IMG/VR virus record: IMGVR_UViG_3300009678_000002
Coordinates: 1-64,000 of that record
DNA: 64,000 nucleotides
Source of the DNA: a virus
Taxonomy: Duplodnaviria; Caudoviricetes
Reading direction: 5' to 3' (one strand)
Shown here: piece after piece, positions 1 through 64,000 of the stretch
How the letters are laid out: each line of letters starts with the position of its first letter
Numbering within the stretch: the first letter of the stretch is position 1
The notes under the pieces: generated by a model
The model's input: the letters and a program-made list of their open reading frames with translations, nothing else
What the model was told of the DNA's origin: nothing
Databases searched by the model: none
Translations under genes and position numbers: made by a program

Positions 1-44
1 GAGAAATGCCGAGGCTGCTCGGACCGGGGGGCCGCGACTGAGCC

Positions 45-284
45 ATGACCGAGCCCGCGCAGAAGGAGCCGACGGCGGAGGAACTCGCGGAGTTACGCGA
101 GTATGCGCCGCTCCTGCCTCTGCTGCGTGCGCTCAAGCGGCAGCTGCTCGCCCAGCTGTCGAAGCCCAACGAAGTTGACCTGCCGGCGCGGCCAGGGGTA
201 CGCGCAGCAAAGCCGGACCCGACCGAGGCCGAGATCATGGCTGACGTCCTGGAACGGCGCAGGAGGCGCGGTCATGGGTCGTAG
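45..284 (+). CDS. Small hypothetical protein overlapping the integrase start
   Basis: 79-aa ORF with plausible composition. Confidence 0.5.
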   Translation: MTEPAQKEPTAEELAELREYAPLLPLLRALKRQLLAQLSKPNEVDLPARPGVRAAKPDPTEAEIMADVLERRRRRGHGS

Positions 285-1605
285 AGCCACGGGCAACGTG
301 AAGGTGCTGGCGGACGGTCGCGCGATAGCTCGGCTCGCCGGCGAGTACCTCGGGATCCATCCGAGCGAGGAGCTCGCGTGGAAGTACATCCGCGCCGCCA
401 TCAAGCTGGACTCGGGCAAGGCGCCCGACACCGTGCGCGTGTACGGGCTGCGCGTGCTCGGCGAGCGCGACAAGAGCGGCGCGGTCCGCTCGGTGAAGGA
501 TGAGTTCTCGCTGTGGCGCACGCACATCGAGACGGCGTTCTTTATCGACTGGCAGCTGCGCGCAGTGAAGCCGAGGCACATCGAGAAGTGGATGAAGCAG
601 CTCGCGAGGAAGGACGCGCTGTCACCTCGGCGCTCGGGCTCCGGCGCGAACAGGCGCACCGAGTATCGATCGCTGGGCCGCAAGATCGGCAGCGGCGTGA
701 TCGCTCACGCGCGCCGCGTGCTGATGACCGTGTTCGCCCAGGCGCGCATCGACGGCAAGGTCTCGAGCAACCCTGTCGACGGCGTGCCCGTGCCGAAGCT
801 GCGCGAGAACGTGATCGAGGATGAGGACGTCTGGACCTACCTAACGCTCGAGGAGATCGACGCGCTGTTCGCCACGCTGCCGCGCGTCGACGGCGAGACG
901 GCCGCGCGCGTGCGAGCGTCGAAGCTGCGGGCGTTCTTCGCGGTGGCCATCTACGCGGGCCTGCGCGACGGCGAGGTCCTCGGCCTGCGCTGGGCTGACC
1001 TCGTGCTTGACGGCCAGCAGCCAGCGTTCAAGGTGCGGAAGAACCGGACCGGACCGGTCAAGACCCGCGCGTCTCGGCGGGAGGTCCCGATGCTCGAGGC
1101 CGCGCGCCGCTCGCTGCTCGTGCTGCGCGTAGAGCTCGCCGCAATGCGCAAGGCCAAGGGGGATGTGGCCGCCCGGCCGTTCGACCTCGTGTTCCCTTCC
1201 GACCACGGCGGCTGCTACTCGCGCGGCTACGACTTCCACTGGGCAGACCAGAAGGAGCGGCGCGTCGTGCGCGTGCCCGGCCCCGTGCGCCTGGTCGAGC
1301 GCAGCGGCGACGTCTACGTGAACGAAGGCTGGCGCGCTCGAGCTGGCGTTCGCGAGTACGTCACGCTGCACGACCTTCGGCACACCTGCGCGAGTCACCT
1401 CGTGATGGGGAGCTGGACGCCGGCGCCGCTGAACCTGATGCAGGTGAAGGCGTGGCTCGGACACTCGTCGCTCGCGACCACGCAGCGCTATGCGCACGTC
1501 GCTCCGGGGAACCTGCACGACGCAGTGGTCGGCGAAGATTCGTGGAAAGTAAGTGGAAACGAGTTCCCTGCACCGAGAATGGACCGTGTTGGAAAACGTC
1601 GGTAA
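274..1605 (+). CDS. int: Tyrosine recombinase / phage integrase
   Basis: AGGAGG at 261-266, ATG 274; motifs GLRDGE (R), HDLRHT (HxxR), LGHSS and TTQRY (Y). Confidence 0.95.
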   Translation: MGRRATGNVKVLADGRAIARLAGEYLGIHPSEELAWKYIRAAIKLDSGKAPDTVRVYGLRVLGERDKSGAVRSVKDEFSLWRTHIETAFFIDWQLRAVKPRHIEKWMKQLARKDALSPRRSGSGANRRTEYRSLGRKIGSGVIAHARRVLMTVFAQARIDGKVSSNPVDGVPVPKLRENVIEDEDVWTYLTLEEIDALFATLPRVDGETAARVRASKLRAFFAVAIYAGLRDGEVLGLRWADLVLDGQQPAFKVRKNRTGPVKTRASRREVPMLEAARRSLLVLRVELAAMRKAKGDVAARPFDLVFPSDHGGCYSRGYDFHWADQKERRVVRVPGPVRLVERSGDVYVNEGWRARAGVREYVTLHDLRHTCASHLVMGSWTPAPLNLMQVKAWLGHSSLATTQRYAHVAPGNLHDAVVGEDSWKVSGNEFPAPRMDRVGKRR

Positions 1606-1622
1606 TCATTGGGCGAAACGCT

Positions 1623-1671
1623 TGGCGGGATGGACGGGACTTGAACCCGCGACCTCCGGCGTGACAGGCCG
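1623..1671 (-). other. attP: attP core: 3' half of a tRNA-Asp(GTC)
   Basis: Reverse complement CGGCCTGTCACGCCGGAGGTCGCGGGTTCAAGTCCCGTCCATCCCGCCA gives anticodon arm, T arm and acceptor 3' strand with CCA; no D arm; just downstream of int. Confidence 0.85.
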
Positions 1672-1770
1672 AAGGTCAACGTCTGGAATCATTCAGCTAA
1701 CCGCCGCGATTCCACATTCGTTCCATCTAAGCAGTCTCCACCACTGCGCCGCATCGATCGCGGGGGCGCC

Positions 1771-2223
1771 GTGAAGGGCTACGCTCGCACCCGCGTGTTC
1801 GACGCGACCACGCTCGCGATGCTGGCCGATGCCGAGCGCGCGGTCGCTGCCATCCCCGACAGCCTCGGCGAGGTTCGCTGCCACGAGGTCGCGCGCGCGG
1901 TCGCTGGCTACCTGTTCCACCGCAAGCACATCGGCCGTGCCCTGATGGCGGTCGACGGCACCTATGGCTCGCCCGGCGGCCTGCGCCACGAGCACTCGTG
2001 GATCGAGGTGTGGCCGAGCGGTAGCCCGCGGGGTCCGCTGTTCATCATCGACCCGTATGCGGTCGGCCGGCTGCCGCAGGTGCAGCTGGTCGACGCCGAC
2101 CCGTTGCACGGGCTGGCGAGCATGTACCGGGAGGGACACGAGCGCGCCGACATCGACCGAGCCCTCGCGGCCCGGATGCTCGCCGCGATCGATGAGGCGT
2201 TGACGAAGGAGCGGGTGAGCTGA
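1771..2223 (+). CDS. Hypothetical protein
   Basis: 150-aa ORF coupled to the next gene (TGATG); C...H-S-W...D motifs reminiscent of a transglutaminase-like fold. Confidence 0.6.
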   Translation: MKGYARTRVFDATTLAMLADAERAVAAIPDSLGEVRCHEVARAVAGYLFHRKHIGRALMAVDGTYGSPGGLRHEHSWIEVWPSGSPRGPLFIIDPYAVGRLPQVQLVDADPLHGLASMYREGHERADIDRALAARMLAAIDEALTKERVS

Positions 2224-3797
2224 TGACGCATCGGCCGCCATCGCTGCGCGCCGCGTACGCCTTCCCGGGCGAGCTCACGTTCGACTTCTTTGCCGGCGGC
2301 GGCGGAGCGTCGACGGGCATCGAGCAGGCGCTCGGCCGGCCGGTCGACATCGCCATCAATCACAACCCGGTGGCCATCGCGATGCACAAGGCCAACCACC
2401 CCGAGACCAAACACTTCTGCGAGGACATCTGGCAGGTCGACCCGCGCGAGGCGACCGGCGGCCGGCGTGTGGGGTTCGCGTGGTTCTCGCCCGACTGCAG
2501 GCACCACAGCCGCGCCAAGGGCGGCAAGCCGGTCGACAAGAAGATCCGCGGGCTCGCGTGGTCGGTGACGCGGTGGGCCAAGCTTGTGCGCCCGCGGGTC
2601 ATCGTGGTCGAGAACGTCGAGGAGTTCGAGGACTGGGGACCGCTCGGTCCGGACAACCGGCCGATCAGGGAACGGCTCGGCGAGCGCTTCCGCTGGTGGG
2701 TCGGCAAGCTCGAGGGGTACGGATACCGCGTCGAGTACCGGTCCCTGGTCGCCGCCGACTACGGCGCGCCGACGACACGCCGGCGGCTGTTCCTGGTCGC
2801 GCGCTGCGACGGGCAGCCGATCGTCTGGCCCGAGCCATCGCACGGTGCTGGCCGGCCTGAGCCGTGGCGTACGGCCTCGGAGATCATCGACTGGTCGCTG
2901 CCCTGCCCTTCCATCTTCGACCGCCGGCGGCCGTACAAAGAGGCCACGCTCGTGCGGATCGCGAAGGGGCTGCAGCGCTACGTGATCGGGCCCGACGCGA
3001 AACCGTTCATCGTCCCGGTCACGCACCAGGGCGACAGCCGCGTGCACTCCATCGACGAACCCGTGCGCACGATCACCGGCGCCAAGCGCGGCGAGTTCTC
3101 GCTGGTGACCCCGTACGTCGTGCGCCATGGCCACTACTCGTACCGGACCGGCGCAGGCCTGCGCGAGGGCTGCGGAGCGGGCACGTTCCGCGGGCAGCCG
3201 CTGCAGCTCCCGCTCGCGACCGTGTGCGCCACGAACGACAAGCACCTCGTCTGCCCCATCGTGACCAAGCATTACGGCGGCGTGGTCGGGCACGAGGTCG
3301 GCCGCCCACTCGGCACCGTGACCGCTCGAGACCATCACGCGCTGACCGCGGCGTTCCTGGTCAAGCACTACGGCACGTCGCACTCGGCCAGCGTCGAGCT
3401 GCCCGTGCCCACGATCACCAGCGGCGGCGGCCGCGGCGGCGGGCACATCGCGGAGGTGCGCGCGTTCCTGATCAAGTACTACGGCGCAAGCGGCCGGCAC
3501 TCCGCGCAGCAGTTGCTCGAGCCGCTGCACACGCTGACGAGCAAGGCGCGGTTCGGGCTCGTGATGATCCACGGCGAGCCGTACCAGGTCGTCGATATCG
3601 GAATGCGAATGTTGCAGCCGCACGAGCTGTTCGCCGCGCACAACTTCCCCGAGCACTACGACATCACGACAGGACCGCACGGCAGGCGCCTGACCAAGAC
3701 CGAGCAGATCAGCCTGGTCGGCAACAGCGTGTGCCCAGACCAGGCGGCAGCGGTCTCGAGCGCGCAGGTCGAGCGGCCGGAGGCAATCGCATCATGA
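2223..3797 (+). CDS. C5-cytosine DNA methyltransferase
   Basis: Motifs FFAGGGG, SPDC, ENV, RRRLF and C-terminal GNSV. Confidence 0.95.
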   Translation: MTHRPPSLRAAYAFPGELTFDFFAGGGGASTGIEQALGRPVDIAINHNPVAIAMHKANHPETKHFCEDIWQVDPREATGGRRVGFAWFSPDCRHHSRAKGGKPVDKKIRGLAWSVTRWAKLVRPRVIVVENVEEFEDWGPLGPDNRPIRERLGERFRWWVGKLEGYGYRVEYRSLVAADYGAPTTRRRLFLVARCDGQPIVWPEPSHGAGRPEPWRTASEIIDWSLPCPSIFDRRRPYKEATLVRIAKGLQRYVIGPDAKPFIVPVTHQGDSRVHSIDEPVRTITGAKRGEFSLVTPYVVRHGHYSYRTGAGLREGCGAGTFRGQPLQLPLATVCATNDKHLVCPIVTKHYGGVVGHEVGRPLGTVTARDHHALTAAFLVKHYGTSHSASVELPVPTITSGGGRGGGHIAEVRAFLIKYYGASGRHSAQQLLEPLHTLTSKARFGLVMIHGEPYQVVDIGMRMLQPHELFAAHNFPEHYDITTGPHGRRLTKTEQISLVGNSVCPDQAAAVSSAQVERPEAIAS

Positions 3798-4087
3798 GCG
3801 ACGAACCCACCGAGACGACGGCCGGGACCACGCAGGCGCTGAAGCTCTGCGCTCGGCACGCGCGGATGTGCTGCTCGGAGTGCGAATACAGGTCGTGCGT
3901 GCACGGGCTGTTCATCTGCCAGGAGTGCGATGCGAAGGGCGCGCGCCGAGAACGGATCGCGACCGCAGCGCTCGGCTCGCTCGTGACGCGCGGCCCCGTC
4001 GCGCCCGCGCTCGCCGCGCGCGAGGCGGTGGAGTACGCCGACGCGCTGATCGCCGAGCTCGACAAGCCGACGGAGGCCAAGCCATGA
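3794..4087 (+). CDS. Hypothetical protein (Cys-rich, possible Zn finger)
   Basis: ATGA overlaps at both ends. Confidence 0.55.
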   Translation: MSDEPTETTAGTTQALKLCARHARMCCSECEYRSCVHGLFICQECDAKGARRERIATAALGSLVTRGPVAPALAAREAVEYADALIAELDKPTEAKP

Positions 4088-4605
4088 CGGTCACGAACGA
4101 TGAGATCAAAAAGCACGTGCGCCGGGAGCAGTATCTGCAGATACGCGAGATGTCGTTTTCCGAAGCGGCCCGCTGGTGCGCTGGCGTGCCCATCGAGACT
4201 GCCGCGCTGTTGACGGGAGCGGAAGTAGCAACTTTGCGCGAGTTCGAGACGCGGCTAGGCTTTGCCGCGTTTAGCAAGAGCCCGAAGCTCGCCAAGCTCG
4301 TCGAGCGCACGTACGCAGAATGGGCGTACTCCCTGCTCGATGCGAGCGGGAGGATCCACCGCATACTGATGCATGAGGCGTTTGAGTGCTGGCGGATCGC
4401 GGAGCGCCTCGCGCGCTCGATGGGCGGCGGCGACGACGATGAGGACGCCAACGAAATCGCCCGTGAGCGTGAGGACCGCGAGGAAGAACTAGGGAGCACC
4501 GATGATGCGGCCCTGCTTCAGCAGTGGCTCGGGTCGACGGATGGACGCAGGCGGTCGTGCGTCTATCAGCTGCTCCATGGCAGCGTTGGAAACGCGATGT
4601 CATGA
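4084..4605 (+). CDS. Hypothetical protein
   Basis: ATGA-coupled ORF. Confidence 0.55.
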   Translation: MTVTNDEIKKHVRREQYLQIREMSFSEAARWCAGVPIETAALLTGAEVATLREFETRLGFAAFSKSPKLAKLVERTYAEWAYSLLDASGRIHRILMHEAFECWRIAERLARSMGGGDDDEDANEIAREREDREEELGSTDDAALLQQWLGSTDGRRRSCVYQLLHGSVGNAMS

Positions 4606-5135
4606 GCGCGCTGCTCTACACAGAGCCGCTGCTCGGCGCTGGCGCGGAGCTCAGCGCCTGCAAGCTCCACCGCTACCTGCTGTGGAGGACCTGGAGCCCG
4701 AACAAGCCGCCGGCGACGTTCGTCATGCTCAACCCGAGCACGGCGCAGGCGTCGACGGACGACCACACCGTCCGCAAGTGCATCGGGTTCGCGCAGCGCT
4801 GGGGCTTCGGCGGCATCCGGGTCGTGAACCTGTACTCGCTGCGCTCGACCGACTGGCACATGCTGATCGCGCGACCCGACCGCACCGGTCCCGCCAACGG
4901 CCAATGGCTCGAGAGCGCGTTCGAGCTCGCGGCCGCGCAAGGCCAGGCCGTGGTCGTTGCGTGGGGTGCGCACCGCGTTCCCGAGAAGGCGGCGCGTGTG
5001 GCCGAGGTCCGCTCGATCGCGCGGAGGCACGGCGTCGAGCTGCTCGCGCTTGGCACGACCTTTGACGGTGACCCCTGTCACCCGCTGATGCTGTCCTATT
5101 CGACGCCGCTCGAGCCGTGGTCGAGGGCGGCATGA
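4602..5135 (+). CDS. DUF1643 family protein
   Basis: RYLLWRTW...FVMLNPSTA...DDHT...VNLY...AWG...PCHPL. Confidence 0.85.
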   Translation: MSALLYTEPLLGAGAELSACKLHRYLLWRTWSPNKPPATFVMLNPSTAQASTDDHTVRKCIGFAQRWGFGGIRVVNLYSLRSTDWHMLIARPDRTGPANGQWLESAFELAAAQGQAVVVAWGAHRVPEKAARVAEVRSIARRHGVELLALGTTFDGDPCHPLMLSYSTPLEPWSRAA

Positions 5136-5407
5136 TCGTCGGCGTCGCAATCCGGGACGACGAGACCGGCGAGGTCCTGTCCCTGCCCCGACCGAACCGG
5201 CACACCGACGTGCTGCGCGTGAGCGGACTGATCACGCTGTCATCGGGCGCGACGAAGTGGCGGCTGTACCGCGGGACGCAGGGCTTCGTCGACGACGCCG
5301 GCCGGTTCCTCGACCGCGCGACGGCCGCAGTGCACGCGCTCTGCGTCGGGCAGATCGAGCAGCTCAAGTACAACGACCGCGACCTGTTCAGCGAGGACCT
5401 GTGGTGA
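5132..5407 (+). CDS. Phage hypothetical protein
   Basis: RH...QGFVD...FLDR...LFSEDLW pattern; ATGA coupled. Confidence 0.7.
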   Translation: MIVGVAIRDDETGEVLSLPRPNRHTDVLRVSGLITLSSGATKWRLYRGTQGFVDDAGRFLDRATAAVHALCVGQIEQLKYNDRDLFSEDLW

Positions 5408-5622
5408 ACGACCAGCGCTGCGCGAGCTGCGGCGGCGTCGCCCATCCAGCGACGGGGCACCAGCACTCGGCGCGCACGCTGATCTGCGGACCGTGCGCGC
5501 GTCGGTTTTTCAAGTGGCTCGCCGGGCACACCAGGCCGCGCAAGGGATCGGATTTCTACGGAGCGGCCACGAGGTGGCGAGCGCCTACGGGGCCGGTCAA
5601 GAAAGGGGAAGCCTTGCCGTGA
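5404..5622 (+). CDS. Small Zn-finger protein
   Basis: CASC...CGPC; GTGA coupled. Confidence 0.55.
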   Translation: MNDQRCASCGGVAHPATGHQHSARTLICGPCARRFFKWLAGHTRPRKGSDFYGAATRWRAPTGPVKKGEALP

Positions 5623-6043
5623 GCAGGGTGATTGATTACTCAGAGCTCAAGCACCGCAAGTGCTCGGCGTGCAAGCGCGTGCAGGCGGTCGCCGAGTTCA
5701 ACCGCTACAACGATCCTTCGCAGCCGACCTGCGGGTGGCGGTACTACTCTCAGTGTCGGTCGTGCCAGAACCAGGCATCCCGCGACTACGGTCGTGACAA
5801 CAGGCCGCGCCGGAACCGTCGCCTTCGCGAGTGGCGACGTTGCTCATGGCGAAGTTCGAAGGGCAGTGCTGGCTCTGCCGCAAGCGACCTGCACGCGCAG
5901 TCGACCACTGTCACGCCACCGGGCGTGTACGCGGCGTGCTCTGTCACGGATGCAACAGCGTCGCGGTGTCACGGGTCGACGAGGATAGAGCCTACATCGA
6001 TCGTCTCCGCGACTACGTGGGCAACGAGGACCGCACCGCATGA
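5619..6043 (+). pseudogene. Recombination endonuclease VII-like gene, frameshifted near 5835
   Basis: N-terminal CSAC...YYSQCRSC in one frame; CWLC...VDHCHATGRVRGVLCHGCN in another frame. Confidence 0.7.
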
Positions 6044-6426
6044 ACACCGAGCAGCGTCTATCCGCGATCCTGTCTCGCGTTCATTACCGCGACTGGCACA
6101 TCGCGCTGCGCCTCGACGGCGAGCGCTTCTATCTGCAGGTGCAGTTCGAATCTCCGTGCATCGTGAACGGCGCGCCGATGCGGCAGCACGGTCGCAAGTG
6201 GATGCTCTCGCCGCACATGAGCACGAGCGAAGTCGTGGCGACCGCGTTCAAAGCTTGCCTCGCTGCCGAGGAGCACGAGTGCAGAGAAGCGTTCCGCTAT
6301 CGCGGACAGCCCGTGTTCGGTCCGCACGTCGACGTAGAGTGGATGGCCGCGCAGATGGAAGCGCGCTCGGTCACTGACGTCAGGCCCGAGCGATCGGAAA
6401 GGAACATCAGCCATGAGCGAGATTGA
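6040..6426 (+). CDS. Phage hypothetical protein
   Basis: GRKWMLSPHM...SEVV...EEHECREAF...FGPH motif. Confidence 0.7.
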   Translation: MNTEQRLSAILSRVHYRDWHIALRLDGERFYLQVQFESPCIVNGAPMRQHGRKWMLSPHMSTSEVVATAFKACLAAEEHECREAFRYRGQPVFGPHVDVEWMAAQMEARSVTDVRPERSERNISHERD

Positions 6427-7231
6427 GTTCACCGCCGGCGGCGAAGTGCACGCGCTGCAGGTCCAGCACTACCCAGACGGCGCACCGCGCGTGGCGCACG
6501 GCGCCGACGAGAGCGCCATCTTCGCCGTGCTGCTCCGGCCACGGAGCCTCGACACGTTCTTCGCTGCGCTGTTCTGGATCGACGCGCTGCGCCACCGCCA
6601 CGGCCACAGGCACACGCTGCTGCTCCCGTTCGTCCCCGGCGCTCGGCAGGACCGCTTGACGCTGACCGGCGATCGGCTGTTCACGCTGCGCTCGGTCGCC
6701 CAGGCCATCAACGATCGGCAGTTCGACTTCGTGCACGTGCTCGACCCGCACTCGGACGTCGCCCCGGCGCTGATCGAGCGCTGCGTCGTCATGAGCCCCG
6801 CTGACATCCTCGAGACGCACCGCGACCTGCCCACCTATCAGGCAGTGATCGCCCCGGACGGCGGCGCAGAGAAGCGCGCGGGCGCGGTCGCCCGCATGCT
6901 CGGCGTCCGCCTGCTGCGTGCGTGGAAGACGCGCGAGGTCGGCACCGGGAAGATCTCGGGCTTCGGCTGCGAGCCGATCCCGGCCGGCGTGTCGCGCGCG
7001 CTCGTGGTCGACGACATCTGCGACGGCGGCGGGACGTTCCTCGGGCTGCGCGAAGTCCTGCCGAACGCGCTTGAGCTCGACCTTTACGTGACGCACGGGC
7101 TGTTCAGCGCGGGCACCGAGAAGCTGCTCACGAGCTTCGGCCACATCTACTGCACGGACTCGATCATCGCGGACCGACCGGGCGTGACCGTTCTGCCGAT
7201 CTGCCAAACGCAACTGAGAGAAGGAGCTTGA
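6413..7231 (+). CDS. Ribose-phosphate pyrophosphokinase-like protein (probable NARP1 Adps)
   Basis: YPDG, PGARQDR, DPHS, APDGGA, VVDDICDGGGTF and VTHG motifs. Confidence 0.9.
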   Translation: MSEIEFTAGGEVHALQVQHYPDGAPRVAHGADESAIFAVLLRPRSLDTFFAALFWIDALRHRHGHRHTLLLPFVPGARQDRLTLTGDRLFTLRSVAQAINDRQFDFVHVLDPHSDVAPALIERCVVMSPADILETHRDLPTYQAVIAPDGGAEKRAGAVARMLGVRLLRAWKTREVGTGKISGFGCEPIPAGVSRALVVDDICDGGGTFLGLREVLPNALELDLYVTHGLFSAGTEKLLTSFGHIYCTDSIIADRPGVTVLPICQTQLREGA

Positions 7232-7233
7232 CC

Positions 7234-8685
7234 ATGAATCCGATGACACTGATCGACGGCTACAAGCTGGACCACCGGCGGCAATACCCGCGCGGGACGA
7301 CGCGCGTCTACAGCAACTGGACACCACGGAGCTCGCGCATCGAAGGCGTCGACGCCGTCGTGCTGTTCGGTCTGCAGTACTTCGCGCGCCGCTACCTCAT
7401 GGACACGTTCGGCGAGTTCTTCGCGGGCGACCGCGACATCGCAGCCGCCAAGTACGCGCGCCGCGTCAGCGGCTACCTCGGACCGAACGAGATCGGCGCG
7501 GCACACGTCGCTGCGCTGCACGAGCTCGGCCACCTGCCCGTGAGGATCTGCGCCGTGCCCGAAGGCACGCACGTCCCGCTGCGGGTGCCGATGCTCACGA
7601 TCGAGAACACGCACGACGACTTCGCATGGGTCGTCAACTACCTCGAGACCCTGATGTCGAGCGTGCTCTGGCACCCGTGCACATCGGCAACGCAAGCGCT
7701 CCGCATGCGCGCGCGCCTCGACCTGGCGGCGCTCGCGACCGGCAGCCCGGCGGAGTTCGTTCCGTGGCAGGGCCACGACTTCAGCTTCCGCGGGATGGTC
7801 GGTCCCGACGCCGCGGCGCTGAGCGGAGCCGGTCACCTGCTGGCGTTCACCGGCACCGACACCATGCCCGCGCTCGACCTGATCGAGAACTACTATGGCC
7901 CGCTGCCGGCCGACTACATGCTCGGCGGTTCGGTCGCAGCGACGGAGCACTCGGTCATGTGCGCCGGCGGCGAGGAGGGTGAGCTGCAGACCTTCGAGCG
8001 GCTGCTCGAGCTCTACCCGTCCGGCATCGTGTCGGTGGTCTCGGATACCTGGGACCTGTGGCACGTGCTCGTGAACGTCCTGCCGCTGCTGCGCGAGCGC
8101 ATCATGGCGCGCGCGGGCAAGCTCGTGATCCGTCCCGACAGCGGCGACCCGGCCGACATCGTGTGCGGCGACCCGAGCGCGGCGGCAGGCTCACCCGCGC
8201 GCCTCGGAGTGATCGAGTTGCTGTGGAACCTGTTCGGCGGAACGACCACGAGCACCGGTCACCGGCTGCTCGACGCGCACGTCGGCTGCATCTACGGCGA
8301 CTCCATCAACTACGACCGCGCGCGTGAGATCACGGACAGGCTCGCGGCGAAGGGCTTCGCGAGCGCGAACATGGTGTTCGGCGTCGGCAGCTACACCTAT
8401 CAGTACGTGACGCGCGACACGTTCGGGTTCGCGCTCAAGAGCACATGGGCGCAGATCGATGGCAAGGGCGTCGACATATTCAAGGCGCCGAAGACCGACG
8501 ACGGCACGAAGAACTCTGCCAAAGGTCGGCTCGCAGTGCTGCGCGACGAGCACGGCATGAAGCTCGTGAACCAAGCGACGCCCGAGCAGGAGGCAGCATC
8601 GGAGCTGCAACCCGTGTGGAGCGATGGCGCGTTCATCCGCACCGAGACCTTCGCGCACATCCGCGCGCGCGCGCTGCGTCGCTAG
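7234..8685 (+). CDS. Nicotinamide phosphoribosyltransferase-like protein (probable NARP1 Namat)
   Basis: DGYKLDH..QYP, HDFSFRG, ATEHSV, SVVSDTWD, IRPDSGDP, IYGDSI, SAKG. Confidence 0.92.
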   Translation: MNPMTLIDGYKLDHRRQYPRGTTRVYSNWTPRSSRIEGVDAVVLFGLQYFARRYLMDTFGEFFAGDRDIAAAKYARRVSGYLGPNEIGAAHVAALHELGHLPVRICAVPEGTHVPLRVPMLTIENTHDDFAWVVNYLETLMSSVLWHPCTSATQALRMRARLDLAALATGSPAEFVPWQGHDFSFRGMVGPDAAALSGAGHLLAFTGTDTMPALDLIENYYGPLPADYMLGGSVAATEHSVMCAGGEEGELQTFERLLELYPSGIVSVVSDTWDLWHVLVNVLPLLRERIMARAGKLVIRPDSGDPADIVCGDPSAAAGSPARLGVIELLWNLFGGTTTSTGHRLLDAHVGCIYGDSINYDRAREITDRLAAKGFASANMVFGVGSYTYQYVTRDTFGFALKSTWAQIDGKGVDIFKAPKTDDGTKNSAKGRLAVLRDEHGMKLVNQATPEQEAASELQPVWSDGAFIRTETFAHIRARALRR

Positions 8686-8862
8686 CGGACGACTCGACCC
8701 GACGCGCGCTGCCTAGATGCACCGCGCGCGCGTCGGGGCTCAAGTTCCCGGACCTGCAGGACCGGGACGCCCTGCGGTTTTCCGCGGGAATCCGCGCGGG
8801 ATCGACGGCAAACCTAGTGGTTTCGCGAGTATCCGCGTCATCGCTTTGTCTTTCGCGAATCC

Positions 8863-8930
8863 GTTGACTCGACCCGCGCGAGGACGATAGCGTTCTCATT
8901 GTCGACGCGATGGAACGCGCGGCAGGGAGA
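8863..8930 (+). promoter_or_regulatory. Sigma70-like promoter and leader, copy A1
   Basis: TTGACT-18-TAGCGT then CATTGTCGACGCGATGGAACGCGCGGCAGGGAGA; repeated at 13201. Confidence 0.7.
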
Positions 8931-8936
8931 TGGCGA

Positions 8937-9131
8937 ATGTACCGATTGCACTACAGCTTGAGCAGGATGGGCGGCCGGCCCGCATGCGGCAATCGCCGCG
9001 GCACGCACAGCACGGATGACGCGAGCAAGGTCGAGTGCACGCGCTGCCTCAAGATGATGGCGCGCTGGGCGGAGATGAAGCAGGCCAAGGCCATCAAGGC
9101 CTTCGGTCGCGCGATGGCGGGGGTGTCATGA
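8937..9131 (+). CDS. Small Cys/His protein
   Basis: GGGAGA RBS; H...ACG...VECTRC. Confidence 0.55.
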   Translation: MYRLHYSLSRMGGRPACGNRRGTHSTDDASKVECTRCLKMMARWAEMKQAKAIKAFGRAMAGVS

Positions 9132-9724
9132 ACCGCGCCGCCGCCGAGCAGAACGCGAAGGTCATCACGGAAGCCACCGCGCGCGCCAAGGACCTCTGCT
9201 CCGCGCTGATCGCGAAGCTCCGGGCCGATGGCCACGAGGTCGAGACGGGCACGGGCAGGCTGCTGAGCTTCGAGACCGTCCAGAGCTTCGAGACCATCTC
9301 CAAGGTCGACGGCGAGCACGTATGGATGGCCATCCGCCTTCAGTCGCGCGGCGACTGCGGGATCGGGGTGACCCGATACAACGGCCGCATGACGATGAGC
9401 ATCGGCTACGGCAAGGGAACGACCTTCCCCGAGCCCAAGGCTGGCTTCGATGTCGCGAAGACCGCCGAGCGCATGATGGAGCGCGTCAACGACGCGAAGG
9501 CGAGCACCGCGCGACGCATCGCCGCCGCCGGCCAAGCCGAGATCACGAAGGCGCTCTCGGGCGAGCTGAACGCAGCGCTCGGCGCCGAGACCTGGAGCAC
9601 GATGGGCGCCGAAGTTACGCACGCCTTCGGGGATGTCTACCGGATGAAGCTCGCGGTGAACGCCGACGAGGCGCGCGCGATGGTCGAGCTGCTCGCGCAG
9701 ATGCGCGCCTCGAGGGTGTCATGA
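9128..9724 (+). CDS. Hypothetical protein
   Basis: ATGA-coupled ORF. Confidence 0.65.
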   Translation: MNRAAAEQNAKVITEATARAKDLCSALIAKLRADGHEVETGTGRLLSFETVQSFETISKVDGEHVWMAIRLQSRGDCGIGVTRYNGRMTMSIGYGKGTTFPEPKAGFDVAKTAERMMERVNDAKASTARRIAAAGQAEITKALSGELNAALGAETWSTMGAEVTHAFGDVYRMKLAVNADEARAMVELLAQMRASRVS

Positions 9725-10230
9725 GCTACGAAGACGCACCCGCGACCGAGATGCTGGCGAGCCACTGCGCTGCATGCGGCCGCCCGCTCCTGGACGCCAA
9801 GAGCGTCGAGCTGGGCATCGGCCCCGAGTGCCGGCGCAAGCTCGGCTTCAACATGGAGTGCGCGGAGGGCGCGCGCGAGGAAGCCAACCAGCTGGTGTTC
9901 ATGGTCGCGCTCAAGCAGCGCGGCATCGAAGTCGCCACCGCATGCGCGCGCCTGCGCGAGCTCGGGTTCGAGAAGCTCGCCGCGCGCATCGAGAAGAACG
10001 CGGTCGACGTGCGCATCGAGGAAGACGGGGACCGCCTGCGGGTGCACGCGCGCTATCTCGAGGAAGCCACGCCGACCTGGCGCGCGATCCCTGGCCGCCG
10101 CTGGGATGGCGACGCGAAGGCGAACGAGATTCCGGCGCGCGAGCGCCGCGCGCTCTGGGCGCTGCTCACGCGATACTACCCCGGCGCGGTCGCCATCGGC
10201 CCGCGCGGCCCCTTCACGGTTGGAGCATGA
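9721..10230 (+). CDS. DUF6011-like Zn-finger protein
   Basis: CAACGRPLLDAKSVELGIGPEC motif. Confidence 0.7.
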   Translation: MSYEDAPATEMLASHCAACGRPLLDAKSVELGIGPECRRKLGFNMECAEGAREEANQLVFMVALKQRGIEVATACARLRELGFEKLAARIEKNAVDVRIEEDGDRLRVHARYLEEATPTWRAIPGRRWDGDAKANEIPARERRALWALLTRYYPGAVAIGPRGPFTVGA

Positions 10231-10460
10231 GCATGGAGACCACGACGCTCAACACCGCAGAGCTGGGCGAGCTTGCCCGCATCACCAACGCCGGCAAGGT
10301 CGACGTGCGCGGAGGCGGCATCGCGCTCCGATGCAAGACCGTCGATCACGCGGACCGCGCCGAGGCTCTCCTGCGCAAGCAGGGGCGCGGGCCCTTCCGC
10401 ATCACCGACAGGCTGATCGTGTGCGGAAAGCGCTCGCACAACGCGAAGAGGGAATCATGA
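10227..10460 (+). CDS. Hypothetical protein
   Basis: ATGA coupled. Confidence 0.55.
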   Translation: MSMETTTLNTAELGELARITNAGKVDVRGGGIALRCKTVDHADRAEALLRKQGRGPFRITDRLIVCGKRSHNAKRES

Positions 10461-10813
10461 CGACGAAGACGGTGATCTGGGAAGACGACGACGGCCTCGA
10501 GCACGAGACGCGCCTGCCCGCGACCTGGGAGATCTGCTCTCACTGCGGCGGCGACGGCAAGCACTCGCGCCGGCTCGGCGCGTTCACCTCGAGCGAGTGG
10601 GCCGACGAGGATCCCGAGTGGCAGGAGGAGTACCTCGCCGGCCGCTACGACGAGCAGTGCGAAGCCTGCGACGGCGCAGGCAAGGTGCTCGAGATCGACG
10701 AGTCGCGCCTCTCGGACGAGCAGCGCGCCGCTGTCGAGTACCTGGACAACTGCGCCCGCTACGAGCGCGAGGACCGCATGACGCGGCGCGCGGAGAGCGG
10801 CGGCGACTACTGA
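10457..10813 (+). CDS. Hypothetical protein with CxxCxGxG repeats
   Basis: CSHCGGDG...CEACDGAG. Confidence 0.7.
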   Translation: MTTKTVIWEDDDGLEHETRLPATWEICSHCGGDGKHSRRLGAFTSSEWADEDPEWQEEYLAGRYDEQCEACDGAGKVLEIDESRLSDEQRAAVEYLDNCARYEREDRMTRRAESGGDY

Positions 10814-10829
10814 ACCGACGGAGGAGACG

Positions 10830-11213
10830 ATGAAAATCGAGATGGAGGAGACGATGAAGATCGAGATCGAAGTTCCGGATCAGGACATCGACGACGCGCT
10901 CTGCTCTGCGTTCGAGGGCGGCATCACCTACTGGGCGCGGGTCGCGCGCTACACGGCGTTCGTGCAGTACGAGTACGTGCACGAGATCGCGCTGAAGGAG
11001 GGCGGCAGCGTGCAGCTCGCGGTGACCGAGGGCAGCGGCGAGGACATGGAGGTCAAGCCGCTCAACCGCGAGACCATCGCCGCCGGTCTGAAGATCATGG
11101 CCGAGAAACACCCGCGTCACTTCGGGGACCTGCTCGGCGAGTGCACGCAGGACGCGACGACCGGCGACGTGCTGGTGCAGCTCGCGGTGTTCGGAGAGCT
11201 CGTGTTCGGATGA
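10830..11213 (+). CDS. Phage hypothetical protein
   Basis: GGAGG RBS; AFEGGITYWA...D...D.LVQLAVFGELVFG. Confidence 0.75.
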   Translation: MKIEMEETMKIEIEVPDQDIDDALCSAFEGGITYWARVARYTAFVQYEYVHEIALKEGGSVQLAVTEGSGEDMEVKPLNRETIAAGLKIMAEKHPRHFGDLLGECTQDATTGDVLVQLAVFGELVFG

Positions 11214-11224
11214 GGAGGGTTTCA

Positions 11225-11764
11225 ATGGCTACGCACGCACACCAGAGGTTCGAGGGAGTTGACGAGGTCGAGGTGACCGTTCCGTTCGGGACGACGTCGC
11301 GTAAGCGCAAGGCCAAGCTGATCGAGAAGCTGCGCGCGGCGGCGCAGATTCGGTTTCTCGACGGGGCCGAGGAAGAACGCAAGGTCAGGTACGCCGACCT
11401 GCGCCCGCTCACGTACAAGCGCGGCTACGGGCCCGCGTCGGAGGCGCTGCCGCCGCCGGTGGTGCAGCCGCCACCTCCTGCGCAGCAGCCAACGCTGAAG
11501 GCCGTGCCGCCACCGCCGGCGCAGCAGCCCGCCGAGCTCAAGCTCAAGAGGATCCTGGCCGACGTAGACGAGTGGCTGCAGATGGGGCGTGACCTGCTCG
11601 CTCCCATCGAAGCCGAGATCGAAGCGAAGGCGCAGCAGAAGGCTGGTCTCGAGGCCGAGAAGGTTGCCATCGACGACGAGCTTGACTGCGTCACCGACGA
11701 GCTGCGGGAGCTGCACGCCAAGCGCAGCGAGGTCGTCGGCCGGCTCAAGGGGCGAGGTGCATGA
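11225..11764 (+). CDS. Hypothetical protein with Pro-rich linker and coiled coil
   Basis: GAGGAGG RBS. Confidence 0.6.
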   Translation: MATHAHQRFEGVDEVEVTVPFGTTSRKRKAKLIEKLRAAAQIRFLDGAEEERKVRYADLRPLTYKRGYGPASEALPPPVVQPPPPAQQPTLKAVPPPPAQQPAELKLKRILADVDEWLQMGRDLLAPIEAEIEAKAQQKAGLEAEKVAIDDELDCVTDELRELHAKRSEVVGRLKGRGA

Positions 11765-12054
11765 TGCGACACGACGAAGACAAAGTGCATCGCGACGACC
11801 TGGCCGACGCCATCCGGCACATGCCGAAGCTCCCGCGGTCGACGCCGAAGATCGACCGGCTGCGCTGGGTCCTCGAGCACGGCGCGGCGCGCATCGACGG
11901 CGTGATGGTCGACCGCTTCAGCGCGAGCGCGATCGTGCAGGTCTACGACGCGCTCAGCGAAAAGAACAAGGCCAACTACCTCACCATGTCGGTGCGCCGC
12001 ATGGCGGAGGTCGCATTCAAGATCGCGGCTATCGGCCGGCAATCGAAACCATGA
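11761..12054 (+). CDS. Hypothetical protein
   Basis: IDGVMVDRFSASAIVQVYDALS motif; coupled to upstream gene. Confidence 0.65.
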   Translation: MMRHDEDKVHRDDLADAIRHMPKLPRSTPKIDRLRWVLEHGAARIDGVMVDRFSASAIVQVYDALSEKNKANYLTMSVRRMAEVAFKIAAIGRQSKP

Positions 12055-12066
12055 AGGAGACCAGCA

Positions 12067-12258
12067 ATGAAACGCCTGATCGTAATCCTGACCCTCGGCC
12101 TCGGCCTCTCGGCCGGCAGCGAGCTCGCGCGGCCCACGAAGGCGCGCTGCGCCTACTGCTTCACGGGGGACTGCTACAACTCGCGCATGTGCGGCAGGGG
12201 CTGCGTGTGCCTCAAGCGCGACAACGACATGCGCGGGGAGTGCGTGGCCTTCGACTGA
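12067..12258 (+). CDS. Small secreted Cys-rich peptide
   Basis: AAGGAG RBS, signal-peptide-like N-terminus, 7 Cys in the mature part. Confidence 0.65.
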   Translation: MKRLIVILTLGLGLSAGSELARPTKARCAYCFTGDCYNSRMCGRGCVCLKRDNDMRGECVAFD

Positions 12259-12330
12259 GCTGTGGTAGAAAGCAATCGGGCGGGGCCGTTTGCGCGGCCC
12301 CGCCCACGAACACGGGAAGGAAGGTTCCTC

Positions 12331-12666
12331 ATGTCCAGCGATGAGACTACCACGCCGAGCGCGTGGAGTTACGAAGGCTACTGGAACGCGGTGCTCGGCG
12401 ACCGGCGCTCGGCTGAGCAGGTGGTCGCGGAGTTCGAGCTGGTCGGTGAAGGGCTCGACGAGTGGCTCGGCACCGCCGAGGCCGAGGCCGCGCGCGTCGG
12501 CGGGCTGCGCGAGCTGCCCGACGAGTGGTCGGACTTCCACGCGCAGGCGCTCGAAGAACTCGAGGAAGTGATCGACGCTGCCGACGCGCGTGCTCGCGAG
12601 GCCGAGCCTACGAAACCGTGGGATGAGGTTCGCAGCCTGGGGCTCGACAGACCGGACGACGAGTGA
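12331..12666 (+). CDS. Acidic hypothetical protein
   Basis: Glu/Asp-rich ORF with RBS. Confidence 0.55.
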   Translation: MSSDETTTPSAWSYEGYWNAVLGDRRSAEQVVAEFELVGEGLDEWLGTAEAEAARVGGLRELPDEWSDFHAQALEELEEVIDAADARAREAEPTKPWDEVRSLGLDRPDDE

Positions 12667-12953
12667 TGGGACGACCACGAAAGCCAGACGCGCAGCGCGC
12701 GCGCGAGCTCTCCGCGAAGGGGCTCACGCCGCCGGAGATCTCCGCGAAGCTCGACGTGCCACGCCAGAACGTGCACGCCGCTCTGAAGCGCAACCCGAAG
12801 CTCGGCCGGCCACGGCTGCCCACCGTGCGCCGGTCCATCCGGCTGCCGCTCGAGGTCGACGAGCGCGTGCAGGCCAACGCTCGCACGACCGGGCACACGG
12901 TCGAGCAGGTCATCGTGAACGCAGTACGCAAGGGGTTCGGGTTGAAGCCATGA
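12666..12953 (+). CDS. HTH plus ribbon-helix-helix-like DNA-binding protein
   Basis: GLTPPEISAKLDVPRQNVHAAL; GRP...SIRLPLEV. Confidence 0.7.
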   Translation: MGRPRKPDAQRARELSAKGLTPPEISAKLDVPRQNVHAALKRNPKLGRPRLPTVRRSIRLPLEVDERVQANARTTGHTVEQVIVNAVRKGFGLKP

Positions 12954-13189
12954 CCGCCGCGACCGAACACCAGTGCCGGAGCTGCGGCGCGCCGACGAGC
13001 ACCACGGGCGCGGTCCGCGCGCGGCGCCTCGAGGACTACCTCGGCGACGGCCGGCCGATGTACGTCGCCAACTGCCAGAGCTGCGGCGCCGAGCTCGTGC
13101 GCTGCATGGGCCGGGCGGAGAAGTACCTGCAATACAGCCCAGCGGAACCACTAGCTTTTCTGGAATCGACCGGGCCCCGTTCGAAATAG
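12950..13189 (+). CDS. Small Zn-ribbon protein
   Basis: CRSCG...CQSCG. Confidence 0.5.
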   Translation: MTAATEHQCRSCGAPTSTTGAVRARRLEDYLGDGRPMYVANCQSCGAELVRCMGRAEKYLQYSPAEPLAFLESTGPRSK

Positions 13190-13200
13190 GTCGATAATCG

Positions 13201-13270
13201 GTTGACTCGTCCGGGGTGGTTCGAGCAACGTGTCCATTGTCGACGCGATGGAAACGCGCCGGCAGGGAGA
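13201..13270 (+). promoter_or_regulatory. Sigma70-like promoter and leader, copy A2
   Basis: GTTGACTCG-N25-CATTGTCGACGCGATGGAAACGCGCCGGCAGGGAGA, same spacing as the 8863 copy. Confidence 0.7.
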
Positions 13271-13279
13271 GCGAGACGG

Positions 13280-13437
13280 CCGCATCAAACCAAGCGCTCA
13301 GTCGCCAAAGCCCGGAACCACAGCGACGGTGACAGCGTCGCGATCGACACGGGCGGATAGCATCCGGTGAAGTTACGGAACCGGGTCATAGGGAGCGACC
13401 GAACAGTTGCGCATGTTGAGCGCTTGGTTTGATGCGG
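13280..13437 (+). ncRNA. Structured non-coding element closed by a perfect 21-bp inverted repeat
   Basis: CCGCATCAAACCAAGCGCTCA (13280-13300) / TGAGCGCTTGGTTTGATGCGG (13417-13437) with nested internal stems. Confidence 0.55.
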
Positions 13438-13468
13438 ACGAGTAGCACCCAGCGAAAGGACCCCCCCC

Positions 13469-13810
13469 ATGAGAACCCTGAACAGCGTTTCCGAAGTGAC
13501 CACCGAAGTCGTACGCAGCGTGTACTCCGGCAAGGACGGCAAGTGCTGCTGCGGATGCGCGGGCAAGCACCGATACAACTCGGCTCACCGCGTCGAAGGC
13601 AGCAGGAACCGCGGCTACGAAGTCCGCGACGAAGATGTGAGCGACCGCGAGGTCAAGCGCATCCTCGGGCTGATCAAGACCAACGAATCCATCGCCGAGG
13701 TCTGCGGCGAGCACGCATACGTCGTCCTCGGGAACCGACTCTACATCCTGTATCTGGTCGACGGCGTGCGCCTTCCCGACCTCGAGGAAGAGCGCGCCGC
13801 ACTGAAATAA
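13469..13810 (+). CDS. Hypothetical protein
   Basis: AAGGA RBS; YSGK...CCCGCAG motif. Confidence 0.7.
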   Translation: MRTLNSVSEVTTEVVRSVYSGKDGKCCCGCAGKHRYNSAHRVEGSRNRGYEVRDEDVSDREVKRILGLIKTNESIAEVCGEHAYVVLGNRLYILYLVDGVRLPDLEEERAALK

Positions 13811-13902
13811 CGCCCCCGCCGGCCTACGGGCCGGCCGCCGCTCGGTGTCGGGTGAGAGCCGGCAGCGACAGGCGCGATAGGGCGCGAGAGTGGGAGACGG
13901 GC

Positions 13903-14130
13903 ATGGACCTACGCAAGAACGCCACGCTGACCGACGCGATCGAATGGGCCCGCCAAGCCGATGCCGGCGAGTACCTCAGCAAGTACGCCGACCGACCGAC
14001 CGACGAGGACGACGGCTCGCGCTGCGGCTGGGGAGATGACGAGCTTGCGGAGATCGAGACGGCGCTCGCGCGCCGCAAGCTCAGGCTCGACGCTGACGAC
14101 GTCGGCTTGATCGCGGTGGCGCTGTGGTGA
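13903..14130 (+). CDS. Hypothetical protein
   Basis: GGGAG RBS. Confidence 0.6.
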   Translation: MDLRKNATLTDAIEWARQADAGEYLSKYADRPTDEDDGSRCGWGDDELAEIETALARRKLRLDADDVGLIAVALW

Positions 14131-14447
14131 CGCGCCAGACCCCCAGCGCCCGCGCCCGCAAGCCCTCCCAAGCCGACCGCATCCGCGCAGCGCGCCGTCG
14201 CTGGCCCAAGCTCACCCCCGCGCAGCTCGCGGTCAAGCTCCGGGTCAGCGACGGCGCCGTGCGCTCTGCGCTGCGGAGCAGCGACCGCGGGAGGGGGCGG
14301 CCGCCTGGTGATCGTGTTCGCGTCGAGGTTATGCTCGACCGCGAGCTCGCCGACAGTGCTCGGGCGCTCGCTGATGCGGACGCTGCGACGCTGGCCGAGT
14401 GGATCGGGCAGTGTGTGCTCGCGACCGTGAGGCAGTCCGATGGATGA
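14124..14447 (+). CDS. HTH plus RHH-like DNA-binding protein
   Basis: LTPAQLAVKLRVSDGAVRSAL...GRPP. Confidence 0.65.
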   Translation: MVTRQTPSARARKPSQADRIRAARRRWPKLTPAQLAVKLRVSDGAVRSALRSSDRGRGRPPGDRVRVEVMLDRELADSARALADADAATLAEWIGQCVLATVRQSDG

Positions 14448-14958
14448 CAACGATCGGAAGTCCCTCGCGCGCCCGCCTGCCCTGCCCGTGCCGGTCCTGC
14501 CGCACATCGAGGGCATCGATAAGACGAGCTGGGGCGAAGGCCCCTGGCAGCACGAACCCGACCGCGTGGAGTTCATCCACCAGGGCGTGCCGTGCCTGAT
14601 GTTCCGAAGCCCGCTCTCCGGCGCCTGGAACGGCTACGCGGGCGCCGAGCCCGGCCACCCATGGCACGGCACCGACCTCGCCGCAGACCAGGCGGAGGCC
14701 CACGGCGGCATCACCTGGACCGGACCGACGTCGGCGGACCAGCGCATGATGTCCGACCCGCGCCGGTTCGCCGGAGCGTGGTGGATCGGGTTCGACTGCG
14801 CGCACGCGTGCGACTACCAGCCAGCGATGCAAGCGCGCCTGCGTGAGGCCCTGGCCAGGTTCGGCCGGACCATGGGCGGCGAGTACCGGACCGCGGCCTA
14901 CGTGCGCGCGTGCGTGGTCGAGCTCGCCGAGCAGGTCATCGCTGCCAGGCGGCAGTAA
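14440..14958 (+). CDS. Phage hypothetical protein
   Basis: GPWQHEPD...GAWNGY...HPWHG...HGGITW...WWIGFDCAH. Confidence 0.75.
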   Translation: MDDNDRKSLARPPALPVPVLPHIEGIDKTSWGEGPWQHEPDRVEFIHQGVPCLMFRSPLSGAWNGYAGAEPGHPWHGTDLAADQAEAHGGITWTGPTSADQRMMSDPRRFAGAWWIGFDCAHACDYQPAMQARLREALARFGRTMGGEYRTAAYVRACVVELAEQVIAARRQ

Positions 14959-14999
14959 CAGCTACCCCGCCACGTCGGCGGGCAGAGAGGGACAACGTC

Positions 15000-15347
15000 A
15001 TGAACATGGTGATCACCGAAGGGCGCAGCAAAGGAACGCGGAATCGGGTCGGGTACCGAGGAGGAGCGGCGATCATCATCGGCGCGCTATCGCTGGGCGT
15101 CTGGTGGAGTGCCGACGCGCCATGGAACGCGCGCTGTCTGCTCGGGCAGCACGACCCGGCCTCGGCTCCGCACGGCCTGCACGGCGACGAGCTGATCCAC
15201 TACTACTCGGCCACGCTCGACTCGGCCGCGGACAGCACCTGCCGGCGCTGCGGCGCGCCCGTGACCGATGCGAAGCAACTCGAGAAGGCGCCGGAGCCTG
15301 GGCCGGCCGTTGTCGACTTCACGCGGCAGCACGAGCGGGCGCGATGA
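15000..15347 (+). CDS. Membrane-anchored hypothetical protein
   Basis: TM segment, CLLGQH...CRRCG. Confidence 0.5.
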   Translation: MNMVITEGRSKGTRNRVGYRGGAAIIIGALSLGVWWSADAPWNARCLLGQHDPASAPHGLHGDELIHYYSATLDSAADSTCRRCGAPVTDAKQLEKAPEPGPAVVDFTRQHERAR

Positions 15348-16012
15348 TGGAGGCGTGGGCATTCGTGGGAATCATGTCGGTGGTCCTGTTCGAGCTCGCG
15401 CGCGGGATCAACGGCAGGGTGTACGCCGCCCCCTCGGGCGATACAGCCGACACCTACAGGGCGCGAGCGCGTCTCCTGACCGTGGCCCGGGGAGTCGTGT
15501 GGACGGCGCTGGTCGCGGTGATGCTCTGGCGCAAGCACGGTTGCGCGAGTTGCGTATCGGCCGCTGATTCTCTGTCAGAAACAGGCACGCCCGCGCGTCA
15601 TAAGAACATGGAAACAGACATGAACCGAACCGCCGCATTCTTCTCCTGCGAACGTCACGACGCCTTCGGCATCGGGGTCGCGACCTGCGCGCTCTGCGAT
15701 GCCGAGCGCAGTGAGCTGCTCGCGCTCGGCTACCTCTGCGGGATCACCGGCAGCCTGTCCGAGGGCTCGCTCGACGCCGCGCGCTGGCGCGACATGGCGG
15801 CCGTCGCGCGCAAGCTCGGCGTGCGCGGAGTCGTGCCGAACGCGTGGCCGGTCATCTGGCGGCGGGGCTACAACGACGGCCTGCTGCGGAAGTTCCCGGG
15901 CTGGTGGGGCCGGCGCGTCACCGAGCTCGGCGCGGCCGACCTCGAGCTGTACGAGCGCGTGAGCCGGGCAGCGATCGAGAAGGCGCGCGCGCACCAGCGG
16001 CAGCCGACTTGA
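15344..16012 (+). CDS. Hypothetical protein (may be two genes, with an internal start near 15608)
   Basis: TM-rich N-terminal half then CERH...CALC. Confidence 0.45.
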   Translation: MMEAWAFVGIMSVVLFELARGINGRVYAAPSGDTADTYRARARLLTVARGVVWTALVAVMLWRKHGCASCVSAADSLSETGTPARHKNMETDMNRTAAFFSCERHDAFGIGVATCALCDAERSELLALGYLCGITGSLSEGSLDAARWRDMAAVARKLGVRGVVPNAWPVIWRRGYNDGLLRKFPGWWGRRVTELGAADLELYERVSRAAIEKARAHQRQPT

Positions 16013-16037
16013 CGTCGATCCGCGCCGCCCTCATAGT
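16009..16037 (+). promoter_or_regulatory. Promoter of the tRNA array
   Basis: TTGACG-17-CATAGT. Confidence 0.65.
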
Positions 16038-16047
16038 GCTAGCCATC

Positions 16048-16176
16048 GTGACCAGAGCACTGCCGATTTCAATGTGGCGAGCGAGCGGGCTGTTTAGCTC
16101 GTATCGCGCCGCCACATCTGCGTCGGCGGTCGATACGTGCCCCAAAGCCAACCGCCACCAGGAGGGTACCGGCTAG
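16048..16176 (+). CDS. Putative leader peptide of the tRNA-array attenuator
   Basis: GTG 10 nt after the -10 box; 42 aa; stop 30 nt upstream of the terminator hairpin. Confidence 0.45.
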   Translation: MTRALPISMWRASGLFSSYRAATSASAVDTCPKANRHQEGTG

Positions 16177-16206
16177 GGGGCGTCATTCGTTGCATCGCGA
16201 TCACGC

Positions 16207-16252
16207 GAAACGAGGGCGCCCCGGAAAAACCGGCGGCGCCCTCAGTCGTTTC
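16207..16252 (+). terminator. Attenuator hairpin immediately before the first tRNA
   Basis: GAGGGCGCC-CCGG-AAAAA-CCGG-C-GGCGCCCTC followed by AGTCGTTTC. Confidence 0.6.
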
Positions 16253-16253
16253 T

Positions 16254-16335
16254 GGAGCTGAGCTCAGATGGCCTGAGAGCGCGCTGTAAACGCGCCGCAC
16301 GTTGTGCAGACGGGGTTCGATTCCCTGCAGCTCCA
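16254..16335 (+). tRNA. tRNA-Tyr(GTA)
   Basis: GCGCG-ctGTAaa-CGCGC; long variable arm. Confidence 0.9.
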
Positions 16336-16382
16336 CCGAGGACCCAATGCGAGAGGAGAAACGTTAGCCGCATCCCAAGCAC

Positions 16383-16454
16383 GGGAGCGGCGCTCGATGG
16401 CAGAGCACCCAGCTTTTACCTGGACCTCCGGCGGTTCGATTCCGCCCGCTCCCA
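16383..16454 (+). tRNA. tRNA-Lys(TTT)
   Basis: CCAG-ctTTTac-CTGG. Confidence 0.85.
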
Positions 16455-16466
16455 CCGCATGCACGC

Positions 16467-16540
16467 GCTGCGCACGGGTCAATGGTGACCCACCCGATTC
16501 TTACTCGGGCACCCGCTGGGTTCGATTCCCAGGCGCAGCA
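16467..16540 (+). tRNA. tRNA-Lys(CTT)
   Basis: CCCGA-ttCTTac-TCGGG. Confidence 0.88.
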
Positions 16541-16579
16541 CCGACGCTCTGTGAAAACCGAATAGGCTGTTTCGTTTAT

Positions 16580-16625
16580 GGGCGCATGCGGGCGCGGGCT
16601 TGCTCGTGTTCGTGTGCGCCCACCA
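16580..16625 (+). ncRNA. CCA-ended hairpin (tRNA-like minihelix)
   Basis: 19-bp uninterrupted stem with 6 G-U pairs, CTTG loop, 3' ACCA. Confidence 0.6.
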
Positions 16626-16626
16626 T

Positions 16627-16704
16627 CCCAAGGCACGTCGCGACGGTCAGACGGCCAAACTGTTAATTTGGTGTGCGGGGGTTCGAGTCCCTCCCTTGGG
16701 GCCA
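16627..16704 (+). tRNA. tRNA-Asn(GTT)
   Basis: CCAAA-ctGTTaa-TTTGG; GCCA end. Confidence 0.9.
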
Positions 16705-16705
16705 T

Positions 16706-16773
16706 GGGTCGTGCGCCGGGCGCAGCTGCGGTCTCCAAAGCCGTGCGGCGAGGTTCAACTCCTCGACGGCCTG
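16706..16773 (+). tRNA. tRNA-Trp(CCA)
   Basis: GCGGT-ctCCAaa-GCCGT; short D arm. Confidence 0.8.
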
Positions 16774-16774
16774 C

Positions 16775-16847
16775 GCCGCTCTCGCGTATGTGGTCAGCGC
16801 GCCCGGTTGAAGCCCGGGAGGACTTCGTTCGATTCGAAGGGGCGGCA
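16775..16847 (+). tRNA. tRNA-Phe(GAA)
   Basis: CCCGG-ttGAAgc-CCGGG. Confidence 0.85.
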
Positions 16848-16887
16848 CAAGCTTTCTTATCCTCGTCACAAGTTTCGTTACCCTCAC

Positions 16888-16962
16888 GCGCGCGTCGCCT
16901 AGTGGTATGGCGCCACCTTGCCAGCGTGGATCTCGCGGGTTCGATTCCCGCCGCGCGCACCA
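16888..16962 (+). tRNA. tRNA-Gly(GCC)
   Basis: CCAC-c-ttGCCag-c-GTGG; CCA end. Confidence 0.9.
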
Positions 16963-16964
16963 GA

Positions 16965-17040
16965 GCACCCGTCGTCCAGCGGTTCAAGACGGCCGCCCTT
17001 CAAGCGGCAGAGCTGGGTTCGATTCCCAGCGGGTGCACCA
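16965..17040 (+). tRNA. tRNA-Glu(TTC), C33
   Basis: GCCGC-ccTTCaa-GCGGC. Confidence 0.85.
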
Positions 17041-17044
17041 GCAT

Positions 17045-17117
17045 TGCGGCGACCACAGGGATGGCGCTGGCGCTTTGAACGCCACGCGAGATCGTTCGAG
17101 TCGATCCGCCGCAGCCA
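17045..17117 (+). tRNA. tRNA-Gln(TTG)
   Basis: TGGCG-ctTTGaa-CGCCA. Confidence 0.85.
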
Positions 17118-17125
17118 CGTTTCAC

Positions 17126-17196
17126 TCGGGCGTCCATAGGATGGCAGGCGGACTCTGACTCCGCCGGCGAAGGTTCGAGTCCTTCCGCCCGGACCA
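17126..17196 (+). tRNA. tRNA-Gln(CTG)
   Basis: GCGGA-ctCTGac-TCCGC. Confidence 0.85.
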
Positions 17197-17197
17197 T

Positions 17198-17269
17198 GCA
17201 GCCATGCGCATCTGGTGATGCGGCTCGATTGTCGATCGAGTGAGACGAGTTCGATCCTCGTTGGCTGCG
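17198..17269 (+). tRNA. tRNA-Asp(GTC)
   Basis: CTCGA-ttGTCga-TCGAG. Confidence 0.85.
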
Positions 17270-17274
17270 CCGAT

Positions 17275-17350
17275 GTCCCGTTCGTCTAGGTGGCAAGGAT
17301 GCGAGGCCCTCAACTTCGCGACGCCGGTTCAACTCCGGCACGGGACGCCA
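17275..17350 (+). tRNA. tRNA-Glu(CTC), C33
   Basis: CGAGG-ccCTCaa-CTTCG. Confidence 0.85.
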
Positions 17351-17351
17351 C

Positions 17352-17436
17352 GGAAGGTGAAGCAGCAGCGGTGCTGCACCGGTTTCGAAAACCGGCGAGC
17401 GCGCAAGCGTTAGGGGTTCGACTCCTCCGCCTTCCG
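17352..17436 (+). tRNA. tRNA-Ser(CGA)
   Basis: CCGGT-ttCGAaa-ACCGG; long variable arm. Confidence 0.9.
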
Positions 17437-17441
17437 CCGAT

Positions 17442-17524
17442 GGAGAGCAACGCGATCCGGGATCGCCGCGGTTTGCTAAACCGATGGAGCCGCAAGGCTT
17501 GAGGTCCGACTCCTCTGCTCTCCG
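17442..17524 (+). tRNA. tRNA-Ser(GCT)
   Basis: CGGT-ttGCTaa-ACCG; long variable arm. Confidence 0.85.
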
Positions 17525-17529
17525 CCGAC

Positions 17530-17604
17530 CGAGGTGTAGTCTAGTGGCAAGACGCGCGTTTTGGGTACGCGAGCTCGGGAGTTCGATTCTCTCCACCTCG
17601 ACCA
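17530..17604 (+). tRNA. tRNA-Pro(TGG)
   Basis: CGCGT-ttTGGgt-ACGCG. Confidence 0.92.
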
Positions 17605-17605
17605 T

Positions 17606-17682
17606 GCTGATCGAACGCCAATGGATGGCGGCCGCGTTGTGGACGCGGTGCGAGCTGGGTTCGATTCCCGCCGGTCAGCCCA
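17606..17682 (+). tRNA. tRNA-His(GTG)
   Basis: CCGCG-ttGTGga-CGCGG; G-1:C73 pair. Confidence 0.9.
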
Positions 17683-17683
17683 A

Positions 17684-17756
17684 GCTCTCGCAGCACGATT
17701 GGACGTGCAGGCGTTTCCTAAACGCGAGGCTGCGGGTTCGAGTCCCGCCGAGAGCG
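17684..17756 (+). tRNA. tRNA-Arg(CCT)
   Basis: GCGT-ttCCTaa-ACGC. Confidence 0.88.
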
Positions 17757-17760
17757 CTGC

Positions 17761-17832
17761 GCGCGTGTCGTCCAATGGTCAGGGCGCCGGCCTGATATGC
17801 CGGAGACGAGAGTTCGATTCTCTCCTCGCGCA
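17761..17832 (+). tRNA. tRNA-Ile(GAT)
   Basis: CCGGC-ctGATat-GCCGG. Confidence 0.88.
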
Positions 17833-17836
17833 CCGC

Positions 17837-17908
17837 GGACCGCTAGCTCAGTGGTGAGAGCTGCAGGCTTATACCCTGCGCGGGGCAGTTCGATTCTGCC
17901 GCGGTCTA
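17837..17908 (+). tRNA. tRNA-Ile(TAT)
   Basis: GCAGG-ctTATac-CCTGC. Confidence 0.88.
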
Positions 17909-17909
17909 C

Positions 17910-17985
17910 GACGCTGCAGCTCAGTGGTTGAGCGCCTGCCCGACGAGCAGGAGATCTATCGGTTCGATTCCGATCAGCGTCACCA
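17910..17985 (+). tRNA. tRNA-Val(GAC), C33
   Basis: CCTGC-ccGACga-GCAGG. Confidence 0.85.
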
Positions 17986-17986
17986 T

Positions 17987-18060
17987 GGGGACGTAACACA
18001 ACGGGCGTGTGCTGGTCTTGCAAACCAGAAATGCGGGTTCGACTCCCGCCGTTTCCACCA
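17987..18060 (+). tRNA. tRNA-Ala(TGC)
   Basis: CTGGT-ctTGCaa-ACCAG; G3:U70 pair. Confidence 0.92.
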
Positions 18061-18061
18061 T

Positions 18062-18134
18062 GCCGGCGATGCTCGTGAGGACGGGCGCCGCACTCGTAAC
18101 GCGGACACAGCGGGTTCGACTCCCGCCGCCGGCT
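18062..18134 (+). tRNA. tRNA-Thr(CGT)
   Basis: CCGCA-ctCGTaa-CGCGG. Confidence 0.85.
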
Positions 18135-18139
18135 CCGTC

Positions 18140-18210
18140 GCTCTCGTAGCACAGTGGCAGTGCTCGGTCCTGGTACGACCGAGACCGCGGTTCGATTCCG
18201 CGCGAGAGCT
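18140..18210 (+). tRNA. tRNA-Thr(GGT)
   Basis: CGGTC-ctGGTac-GACCG. Confidence 0.9.
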
Positions 18211-18215
18211 CTACT

Positions 18216-18286
18216 GCCGACGCGGCTCGATGGTCGAGCGCCCAGCTTGTACCTGGGAGGAACGCGTTCGATTCGCGTCGTCGGCT
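18216..18286 (+). tRNA. tRNA-Thr(TGT)
   Basis: CCCAG-ctTGTac-CTGGG. Confidence 0.9.
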
Positions 18287-18292
18287 CTGCAC

Positions 18293-18363
18293 GCGGGCAT
18301 CGTTCAACGGTAGGACGACTGGCTTCCACCCAGTAGACGCGGGTTCGATTCCCGCTGCTCGCA
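18293..18363 (+). tRNA. tRNA-Gly(TCC)
   Basis: ACTGG-ctTCCac-CCAGT. Confidence 0.92.
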
Positions 18364-18368
18364 CCGCC

Positions 18369-18441
18369 GGCGCGATCCTTCCGGCGAAGGCGCGGCGCTG
18401 CAAACGCCGTGAGTCCGGTTCAACTCCGGATCGCGCCTCCA
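18369..18441 (+). tRNA. tRNA-Cys(GCA)
   Basis: CGGCG-ctGCAaa-CGCCG; U73 then CCA. Confidence 0.9.
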
Positions 18442-18442
18442 T

Positions 18443-18519
18443 GCTCTCGCAGCTCGAGAGGAACGAGCGCCGGGCTTCTATCCCGGAGCGTGTCGGTTCG
18501 AGTCCGACCGAGAGCGCCA
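18443..18519 (+). tRNA. tRNA-Arg(TCT)
   Basis: CCGGG-ctTCTat-CCCGG. Confidence 0.9.
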
Positions 18520-18520
18520 A

Positions 18521-18595
18521 GACCGCGAGGCCCGAAGGATGGGCGCCAGTCTCCGAAGCTGGTCGGTGCTGGTTCGAGTCCAGCCGCGGTCGCCA
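18521..18595 (+). tRNA. tRNA-Arg(CCG)
   Basis: CCAGT-ctCCGaa-GCTGG. Confidence 0.9.
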
Positions 18596-18596
18596 T

Positions 18597-18681
18597 GTCT
18601 CCGTCGTCCAGAGGAAGGGCACCGCGCTACGAACGCGGGCGCGCAAGCGCAACGCAGGTTCGAATCCTGCCGGAGACGCCA
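18597..18681 (+). tRNA. tRNA-Arg(ACG) with long variable arm
   Basis: CCGCG-ctACGaa-CGCGG; extra GCGC-GCAA-GCGC arm. Confidence 0.88.
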
Positions 18682-18682
18682 C

Positions 18683-18751
18683 GCCGCCGAGTGCAGGGCA
18701 CGGGCTCGTTTCATACGCGAGCGCGCGACGGTTCGAGTCCGTCCGGCGGCA
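18683..18751 (+). tRNA. tRNA-Met(CAT), elongator (or Ile2)
   Basis: CTCGT-ttCATac-GCGAG; short D arm. Confidence 0.8.
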
Positions 18752-18755
18752 CCGC

Positions 18756-18828
18756 GCGCGTCTTGTCGTCTGGTGACGGCGTCGGTCCTACAAACCGAAG
18801 CAGCAGGGTTCGATCCCCTGGGCGCGCA
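18756..18828 (+). tRNA. tRNA-Val(TAC), C33
   Basis: TCGGT-ccTACaa-ACCGA. Confidence 0.85.
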
Positions 18829-18852
18829 CCGATGTGCTTGCTATGTTCTCGA

Positions 18853-18925
18853 CGCGGCGCGGCGGAGATGCCGGTCTGGGCTCATAACCCGAACCAACCA
18901 GGCGCGACTCCTGGGGCCGCAACCA
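18853..18925 (+). tRNA. Initiator tRNA-fMet(CAT), divergent
   Basis: GGG-ctCATaa-CCC, C1xA72 mismatch, atypical T loop. Confidence 0.75.
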
Positions 18926-18926
18926 A

Positions 18927-19002
18927 GCTGACGTAGGCTAATCGGCAAAGCTGCTCCGCTCAAAACGGAGCGAATGGTTGGGTTCGAATCCCCCCGTCAG
19001 CA
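18927..19002 (+). tRNA. tRNA-Leu(CAA), short variable region
   Basis: CTCCG-ctCAAaa-CGGAG. Confidence 0.85.
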
Positions 19003-19006
19003 CCGC

Positions 19007-19080
19007 GCTGCGCTGGCCCAATTGGCAGAGGCGTCTGATTCAGGATCAGAAGGTTGAAGGTTCGACTCCTTCGCGCAGCA
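19007..19080 (+). tRNA. tRNA-Leu(CAG), short variable loop
   Basis: TCTGA-ttCAGga-TCAGA. Confidence 0.88.
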
Positions 19081-19115
19081 CCGACACGAGGCAGCCTGTT
19101 CGGAGAGACCGCGCC

Positions 19116-19733
19116 ATGACCGCCGCAACTCAAACGCTCGTGCTCGACTCAGCCTATGCGCCGCACCGTGTCGTGCGCTGGCAGCGCGCGGCGCAGCTCC
19201 TGAGCGCGGGGCGCGCCGAGGTCGTCGAGCTCTACGACGACGCCGTGCGCGCGGTGTCGCGCGACGTCGCCAAGACGCTGGACGTCAGCAAGCAGATGAT
19301 CGCGTGGTTCGAGCTGGGCGTCGACGACTCGGACCCGAGCGTCTACATCGTGCGCGTGCCGTCGGTGGTCCGGCTGCTGTCGAACGTGGGGCGCAAGCGC
19401 GCGGTCAAGTTCTCGCGGGTGAACGTGCTCACTCGCGACGGGTTCCGCTGTCAGTACTGCGGCGCGCGCAAGCGGATGCAGGAGCTCAACTTCGACCACG
19501 TGGTGCCGCGGTCGCAGGGCGGCCGGACCACGTTCGAGAACGTCGTCGCCAGCTGCTACCCGTGCAACGAGCGCAAGCGCGACCGCACGCCGGCGGAGGC
19601 CGGGATGGTCCTGCGCTCGGTGCCCGTGCGGCCGAAGTCGCTTCCGATCGCGGCGCTGCGCGCGGACCTGCTGCGCGAGCCGCACGAGTCGTGGCGCTCG
19701 TGGCTGTACTGGCACGTCGAGCTCGAGCCCTGA
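19116..19733 (+). CDS. HNH endonuclease (McrA-like, tRNA-array associated)
   Basis: FSRVNVLTRDGFRCQYCG...DHVVPRSQGG...NVVASCYPCNERK. Confidence 0.92.
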   Translation: MTAATQTLVLDSAYAPHRVVRWQRAAQLLSAGRAEVVELYDDAVRAVSRDVAKTLDVSKQMIAWFELGVDDSDPSVYIVRVPSVVRLLSNVGRKRAVKFSRVNVLTRDGFRCQYCGARKRMQELNFDHVVPRSQGGRTTFENVVASCYPCNERKRDRTPAEAGMVLRSVPVRPKSLPIAALRADLLREPHESWRSWLYWHVELEP

Positions 19734-19838
19734 CCCGGCCGTATTGACAACGGCCGGCCGATCGTACATACGCTGCCGGGAGGAGGTCGACCGTGACCTG
19801 CGCGACTCTTTGCCCGTCGTAGTTCTGGACGCGATGAG

Positions 19839-20066
19839 ATGACCGGACCACAGCGCCCGCGCTCCATACGAGTCAGTGACGAGGACTGGTCAGAGATCGA
19901 GCGGCTCGCTGCGCGTGAAGGGCTGAGCGTGAGCGAGTACATCCGCAGGCTGGCGCTCGCACCGCTCGATGCGCGCCGCACGCTCGGCCAGCTCAGCCGG
20001 ATCGGGAAGTTGATCAGCCAGGTCGCGCGCGAGCTCGAGCTGCTCGCGGCGCGCCTTGGCGCATAG
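19839..20066 (+). CDS. Ribbon-helix-helix DNA-binding protein
   Basis: SIRVSDEDWSEIERLAAREGLSVSEYIRRLAL. Confidence 0.75.
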   Translation: MTGPQRPRSIRVSDEDWSEIERLAAREGLSVSEYIRRLALAPLDARRTLGQLSRIGKLISQVARELELLAARLGA

Positions 20067-20081
20067 AAGGGGACCACGAGC

Positions 20082-20444
20082 ATGAGCGTTCTCGAATGCT
20101 TTCTCGCGGCGCTGCTCGCCGGCATCACCGGGTTCGCCATCGGCGCGCAGCGGTGGCGCAAGCGCAGCCCCGTGTTTCACGAGTCGAGCTGGAAGGGCGA
20201 CGCTGTCACCGTGTCGATCGGTTGCATCACGGACTCGCCCAACGGCACCAGGGTCCAGCTAGAGACATCGCACCGATACATTCACCTGGCCCCTGCCCGC
20301 GCGCGTGCCTACGCCGTCTTGCTCACGTCGATGGCGGACGACGTCGACGAGTGGGTTCGCGAGCACGGCAGCGGGGCGGTGGCATCCAAGCCGGCGAAGG
20401 CGCGTAAGCTGGCGCTGGTCAAACCCGACTCGGAGGTCAGCTAG
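20082..20444 (+). CDS. Membrane-anchored hypothetical protein
   Basis: N-terminal TM segment. Confidence 0.55.
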   Translation: MSVLECFLAALLAGITGFAIGAQRWRKRSPVFHESSWKGDAVTVSIGCITDSPNGTRVQLETSHRYIHLAPARARAYAVLLTSMADDVDEWVREHGSGAVASKPAKARKLALVKPDSEVS

Positions 20445-21127
20445 TGCCGCGCCTCAATCTTCCGCAGTGCATCACGCTCGCCGCTCTCGCCGTGCAGCTC
20501 GTCGCGTGGCCGCTCGCGTTCATGTTCACGCGCGAGACATCGTGTTGGCTCGACAAGGGCCGGCAGGCACGGGCCGGCGAGAGCGTCGAGATGGACTGCG
20601 ACGCGTGGCGCGACTGGGTTCCGTTTCTCGACCGCAGTCCGAAACCGCAGCAGCCCGCCGAGCCGCGCGACGAGCATCTGGAGGCTCGGTGGAACGCGCC
20701 GCCGGATGACCCGGACATGACGATCACGGTCCCTGCCGATGACGAGCCGGGCGAAGTGGTGACGTTCGATCTCACATCGGACGCGGAAGATGTCGCGTTC
20801 TCGTTCACGGATACGTGCGTCAAAGGCTACAACTGCGCCGATGACGTCACGCCCGACGAGCCCCGTGGCGTGGTGCTTCAGCACAACATCTACCGCCACA
20901 ACTCCTTCGACGCCGGTACCGAGCTGTGGATCGAGCTCCCGCAGACCGATGACGGCATATACGCCGAAGACGGAACGCGCGTCGATGCCGAAGCCCCGCG
21001 CTGCTCGAGGTTCGAAGGCAAGGGCGGATCGTGCCGATGGGACGCCGAGGCGAAGCAGTGCCAGTGCGCCGGTTGGGGCGTGCGATGGTGCGCGTCTGCC
21101 GATGGGATGTCGGAGGATTGCAAGTGA
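20444..21127 (+). CDS. Membrane-anchored Cys-rich acidic protein
   Basis: N-terminal TM segment, many Cys. Confidence 0.6.
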   Translation: MPRLNLPQCITLAALAVQLVAWPLAFMFTRETSCWLDKGRQARAGESVEMDCDAWRDWVPFLDRSPKPQQPAEPRDEHLEARWNAPPDDPDMTITVPADDEPGEVVTFDLTSDAEDVAFSFTDTCVKGYNCADDVTPDEPRGVVLQHNIYRHNSFDAGTELWIELPQTDDGIYAEDGTRVDAEAPRCSRFEGKGGSCRWDAEAKQCQCAGWGVRWCASADGMSEDCK

Positions 21128-21672
21128 CGCGCGACCAGTGGTGGCTGCCGATAGCGGCGCTCGCGTGCGTGGGCTTGGTGATCGTTGTGGTCTCCGCCGT
21201 CGAGCGCGACCGACACAACGCTGCCGTGCTGCGCGCGTACAACATTCTTTCCGATGGCGGCACGATCGAAGACCTGGGCTATCCGGTGATCCGCGAGCCG
21301 ATGTCCGAAGCGGAGCGCGACGCATACCGCAACCGAGCCCGCCCGCACTGGTGGGACGACGCCGATGGCCCGACACGTCAGCGCGTAGTGCGGGAAACGG
21401 AACGCTGCTCCGAGATGGTCTACAGCTACAGCTTCGGGCTTGGCGCGTTCCCGGATGGCGTGCGGATCGACGGCAGCTGCTACAACTGGTGCGAGGCTGA
21501 GTGGTCGGACATGCTCGGCTGGAGCTGCGCGCGCGATTGGGATGCGTGCGGGAGGACCAGATCGGTGATCAGCACGCCATGCGGGACTGAGCGCGTCGAC
21601 GACGGTGGGTACGCGTGCAGGATGGCGGTTTACGATCGGTACCAAGACACGCTCGGGAGGGCCACCCCATGA
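21124..21672 (+). CDS. Membrane-anchored Cys-rich protein
   Basis: MTRDQWW plus TM; GTGA coupled. Confidence 0.6.
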   Translation: MTRDQWWLPIAALACVGLVIVVVSAVERDRHNAAVLRAYNILSDGGTIEDLGYPVIREPMSEAERDAYRNRARPHWWDDADGPTRQRVVRETERCSEMVYSYSFGLGAFPDGVRIDGSCYNWCEAEWSDMLGWSCARDWDACGRTRSVISTPCGTERVDDGGYACRMAVYDRYQDTLGRATP

Positions 21673-21926
21673 CCCGCGCCACCATCCTGCTCGTGTTCGC
21701 GCTCGTGACCGCGTGCGGCGCCCCTGCCCACGGCGGCGAGCTCGGCCAAACGATCGACCGCTGCGAGGCGCACTGCGCGCAGTTCGGGCGCGATTGGATG
21801 CTGTGGGGCGCGTTCACCGACAACGTGGAGTGCGAGTGCTGGGTGAACCCAAAACACAAGCGCCCGGTGGTCCGGCGCCCCAGGTGCGCCGACGCGCACG
21901 AAGCTGAGACGCGGTGCACCCCATGA
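21669..21926 (+). CDS. Small Cys-rich lipoprotein
   Basis: MTRATILLVFALVTAC lipobox. Confidence 0.65.
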   Translation: MTRATILLVFALVTACGAPAHGGELGQTIDRCEAHCAQFGRDWMLWGAFTDNVECECWVNPKHKRPVVRRPRCADAHEAETRCTP

Positions 21927-22405
21927 CCCGCGCCGACGCCATCATCAGCGTGCTCGCGGGCACGCTCGTGTTCGCGGGGTGGACGATCGCCAGCACGCCA
22001 GAGTGCCCAGAGCGCCGCGCGTGCGCGACGTACCAGGGCGACCCACCGCTCCCGCCGCGGTGGGCGTGGCAAGAGGTGCGCGCAGAGCGGCTCGCCGAAT
22101 GCGCCCTCCCCTGCGAGGACTCCAGCGTGCTCGCCGTCGTGGACGCCCGCGGCGAAGAGGTGTGCAGCTGCTCGGATGTGTGGCGGATGGCCCCGAGCGG
22201 CTACCCGTGGAGCATCGACGTCGTGGTCACGCCTCAGATCGTTCCCGACGAGGACGCGCCTCCGCTCGACGGCTACCCGTGGAGCATTGACGGCGCGTAC
22301 ACGCTGCAGCTCGCGCCCGGCGAGTGGGTGCAGGTGCCGATCGTCGATGAGCCGCCGCGCTGCCTAGACCTTGGTCAACGTGGCTGGGAGCCGTGCTCAC
22401 CATGA
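21923..22405 (+). CDS. Membrane-anchored Cys-rich protein
   Basis: MTRADAII plus TM; GYPWSID occurs twice. Confidence 0.6.
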   Translation: MTRADAIISVLAGTLVFAGWTIASTPECPERRACATYQGDPPLPPRWAWQEVRAERLAECALPCEDSSVLAVVDARGEEVCSCSDVWRMAPSGYPWSIDVVVTPQIVPDEDAPPLDGYPWSIDGAYTLQLAPGEWVQVPIVDEPPRCLDLGQRGWEPCSP

Positions 22406-22548
22406 CCCGCGACACCGCGCTCTGGCTCGCGCCCACGGTCTGCGCGTTCTGGGGCGCCGCCCGCGGTGACGTAGGCTGGCCGCTCGTGCTGCTCGCGCTC
22501 GCGTGCGTGCTCATGTGGCGCGGTGACGACCCGGCGGAAGGGCGGTAG
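22402..22548 (+). CDS. Tiny membrane protein (48 aa)
   Basis: MTRDTALW...LVLLALACVLMW...EGR; manual translation. Confidence 0.5.
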   Translation: MTRDTALWLAPTVCAFWGAARGDVGWPLVLLALACVLMWRGDDPAEGR

Positions 22549-22558
22549 GGTTGGCGGG

Positions 22559-22699
22559 ATGGACGCGCAAGATATCGCGATGTGTTTCATCTTCTTCGTG
22601 TATGGCTTCTTCTTTGGGGCGGTCGTCCAGGCATATCATGAGGATAGGCGTGTAAGGCGCGCACGCGAGCGCACGGCCGGCGCGAAGGAAGGGCGGTAG
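22559..22699 (+). CDS. Tiny membrane protein (46 aa)
   Basis: MDAQDIAMCFIFFVYGFFFGAVV...EGR; manual translation. Confidence 0.5.
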   Translation: MDAQDIAMCFIFFVYGFFFGAVVQAYHEDRRVRRARERTAGAKEGR

Positions 22700-22709
22700 G
22701 GTGGCGGGG

Positions 22710-22862
22710 ATGGACTGGATCACCATTGCAGCAGCCGCCGCGCTACTCGTCGCTACACACTGCGCCGCGTACTTCGCCGGGGGAGCTCGCGAGAACGCGT
22801 TCGCTCGGCGACTGCTCGAACGGTTGAAGCCGACGGAAAGCGAAAAGCCCGCCACCCCGTGA
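22710..22862 (+). CDS. Tiny membrane protein (50 aa)
   Basis: MDWITIAAAAALLVATHCAAYF; manual translation. Confidence 0.5.
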   Translation: MDWITIAAAAALLVATHCAAYFAGGARENAFARRLLERLKPTESEKPATP

Positions 22863-22887
22863 GGGCAGCGGGCGAAGGGGGCCGAGT

Positions 22888-23139
22888 ATGTCGGGGTGGA
22901 ACTGGTTACTGCTTGCGGTGGTCGCTGTCGGGTCGTACGCGCTTGGCGATGCGACGCATTGGATCAGCCTGCACGCCCGCCCGAGTTATAGCGGCCCGTG
23001 GACGGTCGAGCGCGCAATGGACCAGGCGAACGAGCTGCACCGGCATTGGCTCGAGTGCGAGGAGCGGAACGCTGCCCGCATCGACCAGAGCGCGGCGTGG
23101 TGGATCCCGCCGACGCCTTGGCGCATCGCGAGCCGCTGA
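22888..23139 (+). CDS. Small membrane or secreted protein
   Basis: MSGWNWLLLAVVAVGSYALG. Confidence 0.55.
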   Translation: MSGWNWLLLAVVAVGSYALGDATHWISLHARPSYSGPWTVERAMDQANELHRHWLECEERNAARIDQSAAWWIPPTPWRIASR

Positions 23140-23502
23140 TCACCGCCTGCGCTTGTTCGGCGGCCACTGCGGCGGTGGGTCGCTCGGCGGCGGGACCATA
23201 CTCGGCACGGTTCCGGTAGGCCCGCGCGGTGGCGGAGCCGTCGGTCGCCTGCTCGGGTGCAGCAGCAGCTCGGCCGCGCGGTACGCCTCGAGCTCGTGCT
23301 GTGCGGACGCGCTGATGGTCGGCGTCTCGTCTTCCCAGCTATCGAGCGCGCGCCGGATCGCGAGCATGACCTCGTGCTTGAGCTGCGCGCACGCTGTCGA
23401 GCCGAGGAAGTCGGCAAGCGGTACGCCGAGTTGTGCAGCGACCACGCGTGCAGACTCGATTAGCGCGTCGGCCGCTGCGCGCCGTAGCTCGGCAGGGCCC
23501 AT
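23140..23502 (-). CDS. Hypothetical protein, last gene of the late operon
   Basis: Abuts the convergent ORF. Confidence 0.45.
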   Translation of the reverse strand: MGPAELRRAAADALIESARVVAAQLGVPLADFLGSTACAQLKHEVMLAIRRALDSWEDETPTISASAQHELEAYRAAELLLHPSRRPTAPPPRGPTGTVPSMVPPPSDPPPQWPPNKRRR

Positions 23503-23506
23503 GAGG

Positions 23507-24316
23507 TCACACGATCGTCAGACCGAGCTGCCTGCCCGTGAAGTAGCTGCGCATGGCTGTCAGCTGCGCGGCGGTTGGGATCGATGACGCGACAACGACT
23601 TCGGCAACGCTGCAGTCCGCAAATACGGCGCTGGCTAGCTGCGCGCGCAGCACATAAGCGACGTCGAGATCGTCGGTAAGCGTGCCGGTCAGGTCGCCGT
23701 CGAATCCGACTCCATCGACGACCGCCTTATCCGTGATCGTGTCGAGTAGCCCGTACTCGAACAGGTGCGGGTCTGTGTCGAACGGGATCGTTTCGATCGT
23801 CTCCGAAGATCCCGGGACACTATGATCGCTGATGCCAAACGAGCGGATGTCGAAGTTGGCGGCGAGGGTTGTGTAAACGCAGCTGGAAAAGCTGGCGTCG
23901 TCGCCGTTGATCGAGAACGCGCGCCGAACGGCCGTGGTGCTCGGCACGCCGTGCCAGCGGCACACGATCCACATGTACGGCCGCGAGCCCGATGCAATCG
24001 GCGTGTCGAGCGCGCACTCCATCCATTGTGTGCCATCGCCGACGACTCCAGGCTGACCATTGAACACGTCCGCATCGTATGCGGGCCGCAGCAGCGCCGT
24101 TGGCTGCGCGGGATCGCCCGCGCCGATCTCGCGGTTCTTCCACGTCGCGATCGCGTTGCCCGCGCCGTACGTAAAATCATCCGCCGTCTTGGCGACGAGC
24201 CACGTGTGCAGCAAGTCGCCGAGGATGGTCGCTGGCGTCGATGCGTGTACGCCCTGCAAGCGCTCGCGGATGTGCGCGCCGCTCAGGTGCTCGTGAATCT
24301 TCGGCTTTGTGTGCAT
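23507..24316 (-). CDS. LamG/ConA-like tail accessory protein
   Basis: LHTW...IATWKN...AQPTALLRP...VAEVVV...YF pattern; paralogous to 24676 and to the C-terminus of 28909. Confidence 0.6.
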   Translation of the reverse strand: MHTKPKIHEHLSGAHIRERLQGVHASTPATILGDLLHTWLVAKTADDFTYGAGNAIATWKNREIGAGDPAQPTALLRPAYDADVFNGQPGVVGDGTQWMECALDTPIASGSRPYMWIVCRWHGVPSTTAVRRAFSINGDDASFSSCVYTTLAANFDIRSFGISDHSVPGSSETIETIPFDTDPHLFEYGLLDTITDKAVVDGVGFDGDLTGTLTDDLDVAYVLRAQLASAVFADCSVAEVVVASSIPTAAQLTAMRSYFTGRQLGLTIV

Positions 24317-24319
24317 GGC

Positions 24320-24679
24320 TCACGGAGCCGTGCCGAACGGCAGCACCTGCCACGGGAACGGACCGCGGCGCACGGTGCCGGTGCCGGGCAGAGCGCCCGC
24401 GATCTCGGCTTCGATCCACACGTAGTACGTGGCGGTCTTGCTCGGCTGCGTCCACGCGAATGTTGGAGTCCAGCCTAGCGTGTCTCCCGCGATCTCGTCT
24501 TCGACCAGGTCCATCGCCTCGGCGTCGACCAGCTTCGAGTTGTGCGAGTCGTAGATCGTGATCGTGCCGCTCTCGAACGCGATCGGGTCGCCGTCCTCGT
24601 CGTCGACCGAGTACTCGAGCTGCTCGCTCGTGTCGCCCCAGACCTTGCACGGGAACCGCTCGGTAGGTTTGCAGCTCAT
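24320..24679 (-). CDS. Ig-like beta-rich virion accessory protein
   Basis: WGDT..LEYSV.DEDGDPI pattern. Confidence 0.55.
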   Translation of the reverse strand: MSCKPTERFPCKVWGDTSEQLEYSVDDEDGDPIAFESGTITIYDSHNSKLVDAEAMDLVEDEIAGDTLGWTPTFAWTQPSKTATYYVWIEAEIAGALPGTGTVRRGPFPWQVLPFGTAP

Positions 24680-25425
24680 GAGAAATCGACTCCGAGGTCG
24701 TAAAGGTTATTGACGTACGCGGCGACGATCGCGCGCTTCGCATCGGTCGGGTCGAGCACGGCGCACGAGAACGCGACAGCGTCCACGCCGCCGGCTACGA
24801 GCCAGTAGGTGCACGGGTTGTTTCCGCGGCACGTTCCGTTGCCGGTGAAGTTAGGATCCGTGGCGACACCGTTGATGCACGCGACCAAGCCGGACGCGAG
24901 ATAGCCGACCGAGTAGAGCGCCCACGATCCAGCGGCGCCGACGTTCAGGTCCTGAAGGGCTGCCGCGGTCGGGTGCGCGTATAGGAAAACGTTCGCGTCA
25001 CACGAACACGCGAACGGGTACACGTTGCCGGAATGGCTGATCTCGATCGGCACGCCGCCGACGCCGGGCCGCATCACGACATAGAACTCGACCCTGGACG
25101 CGGCGGGGATCGTCTCGATCTCGCCCTCGAGGAAGTCGAGCGTCTCCTCGTTGCTGTAGGCGTACGGCTGATCGTTCGGCCCACCGTCCGCTGCGAACAG
25201 GACCCCGCCGTTGCCCGCGTTCGGCGTCAGGTCTGCGCCCTGCCCCGTCCAGTCTGCGAGCTCGGTGATCGCGCCGTCGACTACCGTCGTGAACTCCCCC
25301 GGCGCCGTGACCTGGTTCTGGTAGAGCAGGTCCGAGCCGAGCAGCTGCAGCAGCGAGCGCGATCGATGGTAGACGCGGTGGCGGACCTTCATCCCGCGCT
25401 GCTGCTGTTTGATCTTCGCGGGCAT
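24676..25425 (-). CDS. LamG/ConA-like tail accessory protein
   Basis: Similar architecture to 23507. Confidence 0.55.
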   Translation of the reverse strand: MPAKIKQQQRGMKVRHRVYHRSRSLLQLLGSDLLYQNQVTAPGEFTTVVDGAITELADWTGQGADLTPNAGNGGVLFAADGGPNDQPYAYSNEETLDFLEGEIETIPAASRVEFYVVMRPGVGGVPIEISHSGNVYPFACSCDANVFLYAHPTAAALQDLNVGAAGSWALYSVGYLASGLVACINGVATDPNFTGNGTCRGNNPCTYWLVAGGVDAVAFSCAVLDPTDAKRAIVAAYVNNLYDLGVDFS

Positions 25426-25426
25426 G

Positions 25427-25726
25427 TCAGGACTTCGGCGGAGGCGGTGCGACGCTCAACCCCGATTGCGCGGCCTTGCCCTTGACGGTCACGATCGGCG
25501 CGTACCGGTGCGCGAAGTCGAGCGTGTGCGCGACGACGCCGAGGAAGCGCTGCACGACGCCGATCGCCTCGTCGTCCGCCTTGGTCGCGGTCAGCTTGGC
25601 CAAGCCGCCGAGCCATGCGGCCAGCTTGCCGAGCGTGCCCACGAGCGCGGTCGTGGCGGCCAGCACCGCAACGATGTGCGCGGTGATCTCCTGCCAGTGG
25701 TCGATGATCCACGTGATGACCTGCAT
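25427..25726 (-). CDS. Holin-like membrane protein
   Basis: WIIDHWQEI, TM segment, T.TKADDE motif; lysis context. Confidence 0.6.
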   Translation of the reverse strand: MQVITWIIDHWQEITAHIVAVLAATTALVGTLGKLAAWLGGLAKLTATKADDEAIGVVQRFLGVVAHTLDFAHRYAPIVTVKGKAAQSGLSVAPPPPKS

Positions 25727-25738
25727 AGCGATTCTCCT

Positions 25739-26248
25739 TCAGCGCGGGATGCGCATCTGCTGCAAGACCTTGTCAGCCGCGCCCTCGGGCCCGTACCGCA
25801 TGACGAACTCCTCGTATTTCTCGAGCGCGGCGAGACGCTTTTCCTCGGCGGACTTCGCGCGCTTCGGGTCCATGCCGTAGTGCGACTTGACCTGATAGCC
25901 GAGCCGCTCGCGCACCTGCAGCCCGACGCGCTGCTCGATCGCCAGGTCAGCCGTGCTGTGCGATCGCAAGCGCTCCGCGAACGTCTCTCGCGCTTCGACT
26001 TCGGTCGGCTCGCCGACGAGCTTCGCGATCCGCGCGACTCCGGCCTTTGCCGCTGCCGCATCGGTCGCGACAGGCGACAGCGCCTGATCGAGTTCGGCGT
26101 TCGTCGCAATGCCGCCGACCCAGTTCGTGCTGCTCGAGTACATCGCGCCGCCGATGGCGCTGCACACCGAGAGCAGCACCGCGCCGATGCCCGTCGCAAT
26201 CAGCGTGCGTGGCGGCGGGACGCTGAAGAACGAATCGCGCTCGGCCAT
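25739..26248 (-). CDS. Membrane-anchored protein of the lysis cluster
   Basis: N-terminal TM segment, helical remainder. Confidence 0.55.
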   Translation of the reverse strand: MAERDSFFSVPPPRTLIATGIGAVLLSVCSAIGGAMYSSSTNWVGGIATNAELDQALSPVATDAAAAKAGVARIAKLVGEPTEVEARETFAERLRSHSTADLAIEQRVGLQVRERLGYQVKSHYGMDPKRAKSAEEKRLAALEKYEEFVMRYGPEGAADKVLQQMRIPR

Positions 26249-26249
26249 G

Positions 26250-26438
26250 TCACATGTCCGCGATCATCACGAGCAGCTGCACGACCCACACGCCGACGGC
26301 GATGATCGAGCACAGGAGCGCGCACGCCGCGCGGAACTCGACCACCTCGAGCCGCTCGTCGAACGCCTTCGGGTGCTGCTCGCTGGGTGCGCCTCCCTTG
26401 CGCAGCCGGGGTCCGCTGTTGGGGCGCGTGGGCTTCAT
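26250..26438 (-). CDS. Small membrane protein
   Basis: C-terminal TM segment. Confidence 0.4.
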   Translation of the reverse strand: MKPTRPNSGPRLRKGGAPSEQHPKAFDERLEVVEFRAACALLCSIIAVGVWVVQLLVMIADM

Positions 26439-26755
26439 GGCGACCCGTGCTGCGGCTGCAGGTAGGCGGAGGCCGGGGCGACTGCCGCCGGCGTGAGCGC
26501 TGCCCTGGCCGGGAACGTGGTCGCGACCAGCCACACCGCGGCGGCCGCGATCAGCACCGAGCTAACCGCCGCCACGCACATCGACACGGCGCCGATCCAC
26601 ACCGCGTCGCGCGGCGCCGGTTCGCGCCGCTCGACCTCTGCCATCACGGTCGCGAACTCTCCGCGCAGCGATCCGACCTCCGCGTAGATGTCGTTCTGGC
26701 GCTGCAGCACGCGCTGCAAGATGTCGCCGAGCTCGCGGTTCGTGGGTTCGTTCAT
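26435..26755 (-). CDS. Membrane protein with coiled coil
   Basis: MNEPTNRELGDIL...TM. Confidence 0.55.
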   Translation of the reverse strand: MNEPTNRELGDILQRVLQRQNDIYAEVGSLRGEFATVMAEVERREPAPRDAVWIGAVSMCVAAVSSVLIAAAAVWLVATTFPARAALTPAAVAPASAYLQPQHGSP

Positions 26756-27249
26756 GGCGTCAGCCTCTCGGCAGCGGTCATGCGGTCGGCGACTGTCGGC
26801 AGGCGGTACCCGAGCAGCTGCGTGCGCGGATAGGCGGAGACCGAAACGGCGTTGTGCTGGTTGCCGCCGAGGACCCAGATGTGCGCGTCGGTCTCGCGCA
26901 GGTAGAACGCGACGTGGCCGAGCTCGCCGGCGGGATCGCCGCGCCGGAACACCGCGACGCATCCGCGGTCAGGCACCTCGCGGGCATGGCCCCAGCTCAT
27001 CCACGATCGCGCGTTCGCACGCAGCGTCCCGCGGAACCCGCCCTGCCGCATGCACCAGTTCGCGAACACCGAGCACCAGGGCACCTCGTCGTGCAGGTCG
27101 TCCGGCCGGCGGCCTTCAGGGATCGCAGTCCAGTACTCGAGGATCCGCGGGTGGTCGGCCTCGGCGCGCCGCTCCTTGACGCCGACCTCGCAGAGCGCTG
27201 CGACCATCCAGGTGGGGTCGGTGTCGAGGATGCGTGCTTCAAACACCAT
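26752..27249 (-). CDS. TIGR02594 / NlpC-P60-like peptidoglycan hydrolase (endolysin candidate)
   Basis: DEVPWCSVFANWC, ARSW, GHVAF, VLGGNQ. Confidence 0.88.
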   Translation of the reverse strand: MVFEARILDTDPTWMVAALCEVGVKERRAEADHPRILEYWTAIPEGRRPDDLHDEVPWCSVFANWCMRQGGFRGTLRANARSWMSWGHAREVPDRGCVAVFRRGDPAGELGHVAFYLRETDAHIWVLGGNQHNAVSVSAYPRTQLLGYRLPTVADRMTAAERLTP

Positions 27250-27412
27250 GGCGACTCACCTCGGCCAGATTTGGCAAACCGTCGCGCCGACGAAGAACCC
27301 GACCGCCGCGCCGATCGCGAGACCCCACATGAACGCGGTCATGCCCAGCCGCGCCGCTCGTAGATCCACCCGAGCAGCAGCCAGAGCAGGAACCCGAGCA
27401 GCGCGACCGCGA

Positions 27413-27700
27413 TCACTGGCCGCTCCTGCAGCGGTCGGCCGCGTCGCAGGTCGGCGCGCCGGCGATGCACTCCGGCTGCCAGGACAGGGCAGGCACGAGC
27501 TCGGCCTCGGCCTCATACCGCTCGCACGCGGCCCCACAGTTGGCGCCCGACCCAGGGCATCCCATCAGCCGCAGGCGCGCGCACGCGCGCTCACAGGGCG
27601 CCCCAGCCACCGGCACGGGGCCGGGCGCGGGCTCTGGCGGAACGGGCTGGGGATGGCAGGCCGCCAGCGCCATCAGGACGGCCGCGAGGAGGTTACGCAT
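27413..27700 (-). CDS. Cys-rich lipoprotein
   Basis: MRNLLAAVLMALAAC lipobox; CERACARL..GC. Confidence 0.75.
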   Translation of the reverse strand: MRNLLAAVLMALAACHPQPVPPEPAPGPVPVAGAPCERACARLRLMGCPGSGANCGAACERYEAEAELVPALSWQPECIAGAPTCDAADRCRSGQ

Positions 27701-28475
27701 GGATCACCGCCTGGCTCGGGCGAAGCGCCCACACGTCAGCCGTACCGTCAGCGGCGAGCCATTCCGCGGCCAGCCACGCCATGCCCAGGTCACCCCATGA
27801 ACGGCCATAGCTGTTCACGACCCGGACGCGCTCGCCGCCGCGGTCGAAGCCCGCGAGGTACATGGCGTGCCCGCCCAGGATCTCATCGTTCGTGCCCGGC
27901 GCAGGCAGGGTCTCGGCGCCAGTGTGGTAGGCCAGGGCGGCCGTGATCAGCGTGCCGAACACCACCGGGCAGCGCGCTTGCAGCGCGTCGAGCGCGGCCT
28001 CGGCTCGAGCGATGCCCGTCCCCGGTATGCGCTCGTAGACGCCATCGGCGCGCACGAGGCCGTCGACCTCGGCGCCGATGCTGGGGCGCTCGTTCACCCT
28101 GAACGGGTCGAACGGCCATGCGGCCTCGCTCGGCAGACCGAGCCGGTGCGCGACACGCATGGCCGACCGGATGAAGGCGCCGCCGTCCTCGTTCTGGTAG
28201 CCGTTGACCGCGCGCGCTGGCCAGTACAACCCGAGCGCCGACAGCGCGCGGTGCGGGTGCCCGTCGAGCGCGCGCCGGAGCTCGACCGCGCCGCGGCCCG
28301 AGTGACCGACGCAGCTGTTGGTGTTGCGCTGGTCGCGGATGCCGTGGACGTGATCGTCGAACCTGACCTCGACCACGCGCGCCGTCCCCGCCTTGCGCGC
28401 GCCGAACAGCTGATCGCGTGCGTCGATCGGGTCGGGCCGGTACCCGAGGCCGCGGCTTGCCGCCGGCGTGGTCAT
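27693..28475 (-). CDS. Papain-like C1 cysteine peptidase
   Basis: DQRNTNSCVG, GGHAMYLAGFD, NSYGRSWGDLG (Q/C/H/N). Confidence 0.9.
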   Translation of the reverse strand: MTTPAASRGLGYRPDPIDARDQLFGARKAGTARVVEVRFDDHVHGIRDQRNTNSCVGHSGRGAVELRRALDGHPHRALSALGLYWPARAVNGYQNEDGGAFIRSAMRVAHRLGLPSEAAWPFDPFRVNERPSIGAEVDGLVRADGVYERIPGTGIARAEAALDALQARCPVVFGTLITAALAYHTGAETLPAPGTNDEILGGHAMYLAGFDRGGERVRVVNSYGRSWGDLGMAWLAAEWLAADGTADVWALRPSQAVIHA

Positions 28476-28912
28476 CGCGGAAGCCCGAACGTTTCGGCCG
28501 CGGGCACCTGCAGCCGACCATCGATGTCGACGCCGAACGCGCCGGCCGGCAGCGCCTCGCGCACGCCGAACGGCTCGGTCACCGCGAGCAGGGCCTCGTA
28601 TGCCTCGCGGAAGCTGGCGAACGCGGCCTCGAGCTGCTCGCGACTGAGTTCGTCAGCACCGCGGCCAGCGCGCTGCAGCGTGATCGCAGCGAGCCGAGCG
28701 CGGTGCACGGCCTGGTCGATCTTCGCGCGCGTAGCCTCGTCGATCGGCGAGCGGCTCACGAAGTCGGAGATCACGTCGACCCACGTCACCGCTTCTGCGG
28801 CGATGGACGTGATCGTCGCGATGATCGGCAGCGCGCCAGCGCACGCAGGGCCGAGCGTGAGCACGACCGCGAGCAGTGATTGAGCGATGATGGTTCGCAT
28901 GTGGTTCCTCAT
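28472..28912 (-). CDS. Helical lipoprotein-like protein
   Basis: LLAVVLTLGPAC signal, amphipathic helices. Confidence 0.65.
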   Translation of the reverse strand: MRNHMRTIIAQSLLAVVLTLGPACAGALPIIATITSIAAEAVTWVDVISDFVSRSPIDEATRAKIDQAVHRARLAAITLQRAGRGADELSREQLEAAFASFREAYEALLAVTEPFGVREALPAGAFGVDIDGRLQVPAAETFGLPR

Positions 28913-31900
28913 GGGAGCGTGAAGTCCTCGCCGTAATATGCTTCGAAGTAAGCGACGGTGTCCGTAATCAACGGGTCCTCGTCGCCCACGTCAACGTCAA
29001 CGTTCGCGATAAAGATCTCGCAGATCGGTCCATCCCACTGCGAGCCGATGCTCGAGCTCGCGCCGACGTACATGCGGTCAGCGTTCGCATTGAACACGAT
29101 CGTGCCGGCCGTGTTGGTAGACGCTTCCCACTGGCCATTTACGGTAATGCGCCCCGAGTTGGTCGCGTCATCGCGGACCCACGCGACCACGAGCGCCCAT
29201 GCGTCGTCTGCGATGTCAGTCGTCGCCGAGGGGAAGACCGCGGGCGTGAAGTTCCACCGATTCTCGAACAGATCGGTGCTCAGCTTCCGCAAGCGGGTAA
29301 GGATCCCGCTGCTGCCGCTGGTGTCGGTGATCTCCAGAACGACGTCTGTCGCGCCGCCGCCGTCCGTTTGCACGAGCGCGAAGATCACCGCCGCGTTGCT
29401 GGTCGTAAGCGCATTCCAGCCGGTCGTGAGCGCCATGTAATCGGCGTTCTGGAAGTCGAGGCAGTCGCGCCCGCCGACAGCCGCAGCCAAGACCGGCGGC
29501 TGCAGCGAGCCCGTCGCCTGCACGAGATCGAGCGCTCCGATCTTGTCGTTCCAGCTGCTCACGGGGTCGCCCGTCTTGTCGTCGCCGCGGTACCACGCGA
29601 CGCCAGCCGCGCCCCAGATGTCGTCCGGCTCGGTCGTGTCGGGATCGATCACGACGTCGACCGTGTCAACGATCGTGTCGCACGTGACCACAATCGTCAT
29701 GGTGACTTCGGCCGTGTCGCAGGTGATGTCGAGCCCGTTGCAGCTCGCGGTCGACGTGCACACGCCAGCCGATTCAAACGTGCACGTGCCGTCCCCATCC
29801 GCCTCGCTCAGCACGCACGATGGCGTGGAGTCGACGTCGGTGATCGTAGTTGTCAGCTGAAACGCGACGTCCACGGTAGCGTCAGGCGCGACGCCAGCGA
29901 CCACGGTCGGCGCGTTGTTGGTGAAGTCGTGCGCGACGCTGTCGGCAACGCCGTCACACGTAAGCACGAGCGTTTCCGACTGCGCCGCGTCACAAGTCAC
30001 ATCGAGGTCGCAGCTGGTCGCGTCGCATTCGCACTCACCAGCATCGTACTCGGCGCCGAGATCCTCAAACGTGCAGTTTGTTCCCGAGCTCTCTGTCCAC
30101 TGGCACGTGAGGCCGGTTCCGCTGCAACTGGCAGAGAGCGTGTACGCGACATCTTCGATCGGCACCGAGCTGTCCGAGCCGGCGCTGACCGATACGCCCG
30201 GGTTGATCGCGACGATGTGCGTGTCTTCGATGGTGTCGCACTCGAGCTCGTGAGTCATGCTCACGCCGCCCGTGTCGCACGTGCTCGTGAGCGCGCGGCA
30301 TGTCGCGGTTGAGGTGCACGTACCGCCGCTGCTGATCGTACAGATACCGTCAGGGTCGCCGCCGTCGACTTCCGCAAGCGTGCACGAAGGCGTGCTGTCC
30401 GGGTCGCTGATGAGAGCGTTCGTGAACGAGAACGCCGTATCCACGTCCGCGGTTGCGGGCAGGGTGCCGATGTCGACCGTGGGCGCATCGTTCGCGAAGC
30501 CGAGCACGACCTGATCCTCTTCGCCCTCGCACGTGAGCACGAGTGTTTCGGACACGGCCGCGTCGCACGTCACGTCAATGTCGCAGCTGGTCGCATCGCA
30601 CTCGCATTCGCCCTCGCCGAGAGCCCCGGGGCCGTCCTCGAAGGTGCAGTTAGTTCCGGACAGCTCTGTCCACTGGCACGTCTCTTCCGTACCTGCACAC
30701 GACGCGTTGAGCGTATAGGCAACGTCCTCGCGCGGCGCCAGGCTGTCGGAACCCGCGTTGACGCTCGAGGTCGCGAAGCCTTCCTGGATATAGGCGTTGA
30801 TCGCCTGCGCCATGTAGTTCGGGTCCCACGCGGCTTTGTTCTGCGCGCGCACGGCCGCGATGAACGCAGCATCTGTACCAGCGCCGCCCAAACTCGCGTT
30901 GTACGTGCGGACCGAGCGCTCCGGGTCGCCGTATCCGGGATTGGGCTCCGATTGGCTGCCCCAGTCATAGATGACGTTCTCGTTGAGGTCGAGAACCAGC
31001 GCGCTCTGATTGTTGATCGCGACCGGATTCGCCCGGTTGCTGACCTCGTGCGCGATGATGTTGTTTTCAAAGGTGCCGCTCGTCGCGACCTCGACCCAGA
31101 AGCCGTAGCCCTTGAGCTGCGATGGCGCGATGTCGTCGCCCTCGAGCACGACGTTGTCCGAGCAGATGAACGTGCTGGTCAGGTAGCCGGCGCAGAGAAT
31201 GCCGATCGCGTTGCGCCAGCTGAAGTTTCCCGTTGCTTCACCGCCAGGCCGCAGCTGCAAGCCGTGCGAGCTCGCGCGCATGGTCAGGTTGTTGCGCACG
31301 ATGACGCCAGCCGAGGCGTACTGGATGTACATGCTGTGATTGAAGATCGTGCGCTCGGCTCCGGCGATGTCTTCATGCCAGCCGTTGTGGTCGAAGATGT
31401 TCTCCTCGACCAAGAGCGAAGCTGTCTCGCTCATGTACATGCCCTGCGAGTGCGTCGTCGTGCCGTACTGATCGAAGAACTGGTTTCGACGAATCCGGAT
31501 GTTGTCGAGGCCGTACCCGTCGCTGTTCTGGAACGCGAGCGCGGTCTCGTAAAACGAGAACTTGCAATCTTCGATCAAGAGCCCGCGCGTGCCGCGTACC
31601 CACTTGATGCCGTCGACAGACGTGTTGACGTGGCCAGCGTCGAAGCCGGCGTTATCCGGGTCGCGCTTGTAGTAGTAGGCGTCCAGCCCGATGAAATGCA
31701 CATAGTCCATGTGCGTGGGCGAGCTTCCGCCGCCATCGGTGCGCGTCAGCTGTCCAGACAGCTTGAACTGAGGTCGTGCGCCCGTGCCGTAGTTCGAGAT
31801 CACCATCGGCTCGGATGCGCTGCGGCCAGACTTGACCCAGCGTCCGAAGCCCTGATCGGTCCACGTGTCGCCGCGCTTGAAGTACAAGTGATCCGGGAAT

Positions 31901-33036
31901 CCGGTGCGCAGCAACGCGATACCGGCAGCGACCGTCAGCTTCGGGGTTGCCGTAGTAAGACCGTCGTTCGAATCGTTGCCGTCGTCAGCGACGTAGATGA
32001 GCCGCGAGTCCGGGCTCGGCGCGATCTCGGTCCAGCCGTCCGAACTGTTGACTGTGACCGTAATCAGGTCCGAGGCGCTCAACCCGTCGCCGGGATCGCC
32101 GTCATCGGTAGCGGTGCAGCGAAACACATACGCGCCGAGGTCGGTCAACCCGGTGATGCCGGTACTTGCTGCGGTCGAGCTCGTGATCGACGGCGTCTCG
32201 GGGCCGCTCACGAACTCCCACAGGTACTCGCAAGCGCCCTCGGCTGTTACATCGTCGTTGCAGGTGCACGCGAGCGTGGTCGTGCTTTCCGGGTCGGTGA
32301 TCGTCTGATCGACGCCCGCGTCAGTCTCGGGCGCTTCGTTGCCGCCAGCTTCCAGAACCGTGACCGTGAGCGAGTCGGCGACGCTCAGCGGATCGCCGTC
32401 GTCGTCGGTAGCGGTGCACAGGAACGTGTAAACGCCTGTCTCGGTCAGGTTGCTCGCAACGGTCTGATCGTCGTCTTCCGGCGTAAGCGTCGCGGTTGCG
32501 GGTCCGCCGATCTGCTCCCACGCATAATCGCAGCTAGCCTCTGCCGTCGTCGCGTCGTTGCAGTCGCAGTCGAGGACGGCATCGTCGTCTGGCTGCGTTA
32601 CCTGCTGATTGATGCCGGCGTTCGTGGCCGGTGCCGTGTTGCCGTTGCCGGCTGCGATGTCGACCTCGTCGCAGTCAAGATTGCCGTCGCTGTAGGCGCA
32701 GAGCTGTAGTGTGTACGTGTCGACCGCTCCAAAGCAGACTTCGGTGATCGGTGCGGACGAGTCCTCGAATACCACCGTTCCGGCAGGCTCGAAGGTCACG
32801 TCGACCCACGCGCAGACCAGCCCGGGACCTCCAAGGCATACCCCCTCGAGCTGATGGCAGGTGGGCAGCGTGACAGCGTCATCGGTTCCAGCGTTCGCGA
32901 ATGCCGGATTAGGCGTCGACCCGCACGTGCTCGCGACGTTCGTCGCCTGTGCGAGCGCGGTCCCGCTGTAGAGCACGGACAAAAGCGCGAGCGTCACCGC
33001 TACGCCGAGCCGGCGCATGTTGAATCTGGTCAGCAT
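28909..33036 (-). CDS. 1375-aa exported protein: PKD/Ig-like repeats, right-handed beta-helix, C-terminal LamG-like domain
   Basis: Signal peptide ending ALA-Q; NAG.DQ / W.Q.SGP / G.YTF.CTATD repeats; IYVADDGNDSNDG beta-helix start. Confidence 0.85.
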   Translation of the reverse strand: MLTRFNMRRLGVAVTLALLSVLYSGTALAQATNVASTCGSTPNPAFANAGTDDAVTLPTCHQLEGVCLGGPGLVCAWVDVTFEPAGTVVFEDSSAPITEVCFGAVDTYTLQLCAYSDGNLDCDEVDIAAGNGNTAPATNAGINQQVTQPDDDAVLDCDCNDATTAEASCDYAWEQIGGPATATLTPEDDDQTVASNLTETGVYTFLCTATDDDGDPLSVADSLTVTVLEAGGNEAPETDAGVDQTITDPESTTTLACTCNDDVTAEGACEYLWEFVSGPETPSITSSTAASTGITGLTDLGAYVFRCTATDDGDPGDGLSASDLITVTVNSSDGWTEIAPSPDSRLIYVADDGNDSNDGLTTATPKLTVAAGIALLRTGFPDHLYFKRGDTWTDQGFGRWVKSGRSASEPMVISNYGTGARPQFKLSGQLTRTDGGGSSPTHMDYVHFIGLDAYYYKRDPDNAGFDAGHVNTSVDGIKWVRGTRGLLIEDCKFSFYETALAFQNSDGYGLDNIRIRRNQFFDQYGTTTHSQGMYMSETASLLVEENIFDHNGWHEDIAGAERTIFNHSMYIQYASAGVIVRNNLTMRASSHGLQLRPGGEATGNFSWRNAIGILCAGYLTSTFICSDNVVLEGDDIAPSQLKGYGFWVEVATSGTFENNIIAHEVSNRANPVAINNQSALVLDLNENVIYDWGSQSEPNPGYGDPERSVRTYNASLGGAGTDAAFIAAVRAQNKAAWDPNYMAQAINAYIQEGFATSSVNAGSDSLAPREDVAYTLNASCAGTEETCQWTELSGTNCTFEDGPGALGEGECECDATSCDIDVTCDAAVSETLVLTCEGEEDQVVLGFANDAPTVDIGTLPATADVDTAFSFTNALISDPDSTPSCTLAEVDGGDPDGICTISSGGTCTSTATCRALTSTCDTGGVSMTHELECDTIEDTHIVAINPGVSVSAGSDSSVPIEDVAYTLSASCSGTGLTCQWTESSGTNCTFEDLGAEYDAGECECDATSCDLDVTCDAAQSETLVLTCDGVADSVAHDFTNNAPTVVAGVAPDATVDVAFQLTTTITDVDSTPSCVLSEADGDGTCTFESAGVCTSTASCNGLDITCDTAEVTMTIVVTCDTIVDTVDVVIDPDTTEPDDIWGAAGVAWYRGDDKTGDPVSSWNDKIGALDLVQATGSLQPPVLAAAVGGRDCLDFQNADYMALTTGWNALTTSNAAVIFALVQTDGGGATDVVLEITDTSGSSGILTRLRKLSTDLFENRWNFTPAVFPSATTDIADDAWALVVAWVRDDATNSGRITVNGQWEASTNTAGTIVFNANADRMYVGASSSIGSQWDGPICEIFIANVDVDVGDEDPLITDTVAYFEAYYGEDFTLP

Positions 33037-33049
33037 TGTGGAGCCCGCC

Positions 33050-33529
33050 TTACTTGGTCAGCCAGTGCGTATAGATGTCGATCGCTGCAGCTGCGCCGCC
33101 GCTCGTGCGGTCGTAGAAGAGGCGCGTGTATGGGAACGGGTTCTCGAGGCAGACGCCGACCGCGAGCGTGGCCGCGGGATCGTTGATTGCAACCGTCGTC
33201 CCGCCCGCGAAGCTGCCGTTTCCATAGACCTTGTTCGCGTCGAGGAACACGTCGAAGAAGTTCGTTCCGTCGATCGACGCCTCGACCTCGAGGTTTCCAA
33301 CCGGGTCGCCGGTCGAGAGGATCACGAACTCGAAGCAGAGCAGCCGGAAACCGTTGTCAGCGACGAGCGTGCTTGTCGCGTCTTCCAAGCTCGAGAGGTC
33401 AGAGTCGAGCGTGCGCGATGGCAGCGCGCCGTAACGCTGCCCCTCCGGCTCCACGGCGCTCTGGCCCGTCGCACAGCCAATCATCAGAGCGAGCGCGAGC
33501 GCGCCCGCGAGCATTCGCAGGTTCTTCAT
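33050..33529 (-). CDS. Lipoprotein with virion-type beta-sandwich domain
   Basis: LALMIGC lipobox; VEASIDGTNF...YTRLFYDRTSGG. Confidence 0.75.
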   Translation of the reverse strand: MKNLRMLAGALALALMIGCATGQSAVEPEGQRYGALPSRTLDSDLSSLEDATSTLVADNGFRLLCFEFVILSTGDPVGNLEVEASIDGTNFFDVFLDANKVYGNGSFAGGTTVAINDPAATLAVGVCLENPFPYTRLFYDRTSGGAAAAIDIYTHWLTK

Positions 33530-33563
33530 GGATGGGATTCCTTGTGCTGGATGCGATCGCGGA

Positions 33564-34148
33564 TCAGCCGCAGCGATAGAAGCTGGTTGCGTCGACAGTG
33601 TTTGCAGCGCCGCCGCTCGCGCGGTCGTAGTAGATGCGCAGGTAACCGCCGGGGTTCTCTACCCCGACGTAGATCACGACGTTCCCGATGTCGCTCACGC
33701 CGATCGTGAAGCCTCCGGGGTACGCGCCCGCGTTCGTGAAGTTCGAGCCATAGACCCGGTTCGCGTCGAGATACAGGCTCGTCCAGTCGTTGGTGCCGTC
33801 GTCCGATACTTGGATCGCGAACGAGCCGACCGGCGTGCTCGTGTTCGTCAGTTCGATCTTGAACCAGACGACGTGGCCGCAGCCGGCGTCGAGCGCGCTG
33901 CTCGCGTTGTCGCTGTTGCTCTCCCCGTCGACCCAATAGCTCGCGTCGTAGATGCGCCGCGGCGACTGCCATGGCGTGAGGTTGCCGCTGTCGGAATCAC
34001 TCGAGAACGTGATCGCAGCGTTGCGCGCGTTCTTGTCGGTGAAGGTCCCGAAGCGCTTGTGATCGGGGCGCGCGGCAGTGAGCGGCGCGCATGCGACGAG
34101 CGACAGGGCGAGCGCCGACAGCGCCGCGAGTGTGGTGCGGTGGAGCAT
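33564..34148 (-). CDS. Lipoprotein, paralog of 33050
   Basis: LSLVAC lipobox; shared PVG, LDAN.VYG, ENP, Y.R..YDR.SGG. Confidence 0.75.
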   Translation of the reverse strand: MLHRTTLAALSALALSLVACAPLTAARPDHKRFGTFTDKNARNAAITFSSDSDSGNLTPWQSPRRIYDASYWVDGESNSDNASSALDAGCGHVVWFKIELTNTSTPVGSFAIQVSDDGTNDWTSLYLDANRVYGSNFTNAGAYPGGFTIGVSDIGNVVIYVGVENPGGYLRIYYDRASGGAANTVDATSFYRCG

Positions 34149-34324
34149 GGAACCTCGGTGGATGGATTGCTGCGACGTCGCTCGCGGGCTATCGTCTCGG
34201 TGCTTCTGCCTGGCCGCGCGCTGTGGTCCCGTGGCTCGCGGTCGTCAGTCGGAAGTCTCTGGGGCGCACGAGAACCGCGGACGCGCGGGGTACCGGCGAG
34301 CTGGATGCAAAACGGGACGGTCTA

Positions 34325-35380
34325 TCAGGGCTCGTCGCCGCCGATGTTCAGGCCGTACATGTTGAGCGTGGTCGCGGTCGTGACCCGCGCCTCGCAGACG
34401 ATCGTGTCGCGCACGCCGCCGCGCAGACCGCCGTCGCTGTCGAGCGTGGAGGGGTCTTCCGTGTTGAGCTCGATCGTGCCGCCGTACCAGCCGGCCGCGC
34501 CCTCGTCGACAGTGATCGTGTCGGTGTCGCCGCTCGCTGCGGTGAGCCGGACTTCGCCATCCCCGCCCGTCGCGCCCGCGTAGATGACCCACGGCACTGA
34601 GCGCGTGGTCTCGCCGTTATGCAGGTGCCGCGGCTGGATCGGAACGTCGCCGATGGACGTCGGCAGGAACGCCGCGAACGTGCCGAGGTCGAACTCGATG
34701 CCGGGCGGATAGAAGAACGTCAGCAGGTGCGCGCGCCGGCAGAGCTCCTTCGCGATCTCCATGTGAAGCCCGACCGCGTGCGCGCTCTTGATCTGATCGA
34801 GCGGGCTATCGGACTGATAGATGAGCCGCTGCGGCAGGCAGGTCTGCTCGTCGAGCAACTCCTCGTGAAACGTGCGCGGCAACTCCTCGCAACGGTGCGA
34901 CGTGACATACGGGTTCGTGTCCGCGCCGAGGTCGGTGCGCTGGTACCAGATGAATGCCTGTTGGTCCGCGCCGCTCGGTGGGTCGATCGTCTGGAAGATC
35001 TTGAATCGAACCTCCTGATCGGCACGAGTGCCCGCCGGGATCCGCCATTCCGCTGTGGTCGCGTCCTCGAGCGTGACCGTGCCGGTTATCGTCTCGGCGA
35101 CGTCGTCGGGACATGCCAGCCCGAAGTGCCAGACCCGCGTGATGTTGAGCGCGTGCGGCCAGATCCAGTAGCGATAGAGCGCGCCGTCCTCGACGTTGAT
35201 CTCCTCGTCGGCAGCACCGGGCGCGCTGACCAGCGTAGCGCCGCGCGCGTTCATCCAGTTGCAGGCCGCGCCCCATGGCGACCAGTCGTCGCCGCCCATG
35301 ATGGGCGCGGCGTTGCGGATCAGATTGCCGCTGACCTCCACGGTCGAGAGCCGCGGCGGGTAGAGCTTGACGAGTCCCAT
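34325..35380 (-). CDS. Minor tail protein
   Basis: Position after the hub gene; beta-rich. Confidence 0.6.
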   Translation of the reverse strand: MGLVKLYPPRLSTVEVSGNLIRNAAPIMGGDDWSPWGAACNWMNARGATLVSAPGAADEEINVEDGALYRYWIWPHALNITRVWHFGLACPDDVAETITGTVTLEDATTAEWRIPAGTRADQEVRFKIFQTIDPPSGADQQAFIWYQRTDLGADTNPYVTSHRCEELPRTFHEELLDEQTCLPQRLIYQSDSPLDQIKSAHAVGLHMEIAKELCRRAHLLTFFYPPGIEFDLGTFAAFLPTSIGDVPIQPRHLHNGETTRSVPWVIYAGATGGDGEVRLTAASGDTDTITVDEGAAGWYGGTIELNTEDPSTLDSDGGLRGGVRDTIVCEARVTTATTLNMYGLNIGGDEP

Positions 35381-35383
35381 CGC

Positions 35384-36043
35384 TCACCTGAACTCGCGCA
35401 CGTAGAGCTGCAGGATCGCGGCCTCTTGCGCCGGATCGACCGACTCGACGTCGACCGTGACCTCGACGCGCATCTGATAGACGTAACAGGTCGGCCGCTT
35501 CGAGCCCTCGACCTGCGCGCTGTTGAACGCGTACAGCGCTTCAGAGACCGCGCGCGCTTGCGCCGCGTCGAAGATCAGCGGGTCGCCCTCGGTGTCGTAG
35601 ATCCAGTTACTCGTGGCGGTTAGCGTTTCGACCTGATCGAGCAGCGTCGGCGCGCTGCTGCGGCCGATCGATGTCGCGTAGGGAAAGCCGCGGAAGTTGT
35701 CCGGCATGATGCGCAAGCGCGCGGTGCCGGTCACGAGACCGGTGAACCCGAGCACGAGCTTGACGTCGAGGCCGGTCGGCTCGCTCGGCGAGTACCACGT
35801 GTGGAAGAACGGGAACGAGCGCGCGCCTACGATGAACTCGTCGGTCGCAAGCCGGATGCGCGTCGAGCCGACGCCGTTCGCAGCGCAGAACAGATTGAGC
35901 CGGTGCTGCGGGGCTTGGTCGAGTAGGTGCTGAACGTTGTTCTTGAGCAGGAACGCGCGCCCCGCGCTGACCGGCTGATCATCGGCGAAGCTGTCATCTG
36001 CAAAGCGCTCATAGTGACCGAGGTAGCTGCTTTGACCGCTCAT
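35384..36043 (-). CDS. Minor tail protein
   Basis: Position; coupled to upstream gene. Confidence 0.6.
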   Translation of the reverse strand: MSGQSSYLGHYERFADDSFADDQPVSAGRAFLLKNNVQHLLDQAPQHRLNLFCAANGVGSTRIRLATDEFIVGARSFPFFHTWYSPSEPTGLDVKLVLGFTGLVTGTARLRIMPDNFRGFPYATSIGRSSAPTLLDQVETLTATSNWIYDTEGDPLIFDAAQARAVSEALYAFNSAQVEGSKRPTCYVYQMRVEVTVDVESVDPAQEAAILQLYVREFR

Positions 36044-38778
36044 GAGAACCGCCGTCCGCGCCCGCCCGGTATGTTGCCGTCACCGTTAGCCACGTACGCG
36101 TACCGGCGCTGCGCGGTCGTCCCCGTCGATCCGGCGTCCGCCTGGAACTCCATGAACGTCGCCGCCGCCGGCGTCCACGTGTCATCGAGCTGCACTGTCG
36201 CCGTGCCGGCCTCTGCGTCGAGGGCAGTGATCACGCCCGTGACCTCGGGCGACGTCGCGTCGTCCCGATCCACGAGCCGGATGAAGTCGCCGACCTCGAA
36301 GTGGTCGAGCACCTGTCCGTCGAGGTTCCCGCTGAGCAGGATGTTCAGCGCATCGGCCGTGTCGAACTCGAGCTGCCACTCGTCGCCGCCCAGGTCGGTC
36401 TGGTCAGTGACGCTCCCGCTCGCGGCGTAGCCAGCGATCGGCGTGGCTGGAGACCAGAGCTCGAGCGTGCCGGGCCCGACGTCGCCGGGCGCCGAGGGGT
36501 CGAGTTCCCACGTGCGGCCAACGCAGATGCATGCGCGCGACACGATGCCGCGGGTACCGTCGCCTCCGGGGATGAGCGAGTGCGTGAGCTTGACGACGTC
36601 GCCGCAGAGCACCGCGAAGTGCTCGAGTGTCACGCGGACTGTGATGACCACGTAGTCGCGGCCGAGGAGGGCGAGGTACCTGCGCGCGATGTCCTCGGTG
36701 GTGTTGACGCCTTTGCCCGGCGGGTTCCATGCGTGCGAGGCCGGCCGGCTGAACGGCTTGATCTCCATCTGCGACTGACCGCGCCCCTTGTGGGTCGCGA
36801 TGACGTCAGCGTCTTGGAAGGTCTCGGGCTCGTCGCTCCACTCGTCTTCGACCGGGTCGTACCGGTGCTGGATCGTGACTGTTGTCAGCACGCCATCGCG
36901 CTGCGGCTCGAAGCGCGGCAGCATCTGCGAGCGCGGCGTCGTGATCGACGTCGTGTCGATCTCGTGCGTCGACAGCACGACCGTCGCCTCGGTCGGCAGC
37001 GGCAGCGGGATGATCCCGATCCGGCCGTCGCTCTCGATGCGCATCATGTGCGCGGAGAACTTGAGCTCCTCGCGCAGGACGTCCTCGACGGCTTTCTCCC
37101 GCGTGAAAATGTAGCGACGAAACGCGAGCTCTTGAACCGCTCCGCCGATCTCCCAATCGGACAGCTCGGCGTCTGTGATCCAAGGCGTGTCGCCGTCGTT
37201 GGCGTTCACGCTCTCGTTCTTGATCTCCTGCACCAGGTCGGCGACCGTGCCCTCGCCGTACGAGCGTTGGATCAGAAGCTCGGGTGCGGGGTCGCTCGAC
37301 AGCAGTCCCTGAAAAACCAAGTCATCCGGGGCGAGCTCGATAAAGTCGTACGTGGTGCCGTCGACGACCTCCTGGTCGACGAGCGTAACGAAGAAGCTGG
37401 CGGCCAGGCTGAGGCCCCAGCGGAACTGAAAGTTGGAGATGCGGACCGCGCGCGCGCCCTCTAGCGACTGGTCCATCCACACGCGCCACGGCGGCCAGTC
37501 GATGATCGCCTGCGGGTCCGGGTTCACGCAGGAGATGCCGCGGATGTTGTCGGTCATCACGCCGAGGTTGATCCCGGCCGCCGCGTCTCCGAGCGCGTAG
37601 GCCGGCCCGCCGTGCTGCCACTGGTCATCGCTGGCAGTGGGGCCGAGGGGGAGCGTCCACGTGCCCGACGTCAGTCCCTCGCTGAGCGAGCCTGGCCGTG
37701 CGTTGCCGGAGCTGACGTCCAGCCAGTCACCTCTGCCTGCGACGTCGACCGCGTACCCGAGCAGCGGCGAGCCGAACTCGATCGTGAAGAACGGCTCGAG
37801 CGGGTTGTTAGCGAACAGCTCGAGGTAAAGGCCGTTGTCGTCCGGCACCAGCGTGATGTGATCGATCTCGGCGAGGAGCGGCTCGATGACTGTGGCGGCG
37901 GCGAGCTCGTCTGCGATGAACGTGTTCAGGTTCGCGAGGAGCGTGACCTCGTCGATGTCGAAGTTGGAGTAATAGAACGGGCCGAAGGTCTGATCGTTGT
38001 AGCGGAACTTGAAGTGCACCGCGCACAGCGCGTGGTGATAGATGCCGATGATCGACGACTCCTGAATGCCGCCGGCGAGCGACTGCCGCAGAGGTTGCGT
38101 GACCGGATGCGTCTCGACGAGCCAGCTAACGCCATCGCGCGTGTCGAGCTTCGGCGGCCGCGCCACCTGGCCGACCCAGATCTGCTCGCCGTCTCCGGTG
38201 TCCTCGTGCCCATACCAGTACAGGTACGCGCGCCGGTTCTCGAGCGTCGACGGGTGATCGTAGACGCGCACCGCGCGTGTGCGGTCGACGTGCGTGATGT
38301 TGTGCTTTTGCGGCTGCGTGTCCCAGATGTGCCGCTCGATCGTGCCGATGTCGTCCCAGGCGGTGACGCGGACGGCCTCGGTGCCGATGTGGAGGATCGT
38401 CCCGACGTCGATCGCGCCGCCGCCGTCGAGCTCGAGCTCGGTCGACTCGGACTCCATGTCGACGATGACTTCGCCGATCTCCTCGGGGATGAGCGAGAAC
38501 GTTTCGAGCAGCGGGTCGAGCGAGTCCTCGGAGGTGTGCTCGAACGGCGGGGAGATGCGGAACGTGATGCCGCGCGCGTCGACCCGCGCGTCGCGCATGA
38601 TCACGTGGTCGCTGAGCACGAGGCCGTCGAGCTGCAGGCCGGGCAGCAGCGTGCGGCCGTCGAGGTCGCTCGGGTCAGGCACCGACGGGTGGCTTACGAA
38701 CTGGTAGGGGCAGCCCTCGATGACCAGCCGAAACCTAAGAGTTCCGAACCCTTGCTCGGTGACTTTGGCGATGCTCAT
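36040..38778 (-). CDS. Tail tip / baseplate hub-like protein
   Basis: 912 aa downstream of tape measure; LCGDVVKLTH hub-type motif. Confidence 0.7.
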   Translation of the reverse strand: MSIAKVTEQGFGTLRFRLVIEGCPYQFVSHPSVPDPSDLDGRTLLPGLQLDGLVLSDHVIMRDARVDARGITFRISPPFEHTSEDSLDPLLETFSLIPEEIGEVIVDMESESTELELDGGGAIDVGTILHIGTEAVRVTAWDDIGTIERHIWDTQPQKHNITHVDRTRAVRVYDHPSTLENRRAYLYWYGHEDTGDGEQIWVGQVARPPKLDTRDGVSWLVETHPVTQPLRQSLAGGIQESSIIGIYHHALCAVHFKFRYNDQTFGPFYYSNFDIDEVTLLANLNTFIADELAAATVIEPLLAEIDHITLVPDDNGLYLELFANNPLEPFFTIEFGSPLLGYAVDVAGRGDWLDVSSGNARPGSLSEGLTSGTWTLPLGPTASDDQWQHGGPAYALGDAAAGINLGVMTDNIRGISCVNPDPQAIIDWPPWRVWMDQSLEGARAVRISNFQFRWGLSLAASFFVTLVDQEVVDGTTYDFIELAPDDLVFQGLLSSDPAPELLIQRSYGEGTVADLVQEIKNESVNANDGDTPWITDAELSDWEIGGAVQELAFRRYIFTREKAVEDVLREELKFSAHMMRIESDGRIGIIPLPLPTEATVVLSTHEIDTTSITTPRSQMLPRFEPQRDGVLTTVTIQHRYDPVEDEWSDEPETFQDADVIATHKGRGQSQMEIKPFSRPASHAWNPPGKGVNTTEDIARRYLALLGRDYVVITVRVTLEHFAVLCGDVVKLTHSLIPGGDGTRGIVSRACICVGRTWELDPSAPGDVGPGTLELWSPATPIAGYAASGSVTDQTDLGGDEWQLEFDTADALNILLSGNLDGQVLDHFEVGDFIRLVDRDDATSPEVTGVITALDAEAGTATVQLDDTWTPAAATFMEFQADAGSTGTTAQRRYAYVANGDGNIPGGRGRRFS

Positions 38779-38799
38779 GAGAGGCCGTATTCTCTGGGG

Positions 38800-39207
38800 A
38801 TGGCATCGCTCTCGATGTGGATGGTTCTGGCGTCCGCGCTGCTCGCGGTCGCGTGCTCAAGCGGCGGCAGCGGAACGCGCGCCGGCGATGACGCGGGGCC
38901 GGCAGCGGCCGGCCAGGGCGCGATCGATTCTCAGGACGGGCCAGACGCATGGAGCTGCGACTGCGAGTGCGAGCGCACCGACGAGGACGCGCCGCCCGAG
39001 ATGTTCGCCGACCTGGCCTACTGCTCGGACTCATTCAACTGGCTACCGGACAGGTCGGTCTCGACGCAGTCTCGGCTCGAGTTCTTTCCGAGCGACGGCA
39101 CCGAGCAGTGGCAGTGCACGTGCGCCTGCACGCGTGGCGCGGTCGACGGCTGCGTGTGCGGGCCGTGGGTCAGCGGCTATCAGGCATGGCGCGCCGAGTG
39201 TGACTAG
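38800..39207 (+). CDS. Antisense moron: Cys-rich lipoprotein
   Basis: LLAVAC lipobox; TTGGCG-17-TATTCT-6-ATG leaderless promoter; fills the gap between two tail genes. Confidence 0.7.
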   Translation: MASLSMWMVLASALLAVACSSGGSGTRAGDDAGPAAAGQGAIDSQDGPDAWSCDCECERTDEDAPPEMFADLAYCSDSFNWLPDRSVSTQSRLEFFPSDGTEQWQCTCACTRGAVDGCVCGPWVSGYQAWRAECD

Positions 39208-40109
39208 ACGTCGTCGGGCACCAGCGCGCCGCGCACGTAGCTCGGATAGTTGATGTTCCAGCGCGAGTTCACGTTGAAGCTCGAACGCTCCGGCGCCCAG
39301 GCCGTGCCCTCGGGTCGCAGCGTGAAGATCTCCGCGTAGGGATTCCCGAACCCGCCATCGCTGACCACGTAGGGCAAGCCCTGCCGCGCGTCGCGCTGCA
39401 ACTGACGGTGCGTGTACGGGTGCGCCTGCACCGCGCTCAGAGGTTCGACCTTTGCGATCGGTTCCCACTGCTGCGTGTAGTCGCGCTCGACCGGCGCGCC
39501 CGGCCGCGCGAGCCCGCCGCCGCTGATGCCGTCGTCGCCGATGCCGTAGCTGCCGACCGGTCCCGACTCGCGATCTGCGCTCGGGTTGCTGACCGCGGGC
39601 AGCGTCGGCTTGACGATGAACCACGGGTGGTACGGCGCGGTGTATGAGATCTCGCCCGAGACCGACGCGAGCGGGAACAGCGATTCCCAGCCGAGGTACC
39701 GCGCACCGTTGTCGGTCGTGAACACCAGGCCGATGTCGACGCCCGTGCCTGGCAGGTAGCCGACGACGTAGAGGCCGGTGTCGTTGTCGAACGCGACCGC
39801 GATCGAACTCGGGTCGGTCCAGCTGTTGTCGGCGGCCTCGGCCTGAATCAGCGCGGTCAGGATCGCGCCGACCGATGCACGCCCGAGCTTGCGGAGCGTG
39901 TCGGTGTCCGATCCGTCCTGCAGCTGGATCGAGAAAGTCTGCAGCTCGTGATGCATGAGCAGCGACGACGCGACGTCGTCATGGTCGAACGCGAGCAGCG
40001 AGCTCAGCTCGATCTCGATGTTCGAGTGCGTGCCGTCGCTGAGGATGAAGCTCCCCAGGTTGTGCGCCGAGTCTGCGACGTCGTGGATCTGGTGGTAACA
40101 GGCCGACAT
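39204..40109 (-). CDS. Distal tail-type protein
   Basis: Immediately follows tape measure. Confidence 0.6.
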   Translation of the reverse strand: MSACYHQIHDVADSAHNLGSFILSDGTHSNIEIELSSLLAFDHDDVASSLLMHHELQTFSIQLQDGSDTDTLRKLGRASVGAILTALIQAEAADNSWTDPSSIAVAFDNDTGLYVVGYLPGTGVDIGLVFTTDNGARYLGWESLFPLASVSGEISYTAPYHPWFIVKPTLPAVSNPSADRESGPVGSYGIGDDGISGGGLARPGAPVERDYTQQWEPIAKVEPLSAVQAHPYTHRQLQRDARQGLPYVVSDGGFGNPYAEIFTLRPEGTAWAPERSSFNVNSRWNINYPSYVRGALVPDDV

Positions 40110-40111
40110 GA

Positions 40112-41779
40112 TCAGGCTCGCTGAAGGCGCGGGTAAACACCGTCGCGCTCGCCGCGCTCGATCGTCCGCATGAGCTCGCGCGACTGCTCGGTCGTGCTCG
40201 GCACTGTGCTGTGGAAGTGGTAGTGCCTCTCGCTGCCGACGTTGCGCGGCCTCGTGAAGTCGCTGCCCGAGTCACGCGATGGCGCGATCGGCGTGGCGCC
40301 TCGACCGCGCGCAGCGCCCGCACCCGCGCCGCCGCCCGAACCGACTGCGCCCATGCCCAGGCCGGTCGCGACCATCACTCCGCCGATGGCCATGTGTGCC
40401 GGGCCCTGCGGGTTCAGCGAGATGGTCTCCGCGATTCCCTTGAGGAGGTACATCGTGCCCTCCGCGAACAGCTGATCGCCGATGGCGCCGATGACGGCCT
40501 TGCCCGAGACCTTTTGCCCCTTGGCAAGCGCCTGCAGTGACTTCAGGCCGGCCGCGCCGAACGTCTCGAACACGCTGACGCCGGCCTTGCGCATGTCGTC
40601 CCAGCGCCGGGTCGTCGACTCGTCGATCTTCTCGTACTCGTCGGCCTGGTGCTTGTAGTTCTCGACCGCTGTCTCGCGTTCCTTTTTGTCGAGCTCGAGC
40701 GCTTGCATGTGCGCGTCGAGCCGCGACCGGATGACCGCCTTGTCGGCCTTCTCCTTCTCGCGCGCCGCAACGGTCTCCGCAGACGGGCCTGCGTTCAGCT
40801 GAGCTTGGAACCCGGCGAGCTCGCTGTCGCGGCGCTGGCTCGCTTCCATTCCCGCTTGGACGTTGTCGAGGTTGCGCTGGTGACGCTGCTCGAACGTCTC
40901 GTGTGCACGCGCGCCGGGATTGTTTTTCTTCTTGTTCTTATCGTTCTTCTCGCGCTCCTTGGCGGCCTCGAGCTCCTCGAAAAGCCCGGCCCTGGTCTGC
41001 TGCTCCTTGGCGAGCTCGTTCATGTTGCCGGTGTGGAGTTCCCCCGCGCCGATCTCCACTCCGAGGCCTTTGACCGCACCGAACTCCTTGCGCTTGCCGA
41101 TCTCGGAGAGGCGCGCTGCGCTCGCGTCGAGGTCCTTTTGAATGTTGGCCGACGTGCGGACCTGGACGAACAGCGCCTTGTTCGATTCGAGCACCGCGTT
41201 GCTGGCGTCCTGATGAGCCTTCGCGCGGTCGCGCTCCGCCTTCGCCAACTCCTCGGACCGGACGCGCGCGTCCTCCATTGCGGTAGCGAACACGCCGAGC
41301 ACCGCGATCGCGCCGCCGGCTACGATGCCAGCGCCGCCGCTGATCACGCTCGTGATGCCAGCGATCGCGCCGCCGGTACGACCGAGCGCGCCCGTGTACT
41401 GCGCGAGGTCCGGGGCGATGACCCTGATCTGATTGCCGAACGCAGCGAAGGACGGGGCCAGTCGACCCATGCCTTGCGCGAACTGCCGCGTCTGCGCCGC
41501 CTGGCTTTCTGTCGCGCGGGCGAGCTGGTCGATGTTGGCGCGGAGGCTTGTCGTGCTCTTGCTAACGCCCTCGATGCCGAGGCGCTGTTTCACCAGCGCA
41601 TTGATGGCGTCCTTGTTGATCAGGTCGATGTGGCGCTTCGTGCTCGACGCGAAGATCTTGTCGAACTTGTCCTGCGACAGGGTGTTCTTCGCGATCTCCT
41701 TGTCGATCGATGCGTACGCGCGCGCGACAGCATCGGCCCCGGTTACCTCCAACCGGTATTGAACTGTTTCGTCTGCCAC
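40112..41779 (-). CDS. Tape measure protein
   Basis: Helical, Ala/Gly-rich with hydrophobic segments; follows the chaperone pair. Confidence 0.8.
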   Translation of the reverse strand: MADETVQYRLEVTGADAVARAYASIDKEIAKNTLSQDKFDKIFASSTKRHIDLINKDAINALVKQRLGIEGVSKSTTSLRANIDQLARATESQAAQTRQFAQGMGRLAPSFAAFGNQIRVIAPDLAQYTGALGRTGGAIAGITSVISGGAGIVAGGAIAVLGVFATAMEDARVRSEELAKAERDRAKAHQDASNAVLESNKALFVQVRTSANIQKDLDASAARLSEIGKRKEFGAVKGLGVEIGAGELHTGNMNELAKEQQTRAGLFEELEAAKEREKNDKNKKKNNPGARAHETFEQRHQRNLDNVQAGMEASQRRDSELAGFQAQLNAGPSAETVAAREKEKADKAVIRSRLDAHMQALELDKKERETAVENYKHQADEYEKIDESTTRRWDDMRKAGVSVFETFGAAGLKSLQALAKGQKVSGKAVIGAIGDQLFAEGTMYLLKGIAETISLNPQGPAHMAIGGVMVATGLGMGAVGSGGGAGAGAARGRGATPIAPSRDSGSDFTRPRNVGSERHYHFHSTVPSTTEQSRELMRTIERGERDGVYPRLQRA

Positions 41780-41782
41780 GGC

Positions 41783-42256
41783 TCACCCCTGCTGCGACTG
41801 CTTATTCGCTCGCTCGAGCGCGACCTTGTGCGCGTCGATGCGCATGATCATCGTCTGCAGGAACAGCACGCCCTGCATCTCGCGGTGACTGATGTCCGGC
41901 CGATAGATGTCGAGCTGCCCCTTGTCGAACATCTGCCAGGCGTCGAACACGCGCTCGACGAACGTGTCGCGCAGCGACATCCACGGGCAGCCGCGGCAGT
42001 CGATGCCGGTCCAGTCCTCGATCACCTCGAGCGCGGCGTCCGCCTGCTCGCGGCATTCACGAACGACCAGGTCAGCGTCGCCGCTGCAGTTGCAGCCGTA
42101 GGACCGCCGCAGCATGCGGCGCATCTGGCGGTCGGCGGGCAGGTCTTGTCGCGCCATGACCGGGTGCCCGATCAGGCTGTTGCGCTGCGCGTCGGTTGCG
42201 AGCTCAGGTTCGATCCCGCACTGCGGGGCGTTCCGCGTGTTCAGAGTTCTTGACAC
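41783..42256 (-). CDS. Tail assembly chaperone, downstream (T-like) frame
   Basis: In the -1 frame overlapping the upstream ORF; CNC...CRGCP. Confidence 0.6.
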   Translation of the reverse strand: MSRTLNTRNAPQCGIEPELATDAQRNSLIGHPVMARQDLPADRQMRRMLRRSYGCNCSGDADLVVRECREQADAALEVIEDWTGIDCRGCPWMSLRDTFVERVFDAWQMFDKGQLDIYRPDISHREMQGVLFLQTMIMRIDAHKVALERANKQSQQG

Positions 42257-42711
42257 GAACGCGGCAGCGGATAGCGCACGTCGGTCGTGAGGGCTAAACG
42301 CGACCGCGTCAGCGCGATCACTCCGATCTCGCAGATCGTGTTGAACTCGAAACGATCGAGCGCCTCATCCTTGAGGATGCCGTTGTCGTAGCGAGCGAGG
42401 TCGTTCTCGTCTGGTAGAGACATCCCGCCCGCTTGACGAATGTTCGCGACCGACTGCACCGCGCACGCAAACGCGCGGCTCCAGTGCTCGGGCCCAGGCT
42501 CGTCGTCGCCGGTCACGTCCTTCATGACGAACCGGAACATGAGCCCCTGTGAAATCTCCTTCAGCGTGAACACCATCGGCTGCAGGCCGGGGATGAACTT
42601 CAGCAGCTTGAAGTCGCGCGAGGTCTTGTACTTTTCGAAGTCGGCACCCATGGCCTCGCGATCGATCGCGGGGTCGCGGTGCTCGACCACTTGGAACGCT
42701 TCCGGTTGCAT
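42241..42711 (-). CDS. Tail assembly chaperone (G-like)
   Basis: Between tail tube and tape measure; AAGGAG RBS. Confidence 0.7.
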   Translation of the reverse strand: MQPEAFQVVEHRDPAIDREAMGADFEKYKTSRDFKLLKFIPGLQPMVFTLKEISQGLMFRFVMKDVTGDDEPGPEHWSRAFACAVQSVANIRQAGGMSLPDENDLARYDNGILKDEALDRFEFNTICEIGVIALTRSRLALTTDVRYPLPRSCQEL

Positions 42712-42723
42712 TGCAGGTCTCCT

Positions 42724-43200
42724 TCACTCGGCCGCGATCGGCAGGTCGCGCTCCGCCTTCAGGTCAATGAAGTGCGCGCGCGCTGCTGCGCGGATCATCT
42801 TGTCCAGCTTGGGGATCGGGTGCGGCTTACCGTCTGCACCGATCTCGAACGGGAACGCGTTTCGCTTTGGGCGATGCGGCCCGGCCTTCATGTGGTAGCG
42901 GAGCTTGCGCGGCGCCATCAGCACGAGGCCGTTGCGCGTCGATGCGAAGCAGCGGATCAGACCGTAGCTCTCGCCGGTGTCGAACAGCGGCGGCCCCGTG
43001 TTGCCCGACCTGCGCGGCTGCACGGCAGCAAATTGCTGCCCCGCCGGCGAGCGGCTCACATCGATCGCCCGCCGAGACATCGCCTCGATCTGCTTGGCGA
43101 TGTGCGCCATGAGCGGCTGCGGGTTCTGCAGGTTCTTGATCCGCTGCGCGATGCGCTTGCGCTGGTAGGTCAGCGACCTGAACTCGCCCTGCTCAGGCAT
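42724..43200 (-). CDS. Virion morphogenesis / tail completion protein (Mu G-like)
   Basis: P.PLM..I, SP.GQ.F, PLFDTG, YH..G..RPKR.F. Confidence 0.7.
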   Translation of the reverse strand: MPEQGEFRSLTYQRKRIAQRIKNLQNPQPLMAHIAKQIEAMSRRAIDVSRSPAGQQFAAVQPRRSGNTGPPLFDTGESYGLIRCFASTRNGLVLMAPRKLRYHMKAGPHRPKRNAFPFEIGADGKPHPIPKLDKMIRAAARAHFIDLKAERDLPIAAE

Positions 43201-43209
43201 GGCCGCACC

Positions 43210-44484
43210 TCAGAACAGCGCGATCGCGAACCTGCTGATCGCCTGGTTGTAGTCGGGCACGGTGCCGACCACGTCCGCCGAGTCCGAGTCGTCGTCGCAG
43301 CGCAGCTTGCAGCGCACGGTCAGACCGGTGATCGCGTTGTCGCGCGGCTTGACGTCCCAGACCTGCAGCGTGGGCCAGCTCAGAAGGATGCCGCCGCCGC
43401 CGTTCGCGGTGGGAGCGCTGCCGATCTGGAACCAGCACCCGAGCGCGTCGCGCGCATCCTTGTGGTCCATCCACGTGTGGTCCTCGTCGGCGATGTCGAA
43501 CTCGACGAACGACTCCGCGGGCACACGCAGCCACTGGTAGAACGTGTTGACGCCGTCCGGGCCCTCGTGCTTGACCATCGCGAAGCCAGGTTCGAAGCGG
43601 ACCTCGCTGCACTTGACGATCGCGCCGATCGTGGTCGTGCCGTTCGTCTGCTTCCGGAACTCGCTGTCGCGGATGATCTTCGCGGTGTTGTTTGTGTACG
43701 TGGCGCGCGTGAGCACGCCCGAGTTCAGGTCGGCCGCCATCGCGGAGCCGTCTGCCTTTTCCCAGTTGGCGAAGTCCCACGCGGTGCTGATGCGCGCGAT
43801 GCCGCGCGGTCCCATGGGCGCGAACGACAGCTGCGTCGGCATGCCGCCGAACAGGCCGTAACGCTCGTGCGTCGCGAGGCCTTCGATGATGGCCTGCATG
43901 GACGTGGTCTGGTCGCCGCTCGTGCCGTGCCAGAAGTAGTTCGCCGCCGCGTACGCGACGCCGGCGGGCACGCCGCTGAGCGAGTGCTTGAGGTGGACCG
44001 CGAGCGCGACGATGTCGTCGACCTGCCGCGCCTCGAGCCGGCCGCCCGAGCCCGTCGTGAACGCCAGCGCGCCGCCGCGCCGGATGCCGGTGGACGCGTC
44101 GACAGTGGGCGCGACCGCGCTGCCGCCGGTGATGGTCTGGCCGGTGCCGAGCTGCTCGCCGCCCATGATCACCTTGAGGATGCGACCGAGCGCGCCCTGC
44201 GCCGCGGCGGTGTCATTGCCGGCGCGCGCGAGGATGGTCTCGAGGTTCATGTCCCAGCTGGCGGTCGCCATCGGGGGCGCGAACTCGCCGACGTTCGCGT
44301 CGTCGATGTGCTGCAGCGCGTGGCCGGGGTCGACCAGGTCCTCGTGCAACTCGTACTTCATCGAGCCGGTGATGAACGGGCACTCGAGGAAGTCGCCCAG
44401 CGTGCCGCTGTGGTCGGTGCCGAATGAACCGTTCGGCTCCTCGTAGAGGCGGAGTCGGCGGGGCTGCTGTGCCTGAATCGTCAT
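43210..44484 (-). CDS. Major tail tube protein
   Basis: Position and size; E..FG N-terminal motif. Confidence 0.7.
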   Translation of the reverse strand: MTIQAQQPRRLRLYEEPNGSFGTDHSGTLGDFLECPFITGSMKYELHEDLVDPGHALQHIDDANVGEFAPPMATASWDMNLETILARAGNDTAAAQGALGRILKVIMGGEQLGTGQTITGGSAVAPTVDASTGIRRGGALAFTTGSGGRLEARQVDDIVALAVHLKHSLSGVPAGVAYAAANYFWHGTSGDQTTSMQAIIEGLATHERYGLFGGMPTQLSFAPMGPRGIARISTAWDFANWEKADGSAMAADLNSGVLTRATYTNNTAKIIRDSEFRKQTNGTTTIGAIVKCSEVRFEPGFAMVKHEGPDGVNTFYQWLRVPAESFVEFDIADEDHTWMDHKDARDALGCWFQIGSAPTANGGGGILLSWPTLQVWDVKPRDNAITGLTVRCKLRCDDDSDSADVVGTVPDYNQAISRFAIALF

Positions 44485-44600
44485 CGCTCACCTGCTCGGA
44501 TGGGTTTTGAAAACGCGGAACGCCCCGCGAAGCCGACGGGGACTCGTCAGCCAGCGGGGGCGAAGTGGCCTGCCGTGGCCGTGTGGATTGGCGCGCGCTG

Positions 44601-45164
44601 CTACTCGGGCGCGGCCTGCGGAACTTCGAGAATCGCGGAGCCGATCACCGACCAGCGAACGAGGTTCGCCTCGCGGTCCTCGATGGGCTCGGTCTGCACG
44701 GGCACGCTCGCGCCGGCGTCCGGATCAGGGCCGAGCAGCAGACCGCTCGCCGCGATGGTCGACTCGCCCTCGAGCGTCGTGCCGATCTGCCCAGGCCACT
44801 TGAGCAAGTACTCGACGGCGACGCCATCGGAGGACACGTAGTCCATGGCCTCGGCGTGCGCGAAGTCGGCGAGCGTGCTGCGCTTGTGCGTGAGGAACTC
44901 GATCGTGACCGGCAGGACGCGGTGCTCGGTCGAAGCCATGTTGCTGACCGGCGACGAGCTGTGCGTGTACATGCGGCCGAAGCGAACGTCGAACCAGTGC
45001 CGCGCTTCGCAGTTCTTCGCGTAGGTCTGCTGCTTGTGCGGCGCCACGGTCGCGAGACCGGGCACGTATCCGAACACGCCCGGCAGCGCGCGCGGCGATC
45101 CGAGCTTGCCCTCGAGGACGTCACGGATCGCGTGCCGGATGTTCCTGATGTAGCTGACGTCCAT
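44601..45164 (-). CDS. Tail terminator-like protein
   Basis: Position between adaptor and tube. Confidence 0.55.
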   Translation of the reverse strand: MDVSYIRNIRHAIRDVLEGKLGSPRALPGVFGYVPGLATVAPHKQQTYAKNCEARHWFDVRFGRMYTHSSSPVSNMASTEHRVLPVTIEFLTHKRSTLADFAHAEAMDYVSSDGVAVEYLLKWPGQIGTTLEGESTIAASGLLLGPDPDAGASVPVQTEPIEDREANLVRWSVIGSAILEVPQAAPE

Positions 45165-45167
45165 GGC

Positions 45168-45914
45168 TCACCCGAAGTCGGCCCAGTCGTCCGACATCCG
45201 GCCGCGGAACTCGTCGGGCTCGTCGGGGTTGCCGCTGACCACGCGCGCGCCGAGCTCCTGCGCCGGCGCTGTGTCGGACTGCTTGACCGCTCCGGTCTGC
45301 AGTTCCTTCAGCCACGCGAGCGCCTCGGCTCGAGCATCGGAGACCGACACCTCGACGCCGCCGCCCTGCAGCACGTGCTTCTTGAGGACGTACGCCGCGG
45401 CGAAACACGCGGTGGCCTCGGTCATCGCAGGCGACCACTCGGTGAGCGGCAGCGGGTGCGCGCCGCCGACGCGGTGCGCGACGTGGCTGCTGGCCTTGAT
45501 GAGGCCGCGGACGATGACGCCCTCCTTGGCCTGCTCGAGGACGTCGTCGGGCAGCGCGTCGTCGAGGTCATCGCGCTCGGCGAAGAGGGTGTGCGCGAAG
45601 CCTGCGACCGAGAACGTGCAGTCATCGGTCACGACCCAGCCTGCGCGCACGTACGCGTCGCAGCCGTCGAACGAGCCGCGGAGCTTGGCCGCGGCGGAGA
45701 CGGGCGGGAAGGTTCCGATGCGGCGCCATCCGTTCGTGCCGTCCGGCGACGTCTCGATGTAGACCTCGAGCGGCTCGCCCTCCACCTCGGTGACGGTCAG
45801 GTGCAGGTCGACCGCGTGCCGGACCGTGTCGGTCTCGATCTCGACGGCGTCGCCTTCCCCGTCGGCGGCGCGCTCGTCGAGCTCGAGCAGTTCAATGGCG
45901 AGCTTGTGCGCCAT
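45168..45914 (-). CDS. Head-tail adaptor (Mu gp36/DUF1320-like) with extra N-terminal beta domain
   Basis: ASS...PLPLT...AC..AAY...A.AWLKEL..G. Confidence 0.7.
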   Translation of the reverse strand: MAHKLAIELLELDERAADGEGDAVEIETDTVRHAVDLHLTVTEVEGEPLEVYIETSPDGTNGWRRIGTFPPVSAAAKLRGSFDGCDAYVRAGWVVTDDCTFSVAGFAHTLFAERDDLDDALPDDVLEQAKEGVIVRGLIKASSHVAHRVGGAHPLPLTEWSPAMTEATACFAAAYVLKKHVLQGGGVEVSVSDARAEALAWLKELQTGAVKQSDTAPAQELGARVVSGNPDEPDEFRGRMSDDWADFG

Positions 45915-45918
45915 GGGT

Positions 45919-46392
45919 TCAGTCGTCGATCTTGAGCTGGCCGCGTGCGGCGCGGCGCTCGGCCTCGGCGCGCGGCATGACCACGACGTCGCCAGCGAAG
46001 TAGGGCATGCCGCCCCAGAGGTAGGTGCCGAGCGCGGTCGTCGACACGTTCCGGTTCGGCGGCGTCAGGGCGGGCTCGAGCAGGCCGGCCTCGCCGGCAT
46101 CGATCGCGCGCACGAGCTCGTCGGCCTGGGCCGGTGTGCTGGGCACGGTCGTGTGGAAGTGGATGTGCGTGACCACGGGCTCGGGCGCGCCGGGCTCGGG
46201 GTCCTCGGGCTCGGGGTTTGGCGGCGGCGCGGGCTCGGTGACGGCCTCTGCCTGGTCGAGCTCGAACTCGGCCGCCTCGGGCTCCGTGGTGGCGCCAGCG
46301 GGCGGCGCCGATTCGGGCGAGGTGGTGGGCGCTGGCTGCGCCTGCGGGGGCGTGGCAGGCGCTGGTGAGCGACGGTTACGATTCTTCGCCAT
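45919..46392 (-). CDS. Pro-rich protein downstream of capsid
   Basis: Low-complexity N-terminus; short C-terminal domain YFAGDVV.MP..EA. Confidence 0.65.
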   Translation of the reverse strand: MAKNRNRRSPAPATPPQAQPAPTTSPESAPPAGATTEPEAAEFELDQAEAVTEPAPPPNPEPEDPEPGAPEPVVTHIHFHTTVPSTPAQADELVRAIDAGEAGLLEPALTPPNRNVSTTALGTYLWGGMPYFAGDVVVMPRAEAERRAARGQLKIDD

Positions 46393-46449
46393 GGTGCTCC
46401 GCTTGCCTCGGGTCGGGGTTGTGGGTACTCGGTTGAGGTAGGCACGTGC

Positions 46450-46507
46450 GGGGCCGCTGCCGTGCGACGGGAATCCCTCGCGGGATCATCCGTGCGGCAG
46501 CGGCCCC
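46450..46507 (-). terminator. Hairpin after the capsid gene
   Basis: GGGGCCGCTGCCG ... CGGCAGCGGCCCC 13-bp stem. Confidence 0.5.
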
Positions 46508-46531
46508 TGCCCGATCAGGCCGCTAGGCCGA

Positions 46532-47689
46532 TCAGGTGGTGATGCTGGTGATCAGGAAGCCGGCGTCTGCCGCCACGATCTTGTGGTCCTCGGAGACCGC
46601 GACCTTGGCGTAGATTCCGCCGCGCTTGCCGGTCTTCGGGTCCGCCCACTGCGTGGTCAGCGGGTCGCCGTTGCTGCGGAAGGTCGTTCCGAAGTGGAGC
46701 GACCGGCGGCTCGGACGCACCGCGACCGAGAGGATGCCGAACACGTCGCCGGTGACCATGCGAGCGTATGTCGCCGTCTGACCGTCGTTGGCCGTATCCT
46801 CGCGTGCGCGGGTGACGAGCAGCTCGTCGAGACCGAACCACCCCGCGACCATCTGCGGCGTGATGAGGCCGGTCTGCACGTACTTCATGCGCTCGGCCAG
46901 CGCCGCGTTGTTGATGATGCCGCTGTTCCACACGCCGAGCGAGCAGAACGCCACCTTGCGGGTCGGCGTCTGCCCGACCCACAGCGCATCCTTCGCCGCG
47001 GTGATGTCCGCGATGATGGTGCCGCCGGTCGAGTCGCTCCAGTTGGTCGACGCGGTGGTCGTGTTGCTGCCGTAGCTGCCCGAGGCAGCGACGATCGCGA
47101 GGATGCGCTTCTCGCGCCGGAACGCGATGCCCTCGTTGATGGCCTCGACCAGGTCGACCATTTCATCGAAAGGCGCGTCCTGGTTCTGGATCGTCTCGAG
47201 GTCGAGGAAGTTCAGGTAGCCGTAATCCTTGACCGAGTAGTTGTCGGTCGTGCGGCTCGCGTCGACTTCGTTCGGCACACTGCGCGATCCGATCTCGTCA
47301 TCCGGGAACGCGAGGCGTTCACGCTTCGGATAGATCGCGTAGTAGTCCGACCGCTTCGACACCGGCACGGCCGGCATCAGCCGCTCGCCGATGTACTCGT
47401 CATTGGCGTACTGCACCGACATCTCTGCGAGCAGAGTGTCGACGTGCACGCTGACGGGGTTCACCGAGCGCACGATGAGCTCGCGGCGGTACGCCTCGCC
47501 ATGCACCTCGCAGCCGAGGCCGCGGATGAAGTCGAGGTTCTTCGCCTTGAGGATCTTCTTGCTGTCCTCGGTCATGCCCGCGAGCTGGTCGCGGACCTTG
47601 TTCATCATCGCCTCGTATGCGAGGCCTTTCTGGGTGCGCGAAATGGGCGCTTCTCGGCCCGCGCCCCCAAGCATGTTGTGCTGGAGCAT
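46532..47689 (-). CDS. Major capsid protein
   Basis: VD..L..MSVQYAN..YIG..LMP.VPV.K, REKR, KIVAADAGFLI; position after cement gene. Confidence 0.9.
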   Translation of the reverse strand: MLQHNMLGGAGREAPISRTQKGLAYEAMMNKVRDQLAGMTEDSKKILKAKNLDFIRGLGCEVHGEAYRRELIVRSVNPVSVHVDTLLAEMSVQYANDEYIGERLMPAVPVSKRSDYYAIYPKRERLAFPDDEIGSRSVPNEVDASRTTDNYSVKDYGYLNFLDLETIQNQDAPFDEMVDLVEAINEGIAFRREKRILAIVAASGSYGSNTTTASTNWSDSTGGTIIADITAAKDALWVGQTPTRKVAFCSLGVWNSGIINNAALAERMKYVQTGLITPQMVAGWFGLDELLVTRAREDTANDGQTATYARMVTGDVFGILSVAVRPSRRSLHFGTTFRSNGDPLTTQWADPKTGKRGGIYAKVAVSEDHKIVAADAGFLITSITT

Positions 47690-47795
47690 CTTGATTACCT
47701 TTGTTGGAATGGAGGGTTGAGAGACGAGAGCGCGCGCGCGGCGAGCGACATGCCCGCCGCGGTCATCGATCACTCGACGATCAGCCGGTCAGCGA

Positions 47796-48224
47796 TTACT
47801 CGCCGACCGCGTGGCGTACGAGTGCGAGGCCGACGTAGTCGCCGTCGGCGCCGTTCTGCGTGAAGTAGCCGGGGCTGTTCACGTCCGTGTCCGCGCCCGT
47901 GTAGTCCGGCACCGCATCGGTCAGCCTGCCGGCCGACACGTACTTGGCCGACTGACCGCGCGTCGCGCCGCCTGCGCCGACACGGACCTTCGCGACGCCG
48001 CCGACGAGCAGCGCCACGGAGACCTTGTCGCCCGCCGCGCCGGCGAGCTTGCCCAGCATCACGACGACGCCGATCGGCAGCGCGACCGCGCTGTCGATGC
48101 GGAGGCATTCGTGGTCCGCGTTGCCGTCCATCACGACGTCACCGAGGAACACGGTGGCCGCTGCCTCCACCGTGCGTTCCACGATGGTGCAGCCGGAGAG
48201 GATCTGATCTGCGCGAGTAGCCAT
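47796..48224 (-). CDS. Capsid cement / decoration protein (DUF2190-like)
   Basis: PIGVV...AGDKVSV...GVAKVRVG. Confidence 0.75.
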   Translation of the reverse strand: MATRADQILSGCTIVERTVEAAATVFLGDVVMDGNADHECLRIDSAVALPIGVVVMLGKLAGAAGDKVSVALLVGGVAKVRVGAGGATRGQSAKYVSAGRLTDAVPDYTGADTDVNSPGYFTQNGADGDYVGLALVRHAVGE

Positions 48225-48351
48225 GGTCGAAGTCCTTTCGAGGACGGAGCTCCGCGCTCACTGCCGCGCTTGCGCGCGGAGCGTTCGGTTTCCCCGCCCG
48301 AGATCTGTTTGATTGGTTAGAGGTTGTGGTGTTGAACGCGAGTGGCGACCG

Positions 48352-49563
48352 TCAGGCCGCGGCGGCCGCCTTGCGGGCGATGTCGAGCAGGTCGTCCTTG
48401 ACCACGGGCTTGTCGGACGGCGCCGGCGTCGGCTGCGTCGCGCTCGTGAGCGGATCGCCGTCGACCTTCACCTCGGTCGCGAGCGGAATGTCGGCCGTCG
48501 CGTCGAGCTTCTCGAGTGCGAACTCGAGGCCCTTCGCGCTCGCCAGCACTTCCCAGACCTCGCGCTGCGCCTTCGCGAACTTCTTGCCCTCGCGGGCGTC
48601 GAGCTCGCTCTTGGTCACGCGTGCGTCCGCTGCGGTCGCGCGCTCGGCTGCGGCCTTGGCAGCGGTCTCGTGCTGCGCGCTGAGAGCCTTCTCCGCGTTC
48701 AGCTCGGCTTCGAGCTCGGCCACGCGCTTGCTGCCTTCCGCGTGCGAGGTCTCGGCCGTCGTCGCGCGCGTCTCGAGCTGCGTGACGCGAGCGTTCAGGG
48801 TTGCGTTGTCCGACAGCGCCTTGTCATACGCCGCCTTCTCTTCTGGGGTCATGGCCATGGTGGTCTCCGTGTCGCCAGTTACGGCGGCGTTGCGAGCCGC
48901 AACGATGCGGCTCAGGTGCTCTCGACTCCGCTCGATCGACTTCGCGACCGCTTGCGGATTGCTTCCCATCGGAACGACGCTGATCTCGTGCAGCTCGTTC
49001 GGGAACTCTTCTGAACCGACCTCGTAGAACTTCGTGTTGCCGGCCTTGTCCTTGACGGCCGTGATCGAGCCGGCGCGAAAGCCGACGCTGACCGCGCGCA
49101 GCACGCGCTGCGTGATGCGGCGCCAGAGCTTGTCGACGAGCGGCTCCTCTTCGGCCGTGCCCTTCACGAGCTGGATCGTCGCGTGCAGCTTCTTACTCTT
49201 GACCTCGACCTTGATGGCCTTGCCGATCGGCATCAGGTCTTCGGGGTCGACCGAGCCTTCGTAGGCCCATCGCGACACGCCGAAGAGGTTGTGCGCCCAG
49301 AGGATGACCGGGTTGAGCTCGTACCGGGTCAGGTCCCAGTGCTGGCGCACGATGTCGCCATGGCTGTCCATCACCTCGGTCGAGGCGATCACCTCGAAGG
49401 TGCGCTCCTCTTCGTTGATGACCTTGACCTCGACGTCCATGCCCATGCGCACGAAGTCGCCGCGCTCGGTGTCGTCGTCGACGCGCTCGACGTCGGTGTC
49501 GTTGTCGTCGAGCTTGAGCCGCGCCTGCTTGCCCGGTTCAGTGGTGTTCGAGTTCAGCCGCAT
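48352..49563 (-). CDS. HK97-type prohead protease with C-terminal scaffold
   Basis: DSHGDIV, NPVILWAH, AVSVGF, ELHEISVVPMGSNP; coiled-coil tail. Confidence 0.92.
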   Translation of the reverse strand: MRLNSNTTEPGKQARLKLDDNDTDVERVDDDTERGDFVRMGMDVEVKVINEEERTFEVIASTEVMDSHGDIVRQHWDLTRYELNPVILWAHNLFGVSRWAYEGSVDPEDLMPIGKAIKVEVKSKKLHATIQLVKGTAEEEPLVDKLWRRITQRVLRAVSVGFRAGSITAVKDKAGNTKFYEVGSEEFPNELHEISVVPMGSNPQAVAKSIERSREHLSRIVAARNAAVTGDTETTMAMTPEEKAAYDKALSDNATLNARVTQLETRATTAETSHAEGSKRVAELEAELNAEKALSAQHETAAKAAAERATAADARVTKSELDAREGKKFAKAQREVWEVLASAKGLEFALEKLDATADIPLATEVKVDGDPLTSATQPTPAPSDKPVVKDDLLDIARKAAAAA

Positions 49564-49744
49564 GATCGTCTCCTCGGGGTTCGGGCTGCTGCGCGCGGTC
49601 CGCATACGGGACGCACCCGCACATGCCAGCGCGGCGGCTGTGCTGCTTACGCAGCCAGCGAGCACGCGCGGCTTGGTCTTCCGACTCGGGCGCGCCGCGC
49701 TCGGCGGCGGCCCGGGTCGGCTTGTCTCGCGTCGTCATCGCGCC

Positions 49745-50371
49745 TTAGCTGGCAGCCTTGCGCGTGAACTCGAGGACGATGAAGTGGATGATCAGGTCGT
49801 CGTCGTCGAGCGTGCCCGCGGTCGGCGTGATCGTGAACGCGATGCCGGCCGGACCCGCGGGGAGGTTCTCGGCAGCGAGCTCGAGCTCGATGACCTGAAT
49901 CGTGCGGCTCGTCGCTTCCGGGTCGCCGATCTCTGCGGTCGTGTCGCCGTAGTCCGAGTCGGCGTTGTGCAGCGCGGCCAGTTCCTGGTTGATCGCCGTG
50001 ATGTCGAGCGTGGCCGTGTTGTCCGCGGTCGCGCCGACCTTGCTGCAGTACACCTTGAGCGTCGCGACCGCGGTGTTGTCGAAGGTCTCGTCGACGATCG
50101 CGCGGAACGCGATCGCCTCGGGCGTGGCGTGGTCGTTCCAGCGGACGCCGATCGTGTCTTCGCCGACGTACAAGCCCGGCGTGCCGTCGTCGCCGTCGAC
50201 GAACAGGGCCATAGGCGCGCCCGTGCCGAGAATGCAGTCGGTCGGCTTGATCAGGATGCGGCCGGGGCCGTTCAGGACGTCCGCCTGCTGCTGCTGCGCC
50301 GATGCCATGCCCGCGAGGTGCGTGAGCGCGGTCGTGATCTGGTCGCGGATTTCTCCGAGGGTGAGTGACAT
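49745..50371 (-). CDS. Beta-rich head accessory protein
   Basis: AGGAG RBS; between portal and protease. Confidence 0.6.
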   Translation of the reverse strand: MSLTLGEIRDQITTALTHLAGMASAQQQQADVLNGPGRILIKPTDCILGTGAPMALFVDGDDGTPGLYVGEDTIGVRWNDHATPEAIAFRAIVDETFDNTAVATLKVYCSKVGATADNTATLDITAINQELAALHNADSDYGDTTAEIGDPEATSRTIQVIELELAAENLPAGPAGIAFTITPTAGTLDDDDLIIHFIVLEFTRKAAS

Positions 50372-50414
50372 GGATCTGATTCTCCTGTGGAACGGTGGTG
50401 GTGAACGCCGAGCG

Positions 50415-51851
50415 CTACTCGGCAGCGGCCTCGCCGCCGGCCGCCGCGGCCTCGAGCAGCGACAGGTCCTCTTCGATCTCGACTCCGAACCCGTCGGCGA
50501 TCTCCTGCAGGTTCTTGACGCGGTAGCCGCCGGTCAGGAACGCGCGCGACATGAACGCCAGCGTTCGCGCGTCCTCGGCGACCATCGAGTTCTCGTTCAC
50601 GAGTTCCTCGTCTTCGCCCGGCTGCGGCATGCCGACCTGGTCACGCACCCACGGCGCCGGGATCTTCAGGCCCGCAATGCGCAGCGTGTTGATGGCGGTC
50701 GCGAACTCGCTGATGTCCGTGCCCTCGTCGGTCTGGAACACTGCCGCCGGGCACCGGATGTCGGCGCCCACGTTCAGCGCGACCGCGGGCATGAACATGC
50801 AATAGCGAAGGCCGGCTGCGATCGCGCGGCAGTCCTCTTCGCCGATGTCGGTGCGGACCTGGTCGCGCACCACTGCGCCGCGCTGGTCGCCGTGCTCGGT
50901 GCTCTCGGTGGTCGTGGTCTGGCCGAGGATGGCCTTGCTCATCTCGCGGCCGAGCGTGTCGAACAGCTCGCGGTGCGTGCTCGGGCTCGGCGCGCTGCCC
51001 TTCGGGTAGTGCACATCGATCTGCGTGTCGGTGTCGCAGACGCCGATGCCCTCGGTGCCGACCCGCTCGAGCATGGTGACGAGCTTGTCGATGTCGTCGA
51101 TGTGCGTGCCGGGCTTGTACTTGCCGATCCGCCACGGCTTCCACGCAATCTCGGCGAGCGCGATCCAGTCACGCAGACCCCAGTTGCGGAGCAGCGCCGA
51201 CCAGACGAGCAGGCGCGCGAGGCCTTCGCGCGCAGGGACGTCGCCAACGATGCGGCGCTGGATCTGGATGATGCGGCCGGGGAACTCTGCGAGCAGGTCC
51301 ACGCCGACGGTGTCGCCGGTTGTCTTGCGGTAGCGCAGCGAGCCGTCCGCGAGCGCGAAGATGAAGTCGCGCGCGTGCACGGGCTTGGCGCGGTACGGCA
51401 GCAGCAGGCCTTCGCTCGTGCGCTTCCACAGCAGCTCGGACGTTGCGTGCCCGAACAGAAAGCCGTTCATGTGCGAGATGAGCTCGGGCCAGTTCTCGAA
51501 GTCGTCCCGGATGCGGCGGCAGAGGTCGGCTGCCTCCTGCTCCTTTGGGCTCGCGTCCTTCGGAACCACGAACTCGAGATCGACCAGAGCGGGCGCGCGC
51601 TCGCGTGTGCTGAGCACGCCCTGAAGGTGGCCGTCTTTCTGACGGCTCTCGTTCATCAGGTCGACGAGCCGGTCAGGCTGGCCGCCATCGGCAGCGCGGA
51701 TGATCTCGCTTACGCCCAGAGGGGAGAGGCCGCCGCCGATGCGCTGGAACTGCTCCCATAGCGGCTTGGCGTGGATGATCGGAGTGCTGGTCGGTTCGAC
51801 CTGCGCAGGCCCGAATGCCTGCTTGATCCACGCGAGGAGGTTGAACGCCAT
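50415..51851 (-). CDS. Portal protein (DUF935 / Mu gp29-like)
   Basis: KDGHL..VL.TR, GLAR, DW..LAE, PWRIGKY, EMSKAILGQT.T. Confidence 0.92.
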   Translation of the reverse strand: MAFNLLAWIKQAFGPAQVEPTSTPIIHAKPLWEQFQRIGGGLSPLGVSEIIRAADGGQPDRLVDLMNESRQKDGHLQGVLSTRERAPALVDLEFVVPKDASPKEQEAADLCRRIRDDFENWPELISHMNGFLFGHATSELLWKRTSEGLLLPYRAKPVHARDFIFALADGSLRYRKTTGDTVGVDLLAEFPGRIIQIQRRIVGDVPAREGLARLLVWSALLRNWGLRDWIALAEIAWKPWRIGKYKPGTHIDDIDKLVTMLERVGTEGIGVCDTDTQIDVHYPKGSAPSPSTHRELFDTLGREMSKAILGQTTTTESTEHGDQRGAVVRDQVRTDIGEEDCRAIAAGLRYCMFMPAVALNVGADIRCPAAVFQTDEGTDISEFATAINTLRIAGLKIPAPWVRDQVGMPQPGEDEELVNENSMVAEDARTLAFMSRAFLTGGYRVKNLQEIADGFGVEIEEDLSLLEAAAAGGEAAAE

Positions 51852-51862
51852 GGGTGCTCGCT

Positions 51863-52429
51863 TCAGCCGAAGCCTCGGCCGCGCGAGTTGCCCCAGCGGC
51901 CGGTGGTGATTCGAGGGAGCTGCGTGCGCGGCAGCGGTTGAACCGCCGCCGGCGCGGCCCCGGGCGCCGGAAGGAATGACGACGCGTCGGCGGCCGCGCC
52001 GGCTGGCGCAGGCACGCGCGAGCTCGGCCTCGCCTGGACGACGGCGCCTGCCCCGTTGGCGATGAACAGCACGCCGCGGGCACGCAGGTCAGGCTCGATC
52101 TCGCGCAGCACGGTCTCGGCGCCCTTCCCCATCGTGCGCTGACCGGGCGTCAGCTCGACGAACGGGCTCGAGAGCCAGAACAGTTTCTCGCAGGGCTTGT
52201 CCGGCCCGGCGGCGAGCGCCTTGCGTAGCGCTCGGATGGCGGCGACGCCTTCGACGATCCACGGACCGCGGCGCTCGAGCATCCACTCGGCGGCCTTCGC
52301 GCTCGCCTCGGACCATCCCATCGAGATCAGGTTGTCGGTGCGGAGCAGCTCGTAGCCGAGCTCGGTGCGTAGCTGGTCGGCGAGCGTCGACTTGCCGGCC
52401 CGCGGTATGCCGGCGATCACGATGCGCAT
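51863..52429 (-). CDS. P-loop kinase-like protein
   Basis: RIVIAGIPRAGKST, TD, WIVEG. Confidence 0.75.
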   Translation of the reverse strand: MRIVIAGIPRAGKSTLADQLRTELGYELLRTDNLISMGWSEASAKAAEWMLERRGPWIVEGVAAIRALRKALAAGPDKPCEKLFWLSSPFVELTPGQRTMGKGAETVLREIEPDLRARGVLFIANGAGAVVQARPSSRVPAPAGAAADASSFLPAPGAAPAAVQPLPRTQLPRITTGRWGNSRGRGFG

Positions 52430-52433
52430 CGGG

Positions 52434-52811
52434 TCACCGATTCTTGGCTGGCTTCAGCTTCGGCCGCGGGCCGGGTGGGTCGTCGGTGCGGCCGAGCATC
52501 GGGTTCGCGAACGCCTTCGCCGGCCGCTCCACACTCGGCGGCCTCTCCTGCCTCACCCTCGGCGTGTGCACCGGCTTGGGGGTCCTGCCGCCCTTGCCGC
52601 GCAGCTTCGCCCGGTGCGCTTCGACCGCTGCCCTGCGAGCAGCCAGCCATGCGCGTGCACCCTCGGGCGTGTCCGCACCCTGCCGTGCGAGCTCGGCCGC
52701 TGCGTGCGCGGCGGCTTTCTGCATCACTGCGATCGTGCGCGGTCTCATGCGTTCACCCGTGTTCGTCGCATCCGTCCCGGGTGCCGAGCAGCCCGGGGCG
52801 TGGCTGGCCAT
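52434..52811 (-). CDS. Basic hypothetical protein
   Basis: Fills the gap between terL and the kinase gene. Confidence 0.4.
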   Translation of the reverse strand: MASHAPGCSAPGTDATNTGERMRPRTIAVMQKAAAHAAAELARQGADTPEGARAWLAARRAAVEAHRAKLRGKGGRTPKPVHTPRVRQERPPSVERPAKAFANPMLGRTDDPPGPRPKLKPAKNR

Positions 52812-52871
52812 GTCACAGCCCTTTGGACTCGCTGATCCGGAGCTTCCGCTCCCAGGACGCATGCGACGAAC

Positions 52872-54428
52872 TCAACCGAACCCGCGACCGCGGAACCCAT
52901 CCCAGCGCGAGCCCTCGCGCCGCGGCAGCGCGACGATCTTCGTGCGCGGTGCCTGGTAGACCGCGAGCTGCAGCGCGTCGAACCTGTCCGGCGAGCGCTT
53001 GATGCGAGCCTTGATGTCGAGCTTGCTCTCGACCTGGTAGCGGCCCTGCGTGTCGAACTTGTACCGCGGCGCGACGAGCTCGCCCTCGAGCTCGGGGTCC
53101 GGGTGAATCGTGCCGCCCTCGGCGAGCCAGTCGCGCACCGCGAAGTGCAGCTGCGCGCGGAGGTTGTGGTAGCCGGGGCCGGTTGTGCTGTCGGCCGAGC
53201 GTGAGCTCTTGCAGTCGACCGCGGTCATCTCGTTACTGCGGCAGAGGATGGCGAACACGCCAGCGCCGACGCCGATCGTGTCGATGTTGACGACCGGCAC
53301 TTCGTCCTTCGCGCGCAGCTCGCGCACGAGCTCGAGCACCTGGCCGGCGATGTCGACCGAGTCCATCGAGTGGAGCACGATCGGGTGATAGGTCTTCTTG
53401 CCGCGGCGCGGCTGGATGACCGTGTCGTCGTCGCCGAACTCCGCGACGTCGACACCGATCTGCAGCTCGCCCTCGTACGTGGCCGCGTCCCAGTCGCGGC
53501 GCGCTGCCTCGAGCAGCCGCAGCGGGATGACCGCGTCGCTCGCCTGCTCGGGGAAGTCTCCGCGAACGCGGACCGCGTACAGCGATGAGGCCGTGCCCCA
53601 GACGCGCGCGCGCTCGGCTACCCACTCCGGCGTGGCCAGGCCCGGGATCGCGTTGTCGTTGGCTGGGGTGTGCTCGCTCGAGATGTGCAGGCAGTGGAAG
53701 ACGTGGCGCTCGCTGTGGAACGCGTCGAAGAACTTGCCGCTGGTCTGGGTCGGGTTGCCGAATAGCAGCAGGTAGGCGCCGCCGGCGCGGTTGCCCTCGA
53801 TGGCCTCGAAGATCGGCTCGTCGACGCCGGAGGCCTCGTCGACGATGTACAGCACGTGCTGGCCGGAGATGCCCGAGAACCGGTCGGCGTCGTCGGTGCT
53901 GAAGCCCAGGATCTCGCGGCCGTCGTCGGCGATGATGCCGGTCGACGGGTCGCGGCTCGGGTCGGGCCCGAGGTCTCGCCCCTTCACTCGAGCTCGCCGC
54001 CGAGCGATGCGGTACAGCCGCCGCACCTCGCGCCACAGAACGATCTTGACCTGCCGCGCGGTGGGTGCGGTAAGCACTGCTCGAGCCGCGGGGCGCGTGG
54101 CGAACCACCAGATGGCGACGCCCGCTGCGATCGTGGACTTGCCGACCTTGTGGCCGCTGCGGACCGCGATGGCCTTGTGCTCGGGCAGCGCGCGCAGGAT
54201 GTCGATCTGCCCGGTCTGGCCGGGCATGGCCGCGGCCCAGGGCTCGATGCCGAGGATCTCGCGAAAGAAATCGATCGGCCGGTCCGCGTACTCGGGCAGC
54301 GGCGGCGGCGCGACTACGTGGTCGCAGTCGTCGGTGTCAGTGGACTTCGCTGTGATCTTCTGGAACTTCTGCGCCAGCCACTGCTTCGTCACCTTGCGCC
54401 TTCGCGATGGCGTGGACGAGGTCTGCAT
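52872..54428 (-). CDS. terL: Terminase large subunit
   Basis: VRSGHKVGKS, YIVDEASG, GNPT, IGVDVAEFGDD, SPDRFDAL. Confidence 0.95.
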   Translation of the reverse strand: MQTSSTPSRRRKVTKQWLAQKFQKITAKSTDTDDCDHVVAPPPLPEYADRPIDFFREILGIEPWAAAMPGQTGQIDILRALPEHKAIAVRSGHKVGKSTIAAGVAIWWFATRPAARAVLTAPTARQVKIVLWREVRRLYRIARRRARVKGRDLGPDPSRDPSTGIIADDGREILGFSTDDADRFSGISGQHVLYIVDEASGVDEPIFEAIEGNRAGGAYLLLFGNPTQTSGKFFDAFHSERHVFHCLHISSEHTPANDNAIPGLATPEWVAERARVWGTASSLYAVRVRGDFPEQASDAVIPLRLLEAARRDWDAATYEGELQIGVDVAEFGDDDTVIQPRRGKKTYHPIVLHSMDSVDIAGQVLELVRELRAKDEVPVVNIDTIGVGAGVFAILCRSNEMTAVDCKSSRSADSTTGPGYHNLRAQLHFAVRDWLAEGGTIHPDPELEGELVAPRYKFDTQGRYQVESKLDIKARIKRSPDRFDALQLAVYQAPRTKIVALPRREGSRWDGFRGRGFG

Positions 54429-54969
54429 ACGACTCCGGCTTCATGAACGCTTCGACCATGTCGAGCAGGTCCTGCAGCTCGGCGAGCACGCGCACGTCCA
54501 GGCGGTCGCCGAACATCCCGTGCAGGTCCTTGCCGAGCGCGATCCACGCCGCATTCGAAGCACCGAACTGCTCGGCGGCCGCGGCCTTGCGCGCGTTACT
54601 CTTGAGCGCGCGCGTGATTTCAGTGCGCGAGACCTTCGCCTCTTCGTCGAGCCGACGGTCGAACGCCTCGATCGCTGCCTTCACGCGCGGCTTCTGCCGC
54701 AGCTTGTGACCGATCGAGATGCTGCTCGCGTGGTTGGCCTTGCTGCCAGCGCGCCGGACCGCGAGCGATGCATCTCGGCACTGCACGAACTCGCGCACGA
54801 ACGCGCGCTCGAACAGCGTCAGGTCCTCGGCGACCGGCGCAGCGGTGCATTCGTGCGCCTCGCGCAAGAACTCCGCGTCGTCCTCGCTGCCGCGCTCCGC
54901 CTGCTCCTGGGCGTTGCGCAGGAACGCCAGGACATGCGCGCGGGCTTCGCTGACGGGGGCCGTGGCCAT
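54337..54969 (-). CDS. terS: Terminase small subunit
   Basis: FVREF...DASLAVRRAG...L..PRVKAAI...LGKDLHGMF. Confidence 0.85.
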   Translation of the reverse strand: MATAPVSEARAHVLAFLRNAQEQAERGSEDDAEFLREAHECTAAPVAEDLTLFERAFVREFVQCRDASLAVRRAGSKANHASSISIGHKLRQKPRVKAAIEAFDRRLDEEAKVSRTEITRALKSNARKAAAAEQFGASNAAWIALGKDLHGMFGDRLDVRVLAELQDLLDMVEAFMKPESYADLVHAIAKAQGDEAVAGAEVPEDHSEVH

Positions 54970-55048
54970 GGGGTGCCTCTGGGGAAACCCCGCCAAAACC
55001 AGGGGGATAACGCGGGTTTACGGGGGTGCCGAAGATTCTTTAGAACAC

Positions 55049-55102
55049 CGCTTGCAACAGTCTGCATGCTCGTGCATGGTGTTCGCCATGGACACGACGC
55101 AA
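55049..55102 (+). promoter_or_regulatory. Leaderless promoter, copy B1
   Basis: TTGCAA-17-CATGGT-7-ATG; repeated at 57573. Confidence 0.65.
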
Positions 55103-55954
55103 GCGAATCTATTCGGCATCGAGATCGAGACGGTCGGCATCGACCGCGACGCAATCGCGCGGGCCATCCAGACCGTCGTAGGCGGGACGCTCGATGCGTA
55201 CGCCCCCACGGTGCGCATGGCAGACGGGCGCGAATGGAAGGTGGTCAGCGATGGCTCGCTGGGCTACGGGCCGCATGGCGAGATCGTCTCCCCCAAGCTG
55301 CGCTACGACGAGCTCGACACGCTGCAGAGCATCGTTCGCGCGGTGCGGCGCGCGGGAGCGCGGGTCGACGATAAATGCGGGATCCATGTCCACGTCGATG
55401 GCTCGCGCTTCGATGTCCGCGGGCTGCTCAACCTCGTAAACATCGTCCACAAGAACGAGCGGCTCATCGAGCGCGCGCTCGGGGTCGCGCCGGATCGGCT
55501 GGCGCGATACACGCGCGCGCTGCGCGCCGAGTTCATCACGCGGCTTGAGCAGCGCCGCCCGCGCACGATGTCGGAGTTCCAGCAGGCTTGGTATGGCAAC
55601 GCGGGCGCGCCGAGCCGCTACGACCACACGCGCTACCACGGGCTCAACCTCAACTCATTCTTCTTTCGCGGCACGGTCGAGTTCCGCTACTTCAACGGCT
55701 CGCTGCACGCGGGCGAGATCAAGACCTACGTACAATTCTGCCTCGCGCTGGTGCATCGCGCGCAGACCACGAAGGCCGCGAGCAAGGCTCGCCGCGTAAC
55801 CCAGAACGACAAATGGGCGGTCCGGGTCTGGCTGCTCAAGCTCGGGATGATCGGCGACGAGTTCAAGACCGCGCGCTTCCACATGATGAAGCGCCTCGAT
55901 GGCGACAGCCGCTACGCTGCCGCGCAGACCGCGAGCGATGCGGTGGCGTCATGA
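55088..55954 (+). CDS. Putative amidoligase (COOH-NH2 ligase, Amidoligase_2-like)
   Basis: FGIEIE, WKVVSDGS, EIVSP, CGIHVHV, RYHGLNL, TVEFR. Confidence 0.9.
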   Translation: MDTTQANLFGIEIETVGIDRDAIARAIQTVVGGTLDAYAPTVRMADGREWKVVSDGSLGYGPHGEIVSPKLRYDELDTLQSIVRAVRRAGARVDDKCGIHVHVDGSRFDVRGLLNLVNIVHKNERLIERALGVAPDRLARYTRALRAEFITRLEQRRPRTMSEFQQAWYGNAGAPSRYDHTRYHGLNLNSFFFRGTVEFRYFNGSLHAGEIKTYVQFCLALVHRAQTTKAASKARRVTQNDKWAVRVWLLKLGMIGDEFKTARFHMMKRLDGDSRYAAAQTASDAVAS

Positions 55955-56157
55955 GACGCCTCGAAGAACAAACCACGTACGACGGCTGGCTGCGCGATGA
56001 ATGGCAGCCCGCAATGGGAGAGCACCCGCGGACCGCTGGCATGCGCGACGAGGACGTCACGCGGTACGTGCGCGAGTGGAACAAGAAGGCGAAGGCCGAG
56101 GGCTGCAACACGCGCCTGCGCAGCGTCGAGGTCGACGAGTACGGAGACGAGTCATGA
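55951..56157 (+). CDS. Hypothetical protein
   Basis: ATGA coupled at both ends. Confidence 0.55.
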   Translation: MRRLEEQTTYDGWLRDEWQPAMGEHPRTAGMRDEDVTRYVREWNKKAKAEGCNTRLRSVEVDEYGDES

Positions 56158-56600
56158 CCCCGCTTCTCTATTTTGCCTACGGATCGAACCTCGACGAGGC
56201 CCAGATGCGCGCGCGCTGCCCGAGCGCGCGGCTCATCGGGGTCGCCGAGCTCGCCAACCACGCGCTCTGCTTCGCGGGCTTCAGCCCAGCATGGGGCGGC
56301 GCGGTCGCGTCGATCACGCATCGACCGGGGTTCTACACGCCGGGGGTTCTCTATTCGATGAGCGCCGCCGACATGCGCAAGCTCGACGCCTTCGAAGGTC
56401 ATCCGTTCGTCTACGAGCGTACGCGCAAGCGCATCACGGTCGCGAGCGGGCGCCACGTCTACGCGTTCACGTACGTGCATCGCGGCGGACGGTTCAGCAT
56501 CGGGCCCGGCCCGAAGTATCTCCGCGTGATCGAGCGCGCCTACAAGCGCCACGGGTTCGCCAAGCAGCCGCTGACCATCGCGGCCTGGGGGCTGACATGA
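56154..56600 (+). CDS. Gamma-glutamylcyclotransferase (AIG2-like)
   Basis: YFAYGSNL...LDAFEG. Confidence 0.9.
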   Translation: MTPLLYFAYGSNLDEAQMRARCPSARLIGVAELANHALCFAGFSPAWGGAVASITHRPGFYTPGVLYSMSAADMRKLDAFEGHPFVYERTRKRITVASGRHVYAFTYVHRGGRFSIGPGPKYLRVIERAYKRHGFAKQPLTIAAWGLT

Positions 56601-56989
56601 GAGAGGGAATCACACGCGTATTCGTCTACGGCTCGCTGCTGCGGGGCATGGGAAACCACGGCTTCCTCGAGCGCTCGCGGTTCGTTCGCAGCGCGCGCAC
56701 CGCGCTCGGCTACCGCATGTATTCGCTCGGCGCGTTCCCCGGCGTCGCTCGGGACGTCGGCGGCCAGGTGCTCGGCGAGGTGTTCGACGTCGACGGCGCT
56801 ACGCTCGCGCGGCTCGACCGGCTCGAGGGGCATCCTCACTTCTACATGCGCTCGGTGATCGCGCTGGAGGATGGCGAGCGCGTCGAGACCTACTTGATCC
56901 CGCTCGAGACCGTTGCGCCGCATCGCGCGGTCGTGGCTACAGGTGACTGGCGCGCGCACTGCGCGACCTTGGAGGAGGACCGAACATGA
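56597..56989 (+). CDS. Gamma-glutamylamine cyclotransferase (YtfP-like)
   Basis: VFVYGSL..G..NH...LDRLEG...GDW. Confidence 0.9.
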   Translation: MREGITRVFVYGSLLRGMGNHGFLERSRFVRSARTALGYRMYSLGAFPGVARDVGGQVLGEVFDVDGATLARLDRLEGHPHFYMRSVIALEDGERVETYLIPLETVAPHRAVVATGDWRAHCATLEEDRT

Positions 56990-57234
56990 ACATCACACTC
57001 AAAGACGGGCGCACGCTGATCGGCACGCCGCTTCAAATCGTGAAGCAGATGCGGTCGCTGGCGTTCACCGACCCCGAGCAGACGCTTGGGCAGTACATCG
57101 ACTGGGTCGCGGAGAACGCGCTGCGGTTCGACGACATCGCGCTCAACGTGACCGGCGAGACCGACGAGCAGCGCGCGGACTCGCTCGTGCAAGAGATGCT
57201 GCGCGCGGGTCTCGCGCGGAGCACCGCGAAGTGA
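56986..57234 (+). CDS. Hypothetical protein
   Basis: GGAGG RBS; GT..QIV.QM motif. Confidence 0.65.
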   Translation: MNITLKDGRTLIGTPLQIVKQMRSLAFTDPEQTLGQYIDWVAENALRFDDIALNVTGETDEQRADSLVQEMLRAGLARSTAK

Positions 57235-57494
57235 AAGCGCCCTACCCGACGACGCAGGCGCTCGCCGCGACCATTCGCGCCGATGACGACCGCGCCATTC
57301 GCTACGTGATCGCGACGCTGCGTCGATGCGATGGCAACGTCAGCGCGACCGCGACTGCGCTCGGATGCAGCGTGCGCGTGCTCTACAACTGGCGAGACGC
57401 GAACAAGCGGCTCGCTGCTGCGTTCGAGAAGCATGCGCTGGGGCGCGAAGGCGCTGGGCCGAACGCGACCCGCGCGCGCATGCGGGACGCCTAG
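57231..57494 (+). CDS. Fis-type HTH protein
   Basis: GNVSATATALGCSVRVLYNW. Confidence 0.75.
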   Translation: MKAPYPTTQALAATIRADDDRAIRYVIATLRRCDGNVSATATALGCSVRVLYNWRDANKRLAAAFEKHALGREGAGPNATRARMRDA

Positions 57495-57572
57495 CCGCCC
57501 CCCCCAGAACCCGCCCGAAACCGCCCCAGAAACCCACAAGAGAACGCGCGTTTACGCGATAGTTGCGAAGGG

Positions 57573-57626
57573 CGCTTGTAACGGTCTGCGCCCGCGTGCA
57601 CACTGTTCGACATGGAAACAACGCAA
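57573..57626 (+). promoter_or_regulatory. Leaderless promoter, copy B2
   Basis: TTGTAA-17-CACACT-7-ATG. Confidence 0.65.
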
Positions 57627-57785
57627 ATGCGATTCGCGGTGCCCAGCGAAGCCCATGCATGGCTGCGCGCCAACGGATTCACGCTCAACTGGGCGATCGG
57701 ACGCTGGTACGACGCCGCCGACCGCGCGATGGAAGTTCAGCGCTGGGCGCTCGGCTCGTATCGGATCGTCGAGGTCAAGTCATGA
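57612..57785 (+). CDS. Small hypothetical protein (57 aa)
   Basis: METTQMRF...; manual translation; ATGA coupled to next gene. Confidence 0.55.
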   Translation: METTQMRFAVPSEAHAWLRANGFTLNWAIGRWYDAADRAMEVQRWALGSYRIVEVKS

Positions 57786-57946
57786 AGCGCTTCATCGCAT
57801 TGAGCATTCCCGGGCGGGGCGACGAGCCGGCTGCATGGTTCGTATTCGACCGCGAGACCCACCGCAGCGTTCGCCGCGTCAGTGGCGGATGGACCGATGC
57901 GCGCGATGCAGCGCGCGCAGCTAACCGCGCATGGAGGAAGTCATGA
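57782..57946 (+). CDS. Small hypothetical protein
   Basis: ATGA coupled. Confidence 0.5.
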   Translation: MKRFIALSIPGRGDEPAAWFVFDRETHRSVRRVSGGWTDARDAARAANRAWRKS

Positions 57947-58191
57947 AGCTTCGAATCGGCAGGCGGCTCAACGTCGTAGTTGCATCGCTCAGCGAAGCGA
58001 GCGTCATCTATCAGCGCGAGCGCGACGCATCGGGCGAGGGATGCAGCACCTTCCCGCGCGGTCGGGTCGGCAAGCACACGATCAGCTACAACGGTCGGGT
58101 CTGGCTGGGAGACGTAGTCGTCGAAGAGGCAGCGCGCTACGAGCGCGCGCGACCGAGCTGGATGGACATCGACCTCGCGGGGAAGCCATGA
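57943..58191 (+). CDS. Small phage protein
   Basis: RD.SG.G.STF...ISYNGRVW motif. Confidence 0.7.
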   Translation: MKLRIGRRLNVVVASLSEASVIYQRERDASGEGCSTFPRGRVGKHTISYNGRVWLGDVVVEEAARYERARPSWMDIDLAGKP

Positions 58192-58364
58192 AGCGCAGCG
58201 GCTTCGCATGCATGGAGTGCGGCTATCGGTTCCGCACGATCGCGGCAGCAGAGCGCGCTGCATTCGGCGAGTGCGGCTGCCCCAAGTGCGGCGGCTCGGA
58301 CATCGACATCGCGACGGAGCCCCGCACGGAGGCAGCAGCGCCGAGCACGGAGGCGAAGCCATGA
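58188..58364 (+). CDS. Small Zn-ribbon protein
   Basis: CMECGYRF...CPKCGGSDID. Confidence 0.65.
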   Translation: MKRSGFACMECGYRFRTIAAAERAAFGECGCPKCGGSDIDIATEPRTEAAAPSTEAKP

Positions 58365-58555
58365 ACAGCGTAGCGATAGCCACCGAGATGCGCACCGCGC
58401 TGATTGGCATCGGGTGCTTGTGCACCCATGTCGAGACGAGCTGGCGAGACGGCTCGTCGAAGTTCCTCGTGTGCAACGGACCGGGGAAGCTTCGCCACAT
58501 GCACTCGCGAACGATCGCTGCGGACGGGACCATGACCGTCACTAGGCTGGTATGA
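58361..58555 (+). CDS. Small hypothetical protein
   Basis: ATGA coupled. Confidence 0.5.
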   Translation: MNSVAIATEMRTALIGIGCLCTHVETSWRDGSSKFLVCNGPGKLRHMHSRTIAADGTMTVTRLV

Positions 58556-58791
58556 ACATCGACGACACGGTCAGCATCGATCACCCGACCCGCGATGGCG
58601 GGCGCTCGATCAGCGTCGGGCGCGTCACATGGATCGAGGACTTCGGCGAGTACATGTACTTCGGCTACGTCTGCTCGCTCGATGCGGTGCGCGCGGGATC
58701 AGAGCGCTGGGGCGCGGCGCGCGTCTACAAGAACGAAGCCACTGCGCCCAAATACGCCGCGCGCGTGACGACGATTCAGACAGCGCGCTGA
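58552..58791 (+). CDS. Small hypothetical protein
   Basis: ATGA coupled. Confidence 0.55.
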   Translation: MNIDDTVSIDHPTRDGGRSISVGRVTWIEDFGEYMYFGYVCSLDAVRAGSERWGAARVYKNEATAPKYAARVTTIQTAR

Positions 58792-60104
58792 GCCTTGCCG
58801 CCGCTGAGATTCTGCCAGCGCTCGATGATGACGTCGCAGAACTTCGGCGCGAGCTCAATGCCGCATGCTGCGCGACCGACCTGCTCGGCGGCGATGAACG
58901 CGGTGCCCGAGCCGGCGTAGAGGTCAGCGACCGTGTCGTCGGCGTCGGAGTGGTTCAGGTACGCGTTCGCGTAGAGCTCGACGGGCTTCATGGTCGGGTG
59001 CTCGACGCTGGCGCGCGGCTTGTCGACATCCCAGACGCTGGTGCGATGCGTGCCGAGCATCGGGCGCTTGTGGCGCTTGCCCCATGTCAGGATGATCGGC
59101 TCGTGCTGGTAGTCGTAGTCGAGCCGGCCCATCGAGAACGTTGGCTGGTTCTTTTTCCAGATGAGCACGTGGCGCGCGGGGAAGCCTGCCTCGAGCATCA
59201 TGGCCAGCATGGTCGCGAACAGCTCTGAGCCCTGCGGCGAGCACACGAGCAGCGCGCAGTCGTCGCTCATGACGATCGCGCGCATGTTCACGAACGCTGG
59301 GAGCAGGCGCTCCTTCAGGTCATCGGGCGCGGCGTCGTCGTCCTCGATGTCGCTGAGGTTGCGTCCGCCGCGCTGGATCGAGTTCAGCAGCCTGTTCTTC
59401 GCGCCGATGGACACGCCGTAGGGCGGGTCGGTGAACACGCATGTGGCGCGCGCGTCGGCCATCACGCGCGAGACGCATGCGGGGTCGCGGCTGTCGCCGC
59501 AGAGCAGTCGATGCCGGCCGAGGATCCAGAGCTCGCCAGGCTGCACGATGGGCGTCGCCGGCGGCGCGGGGACTTCGTCCTCGACGACGCGGTTGGCGCG
59601 CGCGATCGACTGCGTGAGCTTGCGGAGCTCCTTGTCGTTCCAGCCCACCGAGTTGGCTGCTGCGGCGTCGTACCGCTGCAGGATCTCCAGCACCTTGCGC
59701 TCGTCCCACTCGGCGAACTCACCGAGCCTGTTGTCGGCGAGCGCCAGGAGGTGGGCTTCACCTTCGGGCAGGTCGTCGCGCGCTCGCACCGGAGCTTCGC
59801 CGCGCTCGGCGGTCCGCACTGCTTCCGGGTGCCAGGTCGCGCGCTGCTCAGCGGTGGTGTTCGACCAGCGCTTGACGAGCTCGAGCGCTGCGAGGCGAGC
59901 GGTGTGCCCGATCACGAGCACGCCGCGGCGCGTCACGAGAGGGCGGCCCCAGCCGAAGCGCCGAATGGAGTCGGCGACCGCTTCGACAGGCCTGCCCTCG
60001 TTCTTCCTCGGGTTGTCGACCCAGGGCTTGACGGTCTTGAGCGGCGCCCAGACCGCGGCGGCATCGGGCGTTGGGGGCGCTGACGCGCGCTGTGGCTTGG
60101 ACAT
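58776..60104 (-). CDS. ParB-like N-terminal domain fused to N6/N4 DNA methyltransferase
   Basis: NPRKN, SIRRFGW, GHTARL, LADNR; HRLLCGDS, FTDPPY, HPTMKP, DLYAGSGT. Confidence 0.92.
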   Translation of the reverse strand: MSKPQRASAPPTPDAAAVWAPLKTVKPWVDNPRKNEGRPVEAVADSIRRFGWGRPLVTRRGVLVIGHTARLAALELVKRWSNTTAEQRATWHPEAVRTAERGEAPVRARDDLPEGEAHLLALADNRLGEFAEWDERKVLEILQRYDAAAANSVGWNDKELRKLTQSIARANRVVEDEVPAPPATPIVQPGELWILGRHRLLCGDSRDPACVSRVMADARATCVFTDPPYGVSIGAKNRLLNSIQRGGRNLSDIEDDDAAPDDLKERLLPAFVNMRAIVMSDDCALLVCSPQGSELFATMLAMMLEAGFPARHVLIWKKNQPTFSMGRLDYDYQHEPIILTWGKRHKRPMLGTHRTSVWDVDKPRASVEHPTMKPVELYANAYLNHSDADDTVADLYAGSGTAFIAAEQVGRAACGIELAPKFCDVIIERWQNLSGGKAQRAV

Positions 60105-60671
60105 CGATCCTCGGGGCGCAGGCGTAGGGAGCACCGCGCGAGGCCGCGGCGGCGGCCGTGCGCTCGTACACGGGGCTTGGATGGGCGAGCACTTGGCCGC
60201 CGGCGCCGCCGACGCCTGAGCCTGGCCAGCGCCATCGCGATGCCCCGCACCTATGAAGCTGCGCGCCGTGGTCACTTGTGGCCGAGCGTGGCCGCGCGTG
60301 GTCGAGCGCACAGTGTCGGCGAGCGGCGGAGATCGAGATCTGATGTCCGCCGGTACCCGGAAACCACTTCGGGAACTGGAGCGGTTCTCGGAGTCCCCGT
60401 CCCATTCCGGTTTGGGACGATCGGCCCGTTGACAAGAGGCGCGCGCGTTTTCCTAACACATGGGTGGCTGTTAGGAATTCGGGTGGTCGAGCAGCCATCC
60501 ATTGCCGGCGCTGCTACGCTCGGCGGCGTTCCTGGTGCTGGTCAACCGCGGGGTCGCTCTCCGCGTAGGACGCTTTTGGCAACGTGGCGTCCGACCCGCC
60601 GGCAATGGAACGCCCCGCGCGCGCTGACTCGGTGACGACTGCGAAGGCGCGCGCGGGGACAACGGCCCGCA

Positions 60672-61163
60672 TCACAGCGAGTCGAGCGCGTCGAGGTCCT
60701 CCTCGGGCACAACCAGCAGGATCTGTTCGAGCACGTCCGGGAAGCGGTCTCGCAGGCGTTCACGCGTCGTGAACCACTGACCTTTGGGCGGGTTCATCTG
60801 GAAGCCTGCGCCCGACTTGCGGAGCCACCTGCGCGCGCGGCGCGTAGTCCAGCGGTCGCCTGGGCTCGTGAGCGCGGCGGCGATCATGCGCGCGGGGATG
60901 AGCTTGCGCAGGCGGAGCGCTTCGAGCGCGTCCTCGAGGGACGGCGATGCGTTGGCGGGCGGAGGCGGCTCGCTGTCAATCCTAGGCGGTTCGACCACGG
61001 TGCGGTTAGGCTCCAGTCCGACGGCATCGAACACCGGACCTGGAGCCCTCGGCGCGCGAGCGTCGGGGGCTTTCGCTTTGCTGTAGTTAGTCCGCGCGGC
61101 CTCCCAGCACTTTTGGATGGCCGGCGGCCTGCGCCGACCCACCCTCGTACGTGTTATTTCCAT
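60672..61163 (-). CDS. Hypothetical protein, possible DNA-binding late regulator
   Basis: C-terminal wHTH-like segment; upstream of the packaging region. Confidence 0.45.
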   Translation of the reverse strand: MEITRTRVGRRRPPAIQKCWEAARTNYSKAKAPDARAPRAPGPVFDAVGLEPNRTVVEPPRIDSEPPPPANASPSLEDALEALRLRKLIPARMIAAALTSPGDRWTTRRARRWLRKSGAGFQMNPPKGQWFTTRERLRDRFPDVLEQILLVVPEEDLDALDSL

Positions 61164-61770
61164 GCCGCATTGGCCCAGCGACAACGGCCGCCTGTGCATC
61201 ACCGGCAAAGCGCCGGATCCGAAACCGCCACGACTGCTTGGAACCCCCGAACGCCTCAACGAGGTCCAGCAGCGACATGGGCACCCCGAACACCGTGTAA
61301 CGCCGCGCGCGCGACTTCCACACGAGAGCCGCCGCGGAAGCGGCTCGATGCGTTGCGCAACGGTGGCAGGAATACTCCTTCACCTTTCTCAAACGCGAGG
61401 GCTTGAACGCGCTGGCGCTGCGCTCCCACTCAAAACCACAAACCAGGCACCGACAGCGCCACCACGCGCCCGTTGCGTCGACGCGTCTTGTTTTTGCGCG
61501 CCCTATCACCAGCACACTTCCAAACTTTTTACCCTCGTAGTTTTTCGCCTGTCGCTCTCCGCGGTTTCTACAGGCGGCGGAGACGATGTCGCCGGTGCAC
61601 GCTCTGCACGCAACGGTGTGGTGACGCAGCGCCTTTGTCGTCACTATCCGCGTGCGCCGGCATCTACAGCGGCACAACCAAAGGGCTGCGCCACGCGCGT
61701 CGCTGCCCTCTCGCCTGATCACGGTCAGGCGTCCGAACGTTTCGCCAATGAGCGTCGGGCCGTTACGCAC
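61087..61770 (-). CDS. Homing-endonuclease-associated CxC Zn-domain protein
   Basis: Two repeats of G..FG.L.VI...W.CRC...C..C; more A/T-rich than flanks. Confidence 0.65.
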   Translation of the reverse strand: MRNGPTLIGETFGRLTVIRREGSDARGAALWLCRCRCRRTRIVTTKALRHHTVACRACTGDIVSAACRNRGERQAKNYEGKKFGSVLVIGRAKTRRVDATGAWWRCRCLVCGFEWERSASAFKPSRLRKVKEYSCHRCATHRAASAAALVWKSRARRYTVFGVPMSLLDLVEAFGGSKQSWRFRIRRFAGDAQAAVVAGPMRHGNNTYEGGSAQAAGHPKVLGGRAD

Positions 61771-63109
61771 TGTGACCCGGGATCTGCGCTGCCACCGCAG
61801 CACGAAGCCATGCGTCGCCGAGATGTCGTCGCTTAGCGAACGCACTAATCCTGGCCAAGCGCAGCGCACCGTGTACGCGCTCCAGCTTCGCCTCGGCCTC
61901 CTCCGGCGTCTCCACCCTCGGGAACTCGTGCCCGCACTCCGGACACTCGCGCGCGCTCGCCGGGATCAGCGCCTCGCACTCCGTGCACACCTTCACCGGC
62001 GCATTGCCCTTCATCTTCGGCACGCCGTCCAGCGAGTGCTCACGCTCCATCTGCGGCAGCCCGAAGCGCAGCGCGTTACCCGCGTGGTCGAGCACGATCG
62101 GCCGCTGCCTCTTGTACGGCCGGAGCGTGCGCCCCGCCTGCTGCAAGTACACCGTGAGGCTCTTGGTCGGCCGCGCGAGCACAACGCATTTGACCGCTGG
62201 CTGGTCCCAGCCTTCGCCCAGCACGCCGTAGTTGCAAACGACCTTGGTTGCGCCGCTGTTCAGCCTGCCGAGGATCGCCTTGCGCTCGTTCGGGTGTGTG
62301 CTCTCGTCGATGTGCTCGGCCTTCACCCCGGCAGCATTGAACCGCGCCGCGATCGTCTTGCTGTGCGGGATGCTGCTCGCGAACACGACGGTTGCGCGGT
62401 TTCGCCCGAGCCGCTTCCATTCGGTGATGATGTTGCCGACCAGCCTGCGGTGGTTCATCGCGCGGCCGAGCTCGCCGACGGCGTAGTCGCGACCGACCGT
62501 CTTGACGCGCCGAACGCGCGCATCCCTGAAGCCGTCGGGCTTGCTGTACACGATTGGCGCGGCGAGGAAGCCTTGCGCGATGAGCTTGGACGCGGACGCA
62601 ATCACGTACAGTTCGTCGAAGCAATCGCGCAGCCCTTTGCCGTCCATGCGGTGCGGCGTAGCGGTCAAGCCGTACACGATCGCGTTCGGGTATTGAGCGA
62701 GCAGCGCCGTGTAGGTCTCCGCTGCGGCATGGTGCGCCTCGTCGACGAACACGACATCTGCGCGGACGAAGTCGCGGCGCGTCACCGTGAGGATGCCCGC
62801 GATCTGGATCGGCGCGTCGGGCCGGATGCGCTCGCGGTGGCCCTTCACCGCGGCGTCTGTCGCCATGAGCACGCCGACGTCTTCGGGTTTCAGCCCGAGC
62901 TCGATCAGGTGGTCGTAGGTCTGCTCGATGATCGTCTGCGCGTGCGCGAGGAACAGGATTCGGCGCCCCCTGCGCAAGTGCCGGCGAATCACGTCGACCG
63001 CGATCACGGTCTTGCCGCAGCCGGTGGGTCCGACGAGCAGCAAACGTTGTCCGGGCGCGGCTTGCAGCGAGCGCCGGACGGCTCTGCGTTGATAGCCTCG
63101 AGACTTCAC
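61763..63109 (-). CDS. SF2 DEAD/DEAH helicase with C-terminal Zn ribbon (RadD/YejH-like)
   Basis: PTGCGKT, DEAHH, GLTATP, EGWD.P, QQAGRTLR, CTEC..CPECG. Confidence 0.93.
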   Translation of the reverse strand: MKSRGYQRRAVRRSLQAAPGQRLLLVGPTGCGKTVIAVDVIRRHLRRGRRILFLAHAQTIIEQTYDHLIELGLKPEDVGVLMATDAAVKGHRERIRPDAPIQIAGILTVTRRDFVRADVVFVDEAHHAAAETYTALLAQYPNAIVYGLTATPHRMDGKGLRDCFDELYVIASASKLIAQGFLAAPIVYSKPDGFRDARVRRVKTVGRDYAVGELGRAMNHRRLVGNIITEWKRLGRNRATVVFASSIPHSKTIAARFNAAGVKAEHIDESTHPNERKAILGRLNSGATKVVCNYGVLGEGWDQPAVKCVVLARPTKSLTVYLQQAGRTLRPYKRQRPIVLDHAGNALRFGLPQMEREHSLDGVPKMKGNAPVKVCTECEALIPASARECPECGHEFPRVETPEEAEAKLERVHGALRLARISAFAKRRHLGDAWLRAAVAAQIPGHSA

Positions 63110-63903
63110 GCGTCCCTCGCTGCGTTCCACAGCAACCCCGCGCCGCGCAGCAGCTCATTGCTCTGCCGGTCGGTGCGGATGAGACCGACGCGCCTGCGCT
63201 CGCGGAGCTCGGCCTTCACGTTCGTGTTCGCGGTGGCGGCCACCTCGTTCTGCATCTGCTCGGTGGTCGTGGCCTCGCTGACGGGCTGGCCTGCCTTGCC
63301 GCGGTCGGCGGCGGCGAGCTCGAGCAGGCGCCTGCCCGCCGGCGTCATGTGGTAGAGCGAGCCGATGCGGCCGACCTTCGCGATTCGCGAATCACGGTGC
63401 AGCGACCACTGCGCGCCGAGGTCGCCGCAGTAGTTCTCGAGCGTCGTGAACGCCTGCACGGCGGTGAGCACGTGCTTGTCGCGCGAGCCGACGACCTCGA
63501 GCTCGACGGTCTCTGCGCGCTTGAGCATCTCGTGCAGGCGCGAGCTCGCCTTGTCGTAGCGCTGGATCAGCCACCGCAGCGGCGTGCCTGGGTTAGAGCT
63601 GTCGTGCTCGGCGGTGGGGAACGCGGTGATCTCATCCTCGGGGTAGATGATCTCGCCGTGCTCGACGTGCGGCCACTCGCTCGGCGTGCGCGAGAGCGTC
63701 TCGAACGAGACGCGGGTCTTGTACTCCCAGAGCAGTTGCCGGCCGACCATGACCTGGTCGCGGAACCACTCGATGGCGCCCGAGCTCGAGAACAGCTCTG
63801 CATGCGTGAGCATGCCGCCCATGGTCGAGCGCTCGAACGCCGCCTGACCGGCGCCGAAGAACCACGTGAGCAGGGTCTGGTCGACTGTCGAGAGCACGTT
63901 CAT
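63106..63903 (-). CDS. Hypothetical protein
   Basis: 265-aa ORF with GGAGG RBS, coupled to the helicase gene. Confidence 0.65.
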   Translation of the reverse strand: MNVLSTVDQTLLTWFFGAGQAAFERSTMGGMLTHAELFSSSGAIEWFRDQVMVGRQLLWEYKTRVSFETLSRTPSEWPHVEHGEIIYPEDEITAFPTAEHDSSNPGTPLRWLIQRYDKASSRLHEMLKRAETVELEVVGSRDKHVLTAVQAFTTLENYCGDLGAQWSLHRDSRIAKVGRIGSLYHMTPAGRRLLELAAADRGKAGQPVSEATTTEQMQNEVAATANTNVKAELRERRRVGLIRTDRQSNELLRGAGLLWNAARDA

Positions 63904-64000
63904 GTGGCCTCCACGGATACGGGAACGTGAGCGCCGAACATGGCGTGTAGCTTCGCGCCTGCCTGGTCCATGTCAGCGACGCCGAGCACCTGCAGGATCC

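Follow-up and report, generated by a model that had tools for sequence, protein, structure and literature searches.

Why would a phage with an integrase carry tRNA genes for every amino acid, and what would turn them on? The locus examined here lies in a 64,000-nt window (the whole stretch of DNA that was analyzed) of a complete 91.4-kb tailed phage. A first-pass annotation had described it as a promoter, leader ORF, terminator, 34 co-oriented tRNAs including fMet, and a terminal HNH gene, and had read the whole as a replacement tRNA pool wired to translation stress. The locus can be resolved into three modules, namely the leader, 32-33 tightly packed tRNA genes, and a conserved HNH nuclease gene (Table 1). 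The best explanation, to which we assign a slightly better than even chance, is a mobile L-array placed under an all-amino-acid leader attenuator that would be inducible by slow decoding.

Table 1. Features of the tRNA array locus, in window coordinates
Feature	Position	Strand	Evidence
Sigma-70-like promoter, TTGACG-17-CATAGT	16009-16037	+	Only match in 14500-20500, 0.3 expected
Leader ORF, GTG start, 42 codons + TAG, near-leaderless	16048-16176	+	Frame and composition
Putative antiterminator 5' strand, 2 nt past stop codon	16178-16192	+	Folds of transcript cut before terminator 3' arm
Putative antiterminator 3' strand, overlapping terminator 5' arm	16209-16222	+	Folds, pairing probability
Terminator-like hairpin, GAGGGCGCCCCGG-loop-CCGGCGGCGCCCUC, -29 kcal/mol	16212-16243	+	Fold; homologous hairpins
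Hairpin tail CAGUCGUUUCU, abutting tRNA-Tyr	16244-16253	+	Sequence
tRNA-Tyr GTA, long variable arm	16254-16337	+	ARAGORN; no Rfam tRNA match
tRNA-Lys TTT	16383-16456	+	ARAGORN; Rfam 49.0 bits
tRNA-Lys CTT	16467-16542	+	ARAGORN; Rfam match to Sec model only, 24 bits
Motif GTGAAAACCGAATAG ahead of 20-bp hairpin	16551-16565	+	Common only to window and L037
20-bp hairpin within array, no U tract	16579-16622	+	Fold z -3.5
tRNA-Asn GTT	16627-16704	+	ARAGORN; Rfam 27.5 bits, below threshold
tRNA-Trp CCA, mismatched stems, overlapping Asn 3' end	16699-16774	+	ARAGORN; Rfam Sec model only, 21 bits
tRNA-Phe GAA	16775-16848	+	ARAGORN; Rfam 49.2 bits
tRNA-Gly GCC	16888-16962	+	ARAGORN; Rfam 55.6 bits
tRNA-Glu TTC	16965-17040	+	ARAGORN; Rfam 54.0 bits
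Probable tRNA-Gln TTG, 3-bp D stem, GCCA end	17045-17117	+	ARAGORN at relaxed settings only
tRNA-Gln CTG	17126-17196	+	ARAGORN; Rfam 34.6 bits
tRNA-Asp GTC	17198-17271	+	Rfam 48.4 bits; ARAGORN relaxed settings
tRNA-Glu CTC	17275-17350	+	ARAGORN; Rfam 45.7 bits
tRNA-Ser CGA	17352-17438	+	ARAGORN; Rfam Sec model 44.8 bits
tRNA-Ser GCT	17442-17526	+	Rfam Sec model 44.4 bits; ARAGORN relaxed settings
tRNA-Pro TGG	17530-17604	+	ARAGORN; Rfam 59.6 bits
tRNA-His GTG, G-1:C73	17606-17682	+	ARAGORN; Rfam Sec model 28.3 bits; sequence inspected
tRNA-Arg CCT	17684-17757	+	ARAGORN; Rfam 46.7 bits
tRNA-Ile GAT	17761-17834	+	ARAGORN; Rfam 64.8 bits
tRNA-Ile TAT	17837-17909	+	ARAGORN; Rfam 57 bits
tRNA-Val GAC	17910-17985	+	ARAGORN; Rfam 58.9 bits
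tRNA-Ala TGC	17987-18060	+	ARAGORN; Rfam 62.6 bits
tRNA-Thr CGT	18062-18134	+	Rfam 35.8 bits; ARAGORN relaxed settings
tRNA-Thr GGT	18140-18211	+	ARAGORN; Rfam 61.9 bits
tRNA-Thr TGT	18216-18287	+	ARAGORN; Rfam 52.1 bits
tRNA-Gly TCC	18293-18365	+	ARAGORN; Rfam 66.7 bits
tRNA-Cys GCA	18369-18441	+	ARAGORN; Rfam Sec model 35.1 bits
tRNA-Arg TCT	18443-18519	+	ARAGORN; Rfam 50.6 bits
tRNA-Arg CCG	18521-18595	+	ARAGORN; Rfam 50.4 bits
tRNA-Arg ACG, 85 nt, unusual long variable arm	18597-18681	+	ARAGORN; Rfam 50.9 bits
tRNA-Met CAT, elongator type	18683-18753	+	ARAGORN; Rfam 33.7 bits; structure
tRNA-Val TAC	18754-18830	+	Rfam Sec model 40.6 bits; ARAGORN relaxed settings
Initiator-like tRNA remnant CTCATAACCC, aberrant T loop CGCGACT	18853-18926	+	Sequence
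tRNA-Leu CAA, 78 nt, lacking the long variable arm typical of bacterial tRNA-Leu	18927-19004	+	ARAGORN; Rfam 50.9 bits
tRNA-Leu CAG, 76 nt, short variable loop	19007-19082	+	ARAGORN; Rfam 59.2 bits
HNH endonuclease gene, 205 aa	19116-19733	+	Pfam HNH_5 4.9e-15; phrog_16726

Promoter, leader and terminator

The proposed promoter is borne out as a sequence match, being the sole such site in 6 kb, and its -35 hexamer shares nucleotides with the stop codon ending the upstream gene, whose 389-aa product was left without assignment by family searches. The leader ORF is likewise real as a frame. Its GTG and the predicted transcript start are separated by about 3 nt, a Shine-Dalgarno sequence is absent, and its 42 codons hold all 20 kinds of amino acid, for which proteome frequencies and real protein windows give a chance of about 0.004 (a frequency of 0.2-0.4%); across the phage genome, the 111 six-frame ORFs of 36-45 codons have at most 18 kinds. 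Homologous leaders stand ahead of tRNA-Tyr in three other loci, L034 (42 codons), L037 (39), and L068 (40), each with the full set of 20 amino acids and with a TTGAC(G/A)-17-(C/T)AT... promoter 6-10 nt ahead of the start codon. The N-terminus MTRA of the window leader aligns with those of L034 and L068, and the four leaders have only 2-14 identical residues pairwise, with single-copy residues at differing positions. Because they are homologous, the four are not fully independent samples; an unbiased stop-anchored test of forty-codon frames found 20 kinds in 3 of the 158 whose ends fall no more than 200 nt from the tRNA that opens a run, compared with 4 of the 8186 frames located elsewhere (Fisher p = 2e-4). 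The leader of a provirus, L018, has only 18 kinds. An all-20 composition is what a general sensor of translation slowdown would need.

The window leader is the least convincing copy of this family, and it resembles coding sequence less because its GC3 is 0.71 versus approximately 0.88 in phage genes. The L034 and L037 frames, with GC3 of 0.86 and 0.82 and a conserved motif (WCV.GH.Y...EAL), could encode a functional peptide, and these features, together with the low GC3 and poor start of the window frame, agree with a possible though unlikely alternative: an ordinary accessory tRNA cassette without sensing, in which the small frame would be a small protein gene or noise, the hairpin would terminate that frame or the upstream operon, and the tRNAs would arise from leaky read-through or constitutive lytic expression and benefit codon supply or the breadth of the host range. 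Phage tRNA clusters with HNH genes are indeed common, and 23 of 226 phages bearing tRNA clusters have an integrase (PMC6409571). Against this alternative, four diverged leaders retain so rare a composition even though the positions of their single-copy residues have shifted.

The claim of a terminator was upheld in part: the hairpin is strong, but its U tract is weak and interrupted, and a terminator scan of the window region did not call it. Homologous hairpins occur in L034 and L037, one of them showing a compensatory change from C-G to A-U. Only 10 nt separate the hairpin from tRNA-Tyr, leaving no space for a promoter between them, which also argues against a cassette without sensing. The order of promoter, leader ORF, and terminator is supported by sequence as a classical attenuator layout and has been conserved among four further phage arrays.

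Alternative pairings were evaluated in transcripts truncated ahead of the terminator 3' arm, with 100 shuffles each. In the window, the terminator 5' arm pairs with upstream sequence at 0.97 versus 0.56 for shuffles, and the shuffles that matched the upstream pairing numbered 0, 4, 4, and 0 of 100 for the window and the three homologous leaders, respectively. Such pairings come easily in GC-rich RNA, as a cassette without sensing would have it, shuffled sequence of these leaders also offering the 5' arm partners (means 0.5-0.65). Set against this are three pairs changed on both sides among L034, L037, and L068, in which the last ORF codons pair with the terminator 5' arm (GCCCUCGAU:GUCGAGGGC, GCCCUCGACU:AGUCGAGGGC, and GCCCUAAUCU:AGAUUAGGGC, respectively), and the constant overlap of the antiterminator with either the end of the ORF or the footprint at the stop codon in every leader compared. 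In the window, the 5' strand falls inside the footprint of a terminating ribosome; in L018 it also starts 2 nt past the stop codon, with a different sequence. Masking a ribosome footprint lowers pairing only within the final stretch of 4 to 13 codon positions, counting the stop (window 4, L034 13, L037 11, L068 11), and the effect in the window is modest (0.87 to 0.60).

In the attenuator that we favor, transcription would start at the sigma-70-like promoter and the 42-codon frame would open the transcript almost immediately. During fast translation, a ribosome at the stop codon would cover the antiterminator 5' strand, the terminator hairpin would form, and transcription would stop 10 nt short of tRNA-Tyr. 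If codons of any class were decoded slowly, be it through depletion or cleavage of a tRNA, starvation, or inhibition of the ribosome, the ribosome would lag in the leader, whereupon the 5' strand would pair with the terminator 5' arm and RNA polymerase would read through, yielding one long precursor of tRNAs and HNH mRNA to be cut by host RNases. The phage would then probably supply its own tRNAs whenever decoding in the cell slows down, and these extra tRNAs may buffer the translation of the phage, and possibly of the lysogen, against host tRNA loss. The suggested wiring to translation stress is supported in silico by the leader, the antiterminator, and the homologous leaders, and the first-pass interpretation as a whole is partly supported.

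tRNA genes and codon coverage

ARAGORN, named as a check in the first-pass annotation, called 29 tRNAs in the array at default settings, and Rfam added Asp-GTC (matched at 17198-17269), Ser-GCT (17441-17524), and Thr-CGT, raising the supported total to 32, all co-oriented on the plus strand at 16254-19082. A default call of Gln at 18737-18830 was rejected, Rfam reading Val-TAC there at 18754-18829. Two further genes make up the original 34. Gln-TTG is probable only: its minimum-energy fold is a cloverleaf, and it has no Rfam match even at E<=10. The second Met-CAT carries the marks of an initiator, with C1xA72, GGG/CCC in the anticodon stem, and GCAACCA at its end, but is a degenerate remnant, with no cloverleaf fold, no Rfam match at E<=10, and no ARAGORN support. 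The solid Met-CAT was rejected as fMet, as it has G1-C72 and lacks the GGG/CCC anticodon stem; the presence of fMet is not supported because this only solid tRNA-Met is an elongator. Coverage of all 20 amino acids is borne out by the combined set. Short Leu tRNAs recur across many related array loci.

The array can read approximately 88% of the 19,965 phage codons counted. CTC, the commonest phage Leu codon, is without a reader, as are GCC and CCC, and Leu GAG and Leu AAG tRNAs are absent. Because CTC, GCC, and CCC lack a reader, the array is not self-sufficient and could not fully replace the host pool, which rules out a complete replacement pool. Among the anticodons listed earlier, TTT, TTC, TAT, TCT, and TAC are present and TTG is probable, and the reported absence of GGC, CGC, CGG, GAG, and CAC was confirmed. 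ATA, read by Ile-TAT, occurs 11 times in the phage codons, and by hand count 36 of the 42 leader codons are readable, no better a match than the genome average. The set does not look tuned to the phage genome; it looks inherited with a mobile cassette, since the tRNA order is common to unrelated phages. The order recurs in L019 and L021, with a longest common order of 17 versus 8.2 expected (z 7.4), and neighboring genes and the portal are not shared. On these sequence comparisons, the array is a horizontally mobile L-array-type cassette.

The array might instead be decaying cargo that came in with the HNH cassette, is for the most part silent or without function in this phage, and persists only through a selfish nuclease, a reading that we consider doubtful. 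It draws on the initiator-like remnant and the weak Gln gene, the degraded window leader, and the lack of Leu GAG and AAG despite the prevalence of CTC, the closest relative, L017, having Leu AAG and Leu TAA. About nine tRNAs receive poor scores from the Rfam tRNA model, so their function is not assured, but 23 genes pass its threshold, and odd shapes such as the short Leu tRNAs recur in related arrays. ARAGORN drawings show acceptor, anticodon, and T stems mostly paired across the array, together with the expected G-1 of tRNA-His and long arms of the Ser and Tyr tRNAs. Tight packing has also been preserved, and many spacers of 1-5 nt leave no space for internal promoters.

Phage context

The description of the phage as temperate rests on a single tyrosine integrase (103-1605) and an HTH_3 protein, and no lysogen was seen. 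The phage also carries other counter-defence-type genes, comprising a Prs-like/NAMPT-like pair, DpdA, and several methyltransferases. Expression could instead depend on a phage-encoded processive antiterminator resembling lambda Q. The promoter would then be constantly active, with its transcripts halted by the hairpin in a lysogen, and a phage factor produced upon induction would permit read-through, confining the array to the lytic phase. Although the succession of promoter, ~200-nt leader, strong hairpin, and operon is like lambda pR'/tR' and the phage has an integrase and HTH regulator, we regard this as very improbable, given that Q-, N-, or put-like elements were not identified, that the 389-aa protein encoded upstream could not be assigned to a family, that the leader moves with arrays among unrelated phages, which a factor-independent switch fits better, and that the all-20 frame would be left unexplained.

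The HNH gene and relation to known arrays

The terminal gene was confirmed as an HNH gene. It starts 34 nt past the last tRNA with a ribosome-binding site (GGAGAG), is probably co-transcribed with the tRNAs, and encodes a protein with a predicted Cas9/IscB/Gme-type HNH fold (pLDDT 85). Of the 80 IMG/VR loci that encode a homologue, 79 have tRNA or tmRNA genes within 4 kb; inside arrays, the homologues are mostly immediately 3' of tRNA-Leu or tmRNA, and Myxococcus phage Mx1 and Virus Rctr197k have the same placement. The protein is most likely a homing-type DNA nuclease that would keep and spread the cassette.

A homologue with 39% identity adjoins a 27-tRNA L-array on a Nostoc plasmid (PMC8421152), and because of this homology the link to the Anabaena trn operon drawn by the first-pass annotation exceeds analogy, but it does not extend to regulation: the Anabaena array is regulated by a repressor (TrcR) and promoter repeats, not by a leader peptide (PMC8421152, PMC10272220). 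The array itself belongs to the known L-arrays with their usual HNH gene, and the leader is the new point.

Carrier phage and host

The virus record to which the window belongs, as its opening 64 kb, is 91,405 bp long with 68% GC; CheckV rates the record 100% complete, and its first 20 bases are repeated as its last 20. The carrier is a tailed phage, which in addition to the head and packaging genes listed in the table encodes a tape-measure-like protein, a DnaB-type helicase, a replication initiator, an exonuclease, a tyrosine integrase, and one HTH_3 protein. A weak tRNA-Asp-like sequence directly follows the integrase gene and may be an attP remnant, marking a tRNA as the integration site. 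No prophage copy of this phage was found, and the cultured-phage collection held no close relatives, the portal being at most 31% identical to anything there. Capsid relatives were present in 4/301 Myxococcota and 5/301 Acidobacteriota genomes sampled, the single close one being a Myxococcota capsid of 48% identity; this distant phage relative is integrated in its Myxococcota genome and has no tRNA array within ~30 kb of the capsid gene. This one capsid gene, the sole hint of a host, was judged too weak for a host call.

Coordinates of the tRNA cassette, its predicted control elements, and other features; G000 coordinates run past the window in the same phage (L002 is a fetched piece of G000), and other L handles denote fetched loci with an HNH homologue or a tRNA array
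Feature	Coordinates or sequence	Strand	Remarks
Tyrosine integrase	103-1605		Single
tRNA-Asp-like sequence	1623-1695	-	ARAGORN, relaxed settings
DNA methyltransferase	2223-3797
Prs-like and NAMPT-like genes	6413-8685	+	272 aa and 485 aa; 4-nt overlap
Promoter TTGACG-17-CATAGT	16009-16037		Sole sigma-70-like match in 6 kb
Leader frame	GTG at 16048, TAG at 16174-16176		42 codons
Predicted antiterminator	16178-16192 with 16209-16222		Window fold
Terminator-like hairpin	16212-16243		-29 kcal/mol
tRNA array	16254-19082	+	29 tRNAs by ARAGORN, default settings
Spacer in array	16543-16626		Perfect 20-bp hairpin at 16579-16622, z -3.5, no U tract
Gln-TTG candidate	17045-17117
tRNA-Arg(ACG)	18597-18681
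Val-TAC (Rfam)	18754-18829		ARAGORN: Gln, 18737-18830
Second CAT candidate	~18853-18926
Two Leu tRNAs	18927-19082		76-78 nt
HNH gene	19116-19733	+	HNH_5 and HNH domain matches
Major head protein	46532-47773
Portal	50415-51851
Large terminase	52872-54428
Amidoligase, then gamma-glutamyl cyclotransferase-like-domain protein	54719-56989	+	Adjoins terminase gene; amidoligase phrog_2443, 1e-75
DNA methyltransferase, ParB-fused	58776-60311
DNA methyltransferase	G000 76240-77325
DpdA-family protein	G000 82722-83552 (L002:722-1552)		Pfam PF23859, 2.3e-90
L034 predicted antiterminator pairing	GCCCUCGAU with GUCGAGGGC
L037 predicted antiterminator pairing	GCCCUCGACU with AGUCGAGGGC
L068 predicted antiterminator pairing	GCCCUAAUCU with AGAUUAGGGC
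L019 50-codon frame	L019:1252-1404		20 amino acids
KLNT-type frames	L041:3564-3662; L045:2988-3086; L094:3310-3426		19-20 amino-acid kinds in 32-38 codons

Several further genes were noticed in the phage, among them three DNA methyltransferases and an amidoligase gene followed by one for a gamma-glutamyl cyclotransferase-like-domain protein. A DpdA-family protein suggests 7-deazaguanine modification of the phage DNA. The pair of overlapping genes for a Prs-like ribose-phosphate pyrophosphokinase and a NAMPT-like phosphoribosyltransferase (NCBIfam NF006629, 2.4e-162) presumably resembles the NARP1 NAD+-reconstitution pathway (Adps and Namat) that acts against NAD-depleting defences.

The tRNA array

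To the ARAGORN set, Rfam added Asp-GTC, Ser-GCT, and Thr-CGT and reassigned one Gln call to Val-TAC, bringing the supported total to 32 genes. The first-pass annotation had claimed 34, and the two that make up the difference are weak: Gln-TTG folds into a cloverleaf whose D stem has 3 bp and which ends in GCCA, and has no Rfam match even at E<=10, and the second CAT gene copies initiator hallmarks but has an aberrant T loop, no cloverleaf, and no support from Rfam or ARAGORN. The fMet gene claimed for the array is not supported either, since the solid Met gene, having G1-C72 and no GGG/CCC stem, is of the elongator type. Coverage of all 20 amino acids was borne out by the two programs together (33 anticodon entries), and domain matches confirmed the HNH gene at the array's end. 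The 32-33 co-oriented genes are packed into 2.83 kb with spacers of 1-5 nt in many cases, and by eye there was no periodicity in the isotype order. Twenty-three of the genes score above the Rfam tRNA threshold, while nine atypical ones either have the Sec model as their best match or miss the threshold; tRNA-His has G-1:C73, and the Ser and Tyr tRNAs have long variable arms.

Some structural peculiarities were also recorded. Both Leu tRNAs are short, and tRNA-Leu genes of 74-78 nt without the bacterial long variable arm are frequent in this array and in the phage arrays of L015, L017, L023, L025, and L028; tRNA-Arg(ACG) has gained an unusual long arm. One spacer inside the array holds a perfect hairpin and the motif GTGAAAACCGAATAG, which is common only to the window and the L037 contig; these elements might serve in processing or in the binding of a protein.

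Codon usage was counted over 19,965 codons in 72 phage genes under standard wobble rules. The array can read 88% of these codons and has no reader for CTC, which accounts for 48% of the phage's Leu codons, or for GCC, CCC, GCT, and TCC; its tRNAs do serve the rare codons ATA (11 occurrences) and AGA (16), as well as AAA and TTG. Judged against the phage's own usage, compensation of codon bias was rejected, because common and very rare codons are both covered and CTC, GCC, and CCC are missed. From this pattern it follows that the array is neither a tuned supplement, in agreement with the first-pass annotation, nor a complete replacement set.

A leader with all 20 amino acids

The array is preceded by a sigma-70-like promoter, a short frame whose GTG lies 10 nt past the -10 hexamer, and a hairpin that ends 10 nt before tRNA-Tyr, leaving no space for a further promoter. 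The hairpin's U tract is interrupted and the terminator scan did not call it, whereas the hairpins of two phage arrays, L034 and L068, and of the provirus L018 have good U tracts. Homologous leaders precede tRNA-Tyr in three other phage arrays (L034, L037, and L068), where in each case a similar promoter lies 6-9 nt ahead of an ATG that opens a 39-42-codon frame, and the hairpin has a U tract. An exact-pattern scan for the hairpin matched only in the L034 and L037 contigs, the leader region has no Rfam match, and the 389-aa protein encoded upstream of the leader has neither relatives nor a family.

All 20 amino acids are encoded in each of the four frames, for which the chance per frame is ~0.004 at 42 residues and 0.002 at 39, whether calculated from proteome frequencies or from real protein windows; across the six frames of this genome, the ORFs of 36-45 codons, 111 in all, reach a maximum of 18 kinds. 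Being homologous, the four leaders are not independent samples. Compared pairwise, the peptides have only 2-14 residues in common, with single-occurrence residues at differing positions, so that amino-acid completeness itself is seemingly what is kept. A stop-anchored test, which is independent of the choice of start codon and replaced a looser scan (at least 19 kinds, 5% background), recovered all 20 kinds in 3/158 forty-codon frames ending <=200 nt from the first tRNA of a run and in 4/8186 frames across the rest of the fetched loci (Fisher p=2e-4). Every amino acid of the window's leader has at least one codon readable by the array; the leader codons are not enriched for array-readable ones (86% versus 88% genome-wide). 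Its GTG start and its GC3 of 0.71 count, like the interrupted U tract, as weaknesses of the window's copy. The frame of L018 encodes 18 amino-acid kinds and ends in ...QEGLP, compared with ...QEGTG in the window.

Other small frames were observed near tRNA arrays. In L019, whose array is the most syntenic with the window's, a 50-codon frame with a canonical terminator behind it stands 116 nt upstream of the first tRNA. A second, unrelated family (...KLNT.EC..P...AW.AS..IQFGGMK) lies 158-806 nt upstream of the first tRNA in arrays of a different type (Ile, Trp, then HNH, then His and others).

Predicted RNA switch

The terminator's 5' arm has a pairing partner in the final codons of the frame in L034, L037, and L068, and three of these antiterminator pairs are altered on both sides among the three leaders; the covarying pairs were read by hand and a column-wise count on alignment A3 was dropped, since the helices are register-shifted between leader subtypes. 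The window's stop codon comes earlier, and its antiterminator 5' strand begins 2 nt past the stop; L018 has the same layout built from a different underlying sequence. When transcripts were cut before the 3' arm, upstream pairing of the 5' arm exceeded that of shuffled sequences (0, 4, 4, and 0 of 100 as high). Masking a ribosome footprint reduced 5'-arm pairing only towards the end of the frame: with the stop counted, the sensitive stretch comprises the last 4 codon positions for the window, the last 13 for L034, and the last 11 for both L037 and L068. The effect in the window was modest (0.87 to 0.60), and alternative pairings are plentiful in such GC-rich RNA. In silico, the antiterminator and terminator are thus predicted to be mutually exclusive and dependent on ribosome position: a ribosome arriving in time would allow the terminator to form, and one that is late or absent would lead to read-through into the tRNA array.

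Kinship of the array and its HNH gene

The tRNA order of the window matches that of L019 and L021, with a longest common order of 17 against 8.2 expected (z 7.4, 0/500 shuffles), and more weakly that of seven other arrays. Neither the flanking genes nor the portal are common to the window and these relatives, and among the array carriers L018 counts as a provirus and encodes an integrase. Judging from these comparisons, the array is probably a horizontally transferred module common to unrelated replicons. Its body is syntenic with the L019/L021 group, and its leader is homologous to those of L034, L037, and L068, whose arrays differ in tRNA order; from this mosaic we infer that leader, body, and HNH gene are separable modules.

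The columns CxxC...H...N...CxxC are invariant across 42 homologues of the HNH protein. The nearest HNH homologue (72% identity) is encoded in L017, a fragment that ends inside its own array and so has no leader. The structural model (pLDDT 85) has a C-terminal HNH fold of the Cas9/IscB/Gme type; the fold search returned only the generic HNH core, and the N-terminal beta-rich domain has no PDB match. In IMG/VR, 79/80 loci have tRNA or tmRNA genes within 4 kb of the HNH homologue, nearly all on the same strand, and the nearest upstream gene is tRNA-Leu in ~43 loci (mostly CAA) and tmRNA in ~14. HNH homologues also lie beside tRNA genes in Myxococcus phage Mx1 and Virus Rctr197k, and a 39% identical homologue on a Nostoc plasmid sits 200 nt from a 27-tRNA array; all8564 and the Anabaena trn operon have been published with this layout (PMC8421152). 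Among cellular loci of HNH homologues, 77/80 have at most two tRNA genes in the surrounding 5 kb (none in 67, one in 10), and the array-free homologues form separate, large chromosomal clades in Alphaproteobacteria and Vicinamibacterales. In the alphaproteobacterial loci L134, L142, L145, L150, L155, L167, and L171, a single tRNA-Leu(CAA) often lies 1.2-4.3 kb downstream of HNH on the same strand, a chromosomal pairing that echoes the adjacency in phage arrays.

Discussion

Why phages carry tRNAs has been debated for fifty years, and the favoured idea, that they replace tRNAs destroyed by defence systems, has to our knowledge so far had no regulatory link. We propose tentatively, and with slightly less than even confidence, that tRNA arrays of phages and mobile elements may carry a portable "universal decoding sensor" that switches on spare tRNAs when any aminoacyl-tRNA becomes limiting. 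The sensor would be a near-leaderless mini-gene stocked with all 20 amino acids and coupled to an antiterminator/terminator switch; anticodon nuclease attack is a possible trigger, and because no phage protein is needed it could also work in a lysogen. The suggestion of the first-pass annotation that the array is wired to translation stress has gained comparative and structural backing, with its biological role a proposed one. If correct, the proposed sensor would be the first known attenuator of tRNA genes and the first that monitors the tRNA pool as a whole, extending leader-peptide attenuation from amino-acid synthesis to that pool; by meeting slow decoding, whatever the amino acid, with spare tRNAs, such a switch would supply the missing link. 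The ~245 bp element would be simple and ready for use in reporters to probe tRNA-targeting immunity, and leader, array body, and HNH gene would recombine as modules among unrelated phages, integrating ones included.

The cassette itself is a new member of an already described type, and its predicted control element varies leader-peptide attenuation in a new way. tRNA arrays, their HNH companions, their occurrence in a minority of phages with an integrase, and the counter-defence hypothesis have all been published (PMC5966550, PMC6409571, PMC12803027, PMC10264068). L-arrays comprise dozens of supernumerary, co-oriented, dense tRNA genes of ~20 isotypes, move horizontally with phages and plasmids, and are most often accompanied by an HNH endonuclease gene; like them, the array has dozens of dense, co-oriented genes, covers all 20 amino acids, and has an HNH companion. 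In Anabaena, translational stress switches the array on, and control is exerted by the repressor TrcR and by direct repeats in the promoter (PMC8421152, PMC10272220), in place of which a leader peptide is predicted here. The window has its HNH gene after the array, at the 3' end, and not upstream as in the Nostoc plasmid, and the carrier differs from those of the Anabaena and Nostoc arrays in being a 91-kb, integrase-bearing phage of 68% GC.

Homing endonucleases such as T4 SegB and the HNH enzymes of cluster M mycobacteriophage arrays likewise have their genes in or beside tRNA genes, and nucleases of tRNA regions are thought to mobilise the flanking tRNA genes (cited in PMC8421152, PMC6409571); recent work showed that SegB amplifies tRNA loci with an anti-defence role (PMC13096335). 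By analogy with SegB, our best guess is that the HNH protein would serve in homing or cassette maintenance. SegB is, however, a GIY-YIG enzyme, whereas the protein here is of the Cas9/IscB/Gme-type HNH, and its place just 3' of tRNA-Leu(CAA) or tmRNA is kept across very divergent phages. Neither this kept position nor the array-free chromosomal clades are typical of a sporadic selfish insert, and another role is therefore possible.

The array opens with Tyr, Lys-UUU, Lys-CUU, and Asn, and the Tyr, Lys, and Asn isotypes are targets of known anticodon nucleases. Such a broad phage set could restore decoding after cleavage of host tRNAs. In van den Berg et al. 2023 (PMC10264068), phage tRNAs are hypothesised to act against tRNA-cleaving immunity, and the tRNA-Tyr of T6 acts against Septu (PMC13096335).

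The closest regulatory likeness is to the leader-peptide transcription attenuators of amino-acid operons. These include trpL, hisL, pheL, thrL, and the multivalent ilvL. As in those systems, where an intrinsic terminator comes in between, a promoter-proximal short ORF precedes the regulated genes, here with a candidate terminator hairpin between them, and the antiterminator would form only if the ribosome is short of the ORF end, so that slow decoding would give read-through. A literature search found no published leader-peptide attenuator of tRNA genes; amino-acid attenuators regulate biosynthetic enzymes, whereas the leader here is predicted to regulate tRNAs. Its mRNA is near-leaderless, unlike those of trpL-type attenuators, and since the folds of cut-off transcripts predict that the untranslated state is ON, a 1:2 "superattenuation" helix would be unneeded. 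Finally, where amino-acid attenuators repeat one amino acid, this leader has each at least once and many exactly once.
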